From Eledone cirrhosa (Eukaryota), in contig OZ024740.1 of NCBI GenBank assembly GCA_964016885.1, positions 393,824,001 to 393,888,000 of the forward strand: a stretch of DNA of 64,000 nt, in the 5' to 3' direction. The notes beneath the pieces were generated by a model that saw nothing but the letters and a program-made list of their open reading frames with translations, was not told the DNA's origin and did not search any database. Position 1 is the stretch's first letter. The number at the start of each line of letters is the position of its first letter. The position numbers and the translations under genes were made by a program. Positions 1 through 64,000 of the stretch are shown one piece after another.

Positions 1-131
1 TTTTATCGACCTCGTAAGGATGAAAGGCAAAGTTAACCTCGGCGGGATTTGAACTCAGATCATAAAGGGCCGTAACTCTTTGCTGCAAAGCATGGCGTCC
101 GACCCTCTACCGATACTACCAATCCACCGCC
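1..131 (-). mobile_element. tRNA-derived SINE, cut by window edge
   Basis: Reverse complement of the head GGCGGTGGATTGG..GAGTTCAAATCCCGCCGAGGTTAACTTTGCCTTTCATCC (B-box GTTCAAATCC) seen in many other copies in the window. Confidence 0.85.
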
Positions 132-195
132 ATCAAGAAAAATAATAACAGGATTTAGAACACATCACTCTAAATTCGGCACAGAAATATTATAA

Positions 196-400
196 GGTGG
201 ATTGGCAGTAAATGTAGAGGATCAGACGCCATGCTTTGCTGCATAGAGTTACGACCCTTTATCAAATCCCGCCGAGGTTAACTTTGCCTTTCATCCTTAT
301 GGGGTCGATAAAATGAAGTACCAGTCACGCACTGGAGTCGATTTAATCGACTTTCCCCTCCCCCCAAATTGCTGGCATTGTGCCTACATAAGAGACCATT
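196..400 (+). mobile_element. tRNA-derived SINE
   Basis: GGTGGATTGGCAGT head, core GCCTTTCATCCTTATGGGGTCGATAAAATGAAGTACCAG, tail TTGTGCCTA..CATTAT. Confidence 0.85.
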
Positions 401-689
401 ATATTTACAAAGAATACAAGGATACAGGGATCTTCTGTAACTTATTAAAATGTATCTAGTGTAGGGCAATAAAAACACCTGGTATAAAAACATCGGAAAG
501 TTGAACAAAACACTAAACTCTTTTCTCCCTTCCAAAGTCTGTAAAGGGCGGTTTTTGTCTCGAATGACATATCTTCAAGTTTACCTTTTCAATTCAACTA
601 TAACACGAAATCAAAAACACAGTTGAAATGTTTAAGTGTTAACGCTGCTAACAGTATTATATATTGACCCAGATTGGAGACCTAATTCT

Positions 690-900
690 TTCTAATTTTA
701 GCACAAAGCTATCAACTTTGGGGAAAGCCAAAGTCGATTACATCGACCCCCAGTCCTGGACTAGTACTTTATTTTATCGATCCTGGAAGCATGAAAGGCA
801 GAGTTGATCTCGGCGAAATTTGAACAAAGAATGTAAAGAGCCGGAACAAATACCAGAAAGGAAATATGTCCGATGATCTACCAATTCTACAAATCCACTA
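690..900 (-). mobile_element. diverged SINE of the same superfamily
   Basis: GTACTTTATTTTATCGA..ATGAAAGGCAGAGTTGATCTCGGCG core with many substitutions. Confidence 0.65.
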
Positions 901-1056
901 TTCTGAAGACATCAGAATGTTTTATCACGAAGCAATATTATGAAGATCTATAAATTTAGGTATCAAAATAGGAATTAGGACATTTATAAGATGTGGACTT
1001 TTTATGGGTCCTACTAGTTATTAATTTATTTTATTAAAATTCGTGGTCACGCCTCT

Positions 1057-1105
1057 TTCTTCTTCTTCTTCTTCTTCTTCTTCTTCTTCTTCTTCTTCTT
1101 CTTCT

Positions 1106-1151
<46 letters not shown>
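1057..1151. repeat. (TTC)n microsatellite
   Basis: Direct reading; source of the poly-E/poly-S ORFs. Confidence 0.97.
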
Positions 1152-1417
1152 TAATACTTGGCATGCTGGTTATATCATTAGTTATATCAGAGATCAATTC
1201 CAACTGCTGGGATCAACTTTGTCTGAAGAAGGATACCTGGAATTACCCGGGAAATAAAGCACTAAATTGGTAACCAATTTTTTAAATAAGAAACATTTTA
1301 ATTACGCTTGAATATATTTCTTTAAACACATTGATTATTTTTGCTTATAGAGATAATAGGATATTTTACTCCCTAAAATTATACTTTCAAATCAGTAACC
1401 CACTTTAGAAGAAAATA

Positions 1418-1443
1418 ACACACACACACACATACACACACAC

Positions 1444-1526
<83 letters not shown>
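1418..1526. repeat. (CA)n microsatellite
   Basis: Direct reading. Confidence 0.97.
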
Positions 1527-1529
<3 letters not shown>

Positions 1530-2268
1530 CTACGCACATATATCTTTTAACCTTTAAAAAAGAGGAAGTTTATAAATAAAATTATCAGTCAAGTGCTGGA
1601 GTCAATTAAATCGACTCCCCACAACCAAGACAATGTGTGGCCTTTACATCAAAGTTGACAAAATACATAACACTACTATACACATATGGTTTAGAATGAA
1701 TAAACCTGTCTGAGAGTGAGTGTTTTATAACTATGCTACATTTATTTGTAACATGACAATAGTTTGAAGATGAATTTGTTCTTGTTTTTTAACCCCGAGT
1801 AACAGGTCTCGGAGGTCTTCCGAAGGTGATAGGTGCGATCTATTCTTCTCGGCCAAACCTTGATCAATCTGATCTATGATAAAATAATGATCCAACGTTT
1901 GTAATTACATTTTTTTTTTTTTTCAGGTATAAAGTGCACCAAGACTATATTGTATATATGTGTGTATAAAGACTATGCTGCATTCTTCAGTTTCGAAATG
2001 TATTGAAGGAGGCAAAAAGGCTCGTATTTAAGAGCATATGAAGCGCAACATTGTTGTAGTGCAATGGATTATTACTGCTAAAACCAAGGATCATACAAAT
2101 TGAAATAAAGATTCAGAATTTTAGTGGCATATAGATAAGTATTACTTTCGTCCTGTCAGGATATAAAATCTATTACAGGTTAAATATTGAGGTAAAGATT
2201 ATCAACTACACTTACTATCTCCAACACAAAATAATTGGCTTTGTGGCTGTAAGAAATGATCGATATGT

Positions 2269-2294
2269 TAGTAGTAGTAGTAGTAGTAGTAGTA

Positions 2295-2362
<68 letters not shown>
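2269..2362. repeat. (GTA)n microsatellite
   Basis: Direct reading. Confidence 0.97.
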
Positions 2363-2363
<1 letters not shown>

Positions 2364-2379
2364 CTGATGATGGACAAAT

Positions 2380-2542
2380 AATGATTTCTGATTTAGGCAC
2401 AAGGTCAGCAATTTTGGGGGGAGGGTAAAGTCGATTAAATCAACTCCAATATGTTACTTGTGCTTTATTTTATCGTCTCAGTAAGGATGGAAAGCAAAGC
2501 TAACCTCGGCGGGATTTGAACTCAGAACGTAAAGGGCGGCAA
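2380..2542 (-). mobile_element. tRNA-derived SINE, 5'-truncated
   Basis: TTAGGCACAAGGTCAGCAATT..GCTAACCTCGGCGGGATTTGAACTCAG. Confidence 0.8.
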
Positions 2543-2899
2543 CTCAGGCAAGCTGATGTAAACAAACCCAAATCCATCAGTGGCTGCGCATCACAGGACT
2601 GAAAGCTGAAACAGAATGTTTCATACTGTCTGTGCAACACCAATGCCTTGCCTCAAAAAAATATCAGGCAAACTTATTAGGAAAACATAATGACGCAAAA
2701 TGCCGGTTCTGTGACAGAAAGACTGAAATAGTGATCAGCTCACATCTGCATGCATCACCTTAGCACCGTATGAATAATAAAACGAACACGATAGAGTGAG
2801 GCAGTACTTCTACTGAAAATATGTAAATCCCATAGAACAAAATGAAACCAAAAAACTGGTCTCAACATCATCCAGACCCGGTAACTGAAATTTGTAGTG

Positions 2900-3092
2900 T
2901 AATAATTGTTTCTACTTTTAGCAAAAGGCCAGCAATTATTTCAGTGTATTACTGGTACTTTATTTTATCGACCCCGTAAGGATGAAAGACAAAGTTAACC
3001 TCGGCGGGATTTGAACTCAGATCATAAAGGGACGTAACTCTATGCTTCAAAGCATGGTGTCCGACTCTCTACCGATACTGCCAATCCGCCGC
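2900..3092 (-). mobile_element. tRNA-derived SINE
   Basis: Full-length reverse copy, from AATAATTGTTTCTAC to CCAATCCGCC. Confidence 0.9.
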
Positions 3093-3106
3093 ACCGATAT
3101 AATAAT

Positions 3107-3293
3107 TGTTTCTATTTTAGGCACAAGGCCAGCAATTACCCAGTACATTACTGGTACTTTATTTTATCGACCACGTAAGGATGAAAGGCAAAGTTAACCT
3201 CGAAGGGATTTAAACTCAGACCGTAAAGGGACGTAACTATGCTGGAAAGCATGGCGTCCGACTCTCTACCGATACTGCCAATTCACCGCCATT
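3107..3293 (-). mobile_element. tRNA-derived SINE with 15-bp TSD
   Basis: Full copy; CACCGATATAATAAT at 3092-3106 and 3294-3308. Confidence 0.9.
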
Positions 3294-3963
3294 CACCGAT
3301 ATAATAATAAAAGATAAAAACAACCATATGTGCTTCATGATAGACATGTCAGTACCTGCTGATTGCAATGTGTCTTTCAAGATATTTGAAAAGATTTCAG
3401 AGTACAAGGATCTTGTAATAGAGATTGCAAAAAATGTGGGGTATGATGGCCACCACTATTCCAGTTGTAGTTGGAGCACTGGGCCTGATAAACAAGGGAA
3501 CTGACAAACTCTTGGATCACATGCTAGGTAAACCTTGTATAACAGAAATTCAAAAAATTTTGCGAAGATCATTGTCAATGTAATGTTGGCAGGGAAAACC
3601 ACGTTGTACTGATGGACAAAAGCGTACACTTTATTCATTATATATTTTATGACGATCAGTTATCTATGGAGTTCAAAAATGTGTCATAACAACCATCACC
3701 CACCCCAGGCCCAAATCGTCATAGAAGCACTAGCTACTCTCTCGAAGAATTTTCAATGCTAACTAAAGACCATTAGCTAAACAACCTTTTTTAAAACAGT
3801 TCAACAGGCATGTCTGCTGGGAACAGCAAGTACCCTCCGACCAACCTGATGTTCATTTGGGCAAATTTTCCGATTAAATAACAACAATGACTGAAATATA
3901 AAATCCATCATTATTATTAGCAGTATCGGTCTAAAAATTATATCTATATGCCTAAAACTTTAA

Positions 3964-4149
3964 GGTGCGGTGGATTGGCAGTATCGGTAGAGAGTCGGAC
4001 GCCATGCTTTGCAGCATAGTTACGTCCCTTTACGATCTGAGTTCAAATCCCGCCGACGTTAACTTTGCCTTTCATTCTTACGGGGTCGATAAAATAAAGT
4101 ACCAGTAATGTACTGGGTAATTGCTGGCCTTGTGCCAAAAGTAGAAACA
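3964..4149 (+). mobile_element. tRNA-derived SINE with 18-bp TSD
   Basis: Full copy; ATTATTAGCAGTATCGGT at 3913-3930 and 4150-4167. Confidence 0.9.
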
Positions 4150-4156
4150 ATTATTA

Positions 4157-4360
4157 GCAGTATCGGTAGACCGTCGGACAACATGCTTTGCAGCATAGAG
4201 TTATGGCCCCTTACGGTCTGAGTTCAAATCCTGCCGAAGTTAACTTCGCCTTTCATCCTTATGGGGTTGATAAAATAAAACACCAGTAATGCACTGGGGC
4301 GGATTTAATCGACTTTCCCCTCCCGCCAAATTGCTGTGCCTATATAAGAAACAATTATCA
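4157..4360 (+). mobile_element. tRNA-derived SINE, slightly 5'-truncated
   Basis: Same head, core and tail directly downstream of the previous copy. Confidence 0.88.
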
Positions 4361-4371
4361 TTATACGATGG

Positions 4372-4557
4372 TAATAATTGTTTCTACTTTAGGCACAAGG
4401 CCAGCAATTACCCAGTGCATTACTGGTACTTTATTTTATCGACCCCGTAAGGATGAAAGGCAAAGTCAACCTCGGCGGGATTTGAACTCAGATCGTAAAG
4501 GGACGTAACTATGCTGGAAAGCATGGCGTCCGACCCTCTACCGATACTGCCAATCCA
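4372..4557 (-). mobile_element. tRNA-derived SINE
   Basis: Reverse copy, tail-to-tail with the previous one. Confidence 0.9.
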
Positions 4558-4638
4558 ATGATAGTGGTGATGGTGGTGTCGGTTATGATAATTACCAATA
4601 AGATGGACAAGAGAGAATAAAGATAAGGATAATGAAGA

Positions 4639-4867
4639 GAGATAGATAGATAGATAGATAGTAGTAGTAGTAGTAGTGGTGGTGGTGGTGGTAGTGGTAG
4701 TAGTAGTGGTAGTAGTGGTGCTAGTAGTAGTAGTGGTAGTAGTAGTTGTAGTAGTAGTAGTTGTAGTGGTGGTAGTATCGGTAGTAGTAGTAGTAGTAGT
4801 AGTGGTGGTAGTAGTAGTAGTAGTAGTAGTAATAGTTGTAGTAGTAGTAGTAGTAGCAGTAGTAGTG

Positions 4868-4956
<89 letters not shown>

Positions 4957-5110
4957 GGTGGTGGTGGTAGTAGTAGTAGTAGTGGTAGTAGTGGTGCTAG
5001 TAGTAGTAGTGGTAGTAGTAGTTGTAGTAGTAGTAGTTGTAGTGGTGGTAGTATCGGTAGTAGTGGTAGTAGTAGTAGTGGTGGTAGTAGTAGTAGTAGT
5101 AGTAATAGTT

Positions 5111-5148
<38 letters not shown>

Positions 5149-5176
5149 AGTAGTAGTAGTAGTAGTAGTAATAGTT

Positions 5177-5207
<31 letters not shown>

Positions 5208-5275
5208 CAGTAGTAGTGGTAGTAGTAGTAGTAGTAGCAGCAGCAGTAGTAGTAGTAGTAGTAGTGGTGGTAGTT

Positions 5276-5308
<33 letters not shown>

Positions 5309-5435
5309 ATGGTAGCAGTAGTAGTAGTAGTAGTAGTAGTAGCAGCAGCAGTAGTAGTAGTAGCAGTAGCAGCAATAGCAGTAGCAGCAATAGCAGTAGT
5401 AGTAGTAGTAGTAATAGCAGCAGTAGTAGCAGCAA

Positions 5436-5485
<50 letters not shown>

Positions 5486-5523
5486 ATAGCAGCAGTAGTA
5501 GCAGCAACAGCAGCAGTAGTAGC

Positions 5524-5573
<50 letters not shown>

Positions 5574-5646
5574 CAGAGCAGCAGCAGCAGCAGAAGAAGA
5601 AGAAGAAGAAGAAGAAGAAGAAGAAGAAGAAGAAGAAGAAGAAGAA
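4639..5646. repeat. compound microsatellite (GATA)-(GTA/GTG)-(GCA)-(GAA)
   Basis: Direct reading; gives the spurious poly-T/V/L ORFs. Confidence 0.97.
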
Positions 5647-5738
5647 AAGACGGCAGCAGTGGTAGAGGAATCTACGAGAAAGATTGCGCAAGTTTGCTCA
5701 TTAATCTTCAGGGATTCTGCTGCATCTGTTCCAGTGAA

Positions 5739-5813
5739 CACACACCCTCTCTCTCTCACACACACACACTCACACCCCCTCTCTCTCTCACCCCCTCCCA
5801 CACACACTCACCC

Positions 5814-5844
<31 letters not shown>

Positions 5845-6467
5845 TCTCTCACACACTCACTCACCCCCCCTCTCTCTCTCACACACACACACTCACACCC
5901 TCTCTTTCTCACACACACACATTCACACACACTCTCTCACACACACACACACACTCTCTCTCACACACTCACATACACACCCTCTCTCTCTCTCACACAC
6001 ACACTCACACACCCCTCTCTCTCTCTCTCTCTGACACACACACACTCACACCCTCTCTTTCTCACACACACACATTCACACACTCTCTCTCACACACTCA
6101 CATACACACCCTCTCTCTCTCTCACACAAACTCACACACACCCTCTCTCTCTCTCACACAAACTCACACACACCCTCTCTCTCTCTCACACACACTCACA
6201 CACACCCTCTCTCTCTCACACACACAGACTCACCCCCCCCCCCCTCTCTCACTCACACACATACACACCCTCTCTCTCTCACACACACACACTCACCCCC
6301 TCTCTCTCACTCACACTGACACACACCCTCTCTCTCTCATACACACACACGCACACACCCCCTCTCTCTCTCTCACACACACACACACAATCTCTCTCTC
6401 ACACACACACACTCACACACACCCTCTCTCTCACTCAAACATACCCTCTCTCTCACACACACACACC

Positions 6468-6500
<33 letters not shown>

Positions 6501-6961
6501 TCACACACACACTATCTCTCTCACACACACTCACACACACTATCTCTCTCTCACACACACACACTCACACACACACCCTCTCTCTCTCTCTCACTCACAT
6601 ACACACACTTTCTCTCTCACACACACACCCTCTCTCTCTCTCTCTCAGTCACCCATTCACACACACGCTCTCTCTCTCACACACACACTCACACACACAC
6701 TCTCTCTCTCTCACACACACTCACACACACACCCTCTCTCTCACTCTCTCACCCACATACACACACTTTCTCTCTCACACACACATTCACCCCCCTCTCT
6801 CTCTCTCTCACCCCCTCTCTCTCACACTCACCCATCACACACACACCCTCTCTCTCACACACACACTCACACACACACTCTCTCTCTCACACACACACTC
6901 ACACACACACCCTCCCTCTCTCCGTCCCTCACTCTCTCACTGTCTATCGCACACACACACA
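5739..6961. repeat. degenerate (CA)n/(CT)n low-complexity tract
   Basis: Direct reading; gives the spurious THTHSLSL ORFs. Confidence 0.95.
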
Positions 6962-7055
6962 AACAGACCCACATACAGAGATACATCAACATATGCACAT
7001 ACATTCTTTTTCTCACTCTCTCTCTCACACAAACACATACACGTATGAATGCATG

Positions 7056-7100
<45 letters not shown>

Positions 7101-7136
7101 AATATAAAATCAAAAGATGGTTAAAAGAGTTCCATG

Positions 7137-7206
7137 TATTCTATTATACGCATTTCAAAAACAAATATCATCATGGGATGATATTTGCGTTCTCAGCAGA
7201 TAAATA
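7137..7206 (-). ncRNA. inverted copy of the hammerhead fold with variant core CUGCUGA
   Basis: Reverse complement reads TATTTAT-CTGCTGA-stem II-GAAA-TGCGTA-TA-ATAGAATA. Confidence 0.55.
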
Positions 7207-7264
7207 GGGAGACATGATATGAAGCTTAAAAAACACTTGCGAGCAGTGAAGTGTTAAATCAACA

Positions 7265-7335
7265 TATTTTATCTGAGGAGAACGCAAATATCATCCCATG
7301 ATGATATTTGTTTTTGAAATGCGCATAATAAAATA
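7265..7335 (+). ncRNA. type I hammerhead ribozyme fold (palindromic stem III)
   Basis: TATTTTAT-CTGAGGA-[stem II GCAAATATCATC/GATGATATTTGT]-GAAA-TGCGCA-TA^-ATAAAATA; perfect 8-bp stem I; predicted cleavage after 7327. Confidence 0.85.
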
Positions 7336-7484
7336 CATGGAACTCTTTTAACCATCTTTTGATTTTATATTATTTATACTCCAGTCCTACAAACTGTTGA
7401 GTGCTACTTATCCGATATTTGCATTGCTTTATTGTGCTACAATAAAACTCACCTCCTACATATATAAATATATATAGATATATA

Positions 7485-7559
7485 TAGGCTGTCCCTTAAA
7501 ATATATACACACATTTATTAGAATGCTATTGAAGTATGTATACATTTATTGGGGACACC

Positions 7560-7562
<3 letters not shown>
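7485..7562. mobile_element. Tc1/mariner-type mini-MITE with degenerate left TIR
   Basis: TAGGCTGTCCC...GGGACACCCTG in (TA)n; near copy of 7806-7882. Confidence 0.65.
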
Positions 7563-7591
<29 letters not shown>

Positions 7592-7595
<4 letters not shown>

Positions 7596-7780
7596 ATGTT
7601 TGACCTCGACGGCAGAGCTCAAGCCGTTTCGACGGCTATTTCAGGACTGAAATAGCCGTGGAAACGGCTTGAGCTCTGCCGTCGAGGTCAAACATTTTCC
7701 TATTACCCACTCTACTACCCTAAGTATTGACTACTCTGGTGCGTATGGTCCATCTGATTCCTCACCACACCTCCTTCGTT
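7592..7780 (+). mobile_element. fold-back hairpin element in (TA)n (family also at 58.2 and 62.3 kb)
   Basis: 53-bp arms 7592-7644/7647-7699 with one mismatch, plus an 80-bp tail ending CTCCTTCGTT-(AT)n. Confidence 0.7.
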
Positions 7781-7805
7781 ATATATATATATATATATAT
7801 ATATA

Positions 7806-7879
7806 CAGGGTGTCCCTTAAAATATATATACATATTTATTAGAATGCTGTTGAAGTATGTATACATTTTTGGGGACACC

Positions 7880-7882
<3 letters not shown>
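7806..7882. mobile_element. Tc1/mariner-type mini-MITE (77 bp)
   Basis: TIR CAGGGTGTCCC / GGGACACCCTG flanked by TA. Confidence 0.75.
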
Positions 7883-7918
<36 letters not shown>

Positions 7919-8273
7919 GCATTAATGAAGTTAATCGCATATAATCCGTATAGCTCCGATATATATATATATATACATGTACTTACATACACACACACAT
8001 ATATATACATACATACAGACATACATATATACATACATATATACATACGTACAGACATACATATATATACATACGTACTATCCACTTCCACCTTACATAG
8101 CCACCTTAACACTATAGCAGCATCTGATTAAAACAGATCTCATCTTGACAATAAAACATACTAGACAAGACAATGCCTAATACATTGTAAGTCTATGCAA
8201 ACTGCCTGAAAGTAACTTAGCAACACATATTGACCAGACCTTATAACTAACATTACGTATTTTCTATGTTTCT

Positions 8274-8329
8274 ATACATACATACGTACATGCCTACATA
8301 TATACATACATAGGTAAATACATACATAT

Positions 8330-8374
<45 letters not shown>

Positions 8375-8375
8375 C

Positions 8376-8408
<33 letters not shown>

Positions 8409-8411
8409 AAT

Positions 8412-8470
<59 letters not shown>

Positions 8471-8752
8471 TATGTATACATACATATATACATGTATACA
8501 TACATACATATATAAACATATGTATACCAACATGCATATGCACATATACCCATATATGTACATATGTATATATGTATGTATGTATGTATATATATATGCA
8601 TGTATGTATGTATATACGTATGTAAGTATGTATGTATATACGTATGTATGTAAGTATGTATGTAAGTATGTATGTATATATATATGTATGTATATATGTA
8701 TATATGTATGTAAGTATGCATTTGTATGTATGCATGTGTGTATATATGTATG
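8274..8752. repeat. (TA)n/(TACA)n/(TATG)n low-complexity tract
   Basis: Direct reading. Confidence 0.9.
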
Positions 8753-9184
8753 CTGGCTGTCAACTGCACATCGATCGGACAGAGCAGCGATTGGCTGCTT
8801 TACATACAACTAACACTCAACCACCAGCCCTGACCACAATATGAAAGTTATATAAAGTGTTAACAAGGCGAATAACAGAATCACCATACAATCTACTATA
8901 CAACTTGGTAAAGTAAGTTGAATGATCATTACTTCAGTTGGTCAGATGACAAGCGGAGAGTTACAACATTTACATGTCCTTGAAAACACTCACTCACCGC
9001 TAAATTATTTCAATTGCAAATATTTATACATAATTCATGGAAGACATAGCCTCACATATATTCACGGTTATATGCACTATTGCATATATTGATGTGTATG
9101 CAAAACATATTTATCTCAGTAGTTAGGTGTGTATGTTTGTATGTATATGGTATATGCATGAAAATGTCCCTCCATTTATATACA

Positions 9185-9256
<72 letters not shown>

Positions 9257-9441
9257 CATATACATACATACACACATATATATGTATGTATGTATGTATA
9301 TATATATATATATATATATATACATAAGAGAATGCTGAAGTGAAGTTTGCTTGAAACATTGTGGAATAATAAAATGGTTCGTTTTAGAAGCCTCAACAAT
9401 ACAGATGTGTAAATCTCCGGGTAACAGAATCAGGTGGCAAT

Positions 9442-9493
<52 letters not shown>

Positions 9494-9558
9494 TAAGAGG
9501 AAATGTAGAATGAGACATAGAGGGTGTAGAAGAACGTAGGAAAAAGTGTAAAAATAAT

Positions 9559-9740
9559 TGTTTCTACTTTTGGCACAAGGCCAGGAATTATCCCAATGCA
9601 TTACTGGTACTTTATTTCATCGAACCCGTAAGGATAAAAGGCAAAGTTAACCTTGGCGGGATTTGAACTCAGACCATAAAGGGCCGCAACTCTTTGCTGC
9701 AAAGCATGGCGTCCGACTCTCAACCGATACTGCCAATACA
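9559..9740 (-). mobile_element. tRNA-derived SINE with 13-bp TSD
   Basis: GTGTAAAAATAAT at 9546-9558 and 9757-9769. Confidence 0.88.
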
Positions 9741-9953
9741 AGCCTTTCATCAAAATGTGTAAAAATAATAACACGAGATAGAGTTACCTTGGAAGTGATT
9801 TAATTGTCTCTATATTTCGGATTTCGCATCCATCAACTGGGGGTTTTCAGAGGGGAAAAAGTTTTTAGTCGGAGTCCGACAACACGTGGCCTCTGTTGTT
9901 TCTCGTGTGCGTACAACGAAATCGGAAATATCCAGCAGAAGCAGCGGGGATAA

Positions 9954-9994
9954 TCATCGATGCATTTCGAACTTAATGGTTCTCAGCAGGATAA
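9954..9994 (-). ncRNA. minimal hammerhead-like fold with variant core CUGCUGA
   Basis: Reverse complement: TTATC-CTGCTGA-GAAC(CATTAA)GTTC-GAAA-TGCA-TC^-GATGA. Confidence 0.6.
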
Positions 9995-11437
9995 TACTTC
10001 CTCTTGCTTACTGCTAGACTTTGAGACAGGGGAAAATATATAGTTTTTTTCGCCTGTACACAGGCGTAAAGAGCCGTAACTCAAGAGTAAAGCGTGTTTT
10101 CCGACGCTCTGCCAATCCACGATCCCTACTTGTATAAATAATAAATACTTTATACAAGATTGTGGGGAAATGTGTAAGCATGGACCCATAGTTCAGCCAA
10201 ACCGAAGAATTTGCTACACGTTCTGGTATGCTGCAGATTATTGTATAGGGATTAATGTAGTAGTTTCGATATGTGCTATTTTTGTCACTGTGGAAGCGGA
10301 TTAGGTGTACTCAGTATGAGTTTCTTCGTGCTCAATTCTTCAAATTTTCTTTATCATCATAAAAATACATCAACATGCTGGTTATGGATATAGTAGTCAG
10401 TCCATCTCATGCAAGTTTGCGCAAGATTAGCAGTACTCTTCCGTAGTTCTCGATCGTTTGCCCGTTCTTGTAGGTTTATCCCATTTCTGTGGACATTTTT
10501 CATGTCCCCTGAAACAGATATGTCAACTGTCCCCGTCGGACGGGGAGTCCCACTCACTTTGGGGTGGGTGAGAGATGTCTTCTCTATAGCTTTCATTATG
10601 TAAAATCTCCCAATTTTGCCTCATTTCTCCCCGTTTAGGGGCACATCTTTTCATGGTATTCCCCGTTTGGGTTTATAGGGGTTGGCAGGTCTGCCTGAAA
10701 TCTATAACACCATGTGACCAATGGCCTAACCGATCTCCTCTTTCTTTCGGTTGGTTTAAAACTTGATGTTAATTTAACATGTCGATGCCCTGGCTGCCGT
10801 AGGACCTGACAAACCAGTTGGGCGTTTTATATCCAGTAACCTTGGATATAAAATACCCGAAAAGAAGATTAAATTTTCACGGCTAGAGGGCCGATTAAGC
10901 ATCAAAGAAAGGTGCACCTAAAACTAAATATCATCATTCTCTTAATTCTCAGTAGCAGGAAAGACATGCATGCTTGTCATAGTTGAATAGAGAATGTGAT
11001 AGGAATACTGATATTCATGAATTTGTGCTTAAATCTTTCAAACTATTTATTTTGTTTCTATAAAACACAATTAAAAATATAGTAAAAAGTGAGAGGGTGA
11101 GGGAGAGAGAAAGAGAGAGGGAATAAAGACAACAAAGGGTGGGCACAAACTTGACACCTTCGGTTGGACAACACAATTCAGCAGCGTCTCGTGAAGAAGA
11201 TGATGAAAGCGTTGCTGCAAGAAGAGCCAGTATTATTCGCTACATCAGACATTCCACTTTATGGCGGAGAAAAACGGCAATCCGGGGGTCTCAACGGTAG
11301 CTGACATAAATGCAATCTTCCCGTTGATACTTGATATTTGATCAAAAATATTATGATCGTATCCTAAGAAAGCATTAAATGACTACCAAACAGAATCTAC
11401 ATAAAAATTCTAATTAATCATATACTTATATATATAT

Positions 11438-11986
11438 ATATGTATACGTGTGTGTATTCATATACACACTAGTATTTCAGTATGCAGATGTAGATGTACA
11501 TTTTTAACTTAATTGTTTAAGCGTCAGTCATACAAAAGTGAGTTACAAACGAAACGAAATTTAATTTCGTTTCGTTATTTGTTTTTATCGTCTCCGCTGA
11601 ACCGGTACGTACTCACACTCTATGCAAATTAGTCTGCCCACTACTAATTTTCATAGAAAAAGCATATAACGATATGTGCTTTTACAATTCTCCAGAAAGG
11701 CCGGTAGATAGGTAAATATTGCTGATGAGTTGTAACAACAACGAAACTAGTTCAATATTTCTTGTCTGGCTTTCTGGAGAATAGAGGGAAGGTGTTTCCT
11801 CGAAAACCAGTATGACTCTAAAAACCGGTTTGTCTGTGTGTTTACATACAGAATAGCTGGGTTGCTCACAGTAAAGCAACCAGTGAAAGACTTGTTACAT
11901 CTGCATATGTATACGTGTGTGTATTCATATACACACTAGTATTTCAGTATGCATATGTAGATGTACATTTTTAACTTAATTGTTTA
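11438..11986 (+). mobile_element. retrozyme-like / Penelope-dependent non-coding element with 82-bp terminal direct repeat
   Basis: 11438-11519 equals 11905-11986 with one mismatch; (TA)n on both sides; internal hammerhead; no meaningful ORF. Confidence 0.7.
11714..11760 (+). ncRNA. minimal type I hammerhead ribozyme
   Basis: AAATATTG-CTGATGA-GTTGT(AACA)ACAAC-GAAA-CTAG-TT^-CAATATTT; canonical core, perfect 8-bp stem I, palindromic stem III ACTAGT. Confidence 0.88.
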
Positions 11987-12283
11987 TATATATATATATA
12001 TATATATAAGTGAATATATGATTAATATATACTTGCGACACTACTCCACCATCCACACTTTTTATTTTGTAAAATCAGTATACGATTTTATTAGTTTTTT
12101 AACTTTCCGTTTACTTCTTTTGTATCAGGAATGTCCCAGAAGACATTTTAACCAGCGTTTGCCTTTAGGTTTTGTTCTTTTTTTTTTTATCCAAATCAAT
12201 TGTATCAGCTTCCGAATTATTTATTATTTCATGTTATCCCCTTATCGGAGAATTTATCATTGTAATCATGATATCTTTGACAA

Positions 12284-12316
<33 letters not shown>
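12284..12316. repeat. (TGTC)n target microsatellite, left flank of the Tx1 array
   Basis: Direct reading. Confidence 0.95.
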
Positions 12317-12491
12317 GAGGATAGTAGACGTGTGTCATATCGCTCTGTGATTTGGATTTTTACCTGCTAATTTTGTGAGTGGATTTTTTTGAATTATTTT
12401 GTATAATTAACTGTAACCCCTAGTCTGGGACTCTAGACGTCGGGTAAATATATTTTCACCCCTTTTGGGGTGAAAAATAATTATTTGAGAA

Positions 12492-14243
12492 ATGTTTATC
12501 GATATCGTTGATAACGATATCGTCGAAAACGATATCGCCATATTGGAAGCGAACGCCACGCCGACCAAAAAAACAAGCGGGAAAGAGGGAACAACAGTTC
12601 AAACTGTTGAACAACCCCTCCTCTCCAATGAAAAAAAGAATTTCAATTCAAATGAAAAAATTAATTTTCAAGAAAAAAATAACACCACAAATAAGGAAAC
12701 CAACAACATTACAACAACAAACAAAGACAAAATTTCTTTTGCCCAAACACTCAAGAGAGCCACGGAGTACAAAGCCATTGACATCACGAACGCCAAGGAA
12801 AATTTGCTAGAGGCTAGAAAATACGTATCTTTTGGGGTGGATGGTTCTTTTACGATCAACTCCCCAGAAGAAGTGCGTGAACAGATTTACAAGAATACCG
12901 TAAGCTTCAGAACCATAACCAACGAAACGAGAAAGCCAGCGCAATTGACCGAAAGTCAAATCGAGCTGGTTCTGAAAGAAATTAAAAATGACATACTCTT
13001 TATTCAAAGAGGAAAGCTGTATGCCAGCATTATGGTCCGAATGAAGGACGAAATGCTGGCTCAGAAATATTCGGTGGCACCTATAGTGTCACCACAATAC
13101 ACCTTCTTCCCCACATATAAAGGAAGAAGAACACAAAGGATAAGAATGTGGAGCCCTACGCCAGAAATTAACATCTGGTCCGTCCTAACAGGATTTACCG
13201 ACCTAGATAAGGACATACTAATTTCAGCAGGGGAGTCCACCAGTGGACTGTTCGGGGGGAAAAGTCTGGAGGTTCTCTTACAGATGACACCTGAGAGAAT
13301 CTCCGGAATACCCGACCGAGTGCTACTGGATGGGCGAACCTACATAAATATCACAGTGGAAGGCAGGAGACCCTCATGTTACCACTGCGCTGGCAGAGGT
13401 CACCTGAGGACGGCCTGCCCTCTACTAACAACTAAAAAACCACTGCTACAAACACCACAACAACAACAAAAACAACCAGCACCACCATCACAAAAACAAC
13501 AAAATACACTACCATCTCCACCAGAACAACAAAAACCAACAACACCACCACCACCACAACAACAACAACATCAACAACAGCTCAAGAAAACAACCCAAAA
13601 CACGGTCCCACCCAGCCCCACCCCACAGAACACAAATACAAAAACAGTTCAGACACAACCCGGAGATATACCCCTCCCCTCCAATACGGAAGAGGAGCTC
13701 ATATCGTCGGAAGACGAGGGGGCTCCCTTCCAAAAAGTGAAAAGAAAAAAACGTACACACACCACAACAACAAAAATAACCCCACCTGACAACACAACAC
13801 AGACAATAAAACGCAAACTCACTCAACAACAACAAGCAAAAACAAACACAACAACACAAAAACTCTACACATACATAAACAAAAACAATGAAAACCTAAC
13901 TTTAAAAATAGAAACCAACCCTTCGATACAAACCGAAGGGCCGAATTTCGTAACGGCAATGGGGCTCCCTAACCTGAAAATGGTGAAAATCCCACTTGAC
14001 ATTTTTAAAACTTTAAAAGACATGTACCCTGAGGACGTGGGCCCACCCTGCACCAGGCCACTCAACCGCGTCCTCCTGAAAGGTTTTCCCCTCCCCTCCT
14101 CAAACACCCACACAACTCCAAAGATCCCAACCCCTCCACACACCAATACCCCCACACCACCACAAACCACCACCCCACCCATCAACCCCGCCACCAGCCC
14201 CATGGAAACTGAGCGACCCGAACCCCGGGACGCAGAGAGGTAA
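12492..14243 (+). CDS. LINE ORF1p (583 aa, CCHC zinc knuckle, Q/P/T-rich region)
   Basis: CYHCAGRGHLRTAC knuckle; upstream of ORF2; repeated in three copies. Confidence 0.9.
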   Translation: MFIDIVDNDIVENDIAILEANATPTKKTSGKEGTTVQTVEQPLLSNEKKNFNSNEKINFQEKNNTTNKETNNITTTNKDKISFAQTLKRATEYKAIDITNAKENLLEARKYVSFGVDGSFTINSPEEVREQIYKNTVSFRTITNETRKPAQLTESQIELVLKEIKNDILFIQRGKLYASIMVRMKDEMLAQKYSVAPIVSPQYTFFPTYKGRRTQRIRMWSPTPEINIWSVLTGFTDLDKDILISAGESTSGLFGGKSLEVLLQMTPERISGIPDRVLLDGRTYINITVEGRRPSCYHCAGRGHLRTACPLLTTKKPLLQTPQQQQKQPAPPSQKQQNTLPSPPEQQKPTTPPPPQQQQHQQQLKKTTQNTVPPSPTPQNTNTKTVQTQPGDIPLPSNTEEELISSEDEGAPFQKVKRKKRTHTTTTKITPPDNTTQTIKRKLTQQQQAKTNTTTQKLYTYINKNNENLTLKIETNPSIQTEGPNFVTAMGLPNLKMVKIPLDIFKTLKDMYPEDVGPPCTRPLNRVLLKGFPLPSSNTHTTPKIPTPPHTNTPTPPQTTTPPINPATSPMETERPEPRDAER

Positions 14244-14266
14244 GTGCCTCTTTCTTTGCCACCAAC

Positions 14267-17200
14267 ATGGCTGTCTTAAGAGTGGGTTGTCTAAATGCGC
14301 GTGGCCTGGGCTCACCTTGGAAGCAAGCTAAACTTCTAAGTGACCTCAGGTCACAATGTGTAAATGTGATGGTTATTTGCGAGGCCCGGATCAGCAGCAT
14401 GCGACAGCTAACCCCCACCTTTGATGACTTTGAGATGCACGCATCTCTCTGTCAGCCCGGAGGTGGGGGTGGGGTTGTCGTTCTGCTGCAAAAACATCTG
14501 GGTCTCGCTACACAGACGGTACACTTGGACCCGGAGGGTCGACTCGTGGTTCTGGACCTTGGCAATGGCGAAGGCGAAGCTTTTAGGCTTGTCGCCGTAT
14601 ACGCCCCTTTTGGGGCAATGCGGTCGGACTTCTTCCATCGTCTGGAGACTTTTCTAGGGACGTCCCGCTCCTTGCTTTTAGTGGGGGACTGGAATGGTAT
14701 CCTAGATGCACGTTGGGACTATGTAGGGGCATGTCCCGATAGAGGGGGGTGTAACAGCCTTAAGGGGTTAATCGGCCGATTCGACCTGGCCGATAGATAC
14801 CGACTAGATTTTCCGACTGTACCAACCTGGACCTGGTCAAATAACAGTGGTCAATCTAGATCGTACCTAGATAGGTTCTTAGTTAGAATTAAGGATAGGG
14901 ACTTTTTAAGTTGTCCAGAAATGCTCATGGTGGGCTATTCAGACCACAAGTTAGTGACCTGCGTAGTCCACCTTGATAGAACGCATAGGCAGGGGCCCGG
15001 TTACTGGAAGCTCAACTTGTCCTTACCGGCAAGTAGAGCTTACAGGGACCGGATTAGAACCTTAGTTAAGGAGCAGTTGACGGGCGCCATCGTCAACAAC
15101 AGGTGGTGGGGCTCTCTAAAAAGAGAGATTAGAGTAGTTTCAATAGGAGTTAGTAAGGAGTTAGCCTCAGATAGAAATAGGAAGGAAAGGGAGTTGGTAG
15201 TTAATGTTGAAGAGGCAATGAGAAGCGGCAACGTGGCCAGAGTGCAAGCGTCGAGAACGGTCTTGAACCAGTTCTTCGACGCGAAACACGAAGGCTGCGT
15301 TGTCCGAAGCAAAATACGTGCTCTGGGAAACGAGGGGACCAAAGCTGTTAGCTGGGCCCGCGTGACAGAAGCGAAAAGTGGGATTAAATCCACTATCCGG
15401 TCTTTGCGAGACCAGGATGGACGGCTGATCCTTGAACCTAAGCAAATGTGCGAGGCCTTTCAAAGGCACTTTGCCCAATTGTTCGGGAGGGGCGGGGAGC
15501 CGGTTGGAGATGTGGATTTCGGTCCATACCTCGACGGCCTGCCGCGTCTTTCGGACAGGGAGGCGAGGTCCTGCGACGGGCCGATCTCAGCTGCTGAAAT
15601 AGGGGACGTGCTGAGCCTATGCGGCAAACGCAAATCTCCAGGACTCGATGGTCTGCCCTACGAACTATATATTAATATGCCGGACTTGTTCCCCGATCTC
15701 CTCGAGGCGGTCTACTGCAACTGGCAACAGAACGGGAGAATTCCCTGTTCTGTGACCAAGGGCGTAGTCTCGCTAGTGAGGAAGGACGAGAACAAGGGGG
15801 ATGACATTAGTAATTTTAGGCCCATAACTCTGCTAAATGCAGAGTTAAAGATTTTGGCGAAGGTGTTAGCGAAGAGGTTGGCGCTTGTCGTGGGGGGCCT
15901 GGTGGGAGATGCGCAGACATGCGCTATCCCGTCCAGGTCCATCCACGACAACCTCCACCTCATGCGATACATCATAGAGAGGGTTGGGAACGAACCCGGC
16001 TTTGGTGGGGCCCTGATAAATTTAGATCAGTCTAAAGCGTTCGATAGGGTGGACCATGGTTACCTGGATGCGGTGCTAGCGGCGGCTGGGTTCGGACCCG
16101 TTTTCAGGGGCTGGATCACTGCCATGCACAGCAGCCGCATCTGCTCTAGAATCAAGGTGAACGGCTACCTTTCGGAGCCGTTCGAAATCACCCGCTCCAT
16201 CCGACAGGGGTGCCCTCTCTCCTCCCTTCTGTATGTATTGACTCTCGAGCCATTACTGCGGAAGTTGGAGTTGTTGCAGGGCATCCCTTTGGAACCGGGA
16301 TTGCGCAAAGCGGTGTCGGCCTACGCCGATGACGTAACAGTAATGGTGTCGACCGCCTCGGAAATCGAGGCGATCGGCACCTTACTAGAGGAGTACGAAA
16401 GGTTGACAGGGGCTAAGCTGAACCGGGACAAGTCAGTCGCTTTGCAACTCGGCGAGTGGAGGGGCAAAGCGATGTCGTGCGACGGTATCGTCGGACGGTG
16501 GACGGAGGGCCCGGTGAAGTTGCTTGGGGTCTGGTTCGGACCGGACCTCCAGGTGGAGAAAAACTGGGGTGAGGTGACGAATAGGGTGTTTGCACTGACC
16601 CAGAAGTGGGCCGAGTGCAAACTATCCCTAAAAGGTCGGGCGGAGGTGGCGAACGCTTACATAGCGTCCGTCATCTATTACCGCTTGACTGTCGTGCCTT
16701 GCCCGGGTGAGATCCTCGCCAAAATGGAGCGCGCCCTCTTTTATTTCCTTTGGAAGAAGAGGTCTCCTCTAGTGAGGAGATCCATCTGCTGTCAACACCC
16801 TTTGAAAGGAGGGCTGGGGATGCCGTGGCTAAAAATGCGTAAACACGCATTGAGGCTAAGGCACCTCCACGTATTCCTCACCGGTCAACCGGTGTGGGCC
16901 CCGTTTGTGAGGCGAGCCTTCCCGAGGCTCGTCTCGCTCACCGAGCTGCAGTCCTGGGTGAAGCAAAGACCGAGAAAACTGGGCGACTGGCACACCGAGT
17001 GTGCCCAGGCGCTCACGGCTCTCTGGCAGGCGGACCCGGCTATCGACGGAGACTCCACCTCGTCATTCTATAGAGGGCTGGTGGTTAGCGGGTGCGACGA
17101 CGCCCTCGGAGAAGCCCTAGGCATGGAGGAGGACGAACTGGCCAGTCTATTCGGTAGGACTTTCGACCCGGGACCTATGGACAACTTCCAGAAGTCCTTG

Positions 17201-17704
17201 GCCTGGCAGTGCTACCGAGGGGCTCTGCCCGTTCGGGATAAGCTCTACAGACACGGGCGCCCGGGTAGGGACCCCTCGAAAAAGATCTGTCCCAGATGCG
17301 TGCGCGACGAGGAAACCGTCGCGCACGCATTGGTGCACTGCCCGGGCGTTGCCGATCTGTGGGGCTATGTTGAACAACTGCTGTCACGGGTGGGACCAAT
17401 TAGGTTGACCACCGAGTCCATTGTAACGATCAAGCCGCCTCCCCCCTTCAAAAATGAAGGAGAGGCGGTCTTCCTCTGTGTAATAGCCATGGTAAAAGAG
17501 GCTATATGGTGGACGCGTCTGAAAGGGCTGAGGTCGGACACCTTTCTCTCCGGCCAACAACTGGTCCTTTTCTTCCGATACCATTTCGGAAGAAGGATCA
17601 GGATGGAGAGAGAGGTGCTCCACTCCAGCCAGTTTTATGAAAGGTGGGTGAAAGTTGCGAGAATGGCCCGTGTGAATGGGCCTTCTCTCTACCTCAGCCT
17701 GTAG
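14267..17704 (+). CDS. LINE ORF2p: AP endonuclease + reverse transcriptase + C-terminal CCHC (1145 aa)
   Basis: CLNARGL, GDWN, SDH (APE); KSPGLDGLP, FRPITLLN, LDQSKAFDRV, QGCPLS, YADD (RT); CPRC..ETVAHALVHC. Confidence 0.97.
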   Translation: MAVLRVGCLNARGLGSPWKQAKLLSDLRSQCVNVMVICEARISSMRQLTPTFDDFEMHASLCQPGGGGGVVVLLQKHLGLATQTVHLDPEGRLVVLDLGNGEGEAFRLVAVYAPFGAMRSDFFHRLETFLGTSRSLLLVGDWNGILDARWDYVGACPDRGGCNSLKGLIGRFDLADRYRLDFPTVPTWTWSNNSGQSRSYLDRFLVRIKDRDFLSCPEMLMVGYSDHKLVTCVVHLDRTHRQGPGYWKLNLSLPASRAYRDRIRTLVKEQLTGAIVNNRWWGSLKREIRVVSIGVSKELASDRNRKERELVVNVEEAMRSGNVARVQASRTVLNQFFDAKHEGCVVRSKIRALGNEGTKAVSWARVTEAKSGIKSTIRSLRDQDGRLILEPKQMCEAFQRHFAQLFGRGGEPVGDVDFGPYLDGLPRLSDREARSCDGPISAAEIGDVLSLCGKRKSPGLDGLPYELYINMPDLFPDLLEAVYCNWQQNGRIPCSVTKGVVSLVRKDENKGDDISNFRPITLLNAELKILAKVLAKRLALVVGGLVGDAQTCAIPSRSIHDNLHLMRYIIERVGNEPGFGGALINLDQSKAFDRVDHGYLDAVLAAAGFGPVFRGWITAMHSSRICSRIKVNGYLSEPFEITRSIRQGCPLSSLLYVLTLEPLLRKLELLQGIPLEPGLRKAVSAYADDVTVMVSTASEIEAIGTLLEEYERLTGAKLNRDKSVALQLGEWRGKAMSCDGIVGRWTEGPVKLLGVWFGPDLQVEKNWGEVTNRVFALTQKWAECKLSLKGRAEVANAYIASVIYYRLTVVPCPGEILAKMERALFYFLWKKRSPLVRRSICCQHPLKGGLGMPWLKMRKHALRLRHLHVFLTGQPVWAPFVRRAFPRLVSLTELQSWVKQRPRKLGDWHTECAQALTALWQADPAIDGDSTSSFYRGLVVSGCDDALGEALGMEEDELASLFGRTFDPGPMDNFQKSLAWQCYRGALPVRDKLYRHGRPGRDPSKKICPRCVRDEETVAHALVHCPGVADLWGYVEQLLSRVGPIRLTTESIVTIKPPPPFKNEGEAVFLCVIAMVKEAIWWTRLKGLRSDTFLSGQQLVLFFRYHFGRRIRMEREVLHSSQFYERWVKVARMARVNGPSLYLSL

Positions 17705-17924
17705 GTGGAACAGAAAGAAGGGAGCACCCCTCTTTGTACTCCCGTGGAGAAGGGTCGCACACTTTTTTCGGGGGTGTGTGTGATCCCAAAACGATCCCTC
17801 CCTATTGAGGATCTTCTTGTTATTATTTTGTTTGTTATATTTTTCTTACTCGATTTTTATGTAAACTCCCCCCACCCATGTACATGTCCCTTTCTTTTGT
17901 GCCCTAGTGGCAAATAAACAGAAA

Positions 17925-17956
<32 letters not shown>

Positions 17957-18130
17957 AGGATAGTAGACGTGTGTCATATCGCTCTGTGATTTGGATTTTT
18001 ACCTGCTAATTTTGTGAGTGGATTTTTTTGAATTATTTTGTATAATTAACTGTAACCCCTAGTCTGGGACTCTAGACGTCGGGTAAATATATTTTCACCC
18101 CTTTTGGGGTGAAAAATAATTATTTGAGAA

Positions 18131-19737
18131 ATGTTTATCGATATCGTTGATAACGATATCGTCGAAAACGATATCGCCATATTGGAAGCGAACGCCACGC
18201 CGACCAAAAAAACAAGCGGGAAAGAGGGAACAACAGTTCAAACTGTTGAACAACCCCTCCTCTCCAATGAAAAAAAGAATTTCAATTCAAATGAAAAAAT
18301 TAATTTTCAAGAAAAAAATAACACCACAAATAAGGAAACCAACAACATTACAACAACAAACAAAGACAAAATTTCTTTTGCCCAAACACTCAAGAGAGCC
18401 ACGGAGTACAAAGCCATTGACATCACGAACGCCAAGGAAAATTTGCTAGAGGCTAGGAAATACGTATCTTTTGGGGAGGATGGTTCTTTTACGATCAACT
18501 CCCCAGAAGAAGTGCGTGAACAGATTTACAAGAATACCGTAAGCTTCAGAACCATAACCAACGAAACGAGAAAGCCAGCGCAATTGACCGAAAGCCAAAT
18601 CGAGCTGGTTCTGAAAGAAATTAAAAATGACATACTCTTTATTCAAAGAGGAAAGCTGTATGCCAGCATTATGGTCCGAATGAAGGACGAAATGCTGGCT
18701 CAGAAATATTCGGTGGCACCTATAGTGTCACCACAATACACCTTCTTCCCCACATATAAAGGAAGAAGAACACAAAGGATAAGAATGTGGAGCCCTACGC
18801 CAGAAATTAACATCTGGTCCGTCCTAACAGGATTTACCGACCTAGATAAGGACATACTAATTTCAGCAGGGGAGTCCACCAGTGGACTGTTCGGGGGGAA
18901 AAGTCTGGAGGTTCTCTTACAGATGACACCTGAGAGAATCTCCGGAATACCCGACCGAGTGCTACTGGATGGGCGAACCTACATAAATATCACAGTGGAA
19001 GGCAGGAGACCCTCATGTTACCACTGCGCTGGCAGAGGTCACCTGAGGACGGCCTGCCCTCTACTAACAACTAAAAAACCACTGCTACAAACACCACAAC
19101 AACAACAAAAACAACCAGCACCACCTTCACAAAAACAACAAAATACACTACCATCTCCACCAGAACAACAAAAACCAACAACACCACCACCACCACCACC
19201 ACAACAACATCAACAACAGCTCTCTTCCAAAAAGTGAAAAGAAAAAAACGTACACACACCACAACAACAAAAATAACCCCACCTGACAACACAACACAGA
19301 CAATAAAACGCAAACTCACTCAACAACAACAAGCAAAAACAAACACAACACAAAAACTCTACACATACATAAACAAAAACAATGAAAACCTAACTTTTAA
19401 AATAGAAACCAACCCTTCGATACAAACCGAAGGGCCGAATTTTGTAACGGCAATGGGGCTCCCTAACCTGAAAATGGTGAAAATCCCACTTGACATTTTT
19501 AAAACTTTAAAAGACATGTACCCTGAGGACGTGGGCCCACCCTGCACCAGGCCACTCAACCGCGTCCTCCTGAAAGGTTTTCCCCTCCCCTCCTCAAACA
19601 CCCACACAACTCCAAAGATCCCAACCCCTCCACACACCAATACCCCCACACCACCACAAACCACCACCCCACCCATCAACCCCGCCACCAGCCCCATGGA
19701 AACTGAGCGACCCGAACCCCGGGACGCAGAGAGGTAA
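18131..19737 (+). pseudogene. ORF1 disrupted by a 142-bp deletion
   Basis: Split into 18131-19237 and 19234-19737; deletion joins GCTC microhomologies. Confidence 0.88.
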
Positions 19738-19760
19738 GTGCCTCTTTCTTTGCCACCAAC

Positions 19761-22700
19761 ATGGCTGTCTTAAGAGTAGGTTGTCTAAATGCGCGTGGCC
19801 TGGGCTCACCTTGGAAGCAAGCTAAACTTCTAAGTGACCTCAGGTCACAATGTGTAAATGTGATGGTTATTTGCGAGGCCCGGATCAGCAGCATGCGACA
19901 GCTAGCCCCCACCTTTGATAACTTTGAGATGCACGCATCTCTCTGTCAGCCTGGAGGTGGGGGTGGGGTTGTCGTTCTGCTGCAAAAACATCTGGGTCTC
20001 GCTACACAGACGGTACACTTGGACCCGGAGGGTCGACTAGTGGTTCTTGACCTTGGCAATGGCGAAGGCGAAGCTTTTAGGCTTGTCGCCGTATACGCCC
20101 CTTTTAGGGCAATGCGGTCGGACTTCTTCCATCGTCTGGAGACTTTTCTAGGGACGTCCCGCTCCTTGCTTTTAGTGGGGGACTGGAATGGTATCCTAGA
20201 TGCACGTTGGGACTATGTAGGGGCATGTCCCGATAGAGGGGGGTGTAACAGCCTTAAGGGGTTAATCGGCCGATTCGACCTGGCCGATAGATACCGACTA
20301 GATTTTCCGACTGTACCAACCTGGACCTGGTCAAATAACAGTGGTCAATCTAGATCGTACCTAGATAGGTTCTTAGTTAGAATTAAGGATAGGGACTTTT
20401 TAAGTTGTCCAGAAATGCTCATGGTGGGCTATTCAGACCACAAGTTAGTGACCTGCGTAGTCCACCTTGATAGAACGCATAGGCAGGGGCCCGGTTACTG
20501 GAAGCTCAACTTGTCCTTACCGGCAAGTAGAGCTTACAGGGACCGGATTAGAACCTTAGTTAAGGAGCAGTTGACGGGCGCCATCGTCAACAACAGGTGG
20601 TGGGGATCTCTAAAAAGAGAGATTAGAGTAGTTTCAATAGGAGTTAGTAAGGAGTTAGCCTCAGATAGAAATAGGAAGGAAAGGGAGTTGGTAGTTAATG
20701 TTGAAGAGGCAATGAGAAGCGGCAACGTGGCCAGAGTGCAAGCGTCGAGAACGGTCTTGAACCAGTTCTTCGACGCGAAACACGAAGGCTGCGTTGTCCG
20801 AAGCAAAATACGTGCTCTGGGAAACGAGGGGACCAAAGCTGTTAGCTGGGCCCGCGTGACAGAAGCGAAAAGTGGGATTAAATCCACTATCCGGTCTTTG
20901 CGAGACCAGGATGGACGGCTGATCCTTGAACCTAAGCAAATGTGCGAGGCCTTTCAAAGGCACTTTGCCGAATTGTTCGGGAGGGGCGGGGAGCCGGTTG
21001 GAGATGTGGATTTCGGTCCATACCTCGACGGCCTGCCGCGTCTTTCGGACAGGGAGGCGAGGTCCTGCGACGGGCCGATCTCAGCGGCTGAAATAGGGGA
21101 CGTGCTGAGCCTATGCGGCAAACGCAAATCTCCAGGACTCGATGGTCTGCCCTACGAACTATATATTAATATGCCGGACTTGTTCCCCGATCTCCTCGAG
21201 GCGGTCTACTGCAACTGGCAACAGAACGGGAGAATTCCCTGTTCTGTGACCAAGGGCGTAGTCTCGCTAGTGAGGAAGGACGAGAACAAGGGGGATGACA
21301 TTAGTAATTTTAGGCCCATAACTCTGCTAAATGCAGAGTTAAAGATTTTGGCGAAGGTGTTAGCGAAGAGGTTGGCGCTTGTCGTGGGGGGCCTGGTGGG
21401 AGATGCGCAGACATGCGCTATCCCGTCCAGGTCCATCCACGACAACCTCCACCTCATGCGATACATCATAGAGAGGGTTGGGAACGAACCCGGCTTTGGT
21501 GGGGCCCTGATAAATTTAGATCAGTCTAAAGCGTTCGATAGGGTGGACCATGTTTACCTGGATGCGGTGCTAGCGGCGGCTGGGTTCGGACCCGTTTTCA
21601 GGGGCTGGATCACTGCCATGCACAGCAGCCGCATCTGCTCTAGAATCAAGGTGAACGGCTACCTTTCGGAGCCGTTCGAAATCACCCGCTCCATCCGACA
21701 GGGGTGCCCTCTCTCCTCCCTTCTGTATGTGTTGACTCTCGAGCCATTACTGCGGAAGTTGGAGTTGTTGCAGGGCATCCCTTTGGAACCGGGATTGCGC
21801 AAAGCGGTGTCGGCCTACGCCGATGACGTAACAGTAATGGTGTCGACCGCCTCGGAAATCGAGGCAATCGGCACCTTACTAGAGGAGTACGAAAGGTTGA
21901 CAGGGGCTAAGCTGAACCGGGACAAGTCAGTCGCTTTGCAACTCGGCGAGTGGAGGGGCAAAGCGATGTCGTGCGACGGTATCGTCGGACGGTGGACGGA
22001 GGGCCCGGTGAAGTTGCTTGGGGTCTGGTTCGGACCGGACCTCCAGGTGGAGAAAAACTGGGGTGAGGTGACGAATAGGGTGTTTGCACTGACCCAGAAG
22101 TGGGCCGAGTGCAAACTATCCCTAAAAGGTCGGGCGGAGGTGGCGAACGCTTACATAGCGTCCGTCATCTATTACCGCTTGACTGTCGTGCCTTGCCCGG
22201 GTGAGATCCTCGCCAAAATGGAGCGCGCCCTCTTTTATTTCCTTTGGAAGAAGAGGTCTCCTCTAGTGAGGAGATCCATCTGCTGTCAACACCCTTTGAA
22301 AGGAGGGCTGGGGATGCCGTGGCTAAAAATGCGTAAACACGCATTGAGGCTAAGGCACCTCCACGTATTCCTCACCGGTCAACCGGTGTGGGCCCCGTTT
22401 GTGAGGCGAGCCTTCCCGAGGCTCGTCTCGCTCACCGAGCTGCAGTCCTGGGTGAAGCAAAGACCGAGAAAACTGGGCGACTGGCACACCGAGTGTGCCC
22501 AGGCGCTCACGGCTCTCTGGCAGGCGGACCCGGCTATCGACGGAGACTCCACCTCGTCATTCTATAGAGGGCTGGTGGTTAGCGGGTGCGACGACGCCCT
22601 CGGAGAAGCCCTAGGCATGGAGGAGGACGAACTGGCCAGTCTATTCGGTAGGACTTTCGGCCCGGGACCTATGGACAACTTCCAGAAGTCCTTGGCCTGG

Positions 22701-23144
22701 CAGTGCTACCGAGGGGCTCTGCCCGTTCGGGATAAGCTCTACAGACACGGGCGCCCGGGTAGGGACCCCTCGAAAAAGATCTGTCCCAGATGCGTGCGCG
22801 ACGAGGAAACCGTCGCGCACGCATTGGTGCACTGCCCGGGCGTTGCCGATCTGTGGGGCTATGTTGAACAACTGCTGTCACGGGTGGGACCAATTAGGTT
22901 GACCACCGAGTCCATTGTAACGATCAAGCCGCCTCCCCCCTTCAAAAATGAAGGAGAGGCGGTCTTCCTCTGTGTAATAGCCATGGTAAAAGAGGCTATA
23001 TGGTGGACGCGTCTGAAAGGGCTGAGGTCGGACACCTTTCTCTCCGGCCAACAACTGGTCCTTTTCTTCCGATACCATTTCGGAAGAAGGATCAGGATGG
23101 AGAGAGAGGTGCTCCACTCCAGCCAGTTTATGAAAGGTGGGTGA
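19761..23144 (+). CDS. ORF2p (APE-RT), C-terminus altered by a 1-nt deletion near 23127
   Basis: Same motifs as copy 1; CAGTTTATG versus CAGTTTTATG. Confidence 0.88.
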   Translation: MAVLRVGCLNARGLGSPWKQAKLLSDLRSQCVNVMVICEARISSMRQLAPTFDNFEMHASLCQPGGGGGVVVLLQKHLGLATQTVHLDPEGRLVVLDLGNGEGEAFRLVAVYAPFRAMRSDFFHRLETFLGTSRSLLLVGDWNGILDARWDYVGACPDRGGCNSLKGLIGRFDLADRYRLDFPTVPTWTWSNNSGQSRSYLDRFLVRIKDRDFLSCPEMLMVGYSDHKLVTCVVHLDRTHRQGPGYWKLNLSLPASRAYRDRIRTLVKEQLTGAIVNNRWWGSLKREIRVVSIGVSKELASDRNRKERELVVNVEEAMRSGNVARVQASRTVLNQFFDAKHEGCVVRSKIRALGNEGTKAVSWARVTEAKSGIKSTIRSLRDQDGRLILEPKQMCEAFQRHFAELFGRGGEPVGDVDFGPYLDGLPRLSDREARSCDGPISAAEIGDVLSLCGKRKSPGLDGLPYELYINMPDLFPDLLEAVYCNWQQNGRIPCSVTKGVVSLVRKDENKGDDISNFRPITLLNAELKILAKVLAKRLALVVGGLVGDAQTCAIPSRSIHDNLHLMRYIIERVGNEPGFGGALINLDQSKAFDRVDHVYLDAVLAAAGFGPVFRGWITAMHSSRICSRIKVNGYLSEPFEITRSIRQGCPLSSLLYVLTLEPLLRKLELLQGIPLEPGLRKAVSAYADDVTVMVSTASEIEAIGTLLEEYERLTGAKLNRDKSVALQLGEWRGKAMSCDGIVGRWTEGPVKLLGVWFGPDLQVEKNWGEVTNRVFALTQKWAECKLSLKGRAEVANAYIASVIYYRLTVVPCPGEILAKMERALFYFLWKKRSPLVRRSICCQHPLKGGLGMPWLKMRKHALRLRHLHVFLTGQPVWAPFVRRAFPRLVSLTELQSWVKQRPRKLGDWHTECAQALTALWQADPAIDGDSTSSFYRGLVVSGCDDALGEALGMEEDELASLFGRTFGPGPMDNFQKSLAWQCYRGALPVRDKLYRHGRPGRDPSKKICPRCVRDEETVAHALVHCPGVADLWGYVEQLLSRVGPIRLTTESIVTIKPPPPFKNEGEAVFLCVIAMVKEAIWWTRLKGLRSDTFLSGQQLVLFFRYHFGRRIRMEREVLHSSQFMKGG

Positions 23145-23630
23145 AAGTTGCGAGAATGGCCCGTGTGAATGGGCCTTCTCTCTACCTCAGCCTGTAGGTG
23201 GAACAGAAAGAAGGGAGCACCCTCTCTTTGTGCTCCCGTGGAGAAGGGTCGCACACTTTTTTTCGGGGGTGTGTGTGACCCCAAAACGATCCCTCCCCTA
23301 TTGAGGACCTTCTTGTTATTATTTTGTTTGTTATATTTTTCTTACTCGATTTTTATGTAAACTCCCCCCACCCATGTACATGTCCCTTTCTTTTGTGCCC
23401 TAGTGGCAAATAAACAGAAATTTGTCTGTCTGTCTGTCTGCCTGGCTGTCTGTCTGAGGATAGTAGACGTGTGTCATATCGCTCTGTGATTTGGATTTTT
23501 ACCTGCTAATTTTGTGAGTGGATTTTTTTGAATTATTTTGTATAATTAACTGTAACCCCTAGTCTGGGACTCTAGACGTCGGGTAAATATATTTTCACCC
23601 CTTTTGGGGTGAAAAATAAATATTTGAGAA

Positions 23631-25382
23631 ATGTTTATCGATATCGTTGATAACGATATCGTCGAAAACGATATCGCCATATTGGAAGCGAACGCCACGC
23701 CGACCAAAAAAACAAGCGGGAAAGAGGGAACAACAGTTCAAACTGTTGAACAACCCCTCCTCTCCAATGAAAAAAAGAATTTCAATTCAAATGAAAAAAT
23801 TAATTTTCAAGAAAAAAATAACACCACAAATAAGGAAACCAACAACATTACAACAACAAACAAAGACAAAATTTCTTTTGCCCAAACACTCAAGAGAGCC
23901 ACGGAGTACAAAGCCATTGACATCACGAACGCCAAGGAAAATTTGCTAGAGGCTAGAAAATACGTATCTTTTGGGGTGGATGGTTCCTTTACGATCAACT
24001 CCCCAGAAGAAGTGCGTGAACAGATTTACAAGAATACCGTAAGCTTCAGAACCATAACCAACGAAACGAGAAAGCCAGCGCAATTGACCGAAAGTCAAAT
24101 CGAGCTGGTTCTGAAAGAAATTAAAAATGACATACTCTTTATTCAAAGAGGAAAGCTGTATGCCAGCATTATGGTCCGAATGAAGGACGAAATGCTGGCT
24201 CAGAAATATTCGGTGGCACCTATAGTGTCACCACAATACACCTTCTTCCCCACATATAAAGGAAGAAGAACACAAAGGATAAGAATGTGGAGCCCTACGC
24301 CAGAAATTAACATCTGGTCCGTCCTAACAGGATTTACCGACCTAGATAAGGACATACTAATTTCAGCAGGGGAGTCCACCAGTGGACTGTTCGGGGGGAA
24401 AAGTCTGGAGGTTCTCTTACAGATGACACCTGAGAGAATCTCCGGAATACCCGACCGAGTGCTACTGGATGGGCGAACCTACATAAATATCACAGTGGAA
24501 GGCAGGAGACCCTCATGTTACCACTGCGCTGGCAGAGGTCACCTGAGGACGGCCTGCCCTCTACTAACAACTAAAAAACCACTGCTACAAACACCACAAC
24601 AACAACAAAAACAACCAGCACCACCATCACAAAAACAACAAAATACACTACCATCTCCACCAGAACAACAAAAACCAACAACACCACCACCACCACAACA
24701 ACAACAACATCAACAACAGCTCAAGAAAACAACCCAAAACACGGTCCCACCCAGCCCCACCCCACAGAACACAAATACAAAAACAGTTCATACACAACCC
24801 GGAGATATACCCCTCCCCTCCAATACGGAAGAGGAGCTCATATCGTCGGAAGACGAGGGGGCTCCCTTCCAAAAAGTGAAAAGAAAAAAACGTACACACA
24901 CCACAACAACAAAAATAACCCCACCTGACAACACAACACAGACAATAAAACGCAAACTCACTCAACAACAACAAGCAAAAACAAACACAACAACACAAAA
25001 ACTCTACACATACATAAACAAAAACAATGAAAACCTAACTTTAAAAATAGAAACCAACCCTTCGATACAAACCGAAGGGCCGAATTTCGTAACGGCAATG
25101 GGGCTCCCTAACCTGAAAATGGTGAAAATCCCACTTGACATTTTTAAAACTTTAAAAGACATGTACCCTGAGGACGTGGGCCCACCCTGCACCAGGCCAC
25201 TCAACCGCGTCCTCCTGAAAGGTTTTCCCCTCCCCTCCTCAAACACCCACACAACTCCAAAGATCCCAACCCCTCCACACACCAATACCCCCACACCACC
25301 ACAAACCACCACCCCACCCATCAACCCCGCCACCAGCCCCATGGAAACTGAGCGACCCGAACCCCGGGACGCAGAGAGGTAA
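23631..25382 (+). CDS. LINE ORF1p (583 aa)
   Basis: Matches copy 1 ORF1 except VHTQ versus VQTQ. Confidence 0.9.
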   Translation: MFIDIVDNDIVENDIAILEANATPTKKTSGKEGTTVQTVEQPLLSNEKKNFNSNEKINFQEKNNTTNKETNNITTTNKDKISFAQTLKRATEYKAIDITNAKENLLEARKYVSFGVDGSFTINSPEEVREQIYKNTVSFRTITNETRKPAQLTESQIELVLKEIKNDILFIQRGKLYASIMVRMKDEMLAQKYSVAPIVSPQYTFFPTYKGRRTQRIRMWSPTPEINIWSVLTGFTDLDKDILISAGESTSGLFGGKSLEVLLQMTPERISGIPDRVLLDGRTYINITVEGRRPSCYHCAGRGHLRTACPLLTTKKPLLQTPQQQQKQPAPPSQKQQNTLPSPPEQQKPTTPPPPQQQQHQQQLKKTTQNTVPPSPTPQNTNTKTVHTQPGDIPLPSNTEEELISSEDEGAPFQKVKRKKRTHTTTTKITPPDNTTQTIKRKLTQQQQAKTNTTTQKLYTYINKNNENLTLKIETNPSIQTEGPNFVTAMGLPNLKMVKIPLDIFKTLKDMYPEDVGPPCTRPLNRVLLKGFPLPSSNTHTTPKIPTPPHTNTPTPPQTTTPPINPATSPMETERPEPRDAER

Positions 25383-25405
25383 GTGCCTCTTTCTTTGCCA
25401 CCAAC

Positions 25406-28400
25406 ATGGCTGTCTTAAGAGTGGGTTGTCTAAATGCGCGTGGCCTGGGCTCACCTTGGAAGCAAGCTAAACTTCTAAGTGACCTCAGGTCACAATGTGT
25501 AAATGTGATGGTTATTTGCGAGGCCCGGATCAGCAGCATGCAACAGCTAACCCCCACCTTTGATGACTTTGAGATGCACGCATCTCTCTGTCAGCCCGGA
25601 GGTGGGGGTGGGGTTGTCGTTCTGCTGCAAAAACATCTGGGTCTCGCTACACAGACGGTACACTTGGACCCGGAGGGTCGACTCGTGGTTCTGGACCTTG
25701 GCAATGGCGAAGGCGAAGCTTTTAGGCTTGTCGCCGTATACGCCCCTTTTGGGGCAATGCGGTCGGACTTCTTCCATCGTCTGGAGACTTTTCTAGGGAC
25801 GTCCCGCTCCTTGCTTTTAGTGGGGGACTGGAATGGTATCCTAGATGCACGTTGGGACTATGTAGGGGCATGTCCCGATAGAGGGGGGTGTAACAGCCTT
25901 AAGGGGTTAATCGGCCGATTCGACCTGGCCGATAGATACCGACTAGATTTTCCGACTGTACCAACCTGGACCTGGTCAAATAACAGTGGTCAATCTAGAT
26001 CGTACCTAGATAGGTTCTTAGTTAGAATTAAGGATAGGGACTTTTTAAGTTGTCCAGAAATGCTCATGGTGGGCTATTCAGACCACAAGTTAGTGACCTG
26101 CGTAGTCCACCTTGATAGAACGCATAGGCAGGGGCCCGGTTACTGGAAGCTCAACTTGTCCTTACCGGCAAGTAGAGCCTACAGGGACCGGATTAGAACC
26201 TTAGTTAAGGAGCAGTTGACGGGCGCCATCGTCAACAACAGGTGGTGGGGCTCTCTAAAAAGAGAGATTAGAGTAGTTTCAATAGGAGTTAGTAAGGAGT
26301 TAGCCTCAGATAGAAATAGGAAGGAAAGGGAGTTGGTAGTTAATGTTGAAGAGGCAATGAGAAGCGGCAACGTGGCCAGAGTGCAAGCGTCGAGAACGGT
26401 CTTGAACCAGTTCTTCGACGCGAAACACGAAGGCTGCGTTGTCCGAAGCAAAATACGTGCTCTGGGAAACGAGGGGACCAAAGCTGTTAGCTGGGCCCGC
26501 GTGACAGAAGCGAAAAGTGGGATTAAATCCACTATCCGGTCTTTGCGAGACCAGGATGGACGGCTGATCCTTGAACCTAAGCAAATGTGCGAGGCCTTTC
26601 AAAGGCACTTTGCCGAATTGTTCGGGAGGGGCGGGGAGCCGGTTGGAGATGTGGATTTCGGTCCATACCTCGACGGCCTGCCGCGTCTTTCGGACGGGGA
26701 GGCGAGGTCCTGCGACGGGCCGATCTCAGCTGCTGAAATAGGGGACGTGCTGAGCCTATGCGGCAAACGCAAATCTCCAGGACTCGATGGTCTGCCCTAC
26801 GAACTATATATTAATATGCCGGACTTGTTCCCCGATCTCCTCGAGGCGGTCTACTGCAACTGGCAACAGAACGGGAGAATTCCCTGTTCTGTGACCAAGG
26901 GCGTAGTCTCGCTAGTGAGGAAGGACGAGAACAAGGGGGATGACATTAGTAATTTTAGGCCCATAACTCTGCTAAATGCAGAGTTAAAGATTTTGGCGAA
27001 GGTGTTAGCGAAGAGGTTGGCGCTTGTCGTGGGGGGCCTGGTGGGAGATGCGCAGACATGCGCTATCCCGTCCAGGTCCATCCACGACAACCTCCACCTC
27101 ATGCGATACATCATAGAGAGGGTTGGGAACGAACCCGGCTTTGGTGGGGCCCTGATAAATTTAGATCAGTCTAAAGCGTTCGATAGGGTGGACCATGGTT
27201 ACCTGGATGCGGTGCTAGCGGCGGCTGGGTTCGGACCCGTTTTCAGGGGCTGGATCACTGCCATGCACAGCAGCCGCATCTGCTCTAGAGTCAAGGTGAA
27301 CGGCTACCTTTCGGAGCCGTTCGAAATCACCCGCTCCATCCGACAGGGGTGCCCTCTCTCCTCCCTTCTGTATGTGTTGACTCTCGAGCCATTACTGCGG
27401 AAGTTGGAGTTGTTGCAGGGCATCCCTTTGGAACCGGGATTGCGCAAAGCGGTGTCGGCCTACGCCGATGACGTAACAGTAATGGTGTCGACCGCCTCGG
27501 AAATCGAGGCGATCGGCACCTTACTAGAGGAGTACGAAAGGTTGACAGGGGCTAAGCTGAACCGGGACAAGTCAATCGCTTTGCAACTCGGCGAGTGGAG
27601 GGGCAAAGCGATGTCGTGCGACGGTATCGTCGGACGGTGGACGGAGGGCCCGGTGAAGCTGCTTGGGGTCTGGTTCGGACCGGACCTCCAGGTGGAGAAA
27701 AACTGGGGTGAGGTGACGAATAGGGTGTTTGCACTGACCCAGAAGTGGGCCGAGTGCAAACTATCCCTAAAAGGTCGGGCGGAGGTGGCGAACGCTTACA
27801 TAGCGTCCGTCATCTATTACCGCTTGACTGTCGTGCCTTGCCCGGGTGAGATCCTCGCCAAAATGGAGCGCGCCCTCTTTTATTTCCTTTGGAAGAAGAG
27901 GTCTCCTCTAGTGAGGAGATCCATCTGCTGTCAACACCCTTTGAAAGGAGGGCTGGGGATGCCGTGGCTAAAAATGCGTAAACACGCATTGAGGCTAAGG
28001 CACCTCCACGTATTCCTCACCGGTCAACCGGTGTGGGCCCCGTTTGTGAGGCGAGCCTTCCCGAGGCTCGTCTCGCTCACCGAGCTGCAGTCCTGGGTGA
28101 AGCAAAGACCGAGAAAACTGGGCGACTGGCACACCGAGTGTGCCCAGGCGCTCACGGCTCTCTGGCAGGCGGACCCGGCTATCGACGGAGACTCCACCTC
28201 GTCATTCTATAGAGGGCTGGTGGTTAGCGGGTGCGACGACGCCCTCGGAGAAGCCCTAGGCATGGAGGAGGACGAACTGGCCAGTCTATTCGGTAGGACT
28301 TTCGGCCCGGGACCTATGGACAACTTCCAGAAGTCCTTGGCCTGGCAGTGCTACCGAGGGGCTCTGCCCGTTCGGGATAAGCTCTACAGACACGGGCGCC

Positions 28401-28843
28401 CGGGTAGGGACCCCTCGAAAAAGATCTGTCCCAGATGCGTGCGCGACGAGGAAACCGTCGCGCACGCATTGGTGCACTGCCCGGGCGTTGCCGATCTGTG
28501 GGGCTATGTTGAACAACTGCTGTCACGGGTGGGACCAATTAGGTTGACCACCGAGTCCATTGTAACGATCAAGCCGCCTCCCCCCTTCAAAAATGAAGGA
28601 GAGGCGGTCTTCCTCTGTGTAATAGCCATGGTAAAAGAGGCTATATGGTGGACGCGTCTGAAAGGGCTGAGGTCGGACACCTTTCTCTCCGGCCAACAAC
28701 TGGTCCTTTTCTTCCGATACCATTTCGGAAGAAGGATCAGGATGGAGAGAGAGGTGCTCCACTCCAGCCAGTTTTATGAAAGGTGGGTGAAAGTTGCGAG
28801 AATGGCCCGTGTGAATGGGCCTTCTCTCTACCTCAGCCTGTAG
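25406..28843 (+). CDS. LINE ORF2p APE-RT-CCHC (1145 aa)
   Basis: All catalytic motifs intact. Confidence 0.97.
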   Translation: MAVLRVGCLNARGLGSPWKQAKLLSDLRSQCVNVMVICEARISSMQQLTPTFDDFEMHASLCQPGGGGGVVVLLQKHLGLATQTVHLDPEGRLVVLDLGNGEGEAFRLVAVYAPFGAMRSDFFHRLETFLGTSRSLLLVGDWNGILDARWDYVGACPDRGGCNSLKGLIGRFDLADRYRLDFPTVPTWTWSNNSGQSRSYLDRFLVRIKDRDFLSCPEMLMVGYSDHKLVTCVVHLDRTHRQGPGYWKLNLSLPASRAYRDRIRTLVKEQLTGAIVNNRWWGSLKREIRVVSIGVSKELASDRNRKERELVVNVEEAMRSGNVARVQASRTVLNQFFDAKHEGCVVRSKIRALGNEGTKAVSWARVTEAKSGIKSTIRSLRDQDGRLILEPKQMCEAFQRHFAELFGRGGEPVGDVDFGPYLDGLPRLSDGEARSCDGPISAAEIGDVLSLCGKRKSPGLDGLPYELYINMPDLFPDLLEAVYCNWQQNGRIPCSVTKGVVSLVRKDENKGDDISNFRPITLLNAELKILAKVLAKRLALVVGGLVGDAQTCAIPSRSIHDNLHLMRYIIERVGNEPGFGGALINLDQSKAFDRVDHGYLDAVLAAAGFGPVFRGWITAMHSSRICSRVKVNGYLSEPFEITRSIRQGCPLSSLLYVLTLEPLLRKLELLQGIPLEPGLRKAVSAYADDVTVMVSTASEIEAIGTLLEEYERLTGAKLNRDKSIALQLGEWRGKAMSCDGIVGRWTEGPVKLLGVWFGPDLQVEKNWGEVTNRVFALTQKWAECKLSLKGRAEVANAYIASVIYYRLTVVPCPGEILAKMERALFYFLWKKRSPLVRRSICCQHPLKGGLGMPWLKMRKHALRLRHLHVFLTGQPVWAPFVRRAFPRLVSLTELQSWVKQRPRKLGDWHTECAQALTALWQADPAIDGDSTSSFYRGLVVSGCDDALGEALGMEEDELASLFGRTFGPGPMDNFQKSLAWQCYRGALPVRDKLYRHGRPGRDPSKKICPRCVRDEETVAHALVHCPGVADLWGYVEQLLSRVGPIRLTTESIVTIKPPPPFKNEGEAVFLCVIAMVKEAIWWTRLKGLRSDTFLSGQQLVLFFRYHFGRRIRMEREVLHSSQFYERWVKVARMARVNGPSLYLSL

Positions 28844-29065
28844 GTGGAACAGAAAGAAGGGAGCACCCTCTCTTTGTGCTCCCGTGGAGAAGGGTCGCAC
28901 ACTTTTTTTCGGGGGTGTGTGTGACCCCAAAACGATCCCTCCCTATTGAGGACCTTCTTGTTACTATTTTGTTTGTTATATTTTTCTTACTCGATTTTTA
29001 TGTAAACTCCCCCCACCCATGTACATGTCCCTTTCTTTTGTGCCCTAGTGGCAAATAAACAGAAA

Positions 29066-29067
<2 letters not shown>

Positions 29068-29136
<69 letters not shown>
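29068..29136. repeat. (TGTC)n, right flank of the Tx1 array
   Basis: Direct reading. Confidence 0.95.
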
Positions 29137-30937
29137 TTAGTCATTTAATAATTCATCGTTCTATTTAAAATGAAAGACAGACAAAAGCTAAACTTTCTGA
29201 ATTCTGCTGAAGTATTCCTTCGTTAATCACTTTCAATTTAAACAGCAGCGAATATGCTGGATTGCGATATACATTTGTCATTAGAGACATTTGTCATAAT
29301 GTATATATTATATAGCCAGGTTTTAAAATGCCCTAGAAAGGCCGTATGTCAATACATAACCCCCACGACTCTCTCGGGAGTTACGAGAAAAAAGAAAGAA
29401 TCAAGAAATATATTATATGTATAAGTACATGTACACATGCACATCATTTATATCAACGTCTGTTCTATGTTTTATCCTCTTTACTCACAAATATTTATTC
29501 CGAACAAAATCCATTCCCATGTCCTCTGAAGAATACACCTTATAGTCTTTCGTCAAAATGGATTTTATTGAAGAAAGTTTTTAGGTTGTTTACTAAGTGT
29601 GTGCCTTTAATATTTGGCTTGAAAATTTATTACTCCCATTCTGTAGAGTAGGAATAGTTGGTGCTGTGTCCTCCTCATACTAATCGATCACAACCATTTC
29701 AATTTCTTGTTGAATAGTAACAGCAGTCCAACATGACAACACAACAAACATCTATAAATTAGGAGACTTCACATGTGCTAAGTATTCTTTAGCTGAATGA
29801 TTTATTGTTAAGATCAAATAAGTTGGTGTCTTACTGACTCTTGTAAATACCATGAATATTCTTAATGCTGACTTTTAAAGTGTTTGTTGTTAGCGTTGTT
29901 TATTTCCCTGGACAGATATTGAAGAGGCCTGCAAGTAATGCCGTTCTAGCCTATACCGTCTTTATTATTTTCAGGTATAAGACAGTGGGGTACAGTTTGA
30001 GAAAGAATTGACTGCTATTTCTAAAATATTTCTTATTAGCTCGTCAAGGTATTTGTTCTAGTATCTATAAGTTTGAAAATGGAAGTCAAACGCACCGTGG
30101 GCTTCATAGCTATGTCGTTGATGTGACCTGTGTTTCATTACAGCGTGGTAGCCTACGGTGCTCTTGCTACAGTCATTACCGCTACTCTCCGAAGAAGCCA
30201 TCTACTGAGGAAGGAACAGGTAGTGACACATACTTGGTCAGAAACAGTCAGTAGAAACTGTAAGGTTTCTGATATGCAATCCTGTTCTAGTTGTTATTTA
30301 TACACAGATTAGCGATGACTGAGCAGACTTATCATTAAATATTCCAGTCATGGCCATCATATTTTTTCCTATGTGCAGGGAATTCAAGTCCACATTATCT
30401 AGTGTTATTTTCTAAGATTTTGGGAGTGATTTAAAGGAGATTTGGTTTTTATATCTTGCAGGTCGAGCAGCTAAGTAGAGACTCCTCACCACCTTAGCTC
30501 GAGAATAGATGTTCTTGCTGGTTTGCTGGAAGCATTCTACGCATAGGGCTTTATTTCATTTGAGATATTTTCTTATGTTTTGTTCAGGTCTACACTGCTT
30601 GAACCAACAAATGATATACAAGTAGCGATTGAAAATAACAAAACAACGTTTTAAACATAATCAATCCGTAATAGCATGAATATATATATAAGTTCAATAA
30701 TCTAAATGTGAAATTCCTATTTCAAAGATGCGTAGAGTTCGTTGGTTACGGTAGAAGATTTGACTATAACATTGAGGAGGTCGAATCTAACACCCGGGAA
30801 CTAAAACGTTGGCTTATTTTAATCTGGCATGTAACGAATTGGTGGATCGAAAGACAGTCGTTAGAGCATCGAATAAAATGCTTTACGGCATTTGTTTCAG
30901 CCGAGATTGACTTTGCCTTTCATTATTAGTTAACTTT

Positions 30938-31229
30938 GCGGTGGATTGGCAGTATTGGGAGAGGGTCGGACGCCATGCTTTGACGTATAGAGTTACGGCC
31001 CTTGCCATTCTGAGTTCAAATCCCGCCGAGGTTAACTTTGCCTTTCATCCTTACGGGGTCGATAAAATAAAGTACCAGTAATGCACTGGCATAATTGCTG
31101 GCCTTGTGCCTAATGTAGAAACAATTATTAGTTAACTTTGCCTTTCATCCTTACGGGGTCTATAAAATAAAGTACCAGTAATGCACTGGTTAATTGCTGG
31201 CCTTGTGCCTAAAGTAGAAACAATTATTA
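30938..31229 (+). mobile_element. full SINE followed by a 5'-truncated SINE
   Basis: TSD ATTATTAGTTAACTTTGC at 30922-30939 and 31124-31141; second copy 31130-31229. Confidence 0.88.
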
Positions 31230-31723
31230 GGAGGCCGATATTGAAAGCAACAGTCAAGTGATCTGACAAAACTGTTAAAGCGTCAATGAAGATACTTTAC
31301 AGCATTTGATTCGGCTCTGTACATTAAAAAAATCTAGTCCTAACGAGGGAGTCTCTTGACAAGCTTGTAACCACATAGCTAAAGTGAAATTGCAATTAAA
31401 ATGCACATGCTACAAAGCACAAGCGGAATACGAGGAATAATTGGGTAAATATTTGTCTATTTTTTCTTAACACTTACAATTCTATTTAGTTCGGATTAAT
31501 TGATTGTTTATTTAATTAAAACCTCTGGGCTACCAGGAAAAGTTAGGTAAATTTTGTCTGTTAGTTCTTCACACATTTTATATAGCTCTGAATAATTGAA
31601 TATGTATCTGATTCATTCATCGAGCAAAAACCAGTTGAAGGTGGACAACACTCATATATGTGTTTAAGCTTATGCATAAAATGTATGTTTCCTCTATAAT
31701 TGTCGCTCTTGTGTTGTGTTGGG

Positions 31724-31957
31724 TCTCGCTCTTGTGTTGGGTCTGCTAATATGCAGATCTGACTAATCAGCCAGTCTGCTAATATGCAAATCAGGCCGAT
31801 CAGTCACTGTATATTTCAGAAAATATCATATATTTTCACTAGCTCTGACAGTGACATAGCTCTTTGGCAGGTAAGCAGTAAACTGCACTGGTAAAGGTTA
31901 ATCACCCAGAAACATTAGTGTCTGCAGTTATGTTTGCATGCCAACACAAGAGCGAGA
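31724..31957. mobile_element. possible MITE with 17-bp TIR
   Basis: TCTCGCTCTTGTGTTGG (31724-31740) / CCAACACAAGAGCGAGA (31941-31957). Confidence 0.4.
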
Positions 31958-32096
31958 ATGAGGGGTTCATGCTACTGATATGGCTTATAAAAGAGGGTAT
32001 TTGCATAATTGCAAACGAATCGAATATTATTATTAATATTCTAAAAACTCAGATTGCATTTATTGTAGTCAGCCATGTAGAGCGTTAACTGGTTGT

Positions 32097-32136
<40 letters not shown>

Positions 32137-32499
32137 GTGAAGGCATTTCACATATGCATTCTCGTTCTTATGTGGACTCAATATAAGCAGTATGGAATAA
32201 ATTTACTGTTGGAGGACTCAATTGAAGTGGGAAATTTCAACTCAGAAAATTAATAAAGTGTAGACAACGAACGAAAACAAAGCCGAAATGGAAAACCATT
32301 TTTTGAAGGGGAAACCTTAAAAAATTGTATTTTGAAAATATAAATACAAACAAAAGATCGTTACCAACGATACTGCTAGTCCAGCGTCTGACACAAGCCA
32401 AAGCGCTGTCAATGGAGTAAAAAACAAGACAAAACAATCATTTGTAGCAATTAATTTATAACATGTACACACAAGAGCAAAGATGAGGGGCCTATTCTT

Positions 32500-32661
<162 letters not shown>

Positions 32662-32754
32662 AATGGGCAAAATCCCGACTGCGACGACAAACGATTTCGA
32701 CTTGTGTGTTCAGCAAGCCATCACGGTCTCAGAACCGTAGACTCTACACATACC

Positions 32755-33158
32755 TATAAGCAATGCCTGTGCCGTGAAGCTTTTATAGTGAGCAAAGGCA
32801 CTGCACAAAGCCAGTCCCACTCTCTTAACCAAGATGATATTTACCAAAAAGAAGAACAAGTCAACATCATTGGATACCATCAGGGTTGCAGGTGTTATAT
32901 CAGAGTTTTCCTTCTCCTAGAATTCTGCCTTGACAAAGGCTAGGGGGTCATCTCTCCCGGTGATTTTGGATGGCCATTGACTCTTAAGAGCTCCTTTGCC
33001 CTTTGACAGGTTTTGTTTTTAGTCCTGCAGGATGTCCAAAGTCACCCTCCTCACCAAGAAACCTTGTTGGGGTTGCCAGTTTAGTCGCCAACGACCCGAC
33101 CATGGGACAGGTTGTACTGGAATACATGTTACCAGTAGCACCAACTGGTGACCTGACA
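32755..33158 (-). mobile_element. RTE-5'UTR-like non-autonomous repeat
   Basis: Homologous to 37966-38320 and 47469-47998; CTAGGAGAAGGAAAACTCTGA on the minus strand; 5' side abuts CATACATAC. Confidence 0.6.
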
Positions 33159-33855
33159 TACATACGTATATACATACATACATAGATACTTACGTACGTA
33201 AGTACGTACAAGATGGATCTGGGGCTAAACAACAATATAAAACAAAGCAAATAGTCCACTCTACTACTTTGCCATATTCCGTTTGATAATGTTAAGAACA
33301 TAATGAGTTACTTAGTGAAGGTGGTTTAATAGTAAAAAATATAGGAATTTATTCATTGCACTAACAAAAACTGTTACCGGAGTCATTAAGGTCGGTCGGT
33401 TTGCCGACATAAATAATATATATACGTTTCCTATTTCGTTACTGGCTCCCTTCTATATTTCTTGGTCGAGATATTTCTATGTGTTCATTTCAGCTATATC
33501 TGAATTATTAGTTAAAGTGCTACAGTAAGGAGCTTCAGCACCACATAATGAATGTCTGTTTTGTTAGTTTGCACGACGAGTGTGTTTATCAGAGTGTTTA
33601 GCTTGGGCTGTACTCAAAGCCCTAGATACACTAGCTTAGATACATAAAACCTTCAAGTACTCACCCTAAGACACAATGAGCAAGAAAGTGCAGGAACTCA
33701 ATAATTCATTATACTGTGACGAATTGTCATCTATGTAAATTCAAATAACATAGTTAATGCTATATATCTTTGTGCGCAAATATAAATGTATGTATGTATG
33801 TATGTATGTATGTATGTATGTATGTATGTATGTATGTTTTTTTTTTTTTTTTTTT

Positions 33856-36800
33856 CTTTTTCCAATTCAATGATGTTCCAGAACAATGTAAACGAGATAA
33901 TTGCCAATTTGGGTTCTGGAACAAAAAAGATCATTGGCAATAAGGGCAGGGGCCCCAAGTTATCACAACCTGGGCCCGCCCGTCATCGTGCCATTGTAAT
34001 AGAGCCAAACAGGGCATTTAGTGTTGGCTGCTGGAACGTACGGACGCTGCTTGACAGGGATTCTTTGGAGCGTCCTGAACGAAGGACCGCTCTTGTTGCA
34101 AAGGAGCTTCGACGTTACGATCTTGACATCGTGGCTTTGTCTGAGACGAGGTTAGCTGGAGATGGTCATCTTACGGAATTTTGTGGAGAATATACATTTT
34201 TCTGGAAAGGAAGAGATGAAGGAACCAGAAGAGAGGCTGGGGTAGGATTTGCTGTTAAGACTGTACTGGTGAATAAATTGGAAGAATTCCCAGTGGGGAT
34301 TAGTGAGCGTCTTATGTCCATGAGAGTTCCGCTGGACAAGGGAAGATATGCTACCCTGGTGAGTGTGTATGCTCCAACTATGAATTCTGTCGATGAAGAA
34401 AAACTGTCCTTTTACCATGCCTTGAAAGGTGTTTTAAGAAATATCCCTCAGGCAGACAAAGTCATCGTGCTTGGTGACTTTAATGCTAGAGTGGGTAGGG
34501 ATTTTAACACATGGAATGTAATCGGAAGGCATGGGGTGGGAAAGTGTAACAGCAATGGTATGCTCTTGCTGCGGATGTGTGAGGAGCTGGATCTGTGTGT
34601 TACCAACACCATGTTCCAACAAAAGAACAAATTCAAGACCACATGGATGCATCCTGCATCTAAGGAATGGGATCTTTTGGACTACGTCCTAGTCAGGATG
34701 CGTGACAGACAGGATGTGCAGTGTGTTCGTGTTCTTCGTGGAGCTGAGTGCTGGACGGACCACCGCCTGGTACGCGCAAAAGTGAATCTAATCACCAAAC
34801 GTAAAATCCGGGCTCCTGGTGTTACCCTGCCCAAAAGATTGAATGCTGCTCGTCTTAAGGATAAAAATGTGAAGAGGACATTGGAAGAAGAGATGCAGGC
34901 TGCAGATCTTGGTGAGGATTGGCCGACCCTTAATAAGTCGGTTTATGATGTAGGCAGACGTGTTCTGGGATTGGTGCAGAGAAAACATCAGGACAGGTTT
35001 AATGAGAAAGATGTGCATATAGATGACTTGTTGGCTGATAAGAGGCGCGCTCTGTCACGCTACTTGACGGCAAAACCACAGGAGAGGAATACGTTGCATG
35101 AGGAGCTCAGGGATGTAAAATCACGTGTTAGGCGGAGTCTTTCTCAGATGAAGGATCAGTGGTGGAGTGAGAAGGCTGGTGAGATACAAACTGCGTCTGA
35201 TTGCAATAACACAAAGCTGTTGTACAGTCTCTTGCGTGAGGTTTATGGACCGTCTTCTTCTCTGGTGACACCGATTCGCAGCAAGGATGGCAAAGAACTT
35301 CTTCGTGACTCACAGGGAATTCTACGAAGGTGGCGAGAGCACTTTGATGATCTTTTGAATCAGCCGTCTGTCGTCAGTGAAGATTTCCTCAATCTCATTC
35401 CGGAAAGTCCTGTGAAAGTAGCTCTCGCAGAACCTCCGACACTTGTGGAGGTTGCAGTGGCTATTTCGAAGCTGAACAGTGGAAGATCTCCAGGTATGGA
35501 TGGCATACATGCTGAGCTCCTACAATATGGTGGTGAGAGACTCCTGCAACATCTTCACTCTCTGTTTGGAAGGATATGGGCTAATGAATCCGTGCCTGAG
35601 GACTGGAGAGATGCAGTAATGGTGGTCTTGTACAAGGGAAAGGGTAACAGGAATGATTGTGGGAACTACAGAGGTATATCATTGCTTTCTGTCGTGGGGA
35701 AAGTTTTATGTAGGGTGCTTCTGGACCGTCTGCTGACACACATTGCAGATTGTGTCCTTCCTGAAAGTCAATCTGGTTTTCGTGTTGGACGCGGCACTAC
35801 TGATATGATCTTCTCAGCTAGACAGCTCCAGGAGAAGTGCATTGAACAGGGCTTGGATCTGTGTCAGGTTTTTGTCGATCTGACAAAGGCTTTCGATACT
35901 GTCAACAGAGATGCATTATGGAAGGTTCTCCAGAAACTTGGTTGCCCTGATAAGTTCCTTGCTTTAGTTAGGTCTTTCCATGACGACATGAAGGCTTGGG
36001 TTAATGTCGGAGGTAACATGTCGGAGCCTATCTCAGTAAAAAATGGAGTGAAACAGGGGGATATTCCAGCACCGACCCTGTTTGCCATATACTTTGCAAT
36101 GGTTTTCTGTATTGCATTCAGGAATTGCGAGCATGGTGTTTACATCCGATATCGAACCTCAGGCAGCATATTTAACATCAGGCGCTTTGCTGCGAAGACA
36201 AAAGTATTTACATCAGTCATAAGAGACCTCTTGTATGCAGATGATTGCGATCTTGTAGCGCACACAGAGAGTGATATGCAGCACATTTTGAATGTATTTT
36301 CTGACGCTTGCACTGCCCTGGGTTTGACTGTCAGTCTCAAGAAAACCGTCGTCATGTACCAACCTGCACCTGGTAGGCAGTACACTGAACCAAACATCTA
36401 TGTGTATGGCAGACGACTTGGAGTGGTTGATCAGTTTGTCTACCTGGGAAGCACTGTCAATCGATACGGCAACCTTGACAGTGAAATCTCACTTAGGATT
36501 AGGAAAGCAAGTGATGCTTTCGGAAAGCTAGAAAGGCGACTCTGGGGTCGGCGAGACATATGCAGGAGGACAAAGGTAAAGGTGTACAGGGCATGTGTAC
36601 TCTCTTGTCTTCTTTATGCCTGCGAGACCTGGGTCACATATCGACGCCACCTTAAGCAATTGGAGCGTTTCCATCAGATGTGTCTCAGACGGATACATGG
36701 CGTTCGCTGGAGGGACCACATCAGAGATGTCGAGATTTTGGAAAGCTCTATGTGTGACAGTATAGAAGCTCTTGTGCTTAAGCAGCGACTCCGTTGGAGT

Positions 36801-37423
36801 GGTCACCTTGCCAGGATGAAGGATTCTAGAATACCAAAACAACTCTTCTATGGAGAGTTGGTTAAAGGAAAACGACCGCCACATAAACCAAAAAAGAGGT
36901 ATAAGGATTCCTTGAAAGCCTCTCTGAAAGACGCTAACATCTCTGCTGATACATGGGAAAATATTGCTGCTGATCGTAATAAATGGAGAAAGACTGTATA
37001 TGAGGGAAAAGTTGCCTTTGAGGCATCTCGAATCGCACACGAGAAAGTAAAGCGGGACGTGAGGAAGGGTATTGCTGTTGCACTTCCAGACGGCGAGGGT
37101 CCTCCTATGTTTCTGACATGCAGCGTCTGTGCGAGACTCTGCCTAAGCAAAGCTGGACTCGAAAGTCATCTTCGCAGTCATAAAGTAAGACCAGTGGTTG
37201 ACTACCAGGCTGCTGTTGGAGATGCTACTCATCATGCTTGCCAAACATGTGGTAGAGAATGTAAATCAGCAGGAGGACTCAAGCGACATGCAAAAGTACA
37301 CGAACTCCAACCACAGCCGACTATTCCCAGTAAATGTTTTGGTTGCCGACTCTGTGCAAGACATTTTAGATCATTGGCTGGGCTAAAAAGCCACATTCGA
37401 TCGCAGCACTGTTAGTTGCTATC

Positions 37424-37461
<38 letters not shown>

Positions 37462-37540
37462 GCTTATGTGCGTGCGTGTGTGTGTATATATATATGAATA
37501 TGTATATTATTATTGTTGTTGTCGTTATTATTATTATTGC

Positions 37541-37589
<49 letters not shown>

Positions 37590-37711
37590 GTTATTAATGT
37601 ATGTGTGTATATATGTGTGAGTGTATGTGTATGTATGTGTGTGTGTATATATGTATGTATGTGTATGTATGTGTGTGTGTATATATATGTGTATATATAT
37701 ATATATATGTA

Positions 37712-37746
<35 letters not shown>

Positions 37747-37768
37747 CTTTTCCCTTTTTTTTTTTTTT

Positions 37769-37822
<54 letters not shown>

Positions 37823-37912
37823 TTTTTATTTTATTTATTTATTTATTTTTTTATTTTTTTATTTTTTTTTATTGTGCAATGGCCATACTCGATAACGAGG
37901 GGGCAGCCATCA
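33856..37912 (+). mobile_element. RTE-clade LINE with intact ORF, between (TATG)n tracts
   Basis: (TATG)n at 33786-33836 and 37912-37966; 3' terminus GCAATGGCCATACTCGATAACGAGGGGGCAGCCATCAT recurs at 48038 and, diverged, at 43025. Confidence 0.9.
33870..37415 (+). CDS. RTE ORF: AP endonuclease + reverse transcriptase + three C2H2 zinc fingers (~1181 aa)
   Basis: WNVRTL, ALSETR, GDFNARVG, WTDH; NYRGISLL, DLTKAFDTV, GVKQG, LLYADD; three CxxC..H..H motifs. Start moved to the first ATG after the microsatellite. Confidence 0.93.
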   Translation: MMFQNNVNEIIANLGSGTKKIIGNKGRGPKLSQPGPARHRAIVIEPNRAFSVGCWNVRTLLDRDSLERPERRTALVAKELRRYDLDIVALSETRLAGDGHLTEFCGEYTFFWKGRDEGTRREAGVGFAVKTVLVNKLEEFPVGISERLMSMRVPLDKGRYATLVSVYAPTMNSVDEEKLSFYHALKGVLRNIPQADKVIVLGDFNARVGRDFNTWNVIGRHGVGKCNSNGMLLLRMCEELDLCVTNTMFQQKNKFKTTWMHPASKEWDLLDYVLVRMRDRQDVQCVRVLRGAECWTDHRLVRAKVNLITKRKIRAPGVTLPKRLNAARLKDKNVKRTLEEEMQAADLGEDWPTLNKSVYDVGRRVLGLVQRKHQDRFNEKDVHIDDLLADKRRALSRYLTAKPQERNTLHEELRDVKSRVRRSLSQMKDQWWSEKAGEIQTASDCNNTKLLYSLLREVYGPSSSLVTPIRSKDGKELLRDSQGILRRWREHFDDLLNQPSVVSEDFLNLIPESPVKVALAEPPTLVEVAVAISKLNSGRSPGMDGIHAELLQYGGERLLQHLHSLFGRIWANESVPEDWRDAVMVVLYKGKGNRNDCGNYRGISLLSVVGKVLCRVLLDRLLTHIADCVLPESQSGFRVGRGTTDMIFSARQLQEKCIEQGLDLCQVFVDLTKAFDTVNRDALWKVLQKLGCPDKFLALVRSFHDDMKAWVNVGGNMSEPISVKNGVKQGDIPAPTLFAIYFAMVFCIAFRNCEHGVYIRYRTSGSIFNIRRFAAKTKVFTSVIRDLLYADDCDLVAHTESDMQHILNVFSDACTALGLTVSLKKTVVMYQPAPGRQYTEPNIYVYGRRLGVVDQFVYLGSTVNRYGNLDSEISLRIRKASDAFGKLERRLWGRRDICRRTKVKVYRACVLSCLLYACETWVTYRRHLKQLERFHQMCLRRIHGVRWRDHIRDVEILESSMCDSIEALVLKQRLRWSGHLARMKDSRIPKQLFYGELVKGKRPPHKPKKRYKDSLKASLKDANISADTWENIAADRNKWRKTVYEGKVAFEASRIAHEKVKRDVRKGIAVALPDGEGPPMFLTCSVCARLCLSKAGLESHLRSHKVRPVVDYQAAVGDATHHACQTCGRECKSAGGLKRHAKVHELQPQPTIPSKCFGCRLCARHFRSLAGLKSHIRSQHC

Positions 37913-37965
37913 TGTATGTATGTATGTATGTATGTATGTATGTATGTATGTATGTATGTATGTAT

Positions 37966-38320
37966 GTTTTTAGTCTTTCAGGATGTCCAAAGTCACCCTC
38001 CTCACCAAGAAACCTTGGTGGGGTTGCCAGTTTAGTCGCCAACGACCCGACCATGAGACAGGTTGTACTGTCAAAGGGCAAAGGAGCTCTTAAGAGTCAA
38101 TGGCCATCCAAAATCACCGTGAGAGATGACCCCTTAGCCTTTGTCAAGGCAGAATTCTAGGAGAAGGAAAACTCTGATATAACACCTGCAACCATGATGG
38201 TATCCAATGATGTTGACTTGTTCTTCTTTTTGGTAAATATCATCTTGGTTAAGAGAGTGGGACTGGCTTTGTGCAGTGCCTTTGCTTACTATAAAAGCTT
38301 CACGGCACAGGCATTGCTTT
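37966..38320 (+). mobile_element. RTE-5'UTR-like repeat with inverted 5' segment
   Basis: 37966-38070 is inverted relative to 38071-38320 when compared with the colinear copies at 32755 and 47469. Confidence 0.6.
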
Positions 38321-39202
38321 ATATCTGGAGATCTCTCTGCACTTGTCGTCACATGGTACCATGGGCCCAGCACTATGTGTCAATAATTGCCACAAGTGTA
38401 GTGTTTGTACCAGAGTTTTCAAGTCGCTGGCTGGACTAAAAAGTCACACTCGTTCAGCGCATCGGTAGGGGTTCTCCTACATGGATATAAAGTAGTGGCC
38501 GTACTCGAAAACGAGTTGGCAGCCAACATGTATGTATGTATGTATCCATGTTTGTATGTCACCTTTTCTTTTAATTTCGAGTTTATATTTTGACTGACCA
38601 CTTTCTCGTATCAAGGCTGTACAGGAAAAGGCATTTTCCTCGTCCCTTGGACAATCGTTCATCTTTTGGATTGTAAGAATGTTTTATAGATTTTGAAGGG
38701 TCTCCATATTGTGGCCATTTTTAGCTTACGAATTCTAGCGCTAAGTCATTTTTCTGCAAAACGAAGTTTCGTCATAATTTGGTCCAGACCGGTTCGTATC
38801 CTGTATCGCCGATAATAATGGATATGAAACTGAGCATCTATCTTGGGTATTAGATCTGCAAATTCCTCGCCTCATTCTCTTGTATTTTTCTTACAGCATT
38901 GACATTTGAGTAGGTAGCTGACTTCTACCACAAGTCATGTGTTTAATGCGTTTATCAAAACAACATCAGGCCGGCTGTTTTGGTTTGGTAGTAGTTTGTA
39001 TTTTTAAGTTCCACCAATATGCCTTTGAGCCATCAGTCTCAATACTTTCCCCCGTATTAGTTGTTAGTTACATCTTCCGTAGAGCATTTCAAATATATCT
39101 GACTACCAAGGCCTTTCATCACTTAAAGAAAGCTATAAGCACAGGCATCACTTGATCTAAACCTCTTTTATATTTCGCTACAGCATATGCAGAAGTAAAT
39201 AT

Positions 39203-42200
39203 ATGTTTCTTTATTAGCCACAGGGGCACAAAAGAAGGGAACAAATACAAATGGGGAAATTTACATACAATAAAAACGTGTAAAATATTATCACAAATGC
39301 AATTTAAAAATTAGTCGATTTTCCCCAATAGGGGGAGACATTACATATGGGTAACACATACCCCCCGAAAAAAAAATGTGCAACCCTCATCTCCAGGAGT
39401 ACGAAGAGTTTGTACTCCCTTCCTCGCCTCCTCTTTTCCCTCAACCTACAGGCTGATATAGAGAGAAGGCCCATTCCCTCGGGCCATTCTCGCCACTTTC
39501 ACCCACCTTTCATAAAACTTGCTGGGGGACAGCACCGCTCTCTCCATCCTGATTCTTCTTCCAAAGTGGTATTTGAAAAAAAGAATCAGTTGTTGGCCGG
39601 AGAGAAAGGTGTCTGACCTCAGCCCTTTCAACCTTGTCCACCATACAACCTCTTTCGCCATAGCTATCACACAAAGGAAAACCACCTCTCCTTCGTTTTT
39701 GAAGGAGGGTGGCGGTTTGATCATGACAATGGACTCGGTGGTTAACCGGATTGGTCCCACCCGCGACAATAGTCGTTTCACATAGCCCCACAGGTCGGTG
39801 ACGCCCAGAGTTTTACCGAGCACGTTGTCGCACTTGCTGCGGATCAACCCTCTATAGAATGACGAAGTGGAGTCTCCACTGATCGCTGGGTCCGCCTGCC
39901 AGAGGGCTGTGAGCGCCTGAGCACATTCGATGTGCCAGTCGCCCATTTTCCTCGGTCTTTGCTTGACCTAGGACTGCAGCTCGGTCAGCGAGACGAGTCG
40001 TGGGAAGACTCGCCTCACGAATGGGGCCCACACCGGTTGTTCGGTGAGGAATACGTAGAGATGCCGCAGCCTGAGCGCGTGTTTGCGCATCGTCAGCCAC
40101 GACATCCCCACCCCTCCGTTGGGAGGGTGTTGGCAGCAGATGGATCTTCTCACGAAAGGAGCCCGCCTCTTCCAAAGGAATTGGAGGAGCGCGCGCTCCA
40201 TTTTGGCGAGCGTTTTGGCTGGACAAGGCACAACGGTCAAGCGGTAGTAGATAGCGGTAGTAAAGACCGAATGGTGGACTTGTTGCCACCTTTGGCCTCC
40301 GTCACTCGGGCCCAGCTAACAGCTTTGGCTCCCTCGTTTCCCAGAGCACGTATTTTGCTTCTGAAAAACGTAGCCCTCATGCTTTGCGTCGAAGAACTGG
40401 TCCAAGGCCGTTCTCGTTGCTAGCACGCTGGCTACGTTGCCACTTCTAATTGCCTCTTCTACTTTATCTCCCAGTTCTTTCTCGGTTCTATTTCTATTTA
40501 ACGTTAATTCTTTACTAAAAACTAACGAGTCGAATCTAACTGCCCTCTTGAGAGAGTACCACCTTCTGTTGTTGACAATGGCCCCTGTCAAGTGCTGTTT
40601 AACTAAAGTGCTAATCCGTCTACTGTAGGCTTTGCATGTCGGTAACGACAAGTTTAGCTTCCAGTAGCCGGGTCCTTGTCTATGGGTTCTATCAAGGTTG
40701 ACTATGCAGATCACTAGTTTGTGATCTGAATAGGCAACCATGAACATTTGTGGACAGCTTAACATGACCCTATCCTTATTTCTAACTAGAACCCTATCTA
40801 GGTACGATCTAGATGTTCCACTGCGATTAGCCCACGTCCACAGTGGCACAGTCGGAAAATCTAGTCGATATCTATCGGCCAGGTCAAATCGGCCAATTAA
40901 CTGTTTGAGGATTTTACACCCCCCCCCTTTATCGGGACGTGCTCCCACATAGTCCCAACGTGCATCTAGGATTCCATTCCAGTCCCCCACTAAAAGCAAG
41001 GAGCGGGACGTTCACAGATAAGTCTCTAGACGCTTGAAGAAGTCTGGCCGCGGTGTCCCGGATGGGGCATATGCGGCCACCAGTCTGAAGGCTCCACCTT
41101 CACTACCGTCAACGTCTAGGACCACCAGTCGACCCTCCGGATCCAGATGTACTGTCTTTGTTACGAGGCCCAGGTGTTTCCGCAGCAAAACGGCAACCCC
41201 GCCCCCTCCCCTCGGCCGACAGAGAGATGCGTAGATCTCAAAGTCATTGAAGATGGGGGTCAGCTGTCGCTCGCTGTGGCTCCTAGACTCACAAATGGCT
41301 ACTACATCCATACTGTTCGACCTGAGGTCGTTTAAGGGTTTTCCCTGTTTCCAGGGCATCCCCAGGCCGCGTACATTCACACACCCAACTCTTATATTGG
41401 CCATGTTGGTTCTGAAAAGTTAAAAGAGGAGAAGAAAACACTCACCTCTTCGTCTTCCGGGGACCAGGCCGCACGGTTTCCATGGGGGTGTTAGAGGGGT
41501 TGTCTGGGTGGGTGGTGGTTTCCGGCGGAGTGGGGACGGAGATGTTTGGTGGGGTTGGGGTGTCTGGGATGGGTGTGTCTGGGGTGAGGCTGGGGAAACT
41601 TTTTAAAAGGACGCGGTTAATGGGTTTAACACAAGGATTACCCACGTCCTTAGGAAAGTTTTGCTTTAAAGATTTATAGGTGTCCGTAGGGAGCCTAATC
41701 ATCTTTAAATTAGGTTTGTCTACACATTTCGACAAAGTTTTCCCTTCGGTTTTCACCGAAGGGTCGTTGGAGATGACCTCCATTAAAGTTTTGTTTTTAC
41801 TCTTTATGTATGTGTAATGTTCTTGTGTTGCGGTGGTTTTTGTCTGTTGTTCTTGTGGGAGCTTTCGTTTTGTTGTAGGTGTTTGTGTTTGGAGTGATGT
41901 CGTGGTTTTGTTTTCGGGACGGGGGGTTTTTGTTTGTAATGTTTGTGTTGTTTGTGTTGGTGGTTGTATGTTTGTAGTGATATGTGTTGTTTTTTTGTTC
42001 TTGTGGTGTCTTTTCTTCTTTCTTTTCGAACGGAGAGGCTCTCCCTCATCATCACTTGGTGTCTGTGTTATTTGGAAGGGGTATGTTTTGGGAAGCTGTT
42101 CTGTTTGTGGGTGTTTTTGCAGTGGCTTTAGGTGGAGTGGGGTTGGGTGGGACTGTGCTTTCATGTTTGTTTGTTGTTCTTGATTTGGTTGTGTTTGCTT

Positions 42201-42962
42201 CTTGTTGTTGTTGTTGTTGTTGTGGTGGTGGTGGTGGTAGTGGTTGTGTGGTTGTTTTGGGTGTTGGCAGTAGTACCTCTTTTTTTCTTTAGTTAACTGA
42301 GGACAGTAAGCGTTTAGGTGACCACTGCTTGTACCATTGAATGTGCCTCTGGAGGACTTTCCCACCGAAATGATGGTGTCTTCGTCGAAATCGATGAAGC
42401 CAGTTAGAATCCACCAGACGTTTACATTTGGTGCAATGTTCGAAATTTTTATTTTTTGTGTTCTTTTTCCCATATATGTGGGGAAAAAGGTGTAAAGGTG
42501 GGACACAATCGGCGATACAGAATATTTTTGTGCTGTCAATTGGTCTTTCAACAACACCGAAATGCTTCCAAAAAGTTTCCCTTTTTGGATGAAGGCAATA
42601 TCCTTCATAGAATTCTTCAGAACCAGTTCAATATCGTTTTGGGATAATTGAACTGGTTTTTTCGACACATTTGAAACCGTCCTAAAAATTACTATTTTTA
42701 GAACAGTTTCTCTGCGTAACTGTTGAGGAGAAGTGATGCTGAAAGCACCACTCTCACCAAAAGCTACGTACTGTTTTGCATCGCTTAACATTTCCCTCGC
42801 ATTGGAAATGTCAAGGTATGTGAACAGGTCCGTCTTTTGGACGGTTTGAGCAAAGGAAATCTTCTCCTTGTTCGTGGAGTTGTTCGTGTTGCTGTTGTTG
42901 TTGGTGGTGTTGTTTTTATCATTGTTGTTGTTGTTGGTGGTGGTGTTGTTGTTATCATTGTT
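39203..42962 (-). mobile_element. Tx1 family B copy, 5'-truncated, with several internal deletions (RT domain lost)
   Basis: ORF1 remnant 41442-42791, APE remnants 41012-41404 and 40316-40999, C-terminal remnants 39446-40240; 3'UTR matches 57516-57759. Confidence 0.92.
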
Positions 42963-43060
42963 GCTAAGTCCTTTGCAAGGCTAAAAAATCACATTCATGT
43001 CATCCATGCACGAGAAAAGCGCAAGTGATGGCAATTCTCGAAATTATGATGCAGCCATCA
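42963..43060 (+). mobile_element. 3' tip of an RTE related to the 33.9 kb element
   Basis: KSFARLKNHIHVIH resembles the last finger RSLAGLKSHIRSQH; then GATGGCAATTCTCG..GCAGCCATCAT and TATGTATG. Confidence 0.55.
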
Positions 43061-43575
43061 TATATGTATGTATTTGTCTACTTACATAACTACACGCACA
43101 ACAACAGCATCAATTACAATTTGTGCTACTACCATACTACCATATTGGAAATTAGCAATCTCTCTGAACACTACCAGAAAGACCATAATTCATACGTAAC
43201 TGCGGTACTAGAATTTATTTCATTTATTTAGTTACTTTTATATCAGTTGTAAGTCGTTGTCTCAATTTTGGCATTTTTATGAAGTTTTTAGATTTCTCTT
43301 GGTAACCAAGTTCAATAATTGCCTGGTTATTAATTATCAAAATATGTTTGTTATGTCTTTCTCTCTACTTAAGAAAAGTTCAGCTAATAAATCTAATATT
43401 ACTAATATCGTAGAGCTCTATCATGATTGTATGACTGTACTCTTTTCTAACCAAATAACCAATCACCACGGGCGGGCGACGGCAATAAATATCTACCAAG
43501 TGTCAGACATAAAATGAGTGCGTATATTTATGTATGGGTATGTGCGTGTCTACGTGTGGTTCTCCGTTCGTATAT

Positions 43576-43663
<88 letters not shown>

Positions 43664-44786
43664 ATGTATATATATATAGATGTTTCTCTCCATGTGTTTA
43701 TGGGCGTGTGTTTTGTGTGTGAGTGTGTCTCAGTGTTTTTTTGTATATCAGTTTCTATAGAGTAACAACAGAAAGTAAAGATAAACGTACAATGGGTATA
43801 TATCTATGTAATTATATGTGTGTTAAGAAGCACATACCGAGCGATATAATAACCATCACTCACATACATGTAAATGTATATACATCTACATATATATATA
43901 TACGTATATACATAACAAAATGTATATTCGTATCTGAGATCTATATCCAGAGATTCTATATCAGGCTTATCATCTGTAGCACATTTGTGGGCTTTAGCCG
44001 TTTTAGGGTGTTGGATTCACGATCAGAAGTTCATAGGGTGGATTTGGGGGCCAGACAGAGCATTGTGTTCTTGAGCAGAATTCTTGATTTTAAGTTGCTC
44101 TTTTGCTCGGAGTTACGATCAACAGACAATGTGAGTGAAGCAATGGAAAACCCAATGGAAAAACATTATTTCTTAGGTCTAATTTGACCATCGACTCATT
44201 TGAGCGGTTCCTTAATTAATATACATATATATATATTATAATAAACTAACAGGAGGCTGGACTTGTGTAAATCCTTGAAAGGTTTATTATACTATGATCA
44301 TTTCAATATTTAACTTCGTACTCGCACCACCAACTACACAAACGAAGACGGTTGAGCTGCTTTACGTTGAGTACTCTCCATATTATTACATCAAGATTGA
44401 CCATACGGAATGACCAGCTCTATCCAGTGGTGAACCTTCAAACCTAAATAAATATATATATATATGTGTGTGTGTGTATGTCAGATGGTAGCTAAGATGC
44501 TTCCATAGGCGGTATGCCGGTTGAGCACTCTATGCTCTTACAGAGCAGAGTATGATGTAATATAAAACGAAAAATCAGTGATGCATCAGAACTCAATTTA
44601 TTGTGTGTTACAATTGTTTCGCCGGCGGACAGCTCGAGACGCGATCATTGTGTGGATCTGTCTGATTCTGGACACGCAGGTTCGACGGACACGTCTAATG
44701 ATTTCGGAGCATATTCTCTCACTGGAGTATCTGACCCAATGGGCCAGTACAAAAAAACTTCATCCTCTTCCTATATATATATATAT

Positions 44787-45330
44787 GGTAGATTTCTTAA
44801 AGTCGTTTGGAAACCTCGACAATGCAGATGGGTAAATCTCCAGGTAACAGGATCCGGTGGTAGAGAGAGAGATGTAAGTGGGTGTACGTTGAGATGCGTG
44901 GCGTGTATAAGACGTGTAGAGGAATGAAAGATAGAGCGTAAAGAATAAAAATAAAAATAACAACACGAGAGAGAGTTACCTTGGGAGAGATTTAATTGTC
45001 CCTATATATTTCGCATTCACATCCATCAACTGGGGGTATTTTCCGGGGTGGGAGAAAGGTTGTCTGTCGGAAATGTGCGAAACGTGTCCTCCGCTGTTCG
45101 TTGTTTTGATATTCAAAACAACGAACAGCGGAGGACACGTTTCGCAAATTTCCGACAGACAACCTTATACACGCCACGCATCTCAACGTACACCCACTGA
45201 CATCTCTCTCTCTACCACCGGATCCTGTTACCCGGAGATTTACCCATCTGCATTGTCGAGGCTTCCAAACGACTTAAAGAAATTTACCTTATTATTCCAC
45301 AATGCTTCAAGCAAACTTCAATACTCTCTT
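44787..45330 (+). mobile_element. fold-back Penelope-like fragment between (TA)n tracts
   Basis: Outer IR 44787-44910/45165-45289; inner 54-bp hairpin 45056-45109/45113-45166; homologous to 9324-9900. Confidence 0.65.
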
Positions 45331-45379
45331 ATATATATATAATAGTAATGAGTATAATCGAAGTTGCAGCTGCAAGTAC

Positions 45380-45435
<56 letters not shown>

Positions 45436-46440
45436 GATGGAGTCAGTTTGAAACTGGTTCGACTATTACTCAATAGAGTACTCGATACTTGGGATAGTAG
45501 AGTTTGGTTATATTATAATGAGTCTGGACCCGATGGCTGAACTCTTGCCGTTTCAACAGCTAGTTCATACTTTTTATTGCAGATAGAAATGATAAAGTAG
45601 CTATATAATTAAACACAGAAATGAAATGAATAATCGAATAAATATACGAGTAACTTATAAATATTAAGAAAAAAGATGATAGATAAATAAAAAAACTTCA
45701 TTATTTAGATTTGAACACACATCTGCAGTGTGTCAGATTATATACTTTCTTATCGTGAAGTTAAGTTTACTTTTTGCGTTCTAATTTAATATGCTTTCCT
45801 GTTCTGTTGTGCTGTTTACTGCATCTTCTCTAGCTTTACTTACCCGCCTTTCTTTAACTTCCTACTAATCTTTCTTTCTTAATGCTCTACTTATAAGCAC
45901 TCAGTGACCTTTAATATATTCATGGCCTGTTTGATCAGTAACTAACAATATGCATTTCTGTTATCTTTGCATTAAAAAAATCATTTTTTATGCATATTCT
46001 TAAGTACGAAGGTATGCACCTGCCTATGTATGTATGTATGTATGTATGTATGTATGTATGTATGTATGCATACAGGGCCGTTTTATGGCCAACTGATACT
46101 GTAACCACATCCCAACAACGTTTCGCTCTTGCCATTAATGTGTTAAGACATAAACACTTTATACGGAATACTATAAAATTCAGTTTTCTCCGATGCCTGG
46201 CATTTTAATTTACTTTAGCACTAAACAGCAGCAAGCAATACAAGCAAATTATTTAATAGAAAAACAAAAAATAATGCAAATTTTCAATATATTATTTATT
46301 AAAAGCAAGAAAGAGAGAAAAATGCTATAAAGAAAAATAGATATGCAAGATATTTTTAAACAAGATTCTCTTCACAGAAATGAACGTTGGTGTCAATTTT
46401 AATATCTAATGAAGAAATATCATTATTCATACGGGGCAAA

Positions 46441-46648
46441 ATGGCGGTGGATTAGCAGTATCAGTAGAGTATCGGACACCCTGCTTTGCAGCATAGAGTT
46501 ACAATCCTTTATGATCTGAGTTCAAATCCCGCCGAGGTTAACTTTGCCATTCATTGTCGATAAAATAAAGTACCAGTAATGCACTAGAGTCGATTTAATC
46601 GACTTTCCTCTGCCCCAAATTGCTGGCCTTGTGCCTATAATAGAAACC
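46441..46648 (+). mobile_element. tRNA-derived SINE with ~20-bp imperfect TSD
   Basis: CATTATTCATACGGGGCAAA at 46421-46440 versus CATTATTCATAAGGGGCGAA at 46648-46667. Confidence 0.88.
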
Positions 46649-46750
46649 ATTATTCATAAGGGGCGAAACATTGATGATACATAGTTTCATTATTCATTGA
46701 GAAAAATATATTTATACTTTAGTTATCTTACCTTTTTTATTGCAAATCTT

Positions 46751-47232
46751 TCAGACAGACCAACAACATCAGCAATATCGTTGATTGTCCTCTGACGATC
46801 CTCTTGCATAAGCTAATTAATTTTCTCCACATTTCCGGGGGTGACGCTCATGGCAGTTCTTCCAGATCGCTCGTCATCTACCAGGGATGTCCTTTCGCTT
46901 TTGAAGCGCCCGTGTTACTCGAAACATTGCGAACGACCCATTACCTCGTCGCCGTAAACTTGCTGTAAACTTACGCATGCACAATGTCTCTGTAGCACTT
47001 CACTTCCCAAGTTGAACGCAAAACTTCACGTAGGCTCTTTGTTTCAAGAGATACAGCATACATGTGATCACAAAAACACAAATTTCACAGCTTTAAAAGT
47101 GAACACAGCGATGTAATTCGGCAAACTAGCGCATGAAGGTCACTGCCAGCTCTCACTGCATGTACAACCACGTGTTGCTATCTGTTGGCGTACTACAGAA
47201 CTAGTCTGGAAACCTTTTGATACCACCTCGAA
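46751..47232 (-). mobile_element. mariner transposon 5' fragment (TIR plus degraded N-terminal HTH)
   Basis: TIR-like CGAGGTGGTATCAAAAGGTTTCCAGACT; minus-strand translation KQRAYVKFCVQLGK..VYGDEVMGRSQCFE*HGRFKSERTSLVDDERSGR. Confidence 0.8.
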
Positions 47233-47286
47233 TGTATGTATGTATGTATGTATGATTGCATGAATGCACGCATACAAATATGTAAG

Positions 47287-47320
<34 letters not shown>

Positions 47321-47460
47321 TGTATGTATGTATGTATGTATGTATGTATGTATGTATGTATGTATGTATGTATGATTGCATGAATGCACGCATACAAATA
47401 TGTAAGTATGTATGTATGTATGTATGTATGTATGTATGTATGTATGTATGTATGTATGTA
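47233..47460. repeat. (TATG)n with a duplicated interruption
   Basis: GATTGCATGAATGCACGCATACAAATATGTAAG occurs twice, 120 bp apart. Confidence 0.9.
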
Positions 47461-47468
47461 CCTATGTT

Positions 47469-48079
47469 ATGTCGTGTCACTCTTGAGTGCTACTGGTAAC
47501 ATGTAACCCAGTACGACCTGTCGCATGGTCGGGTCGTCAGCGACTAAACCGGCAACCCCACCAAGTTTACTTGCAGGACACCTTGCAGTACAAAAAACCA
47601 AACCTGAAAAAGGGCGGAAGAACTCATAAGAGTCAACGGCCATCCAAAAGTGTGTAAATATGTATATGCACATGTACATATGTATGTATATGTGTATATA
47701 CATGAGTGCATGTGTATGTATATGCGCGGGACATAGAAATAGTCGGGCTGGATACCCGATCGCGCGGTTAAACCACTGGGGGTGAAGGACCCCTAGCCTT
47801 TGTCAGGACATTCTTCTAGGAGAAGGCCACTCAGGAAACTGGGATAACTCCGATACAAAACCTGCAGCTCAGTAGTTACCGATGATGTTGATCTTTTCTT
47901 CTTTTCAGGTTATAGCTACTGTCGCTCAGAGAGTAGGATTGGCTCAGTGCACAGTCTTTCCTCACTTTAAAAAATATCTTCACGCACAGGCATTGCACGA
48001 TAGAATTAATTGATAATTACTAATAATAGTATATCATGCAATGGCCATACTCAATAACGAGGGGGCAGCCATCATCATG
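47469..48079 (+). mobile_element. bipartite non-autonomous RTE derivative (5'UTR-like head plus RTE 3' terminus)
   Basis: Head homologous to 32755-33158; tail 48038-48079 nearly identical to 37876-37913; (TATG)n on both sides. Confidence 0.65.
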
Positions 48080-48920
48080 TATGTATGTATATATACGTAA
48101 TGTATGTATGTATGTATGTATGTATGTATGTATGTATGTATGTATGTATGTATGTATGCATGATTGCATGTATGTATATAATTATATATGTATGCATACA
48201 GGTGTGTGTGTATGTATATACCTATGTATGTATATACCTATGTATGCATGTATGTATGTATGTATGTATGTATGTATGTATGTACGTATGTATGTATGTA
48301 TGTATGTACCTATGTGTGTATGTACGTATGCATGTATGTACGTATGTATATATATGTATGTATCTATGAATGTATCTGAAGCTCCGTCGTTAGCTCGCAA
48401 TGAGAGTCTTTGACATCAGAGACGCTATAAAATATTCCATATGAAACATTTCAATGACTGCTGTGAATACATTAGAGACTAGAACAATCTAATTTGCTTT
48501 GATGACTGCTAATTATTTTTTGTTGTTTTCATGTATAACTTCGATAATATTTAACGTTTAATGTCTTTCTTTTTATTTGTATTCAATTAATTTCTTCATA
48601 TTTGTATTTAATTAATTTCTACATATTTGTTATAAATCTGTTTTCTCATGTTTGCATTAAATCAAATTGCCCATTGTACTTCTGTATTATTTTTTATTTA
48701 TCAAAAGAAACCTGCCGTTTGAAGAATTCTCACTTTATCACAACCTGGTTGGCCAAAGCATTAACTCTATTATGTAATGTGGTTCATGATCTTTTAGATT
48801 TTCTATCTCTATAACTCTCGTTTTCTTTCATTCTCCCCACTGCTTTACAAATGTAACGTACATACCACGCACTTAATACAACTGGCTGTGTATTTTGCTC
48901 TATAACACAGTAAATATAAT

Positions 48921-49010
48921 TGTTTATACGTTTGGCACAAGGCCAGCAATTACCCAGTGTATTACTGGTACTTTATTTTATCGACCCCGTAAGGATGAAA
49001 GGCACAGTTA
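48921..49010 (-). mobile_element. 5'-truncated SINE with 18-bp TSD
   Basis: TAACACAGTAAATATAAT at 48903-48920 and 49009-49026. Confidence 0.85.
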
Positions 49011-49109
49011 ACACAGTAAATATAATGGCCCTCCGTCGGCTTCAGAGAAGAATGTTCAGAGAAGAATGTTCTAGTGTATATTTAACGTAATTCTAAGGAG
49101 GATTTAGTG

Positions 49110-49828
49110 TGACAAGCAGGAATGAAAATCAGTGCTGCGAGTACTGAGATGTTCGTCTTCTTAAGGAAGCCTGCGCAGTGCACACTACATGTGTGTGGAG
49201 TTCAAGTATCAAGTATCTGGGGGCGGTGTTTACGAGTGATGGAAGGTAGGAGGCCGAATTAAGTGCAAGAATTGCAGGAACTGGTACAGTAACGCGTCAG
49301 CTTTATCATTCGGTCACCAGAAAAAGTCAGGTAGGTGTGAAAGTCAAACTCGCTGTCTTCAATTCTGTATTCGTGCCTACCCTTACCTATGATCATGAAT
49401 CTTGGATAATGACTGAACGCATATGATCGAGAATAGAAACAGCCGAAATGGAGTTCCTCCGAAGGGTCTTTGGAGTAACATTACTTGATAGAGTAGGAGC
49501 TCAGAGATCAGAGAGTCGTTCCTGATAGAACCATTACTTCTCCGAGTTGAGAGATCACAACTCCGATATTATAGACACGTGGAAAGAATCGCTGGACATA
49601 TTATACGGGCAAAACCAACCAGTATTTCACCCAGAGGTAGACCCCGAGCATGATGGCTGGTTAACATCCACGAATTCCGCTGGTCTCGCTTGGGGATCAA
49701 TCTGGATCAATTGGAGTCAGTTGCTCTTGATATGACCCACTGGAAGGAGTGTTTCAGGACGCTTCCCTCACGACCCTCCCAGGATTAAGTGGGCAAAGAA
49801 GAAGAAGAAGAAGAAGAAGAAGAAGAAG
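49110..49828 (+). pseudogene. Rex3/Expander-like RTE 3' remnant ending in (GAA)n
   Basis: KYLGAVFTSDGR..SVFVPTLTYDHESWIMTER..AEMEFLRRVFGVTLLDRV, with stops. Confidence 0.75.
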
Positions 49829-50216
49829 GCTAGCCATTCGACAAGCTTCCAAACTCTTTTCTTTTCTCCAATTTCAGTCACAAAGTTTAATTCGGCTCAT
49901 GGCTATAGTAAGTGACACTTGTCCAAGATACCCAGGAATGGCGTTGAATCCGCGCTTTTATGATTGCGATACAAACTTTTTAATCATTCGAAACCGTTGC
50001 GCCCAAAATAAAGTAGATATAGTGAAAGTAAATGCAATTTCAATCTGCCTTTTCGAGCAATGTCTTTTCAGGGTGAGAATTGTGAGTGTGTCACATTAAT
50101 TAGATGAGAGTTGCCAGATCAATTTCACAAGAAGTAGTACAACATTTTCAAATGTAGCGGAAAGCATTACGAAGTAGCCCAAAGTTAAGTGTAAGTAAAT
50201 TAAGAGAATATCAGAT

Positions 50217-50473
50217 ATAATTGTTTCTATTTTTGGCACAAGGCCAGCAATTACCCAGTACATTACTGGTACTTTATTTTATCGACCCCGTATAATAATA
50301 CTCATAATCGACTGTTCCTGGTGCCAATATAATGGTTTTTGATTTAGGCACAAGTCCCAGATTTTGGGGACAGAAGTAAGTCGATTGGATAAACCTCAGT
50401 GAATTACTAGTGCTTTATGTTATCAACCCCGTAAGGCTGAAAGGCAAAGCTAACCTCGGTGGGATTTGAACTC
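50217..50473 (-). mobile_element. two truncated SINE copies
   Basis: Tail and core motifs at 50217-50291 and 50328-50473. Confidence 0.75.
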
Positions 50474-50720
50474 ACCTCGTACCAATATACTATATTTATG
50501 TAATGAATTCTAGTTTCAAATCAGTAAATCTTTTCTAAATCTCAGATATGTATTTTGGGCAGGTTAGATTGTAATTAAGTAGACCAAGTTATGGTTTCGA
50601 TTCTTTTTTTACACTGATCGGGCAGATCTATTAATGAATGTATTCAAGCCATGAACATTCCGTCGTTTTGCATATGGAAAGCTACATTGTTTAGTATGTT
50701 TTTGATTTTTCTTTTCAAGT

Positions 50721-52015
50721 CTGTAGACTCGGACTCAGAAGCTCCCGCGTCTTGCGACGCATGAGGCAATCATAGTGTTCCATCGCGTTCGGTCAGCAGC
50801 CAGTTGCACAGCGTCCCGCCATTGTCTGTTTGTCGCTCGCACGTCCCTCTCAACTGTCTGGCGCCAGTTCATTTTGGGTCGCATTCTCCGTCTGCTTCCC
50901 TGCGGTCTCTATTTAAGTACTTGGTTCGCCAGTCTCTCCAAACCAGCCCAGGCGTCGCTTGCAGATGGTAGAAGAGACTAGCTGCTGGTTGGTGCGGTTC
51001 CTGACTTCTTCGTTTGTTACATGGTCACTCCATTTAATCCCCAGGATCTTTCGCAGACATCTGGAATCGAATGCGTCCAACTTCTTCTCTTGGCTGGTCT
51101 TAAGGTGCCATGTTTCACTTCCGTACAAGAGTGTGGACAGCATGTTGCTGTTGTAGAATCTCTTCTTTGTTTTGAGGATGAACTTCTTGCTCTTCCAGAT
51201 CTTGTCAAGCTGGTTAAATGCTGCTGAAGCCTTTCCCATTCTAGATTGCAGTTCACTGTCCATGGTGCCCTCATTGTTAATGGAGCTTCCTTGGTAGGTG
51301 AGGTTGTCTACTATCTCCACCTCCCCCTGTTCAATGAAGACACTTGTTGGTGGTGGGTGTGTCCCAGATAACATGCTTTTGGTCTTCTTGGCACTGATAT
51401 TGAGACCTAAGCTTCCTGCTTCGACATTGATATTGTTCACAATGATTTGCAAGTGCAGCAATATCGTCCGCAAAGTCCAAGTCAGACAACTTTTGCTCTC
51501 CCACCCAAGATATACCCTGGTCTTTAGACGCTTTTCTTAGTACCCAGTCAATGGCTATGGCAAAGAGAATTGGAGAGAGCGAGCAACCTTGACGCACGCC
51601 AGTAACCACCTCAAACCAGTCACTGTAACCATCCTCTGTCCGTATGAAGCACTTGGAGTTTGCGTAAATCTGTTTGATTGCCCAAATGACTTTCTGGGGC
51701 AGACCATACTCATGCATGATGCTCCAGAGCGACGGTCGATGAATGCTATCGAATGCTTTGGAGAAATCGATGAAGCTGATGGCGAGGGGCCTCTGGAATT
51801 CGTTGTACTTCTCAATGATGCGGCGTAGCGTAAAGATCTGCTCTGCACAGGAACGTTTTGGTGGGAACCCTGCCTGTTGTTCTCGCAGTTCCCGGTCTAC
51901 CATGCAACGCATGCGGTTCAGGATCGCTAGACAATAGACCTTCCCTGGTATGGAGAGAAGTGTCACTTCCCTCCAATTGTCACAATCGGCAAGGTTGCCA
52001 TTCTTGGGGATACAG
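50721..52015 (-). pseudogene. 5'-truncated RTE-clade LINE of another family, frameshifted RT
   Basis: LLSIPGKV, IDFSKAFDS, GVRQGCSLSP, LDFADD, STLLYGSETW in ORFs 51331-51966 and 50913-51473. Confidence 0.9.
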
Positions 52016-52914
52016 ACAACCGCTCCGTTTCAGTGGTTGGGCTTCAGGTGAGCGACCTGTTCCCGGAAAAACTCTCCTGCTACGAAAGAAATTCATAGTG
52101 CATCAGATTCAAATTCCAAGACTGTAGGATGTAAGTTAAATGTGGCTGGGCTGCTATTTCTAGCACGTCGAGCAATTGCATAAAATATTTCCCTTGTTGC
52201 CTCTTGGGTCTTGTTTGTTGCTGTTGTTGTTGATAATCCTATTTTTTTTTTTACTCGAATAGAACCTTGATCAAAGGCGTTTTGGCCATGACCATCCATC
52301 TCATCATTTTCTATAGCCAAGACTATATTGTCGCACGTGTTTTAATTCTTTAAGGAATTCCTAATAATATCCCCTTATCCCTTCATTTTTATTTCTAGTT
52401 TTGGTTTTGTTTGAAATGGTTTATGGTTTATTTTCGTAGGAAAACAAAAAAATGATTACATGGGGCAAGGTTCAGGTAATTATGGAATATCTACTGTGGA
52501 AAAATGTTCTCTTTTTTTTTCATAACTGCAAATGATACGATGACATTTCAACAGTGAATGAGAAGAATGTGGAAATGGAACTTAAAGCAGCTGAACACTT
52601 CTGGAATTATTTCTGAAATAGATAACAATGTTATGAGAAACATATATCATTTTGGTGGGTGCCTGGAAAAAATGTTCACAGAGACAACTCGTGGAAAAAA
52701 TAAAACATTGGAAAGAAAAAGAAACTCATGAAAAATCAACACAAAACATTTTCTTGCATCATATATATATATTTAAAAAAAATGAAAAAATCTGTTTGAA
52801 TTCCTCCTCTTTCTCACTATTTCAATCTCATTATCTAAATGTCTGTCTGTATTTCAAGCTATCTGTCTATCTAACTATCCATCTATCTAGCTAGTTATCT
52901 ATCTATCTATCTAT

Positions 52915-55900
52915 CAAAAAATAAAAATTTCGAACATTGCACCAAATGTAAACGTCTGGTGGATTCTAACTGGCTTCATCGATTTCGACGAAGACACCAT
53001 CATTTCGGTGGGAAAGTCCTCCAGCGGCATATTCAATGGTACAAGCATGGAAGTTCTGGTCCAAATGAGGCCAGAACGGATAGCTAAAATACCCCAACGT
53101 ATGCCTCTGGATAGAATTTCACACATAAACATTTCTGTTGAGGGTAAGCCTTCATGTTATCACTGTTTAAGCAGTGGTCACCTAAAGGCTTACTGTCCTC
53201 AGTTAATTAAAAAAAAAAAGAGGCACTACTGCCAACACCCAAAACAACAACACAACCACCACCACCACTACCACCACAACAACAACAACAACATGCATAC
53301 ACAACCAAAACAAGAACAACAAACCAACCTGCAAGCACAGTCCCACCCAACCCCACTCCACCTAAAACCACTGCAAAAACACCCACAAACAGAACAGCTG
53401 CCCAAAACATACCCCTTCCAAATAACACAGACACCACAACGGACGAGGCCCTCACATCATCACCAAGTGATGATGAGGGAGAGCCTCTTCGTTCGAAAAG
53501 AAAGAAGAAAAGACACCACAAGAACAAAAAAACAACAAACATCACTACAAACATACAACCACCAACACAAACAACACAAACATTACAAACAAAAAACCCC
53601 ATCGCGAAAACAAAACCACGTCATCACTCCAAACACAAACACCTACAACAAAACGAAAGCTCCCACAAGAACAACAGACAAAAACCACCGCAACACAACA
53701 AGAACATTACACATACATAAAGAGTAAAAACAAAACTTTAATGGAGGTCATCTCCAACGACCCTTCGGTGAAAACCGAAGGGAAAACTTTGTCGAAATGT
53801 GTAGACAAACCTAATTTAAAGATGATTAGGGTTCCTACGGACATTATAAGTCTTTAAAGGAAAACTTTCCTAAGGACGTGGGTAATCCTTATGTTAAACC
53901 CATTAACCGCGTCCTTTTAAAAAATTCCCCCACCCTCACCCCAGACACCCCAACCCCAGACACTCAACCCCACCAAACATCTCCGTCCCCACCCCACCGG
54001 AAACCACCACCCACCTAGACAACCCCTCTAACACCCCCATGGAAACAGTGCGGCCTTGTCCTCGGGAGACGAAGAGGTGAGTGTTTTCTTCTCCTCTTTT
54101 AACTTTTCAGAACCAACATGGCCAATATAAGAGTTGGGTGTGTGAATGTACGCGGCCTGGGGATGCCCTGAAAACAGGGAAAACTCTTAAACGACCTCAG
54201 GTCGCACAGTATGGATGTAGTAGCCATTTGTGAGTCTAGGAGCCACAGCGAGCGACAGCTGGCCCCCATCTTCGATGACTTTGAGATCTACGCATCTCTC
54301 TGTCGGCCGGGGTGGGTGCGGGGTTGCCGTTTTGCTGCGGAAACACCTGGGCCTCGTAACACAGACGGTACATCTGTACCCGGAGGGTCGACTGGTGGTC
54401 CTAGACGTTGACGGTAGTGAAGGTGGTGCCTTCAGGCTGGTGGCCGCATATGCCCCATCTGGGACACCGCGGCCAGATTTCTTTAAACGTCTAGGGACTT
54501 TTCTGGGAACGTCCCGCTCCTTGCTTTTAGTGGGGGACTGGAATGGAATCCTAGATGCACGTTGGGACTATGGGGGAGCATATCCCGATAAAGGGGGGGG
54601 GGGGGGGAGGGTGTAACAGCCTCAAACAGTTAATCGGCCGATTTGACCTAGCCGATAAATATCGACTAGATTTTCTGACTGTGCCACTGTGGACGTGGAC
54701 TAGTCGTGGCGGAACATCTAGATCGTACCTAGATAGGGTTCTAGTTAGAAATAAGGATAGGGTCATGTTAAGCTGTCCACAAATGTTCATGGTTGCCTAT
54801 TCAGATCACAAACTAGTGACCTGCATAGTCAACCTTGATAGAACCCATAGACAAGGACCCGGCTACTGGAAGCTGAACTTGTCGTTACCGACATGCAAAG
54901 CCTACAGTAGACGGATTAGTTAAACAGCACTTGACTGGGGCCATTGTCAACAACAGATGGTGGTACTCTCTCAAGAGGGCAGTTAGAATAGACTCATTAG
55001 TTTTTAGTAAAGAATTAGCGTTAGATAGAAATAGAACCGAGAAAGAACTGGGAGATAAAGTAGAAGAGGCAATTAGAAGTGGCAACGTAGCCAGCGTGCT
55101 AGCAACGAGAACGGCCTTGGACCAGTTCTTAGACGCAAAGCATGAGGGCTGCGTTGTCAGAAGCAAAATACGTGCTCTGGGAAACGAGGGAGACAAAGCT
55201 GTTAGCTGGGCCCGAGTGACGGAGGCAAAAAGTGGCAACAAGTCCACGATTCGGTCTTTGAAGGACCAAAACGGACGCGTGAGACGTGAACCGAAGCAGA
55301 TGTGTGCGGCATTTCAGCGGCACTTTGCTCAACTGTTCGGACAGGGCGGCGCGCCGGGAGGGGCTATGGTTTTCGGTCCATACCTCGACGGCGTACCGCG
55401 ACTCTCGGACAGCGAGGCAAAGTTCTGCGAAAAGCCGATTTCAGCCGCTGAGATAGGGGACGCGCTGAGCCAATGCTGCAAACGCAAATCTCCAGGTATC
55501 GACGGTCTACCCTACGAAATTTACGTAGCAATGCCGGACTTATTCTCCGGTTTCCCGGAAGCGGTCTACTGCAACTGGCAACAGAACGGGAGAATTCCCA
55601 GTCCTGTGACCGGGGGCGTAGTCACACTAGTCAGGAAGGACGAGAATAAGGGGGATGACATAGGCAACTTCCGGCCCATAACTCTGCTAAACACAGAGTT
55701 ACAGATTTTGGCCAAGGTGTTTGCAAAGAGGCTGGCGCTTGTCGTCGAGAACCTGGTGGGAGTGGCGCAGACATGCGCAATCCCGATCAGGTCCATACAC
55801 GACAACCTCCACCTTATGCGATACATCATAGAGAGGGTAGGGTGCAAACCCGGCTTCGATGGGGCCCTGATCAACTTGGATCAGTCTAAGGCTTTCGATA

Positions 55901-57758
55901 GGGTTGACCATCATTACCTGGAAGCGGTGCACGAGGCGGCAGGCTTCGGACTCGTGTTCAGGGGCTGGATTGCTGCAATGCACAACAGCAACATCTACTC
56001 AAGGGTTAAGGTGAACGGCTACCTCTCGGAGCCGTTCCATATCACGCGATCCATTCGACAGGGATGCCCTCTCTCCTCCCTTCTGTACGTACTCACTCTC
56101 GAGCCACTACTGCGGAAGTTGGTGCTATTGCAGGGCATCCTTCTGGAACCGGGACTGCGGAAAACGGCGTCGGCCTACGCCGACGACGTGACGGTTATGG
56201 TGTCGAGCGCCTCGCAAATCGAGGAAGTCGGCACCTTACTGAGGGAATACGAAAGGTTCACAGGAGCGAAGCTGAACCGGGACAAGTCCATCGGTTTGCA
56301 ACTCGGATCGTGGAGAGGCAAACCGATGCCTTCCGATAGCGTCGTAGGACGCTGGACGGAAGGACCAGTAAAGCTGCTCGGGGTCTGGTTTGGTCCGGAC
56401 CTCCAGGTGGAGAAGAACTGGAACGAGGTGTCGGCCAGGGTGTTTGCACTCACCCAGAAGTGGGCCGAGTGCAAAATATCCTTGAAAGGTCGAGCGGAGG
56501 TGGCGAACACTTTTATAGCGTCCACCATCTACTACCGCTTGACCGTCGTGCCAAAACGCTCGCCAAAATGAATCGCGCGCTCTTCCAATTCCTTTGGAAG
56601 AGGCGGGCTCCTTTGGTGAGAAGATCCATCTGCTTCCAACACCCTCCCAACGGAGGGGTGGGGATGCCGTGGCTGACGATGCGCAAACACGCGCTCAGGC
56701 TGCGGCATCTCTACGTTCCTTACCGGACAACCGGTGTGGGCCCCGTTCGTGAGGCGAGCCTTCCCACGACTCATCTCGCTGACCGAGCTGCAGTCCTGGG
56801 TCAAGCAAAGACCGAGGAAAATGGGCGACTGGCACATCGAATGTGCTCAGGCGCTCACAGCCCTCTGGCAGGCGGACCTGGCGATCAGTGGAGACTCCAC
56901 TTCGTCATTCTATAGAGGGTTGATCCGCAGCAAGTGCGACGACTGCTCGGTGAAACCCTGGGCGTAGAGGAAGACGAACTGGCCAGACTGTTCGGTAGGA
57001 CCTTCGGCCCGGGACCGATGGACAACTTCCAAAAGTCCCTGGCCTGGCAGTGCTACCGAGGTGCTCTACCAGTTCGAGACAAGCTCTACAGACATGGGCG
57101 CTCGGGCAGGGACCCTGTAAAAAAGAAATCGTTGCGCACGCCTTCATACACTGCCCGGGCGCCACCGACCTGTGGGGCTATGTAGAACGACTATTGTCGC
57201 GGGTGGGACCAATCCGGTTCACTACCGAGACCATTGTGATGATCAAACCGCCACCCTCCTTCAAAAACGAAGGAGAGGCGGTTTTCCTTTGTGTGATAGC
57301 TATGGCGAAAGAGGTTGTATGGTGGACAAGGTTGAAAGAGCTGAGGTCAGACACCTTTCTCTCCGGCCAACAACTGATTCTTTTTTTCAAATAGCACTTT
57401 GGAAGAAGAATCAGGATGGAGAGGGAGGTGCTGTACCCCAGCAAGTTTTATGAAAGGTGGGTGAAAGTGGCGAGAATGGCCCGAGTGAATGGGCCTTCTC
57501 TCTATATCAGCCTGTAGGTTGAGGAAAAAGAGGAGGAGTGGAAAGGAGTACAAACTCTTCGTACTCCTGGAGATGAGGGTTGCACATTTTTTTTTCGGGA
57601 GTATGTGTTACCCATATGTAATGTCTCCCCCTATTGGGGAAAATCGACTAATTTTTAAATTGCATTTGTGATAATATTTTACACGTTTTTATTGTATGTA
57701 AACTTCACCCTTTGTATTTGACCCCTTCTTTTGTGCCCCTGTGGCTAATAAAGAAACA

Positions 57759-57759
<1 letters not shown>
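52915..57759 (+). mobile_element. Tx1 family B copy, truncated in ORF1 and frameshifted, in (TATC)n
   Basis: CYHCLSSGHLKAYC knuckle, APE and RT fragments (54931-56571 with YADD), AATAAAGAAACAT then (ATCT)n. Confidence 0.93.
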
Positions 57760-57830
<71 letters not shown>

Positions 57831-57831
<1 letters not shown>

Positions 57832-58140
57832 GGGCCTTCACTCTACATCAGACTATAGGTGAGGAAGATGGAAGATGGAAGATGAAAGATCAAGGGAGCA
57901 TCCCCTCTCTGTGCTCCTGAGGAGAAGGGTTGCACACTTTTTTCGGGGGTGTGTGCGACCCCCCAAGGCTCCTCCTCCCTTTTGAGGATTTGGGTATTCA
58001 ATTTATTTCGGTTATATTTTATATTTTATTTTTTATATCTTGTTATTGCCTCCTCCTTATTGAGGACGCCTTTTTATGTAAACTCCCCCATTGTACTTGT
58101 CCCACTTTTTCATGCCCTGGTGGCAAATAAAAAGAAAGTT
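57831..58140 (+). mobile_element. Tx1 3'-end fragment (variant D) between (ATCT)n tracts
   Basis: End of ORF2 plus homologous 3'UTR ending GCCCTGGTGGCAAATAAAAAGAAAGTT. Confidence 0.85.
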
Positions 58141-58164
58141 ATCTATCTATCTATCTATCTATCT

Positions 58165-58352
58165 AACAAAGAAAATGTAGTAATAAACCAAGTGGACCAT
58201 AACGCACCAGAGTACTCGATATTTAGGGTAGGTAGTAGAGTGGGCAATAGGAAAAGAGTCATGGCCCCGATGGCTGAGCTCTGGCCGTTTCGACAGTTAG
58301 CTCTAGCTGTCGAAATGGCCGGAGCTCAGCCCTCGGGGTTCTGACTCTTTTT
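58165..58352 (-). mobile_element. fold-back hairpin element (7592 family)
   Basis: Tail CCATAACGCACCAGAGTACTC..GTAGTAGAGTGGG and ~49-bp imperfect hairpin centred at 58301-58302. Confidence 0.7.
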
Positions 58353-58378
58353 CTATCCATCTATCTAGCTAGTTATCT

Positions 58379-59775
58379 CGGTCCAAACCTCCAGGTGGAG
58401 AAAAACTGGAACGAGGTCATGGCCAAGGTATTTGCGCTCACCCAGAAGTGGGCAGAGTGCAAACTGTCTTTGAAAGGTCGAGCGGACGTGGCGAACACTA
58501 TCATAGCGTCCGTCATCTACTACCGCTTGACTGTCGTGCCTTGTCCCCGTGAATACCTCACCGAGATGGAACGCATGCTCTTCCAGTTCCTGTGGAAGAA
58601 GCAGGCTCCACTGGTGAGGAGATCCGTCTGCTGTCAACACCCTTCCAACGGAGGGCTGGGCATGCCGTGGCTAATGATGCGCAAACATGCGCTGAGGCTA
58701 CGGCATCTTCAGGTATTCCTCACCGACGAACCGGTGTGGGCACCGTTTGTGAGACAGGCCTTCCCACAACTTGTCTCGCTGACGGAGCTGCAGTCCTGGG
58801 TCAAGTGAAGACCGAAGAAGATGGGCGTCTGGCACATTGAATGCGCCCAGGTGCTCACAGTCAAGCAGGCACAGCAATCAGTGGAGACTCCACTTCAAAA
58901 TTCTATAGAGGGTTAGTACTTTACAAGTGCGACGACGTGTTTGGGGAGACTCTAGGCGTCGAAGACGACGAGCTCACCAATCTGTTCAGTAGGACTTTCC
59001 GCCCGGTGCTTATGGACAGCTTCCAGAGGTCCTTGGCTTGGCAGTGCTACCGAGGAGCTCTACCCGTTCGAGATAAGATCTACAGGCACGGACGCCCCGG
59101 CAGGGATCCTTCCAAGAGGACGTGTCCAAGATGCGAGCAGGACATTGAAACCGTCTTGCACGCAATTGTACACTGCCCGGGCGTAAGCGACCTGTGGAAC
59201 TATGCAGAATAACTGCTGTCGCGTATGGGACAAATCCAGTTGACTGCCGAGTCCATAGTAAGGATCAAACCTCCAGCATCTTTCAAAAACGAAAGAGAGG
59301 CGGTTTCCCTCTGTACAGCGGCTATGGTGAAAGAGGTTATATGGTGGACGAGATTGAGAGGACTGACGACAGATGCCTTTCTCTCCGGACAACAATTGAT
59401 TGCCTTCTTTAAGTATCACTTTAGAAGAAGAATCAGAGTGGAGAGAGAGGCACTGCACCCCAGTAAATTTACTGAAAGGTGGGTGAATGAAGCGAAAGTG
59501 GCCCGAGTGATTGGGCCTTCTCTGTTTATAAGCCTGAAGGTTAAAGAAGAGAGCAAAAGGAAGAAGGGAGAACTTGCACAACACGCTCCTGAAGTTGAGG
59601 GTTGTTCTATCGACGGGGTATTAAACAACCCATTTGTGGCGTCTCCCCCCTATTGGGGAATTCGATTGTTATAATTGTTTGTTATATACTTTTTTTACAC
59701 GACTGTATGTAAAATCCCCGGCATATGTCTTTGTATTGTCCCATTTTCTTGTGCGCCCTTGTGGCAAATGAAGAA
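58379..59775 (+). mobile_element. Tx1 5'-truncated copy (variant C)
   Basis: EKNWNEV..QKWAECKLSLKGRA, CPRCEQDIETVLHAIVHC, with stops; ends GCCCTTGTGGCAAATGAAGAA-(ATCT)n. Confidence 0.9.
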
Positions 59776-59802
59776 ATCTATCTATCTATCTATCTATCTG
59801 TC

Positions 59803-60101
59803 GTTTTTATGAAAGGTGGGTGAAAGTGGCGAGAATGGCCCGTGTAAATGGGCCTTCTCTCTACATCAGCCTGTAGGTGGAAAAGAGGAAGGAATGAGGG
59901 AGCACCCTCTCTCTGTGCTCCCGGTGAGAAGGGGTTGCACACTTTTTTCGGGGGTGTGTGCGAACCCCCAAACGCCCCCTCCCTATTGAGGACTTTATTG
60001 TTAATTTTATATTTGTTATTTTTTTCTTTACTCGCCTTTTTGTGTAAACTCCCCCCTTGTATTTGTCCCCTTCTTTTGCGCCCTAGTGGAAATAAATAGA
60101 A
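59803..60101 (+). mobile_element. Tx1 3'-end fragment (variant E, close to family A) between (ATCT)n tracts
   Basis: TTTTATGAAAGGTGGGTGAAAG..GCCCTAGTGGAAATAAATAGAA-(ATCT)n. Confidence 0.88.
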
Positions 60102-60795
60102 ATCTATCTATCTATCTGTCTGACTATCTATCTATTTATTTATCCATCTATCTGTCTCTCGCTCTCACTCATATTCTTGCAGACGTATCTTTGAATCTAT
60201 GCATGTACGAATGAATGGATGTGTGTTGATATATATAAATTGATACACACACAAACGTATATTTTTTGTCTGTCTTTACAGACACAGGTGCGGCGTGCAC
60301 ACACAGGCACACAAAGAGAGAAATATTAGTTGGTAAGACAACTATCCTATATAGAATTCCACTAAAATGATCACACAGACATAACATCCAGTATTATACT
60401 CGGAAAAGTAAGACTTTTTAATCCGACGTTGATGATTATTATCAGCAATATCATCATTACTATGATTCTCGTTTCTTATTATAAAACGCAATAATATAAG
60501 GAAGCCACTAACAATTTTCTCATTTTGTGCATTAGACTGCAAATGTTTAGAAACATTGTTGAACCTCAGAACGTTGCTGTTCCAGACTAAACACGAAGGA
60601 ATGCGCACACAAACACACACATACACACATATACACACAAATACACACATACACACACACATACACATACACTTACACACACATACACACATGCACACAC
60701 ACACACACACATCACTCACACACACACACACATAACACCCAAATAATTAGCCAAGAAGTTATAGTGATTCAAAGGCCTAGAGATTCGTTCCCACG

Positions 60796-60849
<54 letters not shown>

Positions 60850-60950
60850 CAGGGTGTCCACAAAAAATGTATACACACTTCAATAGCATTCTAATAAATA
60901 TTGCCTGTATAGGTAATCAAAGTGGGTATACATTTTGAGGAGACACCCTG
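60850..60950. mobile_element. Tc1/mariner-type mini-MITE
   Basis: CAGGGTGTC..GACACCCTG with TA flanks; interior related (inverted) to 7806-7882. Confidence 0.7.
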
Positions 60951-61183
60951 TATATATATGTGAGTACATGTAGAGGCAAGGATGAGAAGGAATTAGCTTA
61001 AAATGAGACACGTGAATTATATAGAAACTATAGCGATAGTCCTAAAAGTAATATATTGGCAATTCATGTATGTTTATATAGTTACATGAAATTGTCTGAA
61101 ATCTTGTCCATTTACAAACGCGTCACTATATTTCTTAGTAATCAATAAACTAATTATGATCCATCCGTATAATCAATGTGTGA

Positions 61184-61221
<38 letters not shown>

Positions 61222-61230
61222 GATATTAAA

Positions 61231-61683
61231 TACGATATTAAATAAATGGAAACTATATTTATAAAACCATATTTATTTCATTATATATATTTCAGGGATA
61301 TCATATTAACAATATGCTATGCCTTCCTCAGACAAAATACAATATAGACAGTTTTATAGATAAATAGATTTGACATACCGTTCAACATCGACTTGTATTT
61401 GAAAAGTTGATCTGCCAAATCAACTTTTCAAATACAAGTCGATGTTGAACGGTATGTCAAATCTATTTATCTATAAAACTGTCTATATTGTATTTTGTCT
61501 GAGGAAGGCATAGCATATTGTTAATATGATATCCCTGAAATATATATAATGAAATAAATATGGTTTTATAAATATAGTTTCCATTTATTTAATATCGTAA
61601 ATATACTCCAAATACTTGTCGAGTGCTTTTATATCAGTTATAAATATTTACTAGTTGTAACCAAACAATTTAAATATAACTTT

Positions 61684-61690
<7 letters not shown>
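61231..61690 (+). mobile_element. Penelope-like fold-back element with a perfect 181-bp inverted repeat, in (TA)n
   Basis: 61231-61411 / 61419-61599, 7-nt loop, then tail ATATACTCCA..GAGTGCT. Confidence 0.75.
61491..61556 (+). ncRNA. type I hammerhead ribozyme fold (mirror copy on the minus strand at 61274-61339)
   Basis: TATTTTGT-CTGAGGA-[AGG..CATATT/AATATG..CCT]-GAAA-TATATA-TA^-ATGAAATA. Confidence 0.8.
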
Positions 61691-61718
<28 letters not shown>

Positions 61719-62041
61719 AATATAATTCAGCGAGAATCGTATTTCGGCTGGTAGAAAAAGCGAAACGAAACGCAAAATCGTATAAATGCTGGCAAGCGCT
61801 CAATAGTTAAAAAACTAGAGCTAAATATATATATATATCCTCTTAAAATTCGTTGGATTTTCACCTCGACACTGGATACCAACCCGGAGTAAACCTGAAC
61901 TTCCTCCAGGAAATCTTTCGTATCTTTGAAATCTTCTTTGCTTCTTATATATATAAGCAAAAGGGAAAAAACTATCCAGGAAAAACTGGAACCGTTAAGA
62001 TCTTCTTCCTGGTTATGTCAATATTTATAAAACAAACTTTG

Positions 62042-62102
62042 TATTTTTTCTGATGAAAGCGTACCAAAGTTTTGGTACCCTTGAAATATATATAATAGAA
62101 TA
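62042..62102 (+). ncRNA. type I hammerhead ribozyme fold
   Basis: TATTTTTT-CTGATGA-[AAG.GTACCAAA/TTTGGTAC.CTT]-GAAA-TATATA-TA^-ATAGAATA; one stem I mismatch; downstream flank homologous to 61557-61597. Confidence 0.72.
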
Positions 62103-62257
62103 AATATGGTTTTATAACTATAGTTTCCATTTATTTAATATCATTGTATATATATATATATATATATATACAATGATATTAAATAAATGGAAACTATAGT
62201 TATAAAACCATATTTATTCTATTATATATATAAGTGTATATATATATAGAGATATGA

Positions 62258-62588
<331 letters not shown>

Positions 62589-64000
62589 CGTCTTGATGTG
62601 GGAGCTAAGTATATGTTTGTTTATTCCTTTACTTATTTGCATAGGTAAGTATATACTACCCGTATGTTTTGTGAAGGTACGTATACCTTCTCGTACGTAT
62701 ATTTGATTGTTTTGGCGTATAATTTTATATATTCTGGTACATAGGGTTTGGCTATGTGTATACGGGAGTTTTTGCGTCTGTGTGAGTATGCAGGTTCGTT
62801 CGTATGATGGGTGTGTGTATATGTGTACTTCTTGTTTTAGTTGACTTACGTCTCCGAACATTCGTGTATTTATATGTAGGTATGTGTGTGCGCTTGTTAT
62901 ATACGTATTTATTTATTTATATACGTTTATATAATTATTTATTTATTTGTATACACGCACACACACATATTTATATGTGCGTGGTTTTGTATACCTATGG
63001 TAAGGTTTTGCGTATGCTTGTGTATGTACGTATTTGTTTGCGTGTATGTATTTATTTATTTTTATTACTTCTGTATTGTATTTATTTACTTTGTTCTTAA
63101 CTCTGTAGCGGAGATTCATTTGGTCTCCTAGTTAGAATTTTAGTCTACGACTTCTGCTATACCATTTACGTGGTTTTGTCTTTGCGTGCTATTGTTCTCC
63201 ACGCTCCACATATGACGTATTATCTTCGTTTTTTCGTTCATTGCCAGAGAACGTCTCTATGCGCCACAGGGCTGCAGGTAAATGCGTCCGTAGGCGGTAT
63301 GATGGTGATGATGGGATTACTGAACCAATGAAAAGGCCGAAATAACAGGATGCTAATATGTACTGCAGATAAAGAACAGCTGAGATGTTTGAACACATAC
63401 AAAACATATCTGAAGACCCTTCGAATGCAGAGTCGGGTTCGATCTGTAACATATCTTGCCTTGAGCTGATCGACAGAGAAACATATGTAATATGTTAATA
63501 AATTGTGATTTGATGCAACACTGATACCTCGTTCTTTAGTGAATGAATCAGAGAGGAAAATGCCTGTTTATCTTTAGTAAATGTAAATTCTAAATGGAAG
63601 GCGGGACAACACAAACAACGTTCCCGTCCATCAGTTACTCGTAGCGGGTGATCTCAATTTTTCATTGGTAAGAATAGAAAACCATATGCCAACCACAATG
63701 CCTGTTGCTGTATATAAATTGTGAAACAAAACGAGGATCAGGCAAAAAGAAACAAACAGTCGACAAAAAATAAAAAAAACTGTCCACGTTTAAACAGCTT
63801 TGAGTTTCTCATAAACAGTACAGATAAAACAGACAGAAAAATAAACGAACAACTTTTTTTAATACCTAACCGTACAACAATTTTGGTCAGCCCGAGTCTC
63901 TATGGCAGGTAAAAAATTATATTTTTTTCTCTCTGGGGTGTAAGGAACTTTCCTTCTTCTCAATGCCTTGTCCCCTATTTCTCGTCTGACAAAGGAAGTT

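Follow-up and report, generated by a model that had tools for sequence, protein, structure and literature searches.

The 64-kb window, by which we mean the whole stretch of Eledone cirrhosa DNA analysed here, contains three LINEs of 5.5-5.6 kb each, arranged head to tail on the forward strand (12317-29067) and set in a TGTC microsatellite (Table 1). All three begin with GAGGATAG and end with AATAAACAGAAATT, and none of them carries poly(A). The TGTC tracts before copy 1, between the copies and after copy 3 measure 33, 29, 33 and 69 nt, and each junction between element and repeat includes one ambiguous base that is compatible with both. The tract preceding copy 1 is likely the original target; a target duplication cannot be measured inside a repeat. 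The two variant units of spacer 2 lie 10 nt upstream of copy 3 and do not recur downstream of it. These coordinates bear out the initial annotation of the locus, which had described three LINEs with identical starts and ends, no poly(A) and TGTC spacers of 29 and 33 nt, and had considered copies 1 and 3 intact in both ORFs and the middle copy the most damaged.

Table 1. Positions of the LINE copies, their ORFs and the adjoining repeats in the window.
Feature	Position	Strand	Description
TGTC tract before copy 1	12284..12316	+	(TGTC)8T; no element 3' end upstream
Copy 1	12317..17926	+	Full-length LINE, 5610 nt
Copy 1 ORF1	12492..14243	+	583 aa; RNA-binding-like region followed by a weak CCHC knuckle (aa 295-310)
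Copy 1 ORF2	14267..17704	+	1145 aa; APE endonuclease, RT (YADD), C-terminal zinc finger
Copy 1 AATAAA	17913..17918	+	14 nt upstream of the unique end; no poly(A) after it
Spacer 1	17927..17955	+	Pure TGTC, 29 nt
Copy 2	17956..23422	+	Both ends kept; ORF1 broken by 142-nt deletion, end of ORF2 frameshifted
Spacer 2	23423..23455	+	TGTC, 33 nt, with two variant units (TGCC, TGGC)
Copy 3	23456..29067	+	Full-length, both ORFs intact
Copy 3 ORF1	23631..25382	+	Intact, 583 aa
Copy 3 ORF2	25406..28843	+	Intact, 1145 aa
TGTC tract after copy 3	29068..29136	+	(TGTC)17
Sister B	39203..43000	-	Decayed, internal deletion, 5' boundary approximate; TRTC tract absent on both sides
Second stack (TATC)	52859..60157	+	Four 5'-truncated relatives; begins with a degenerate TATC tract
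Sister A	52916..57758	+	After the degenerate TATC tract; followed by (TATC)18
Fragment E	57832..58139	+	Followed by (TATC)6 and an unrelated hairpin repeat
Sister C	58378..59778	+	Followed by (TATC)5
Fragment D	59803..60104	+	Followed by a TATC/TGTC tract

The ORF2 product matched the Pfam models Exo_endo_phos (28.6 bits) and RVT_1 (94.1 bits), both over the cut-off, and came slightly below it for zf-RVT (26.3 vs 27.5); the catalytic motifs are present in the alignment. In ORF1, zf-CCHC remained below the cut-off (E 0.025-0.067), and the Atlas gave leads (0.89-0.91) to CCHC/RRM/ZCCHC3-like clusters. Members of the Tx1 clade have an ORF1 with RNA-binding domains and a CCHC knuckle. The damage to copy 2 consists of the 142-nt deletion in ORF1, which shows 4-nt microhomology, a separate 3-nt deletion and a 1-nt deletion close to the end of ORF2, leaving ORFs of 368 and 1127 aa.

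Our search for ORF2 homologues gave 84 proteins, the best named one from Argonauta hians (64% identity over 59% of the query), which suggests an octopod host; it is followed by about 55 unnamed proteins at 37-43% identity. ORF2 also matches human L1 ORF2 (E 8e-51); the combination of APE, RT and zinc finger is found in L1 too, and is not by itself diagnostic of Tx1. When prokaryotic genomes were scanned, 38 of the 44 loci came from one assembly, G001, which is labelled bacterial and consists of AT-rich, microsatellite-bearing DNA with Tx1-like LINEs; we infer that this sequence is eukaryotic. Its LINE shares 41% ORF2 identity with the array LINE, and its ORF1 passes the zf-CCHC cut-off (21.3 vs 20.8) and aligns with the ORF1 of the array (E 3e-11). 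In an RT tree of 69 rows (72 were chosen from 120, and 3 were missing), the array LINE and its octopod relatives form a group (support 1.0) that is sister to the G001 lineage (about 40% identity, support 0.998). Both groups fall among loci that lie next to U2 or 5S genes, the gene targets that mark Keno and Mutsu, with backbone supports of only 0.2-0.76 in a tree free of named Tx1 and L1 rows, where five U2-flanked loci and one 5S-flanked locus served as proxies. Poly(A), which together with a T-rich nick site marks vertebrate-type L1, is absent at all eight family 3' ends in the window. The array element is likely a Tx1-like APE-RT LINE, as had been proposed.

A conserved 3' hairpin in the octopod copies was considered and is unsupported, as just one of five window 3' ends folds better than shuffled sequences (z -2.2, the rest -0.7 to 0.4). 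In the G001 relative, a short inverted repeat lies upstream of AATAAA. An Rfam search of the window gave no matches, and hence no RNA-gene target and no ribozyme. A telomere role for the arrays found no support, as telomeric repeats are absent beside the window array and from 20 scanned G001 stretches. Scans of metagenome and viral contigs with the 3'-end pattern, and of viral contigs for related proteins, likewise gave no matches.

Outside the element blocks, the remaining 35,934 nt of the window hold a single pure TRTC/GAYA tract of at least 5 units (20 nt) and no TGTC tract, so the association of the LINE with TGTC at the array is not due to chance. The window's (TTC)31 and (CT)64 tracts contain no copy of the family. 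A second stack on the same strand is made up of four 5'-truncated relatives lying in TATC rather than TGTC, and these are 75-85% similar to copy 1 and 72-76% similar to one another where different subfamilies align. Since it mixes subfamilies this distant, duplication cannot have made the second stack. A 26-nt stretch of its degenerate TATC tract is repeated upstream of sister C (52875 and 58353), which is possibly an old target duplication. Sister B, on the opposite strand, is 66-82% identical to copy 1 and 93-96% identical to sister A.

In total, seven of the eight family 3' ends in the window enter TRTC, at two of the three loci, and at both TRTC loci a tract also precedes the first copy, in the same orientation. 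This looks like a target preference for TRTC with misses, as seen in the window copies only. The initial annotation's association with TGTC holds at the array and does not extend to the sisters, which lie in TATC or, in one case, in neither repeat. Among 86 distant loci checked for microsatellite targets, one ends in (ATTG)9 and none has a TGTC or TATC 3' flank. The endonucleases of copy 1 and the TATC sisters are 76-80% identical, and the hairpin loop reads SNNSGQ in copy 1 and TSRGGT or ANRSGT in the sisters, which are decayed. According to the available part of one study, the hairpin loop of APE endonucleases affects target choice (PMC1950540).

The three array copies differ at few positions: 16 of 5610 sites between copies 1 and 3, 26 of 5464 between 1 and 2, and 29 of 5466 between 2 and 3. 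Each copy does have private substitutions, as noted earlier, although in a comparison of three sequences every site with two alleles necessarily sets one copy apart, so that such substitutions alone are no evidence. The distribution of the differences is more informative. Over the 5' part, copies 2 and 3 disagree at 21 of 2955 sites. Over the 3' part, copy 2 is closer to copy 3 (1 difference in 1407 sites) than to copy 1 (4 in 1405). Unequal crossover between copies X and Y predicts the order X, Y5'/X3', Y, with a hybrid in the middle; the pattern of copy 2 is the reverse of this, and duplication by a single crossover therefore does not fit. The lack of private substitutions in the last 1557 columns of copy 2 (p about 0.0015) indicates exchange between copies, and in copies 2 and 3 the final 1.4 kb was probably exchanged, by gene conversion or through a recombinant source.

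In copy 2, 11 of 20 coding substitutions are synonymous against a neutral expectation of 0.23-0.30 (p 0.002-0.017). The excess is also seen with all copies pooled (15 of 31, same expectation, p 0.002-0.024), and is not seen for copies 1 and 3 alone (4 of 11, p 0.24-0.43). Such an excess implies divergence under selection in a source lineage, and copy 2 at least derives from another source lineage. Polarising the variants with the in-window sisters found the lone copy's letter in at least one sister at 13 of 30 outgroup-lettered sites, with conflicting patterns; this is suggestive, homoplasy being likely at 78% identity.

We also aligned reads from four runs (X1, X4, X5 and X13) with the repeat flanks masked, taking alleles from the best 40 of 1355 variant rows; the samples are biased, as RAD reads are included and contigs lose rare variants. 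Within these best 40 of 1355 rows, the copy 2 allele at 12838 is the majority in X1 and X4 (all depth) and in X13 (46 of 53 reads), with X5 lacking cover, and the extra T at 17729 in copies 2 and 3, absent from copy 1, accounts for 1039 of 1846 depth in X1. These frequencies mark family variants rather than local mutations. Together with array junctions that differ on both sides and within the spacers, and with the synonymous-rich copy 2, the finding that some supposedly private alleles are common in reads argues against one recent tandem duplication of the array; the initial preference for separate insertions over such a duplication is upheld.

The same best 40 of 1355 rows also contain alleles that are common to all three copies and minor in reads, namely 12441 (6 of 33 reads), 12754 (17 of 49) and 12767 (18 of 47) in X13, an absent C after 14252, and the allele at 13767-8, which in X1 reaches a depth of about 21 out of 2231, close to three times the single-copy depth of 6. 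These shared minor alleles fit local amplification equally well. The array copies are nearer to one another than to most family members in reads, and the meeting of three members of a single small sublineage at the same site calls for a local cause that favours stacking. Such a cause could be that the repeat next to a resident copy is preferred as a target, that one event used several templates, or that the site was amplified locally. Independent insertions among many free tracts are an insufficient explanation.

In two runs, depth summed at 88% likeness, which does not measure copy number, lies in the hundreds or thousands across ORF1 and reaches hundreds of thousands across ORF2. It follows that truncated and sister copies abound, and that being full-length is not the rule across the genome. 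A contig from a second species matches the 5' flank at 12049-12277 with 16 differences and ends 30 letters further on, and depth over the element's 5' end is next to nil; this agrees, weakly, with a repeat that predates the insertions.

The G001 relative shows that full-length stacking is a trait of the lineage. The 37 stretches examined contain 64 3' ends, spread over 15 contigs and in runs of up to 13. For 57, the join leads into another copy, whose 5' end was called intact in 53 cases, clearly truncated in 3 and doubtful in 1; of the others, 3 are array-terminal and 4 have too little sequence. The earlier remark that three full-length copies out of three are unusual was therefore overstated, and tandem R1 stacks are known as well (cited in the available text of PMC2718515). 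Every G001 3' end is directly followed by a subfamily-specific spacer of 15-18 nt that starts no more than 3 nt from AATAAA, at least 8 distinct spacers occur in the genome, and the inter-copy junctions contain neither microsatellite nor poly(A). Among the five arrays with a visible start, a full spacer precedes the first copy in two (C17 and C6; in C17 it matches the last spacer at 16 of 18 positions), and only a partial spacer in three (C3, C4 and C19). ORF1 subtypes 45-99% alike alternate inside arrays, and one array (C15) contains a 19.6-kb higher-order duplication at 99.5%, so that insertion and duplication together shape these arrays; binning may have favoured array-rich contigs.

Our preferred reading, to which we assign a probability of roughly 0.6, is that the array consists of three copies of a young two-ORF LINE, likely of Tx1 type, and likely reflects three separate insertions by an endonuclease that would nick TRTC, with each event expected to renew the TGTC target. 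The APE domain would nick the GACA strand, and transcription would continue beyond AATAAA into the repeat. RNA cleavage falls 10-30 nt downstream of AATAAA, and with AATAAA 14 nt before the unique end the cleavage site would fall in the UGUC run. The UGUC end of the RNA could then pair with the nicked GACA strand and prime reverse transcription with no poly(A) copied, and repeat at the RNA 5' end could pair likewise to form an exact 5' junction; the first pairing would explain the missing poly(A) and the second the exact starts. By such target-primed insertion every event would renew the target, as in R1 arrays. Repeat that adjoins a copy already in place probably attracts insertion better than a free tract does, and this would account for three close relatives meeting at one site.

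It is also possible, although we think it unlikely, that one or two real insertions into the TGTC tract were amplified by unequal exchange and scrambled by gene conversion with family copies. The minor alleles shared by all three copies would suit this, as would the 0.3% distance and lack of synonymous excess between copies 1 and 3, the near identity of copies 2 and 3 over their 3' 1.4 kb and the higher-order duplication in the relative's arrays. However, the hybrid middle copy expected from a single crossover is absent, the spacers are unequal, copy 2 carries synonymous-rich, family-majority alleles, and the mixed-subfamily TATC stack would be left unexplained.

Less credible is that the TGTC runs are mainly the tail of the element's own RNA and that the stack arose in one event, the RT, on reaching the 5' end of one RNA, having jumped to the 3' tail of another, with an endonuclease that need not be strictly specific. 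End-to-end jumping is cited for R2 in the available text of PMC2718515. This would account for three members of one young sublineage at one site, spacers of 29 and 33 nt fit cleavage shortly past AATAAA, and in G001 several contigs have spacer variants in common, the spacer is incomplete at three of five array starts and complete 3' ends are followed by truncated copies. Against it, a TGTC tract with no element end lies upstream of copy 1 and a TATC tract upstream of the second stack, copy 2 represents a different and more damaged lineage, and the TATC stack unites subfamilies of very unequal decay. An assembly artefact, in which haplotypes or dispersed copies were joined through the microsatellite, is highly improbable: no read or contig in the four runs bridges the array and the copies are over 99% alike, yet they carry distinct, internally consistent variants and different spacers, the array flanks are not duplicated, and both the second stack of the window and the arrays of the independent assembly G001 are built in the same way.

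A more speculative reading, which we consider doubtful, is that the lineage seeds its own target, its transcript carrying flanking target a fixed short way past AATAAA and so placing a new optimal site beside every copy.

Several known systems resemble the array, among them related fish elements and the insect element R1. The available text of two papers describes Tx1 families on microsatellites, namely Kibi on (TC)n, Koshi on (TTC)n and crocodilian families on (TTCC)n/(TTTC)n (PMC4494074, PMC3812793), and the former calls a Tx1 family target-specific when more than 20% of its copies genome-wide are flanked by one sequence type. As in these families, an APE-type LINE occupies a repeat of short units that end in TC on the sense strand, and related families use slightly different units. 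Here the unit is TGTC (TATC in the sisters), the host is an invertebrate and the copies form full-length stacks; unlike Kibi and Koshi insertions in (TC)n and (TTC)n, the array LINE is flanked by TGTC or TATC.

The insect elements Waldo and Mino belong to the R1 clade. They too are APE elements on repeats, (ACAY) and (AC) respectively, as given in the available part of PMC3812793, and resemble ours in using, for Waldo, a tetranucleotide with one variable base, differing in unit and host. R1 in Drosophila 28S rDNA forms tandem arrays with copies separated by a 14-bp duplication, and the precise 5' junctions of melanogaster-type R1 are attributed to target sequence carried on the RNA (PMC2718515, text available in part). 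The array shares with R1 its head-to-tail copies with target between them, in our case TGTC before, between and after all copies. It differs in clade and in target: R1 goes to a single site in rDNA and leaves a 14-bp duplication that can be measured, whereas the target here is a repeat. Tandem insertion at the target is also noted for Utopia in the available part of PMC4640811. For Octopus vulgaris, 13 recently active L1-Tx1 families with 421 near-full-length insertions are described (PMC13282606). These octopus LINEs are likewise Tx1-like, young and close to full length, and may include the array family or a sister of it; the available portion of that paper reports neither target preference nor stacking.

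Our literature search (Tx1, octopus, tandem arrays, TATC/TGTC) found no TGTC/GACA-directed LINE; Repbase, Kojima and Fujiwara 2004, figures and supplements lay outside its scope and may contain one. The available parts of PMC8869645, PMC8967140 and PMC13708176 contain nothing on a TGTC/TATC target. A microsatellite-associated Tx1-like LINE on TGTC/TATC, rather than TC, TTC, TTCC or TTTC, is thus likely new, and stacking as in R1 was already known.

Stacks of this kind can pass for satellites or misassemblies, and binning may assign them to bacteria, as in G001. A site-directed, mostly full-length APE element would be useful for gene writing, with the proviso that a microsatellite is a multicopy and unstable target; in the available part of a gene-writing review, the native APE platforms (L2, RTE and Vingi) are given as random and Tx1 is unmentioned (PMC13708176). 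If the lineage does seed its own target, it would represent an APE retrotransposon able to place full-length cargo precisely, and one that could be re-aimed by changing the tail. Two intact, very young copies and a TATC sister form a compact pair in which to separate the shares of APE enzyme and RNA tail in target selection. Were self-seeding true, target choice would be set mostly by the RNA tail and could change fast, as perhaps from TATC to TGTC in octopods and among the spacers of G001.

Within the TATC stack, the window's run of sister copies separated by TATC spacers, an inserted repeat ends in a hairpin (z -13, DNA fold) and has relatives at 7603-7805, 45461-45566 and 62289-62483. An interrupted TATC stretch of 26 nt is identical at 52875-52900 and 58353-58378, bracketing sister copy A together with later inserts; the two stretches may represent a long target duplication.

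The window also holds a separate LINE, presumably RTE-like, which is flanked by (ATGT)13 and (GT)16. Sequences at 32758-33119 are found again at 37965-38319, with 252 nt of these inverted (98%). Many copies of a SINE-like repeat are present too, some of them in tandem or inverted pairs.

Other repeats in the window
Feature	Position	Strand	Details
Separate LINE	33786-37415	+	Intact reading frame, 1209 aa; APE, RT, C-terminal C2H2 fingers
Another LINE, RTE-like	50937-52191	-	Decayed fragments
SINE-like repeat copies	1-4557, 9553-9782, 30922-31233, 46440-46654, 48916-49012, 50217-50481		Roughly 190 nt
Direct repeat	11438 and 11905		82 nt
Hairpin repeat	58166-58352		Near-perfect 110-nt hairpin at its end; inserted in TATC stack

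Among distant relatives (26-28%), U2 snRNA sequence adjoins those at loci L001, L003, L004, L007 and L013, and 5S rRNA adjoins one, L017. L048 ends in (ATTG)9, making (ATTG)n a possible further microsatellite target.

ORF2 of the LINE that forms the window's TGTC array has 85 matches in assembly G001 (contigs C3-C19, loci L081-L117 and L124-L159), arranged as long arrays within AT-rich, eukaryote-like DNA. Filed as a bacterial MAG, G001 is probably host contamination in the genome collection. At one junction (C19, 87012) the 3' end that precedes it is repeated as a fold-back. The G001 arrays are a rich source of subfamily-specific spacers.

What the first reader, a model, noticed from the sequence alone, without database searches (positions are those of the whole stretch)
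52875..60150. Second landing pad: four different Tx1 variants stacked in one (TATC)n/(GATA)n tract
B (52915-57759), D (57831-58140), C (58379-59775) and E (59803-60101) are co-oriented, each followed directly by ATCT repeats, with different truncation points and sequences. They cannot be a tandem duplication, so this is independent evidence of strand-specific microsatellite targeting, and shows a GATA versus GACA split within one lineage.
Basis: partly seen in the sequence, partly recalled or inferred. Interest (0 to 1): 0.75.

Follow-up and report, generated by a model that had tools for sequence, protein, structure and literature searches.

The report
Octopus retrotransposons stacked in GATA repeat
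Four different versions of one jumping-gene family have inserted one after another, all facing the same way, into a single old four-letter DNA repeat of an octopus-like genome: a known strategy (aiming at simple repeats) with a repeat target that I did not find described for this family.

Summary
Observation confirmed, with corrections. B, D, C and E are co-oriented, 5'-truncated Tx1-type LINEs, 62-79% identical at their 3' ends, so not a tandem duplication. Each joins ATCT repeats in the same register.

Corrections: (1) the tract is broken by a 187-bp unrelated hairpin repeat (X). (2) A 26-bp piece of the tract is duplicated around B-D-X. (3) A fifth relative, B' (39201-42978, minus strand, 4.2% from B), has no ATCT on either side, so targeting is a preference or B' lost its flanks. 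(4) The GACA side rests on one locus. The GTCT-flanked A copies nest inside the ATCT copies (AU p=0.007 against a B+B'+C clade). That means a late GATA-to-GACA switch or one degenerate (RTCT)n specificity, not two sister lineages.

Nearest named relatives are octopod; octopus RT clusters with the same motifs are published as L1-Tx1. Microsatellite-targeting Tx1 is known (Kibi, Koshi, crocodilian TTCC/TTTC). This target and a possible switch look new. The genome-wide test could not be run.

The parts
52841..52915 (+). Left part of an old degenerate (RTCT)n genomic microsatellite; 5' flank of B
   Evidence: TRF 52859-52915, 81% matches; 4-mer register; no Tx1 upstream
52875..52900 (+). 26-bp tract segment S, left copy; candidate target-site duplication
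   Evidence: Exact second copy at 58353; 4 non-periodic positions shared
52916..57759 (+). Tx1 copy B, 5'-truncated in ORF1, decayed ORF2 (10 breaks on projection to A)
57760..57831 (+). (ATCT)18 after B; landing site of D
57832..58140 (+). Tx1 copy D, last codons plus 3' UTR only
58141..58165 (+). (ATCT)6 after D
58166..58352 (+). Non-Tx1 dispersed repeat X with a ~110-nt terminal hairpin; interrupts the tract
   Evidence: Relatives at 7592-7780 (-), 62315-62495 and 45433-45566; fold z = -8.5
58353..58378 (+). Segment S, right copy; 5' flank of C
58379..59777 (+). Tx1 copy C, starts at ORF2 aa 757, 7 breaks; the earliest-branching of the copies that could be rooted
59778..59802 (+). ATCT tail of C ending in GTC; landing site of E (GTC is a TSD marker or a 3-nt 5' microhomology)
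59803..60103 (+). Tx1 copy E, last ~28 codons plus 3' UTR; 3' end closest to A (85%)
60104..60160 (+). Right part of the degenerate genomic tract (ATCT x4, then GTCT and further decayed units)
   Evidence: TRF 60102-60157, 82% matches
12284..29136 (+). Comparison locus: three full-length young A copies (12318-17927, 17957-23423, 23457-29068) separated by (GTCT)n; A1 and A3 have intact ORF1 and ORF2
39201..42978 (-). B', sibling of B (4.2% apart), four large internal deletions, no ATCT at either end; 5' boundary approximate

Best explanation
An octopod Tx1-clade LINE lineage prefers (ATCT)n/(GATA)n microsatellites and inserts by target-primed reverse transcription in a fixed orientation. Shown: different subfamilies, different truncations, fixed strand and register, and 5' junctions on a pre-existing degenerate tract. 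Inferred from what is known of APE-type LINEs: the ORF2 endonuclease nicks the AGAT strand, and the freed 3' end primes on the element RNA. There is no poly(A) in any copy and AATAAA lies only about 5-7 nt before the repeat, so the RNA probably ends in a few read-through AUCU units that pair with the primer. Each insertion leaves repeat on both sides and so regenerates the target; later subfamilies landed in earlier tails (D beside B, E in C's tail). The young A subfamily is a derived branch now associated with GTCT (about even odds between a real one-base switch and one degenerate RTCT specificity). B' is an off-target insertion or lost its flanks by deletion.
For: 7 of 8 copies in the window sit in RTCT in the same orientation and register. 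0 of 106 other microsatellite tracts adjoin a Tx1 end. B and C are preceded by degenerate genomic repeat, and the outer ends reconstruct one old tract. B and B' share the 3' end only through ATAT, after which B' has no ATCT, so a long tail is not an obligatory part of the element. The 26-bp duplicate with 4 private markers shows that target DNA was duplicated. Differences between A, B and C are concentrated at third codon positions (29-34% against 10-17%), so they diverged as active lineages. Rooted ORF2 tree ((A,(B,B')),C), support 98/99 and 100/100; AU p=0.0068 against a B+B'+C clade. 3' UTR trees group A with D and E in 3 of 3 alignments, support 82-95. Precedent for RNA-primer pairing: SART1Bm and R1Bm (PMC7265360, passages).
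Against: B' lacks ATCT on both sides. One window, two occupied tracts; a third AGAT tract (4640-4661) is empty. The duplicated segment directly abuts X, so X rather than B or D may have made it. The GTC marker at E could be E's own sequence (it reads as Ser-Arg in frame). The AU test on 3' UTRs did not reject an ATCT clade B+B'+D+E (p=0.097). EN divergence between A and B relative to RT (ratio about 1.7) is within the outgroup range 1.4-1.9, so there is no sign of an endonuclease-specific acceleration. D, E and C carry no EN domain.
Confidence: 0.68

Rival explanations
1. One degenerate specificity, (RTCT)n = GAYA, shared by all subfamilies. A merely landed in a GTCT tract and there is no split. 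This rival accepts targeting and disputes only the switch.
For: Only one GTCT locus. The ATCT pad itself contains GTCT units, and E, the copy closest to A, landed at an ATCT/GTCT boundary. Waldo targets ACAY, a one-position degenerate repeat (PMC3812793, passages).
Against: All three A copies have pure GTCT tails and all four pad copies pure ATCT. A1 and A3 are more alike (15 substitutions) than either is to A2 (26 and 29), which fits repeated insertion into GTCT better than a simple duplication. The EN hairpin loop differs between A and B/B'.
Confidence: 0.35
2. The repeat is only an element-encoded tail, and copies cluster because the region is a generic insertion hot spot or because new copies home to older tails.
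For: The 3' register is fixed, as an encoded tail would give. D and E lie on earlier tails. If B or D made the S duplication, about 5 or more ATCT units before the right copy are not from the target.
Against: B and C follow degenerate repeat with no Tx1 3' end upstream. B' has no tail. The tract's outer ends are 81-82% decayed while the tails are perfect.
Confidence: 0.08
3. Passive accumulation: insertion is random and copies survive in or near microsatellites (proposed for Drosophila Waldo-A/B, PMC3812793 passages).
For: The window is microsatellite-rich (about 4.0 of 36.7 kb non-Tx1), and other repeats also abut microsatellites.
Against: Class specificity (0 of 106 other tracts), fixed strand and base-exact register are not predicted.
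Confidence: 0.04
4. The pad is a tandem duplication or an assembly that joined two haplotypes (S-B-D and X-S-C-E).
For: Segment S occurs twice, and the two halves each read S + two elements.
Against: The elements are 62-79% identical with different ends, so duplication is excluded for them. A haplotype join would still leave each half inserted in the same tract.
Confidence: 0.04

Closest known systems
Kibi (TC)n and Koshi (TTC)n, teleost Tx1 elements (Kojima and Fujiwara 2004, not seen; as cited in PMC4494074 and PMC3812793, passages)
   Same: Tx1-clade APE LINEs inserted in microsatellites
   Different: Target here is a tetranucleotide ATCT/GTCT, host is an octopod; relationship to Kibi/Koshi not tested
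Crocodilian Tx1 group 2, preferring (TTCC)n or (TTTC)n (PMC4494074 section 15)
   Same: Tx1; two tetranucleotide targets differing at one position within one group; preference rather than absolute specificity
   Different: Pure pyrimidine targets; no stacking of several subfamilies in one tract described in the section read
Waldo (ACAY) and Mino (AC) (PMC3812793, passages)
   Same: Microsatellite targeting with one degenerate position
   Different: Different motif; that they belong to the R1 clade is recalled, not from a call
SART1Bm and R1Bm (PMC7265360, passages)
   Same: Endonuclease targeting helped by pairing of the RNA 3' end with the nicked strand; the mechanistic model used here
   Different: Telomeric repeat or rDNA targets; SART1 has poly(A); pairing is shown there and only inferred here
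Octopus L1-Tx1 families (O. sinensis clusters 28, 100, 101, 103, 107, 18; O. bimaculoides 8, 9 in PMC10294476 supplements; 80 families in O. vulgaris, PMC13282606 supplement)
   Same: Share RT motifs with the window ORF2; classed L1-Tx1 by a published tree
   Different: No exact match to three A-specific motifs; no target preference in the passages seen

Membership tests
Tx1 clade (L1 group) | ORF2 with APE endonuclease, RT and C-terminal zinc motif | tested here: met
   Pfam Exo_endo_phos, RVT_1 and zf-RVT on intact A ORF2 (EN above cut-off, zf-RVT just below); B, C and E align to it
Tx1 clade (L1 group) | ORF2 closest to L1 rather than R2 or other LINEs | tested here: met
   Profile of 30 sequences: L1 ORF2p 1e-174, R2 7e-52
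Tx1 clade (L1 group) | ORF1 with RRM/CCHC knuckle instead of Transposase_22 (PMC5203782 passages) | tested here: met
   CX2CX4HX4C visible in A and B; zf-CCHC E=0.025, below the curated cut-off; Atlas neighbours carry zf-CCHC/RRM; no Transposase_22
Tx1 clade (L1 group) | RT phylogeny within Tx1 against labelled references | tested here: inconclusive
   No tree with labelled references was built. Indirect: 8 of 8 looked-up octopus clusters sharing RT motifs are L1-Tx1 in a published tree
Tx1 clade (L1 group) | TPRT hallmarks: intact 3' end, variable 5' truncation, TSD | tested here: inconclusive
   3' ends intact in 8 of 8; truncation in B, C, D, E. TSDs are masked by periodicity; two candidates (S, 26 bp or more; E, up to 17 bp), each with an alternative reading
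Target-specific family (Kojima 2015 criterion: one sequence type in more than 20% of flanks) | Flank enrichment over all genomic copies | not testable with these tools
   7 of 8 copies in this window; no eukaryotic genome collection available
Kibi / Koshi | Target (TC)n or (TTC)n | tested here: not met
   0 of 15 AG-class and 0 of 3 AAG-class tracts adjoin a Tx1 end
Kibi / Koshi | Monophyly with Kibi/Koshi RTs | not tested
Waldo / Mino | Target ACAY or AC | tested here: not met
   0 of 18 ACAT-class and 0 of 20 AC-class tracts adjoin a Tx1 end

The most novel reading that the evidence does not exclude
Target choice in this lineage is partly inherited through RNA rather than protein. Each master copy transcribes a few units of the repeat it sits in, those units select the primer, and a master that lands in GTCT founds a GTCT-homing subfamily without needing an endonuclease change. 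The young A branch nested among older ATCT branches would be such a switch caught in progress, and stacked pads would record the order of subfamily waves.
Probability: 0.2. Interest if true: 0.72.

Novelty: new variant of a known kind. Interest (0 to 1): 0.45.

Why it matters
How site-specific LINEs change target is an open question; grafting one endonuclease loop did not transfer specificity in a modular way (PMC1950540, passages). Here closely related subfamilies (ORF2 74-86% identical by domain), one with two intact young copies, differ by one base in the repeat they occupy. That gives a natural pair for separating endonuclease effects from RNA-primer effects. It would also extend microsatellite-targeting Tx1 to cephalopods, where L1-Tx1 covers 56 Mb and includes 13 recently active families in O. 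vulgaris (PMC13282606), and it warns that GATA/GACA markers there may be insertion hot spots.

Tried and rejected
Tandem duplication of B/D/C/E: rejected (identities). Neutral decay of one family: rejected for A, B and C by third-position excess; not testable for D; E has only 24 codons and is about equally close to A and B there. TSD for B': the best match is an 8-mer at 43067, expected by chance in AT-rich DNA. EN-specific acceleration on the A-B path: not seen relative to RT; EN and linker are both about twice as diverged as the C-terminal part, a lead for a 5'/3' module swap only. Polarising A1/A2/A3 differences with B, B' and C was too noisy to order the array. Rfam at gathering thresholds: 0 matches in 64 kb, so X is unassigned. 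Names for cluster members were not obtained; Atlas gave only generic names for ORF2. A ZCCHC3-Tx1 link was not found in the library. Literature searches showed no Tx1 with a GATA/GACA target, but Repbase, Dfam, Kojima and Fujiwara 2004, Christensen 2000 (not held) and the supplements of PMC4494074 (none readable; its Fig. 3 lists targets and was not visible) could hold one. No fold or complex job was run, as neither would bear on DNA target choice.

Full report
Observation. The window holds eight copies of one LINE lineage: three full-length A copies at 12318-29068 separated by (GTCT)n, the four copies of the finding (B, D, C, E), and B' on the minus strand at 39201-42978. B, D, C and E are on the + strand, cut at different 5' points and followed by ATCT repeats. 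Over the last ~300 nt they are 62-79% identical. Differences between A, B and C are 2-3 times higher at third codon positions, so they are separate subfamilies and not a duplication or simple decay. B and B' differ by 4.2% over 3225 aligned bases, nearly evenly over codon positions, while the A copies differ by under 1%. The ATCT pad is therefore older than the GTCT array.

The tract is interrupted by X (58166-58352), a non-Tx1 repeat with three relatives in the window next to (TA)n and a strong terminal hairpin. A 26-bp piece of the degenerate tract occurs before B and again before C, sharing all 4 non-periodic bases. It is either a long target-site duplication made by B or D, with X arriving later, or a duplication made by X, which it directly abuts; I cannot decide. 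A 23-bp duplication for Xenopus Tx1L is recalled and comes from no call. E is bracketed by (ATCT)nGTC on both sides, which suggests a duplication of up to 17 bp, but GTC may also be E's own sequence acting as microhomology. B' ends exactly where B's body ends and has no ATCT within the flanks read; it has four large internal deletions, so its flanks may be secondary.

Target or tail. The 3' repeats cannot decide this, and neither can the 5' flanks of D, E, A2 and A3, which are earlier tails. The informative 5' junctions are A1, B, C and B': 3 of 4 lie in RTCT on the same strand. For B and C the flank is a decayed tract with no Tx1 upstream, and the pad's outer ends (81% and 82% matches) read as one old microsatellite. 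With RTCT covering 220 of 36,695 non-Tx1 bases, 3 of 4 has a binomial probability near 9e-7, or 1e-4 counted as 2 of 3 loci; both are post hoc and from one window. Among perfect tracts, 9 of 10 AGAT/ACAG-class and 0 of 106 others abut a Tx1 end. The 3' register is the same in 7 of 7 tailed copies. B' shows that a long tail is not obligatory. Targeting is well supported locally, as a preference.

GATA versus GACA. A rooted tree of ORF2 aa 757-1145 with 13 outgroup proteins gives ((A,(B,B')),C) with support 98/99 and 100/100, and a B+B'+C clade is rejected (AU p=0.0068). D and E lack this region. In 3' UTR trees they group with A in 3 of 3 alignments (support 82-95), E or D being A's sister, although an ATCT clade B+B'+D+E is not rejected there (p=0.097). 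So ATCT is most likely ancestral and GTCT appears once, on the young A branch, at one locus. A1 and A3 are more alike than either is to the middle copy A2, which favours repeated insertion into GTCT but does not prove it. The A and B-type endonucleases differ at 47 of 237 positions where B and B' agree, including N193R and Q196T in the segment aligning to the L1 hairpin loop T192-S202. EN divergence is not unusual relative to RT, and loop grafts were not modular in PMC1950540 (passages). A real switch and a degenerate RTCT specificity remain about equally open.

Identity. ORF2 has APE, RT and zf-RVT domains and its profile matches L1 ORF2p far better than R2; ORF1 has a CCHC knuckle. The nearest named protein among the 120 listed is from Argonauta hians, 68% over the RT region. 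In the supplements of PMC10294476 (files 19 and 23 searched; 12 of 33 files in the general search), all 8 octopus clusters I looked up after finding shared RT motifs are classed L1-Tx1; none matched three A-specific motifs exactly. The host is thus probably an octopod, and Tx1 membership is indirect but likely.

Mechanism. Inferred from APE-LINE biology: nick on the AGAT strand, priming on the RNA 3' end, variable 5' truncation, joining with 1-3 nt microhomology. AATAAA (AATGAA in C) lies about 5-7 nt before the repeat and no copy has poly(A), so the RNA probably carries a few read-through repeat units that pair with the primer, as reported for SART1Bm and R1Bm (PMC7265360, passages). Each insertion regenerates repeat on both sides, which explains stacking.

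Comparison and novelty. Tx1 elements targeting microsatellites are known: Kibi (TC)n, Koshi (TTC)n and crocodilian families on (TTCC)n/(TTTC)n (PMC4494074, passages and section 15); Waldo uses ACAY (PMC3812793, passages). Octopus L1-Tx1 is known as abundant and partly active (PMC13282606, passages and supplement; PMC8967140, passages), with no target preference in the passages seen. Ten library searches showed no GATA/GACA-targeting Tx1, but Repbase, Dfam, Kojima and Fujiwara 2004 and the figure and supplements of PMC4494074 were not visible and could contain one. PMC5203782, PMC10294476 and PMC9004415 were seen as passages only.

Verdict. A real feature and a new variant of a known kind: a new target motif and host, a four-subfamily stack, and a testable candidate switch. 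Interest 0.45.

Noticed in passing
window 58166-58352; 7592-7780 (-); 62315-62495; 45433-45566: Repeat X: ~80 nt plus a ~110-nt terminal hairpin (z -8.5), next to (TA)n, (CT)n or (ATCT)n; no Rfam match; type unknown (MITE-, Helitron- or Penelope-derived are guesses).
   Followed up: partly
window 7450-7591 and 7768-7911: Two 92%-identical direct copies of a ~90-bp MITE with GTGTCCC-type inverted ends in (TA)n tracts flank the X copy at 7592-7780: a second, TA-type landing pad or an X-made duplication.
   Followed up: partly
window 12284-29136: A array: A1 and A3 have intact ORF1 (584 aa stop to stop) and ORF2 and differ by 15 substitutions; middle copy A2 has a ~140-bp ORF1 deletion, a late frameshift and 20 private substitutions. 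A1's private changes cluster at the 3' end.
   Followed up: partly
window 39201-42978 (-): B' carries deletions of about 126, 29, 1260 and 197 bp relative to B; the large one has a short templated-looking insert at its junction.
   Followed up: partly
window 33786-37920: A long open RTE-like LINE ORF (APE, RT, C2H2 fingers) flanked by (ATGT)13 on the 5' side and (ATGT)14 after its 3' end; its 3' UTR is interrupted by ~460 bp of stacked microsatellites. Possibly another repeat-targeted insertion.
   Followed up: no
window 32758-33119 versus 37965-38319: A 252-bp segment recurs inverted (98%) and an adjoining 106-bp segment recurs direct (96%) on either side of the RTE-like element.
   Followed up: no
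window 50913-52029 (-): Frameshifted RT fragment of a different LINE, 27% to the Tx1 ORF2, 0.8 kb upstream of the pad.
   Followed up: no
window 1-4660, 9550-9900, 30920-31230, 46440-46650, 48910-49010, 50217-50480: Many copies of a SINE-like repeat, several nested or head to head; one is followed by an empty (AGAT)n tract at 4640-4661 and a 900-bp (TAG)n array.
   Followed up: no
window 14267-17704 versus 54118-57520: A and B are about twice as diverged in EN and linker (d 0.27-0.30) as in the C-terminal part (0.16), unlike outgroups; a possible 5'/3' module exchange between subfamilies.
   Followed up: partly
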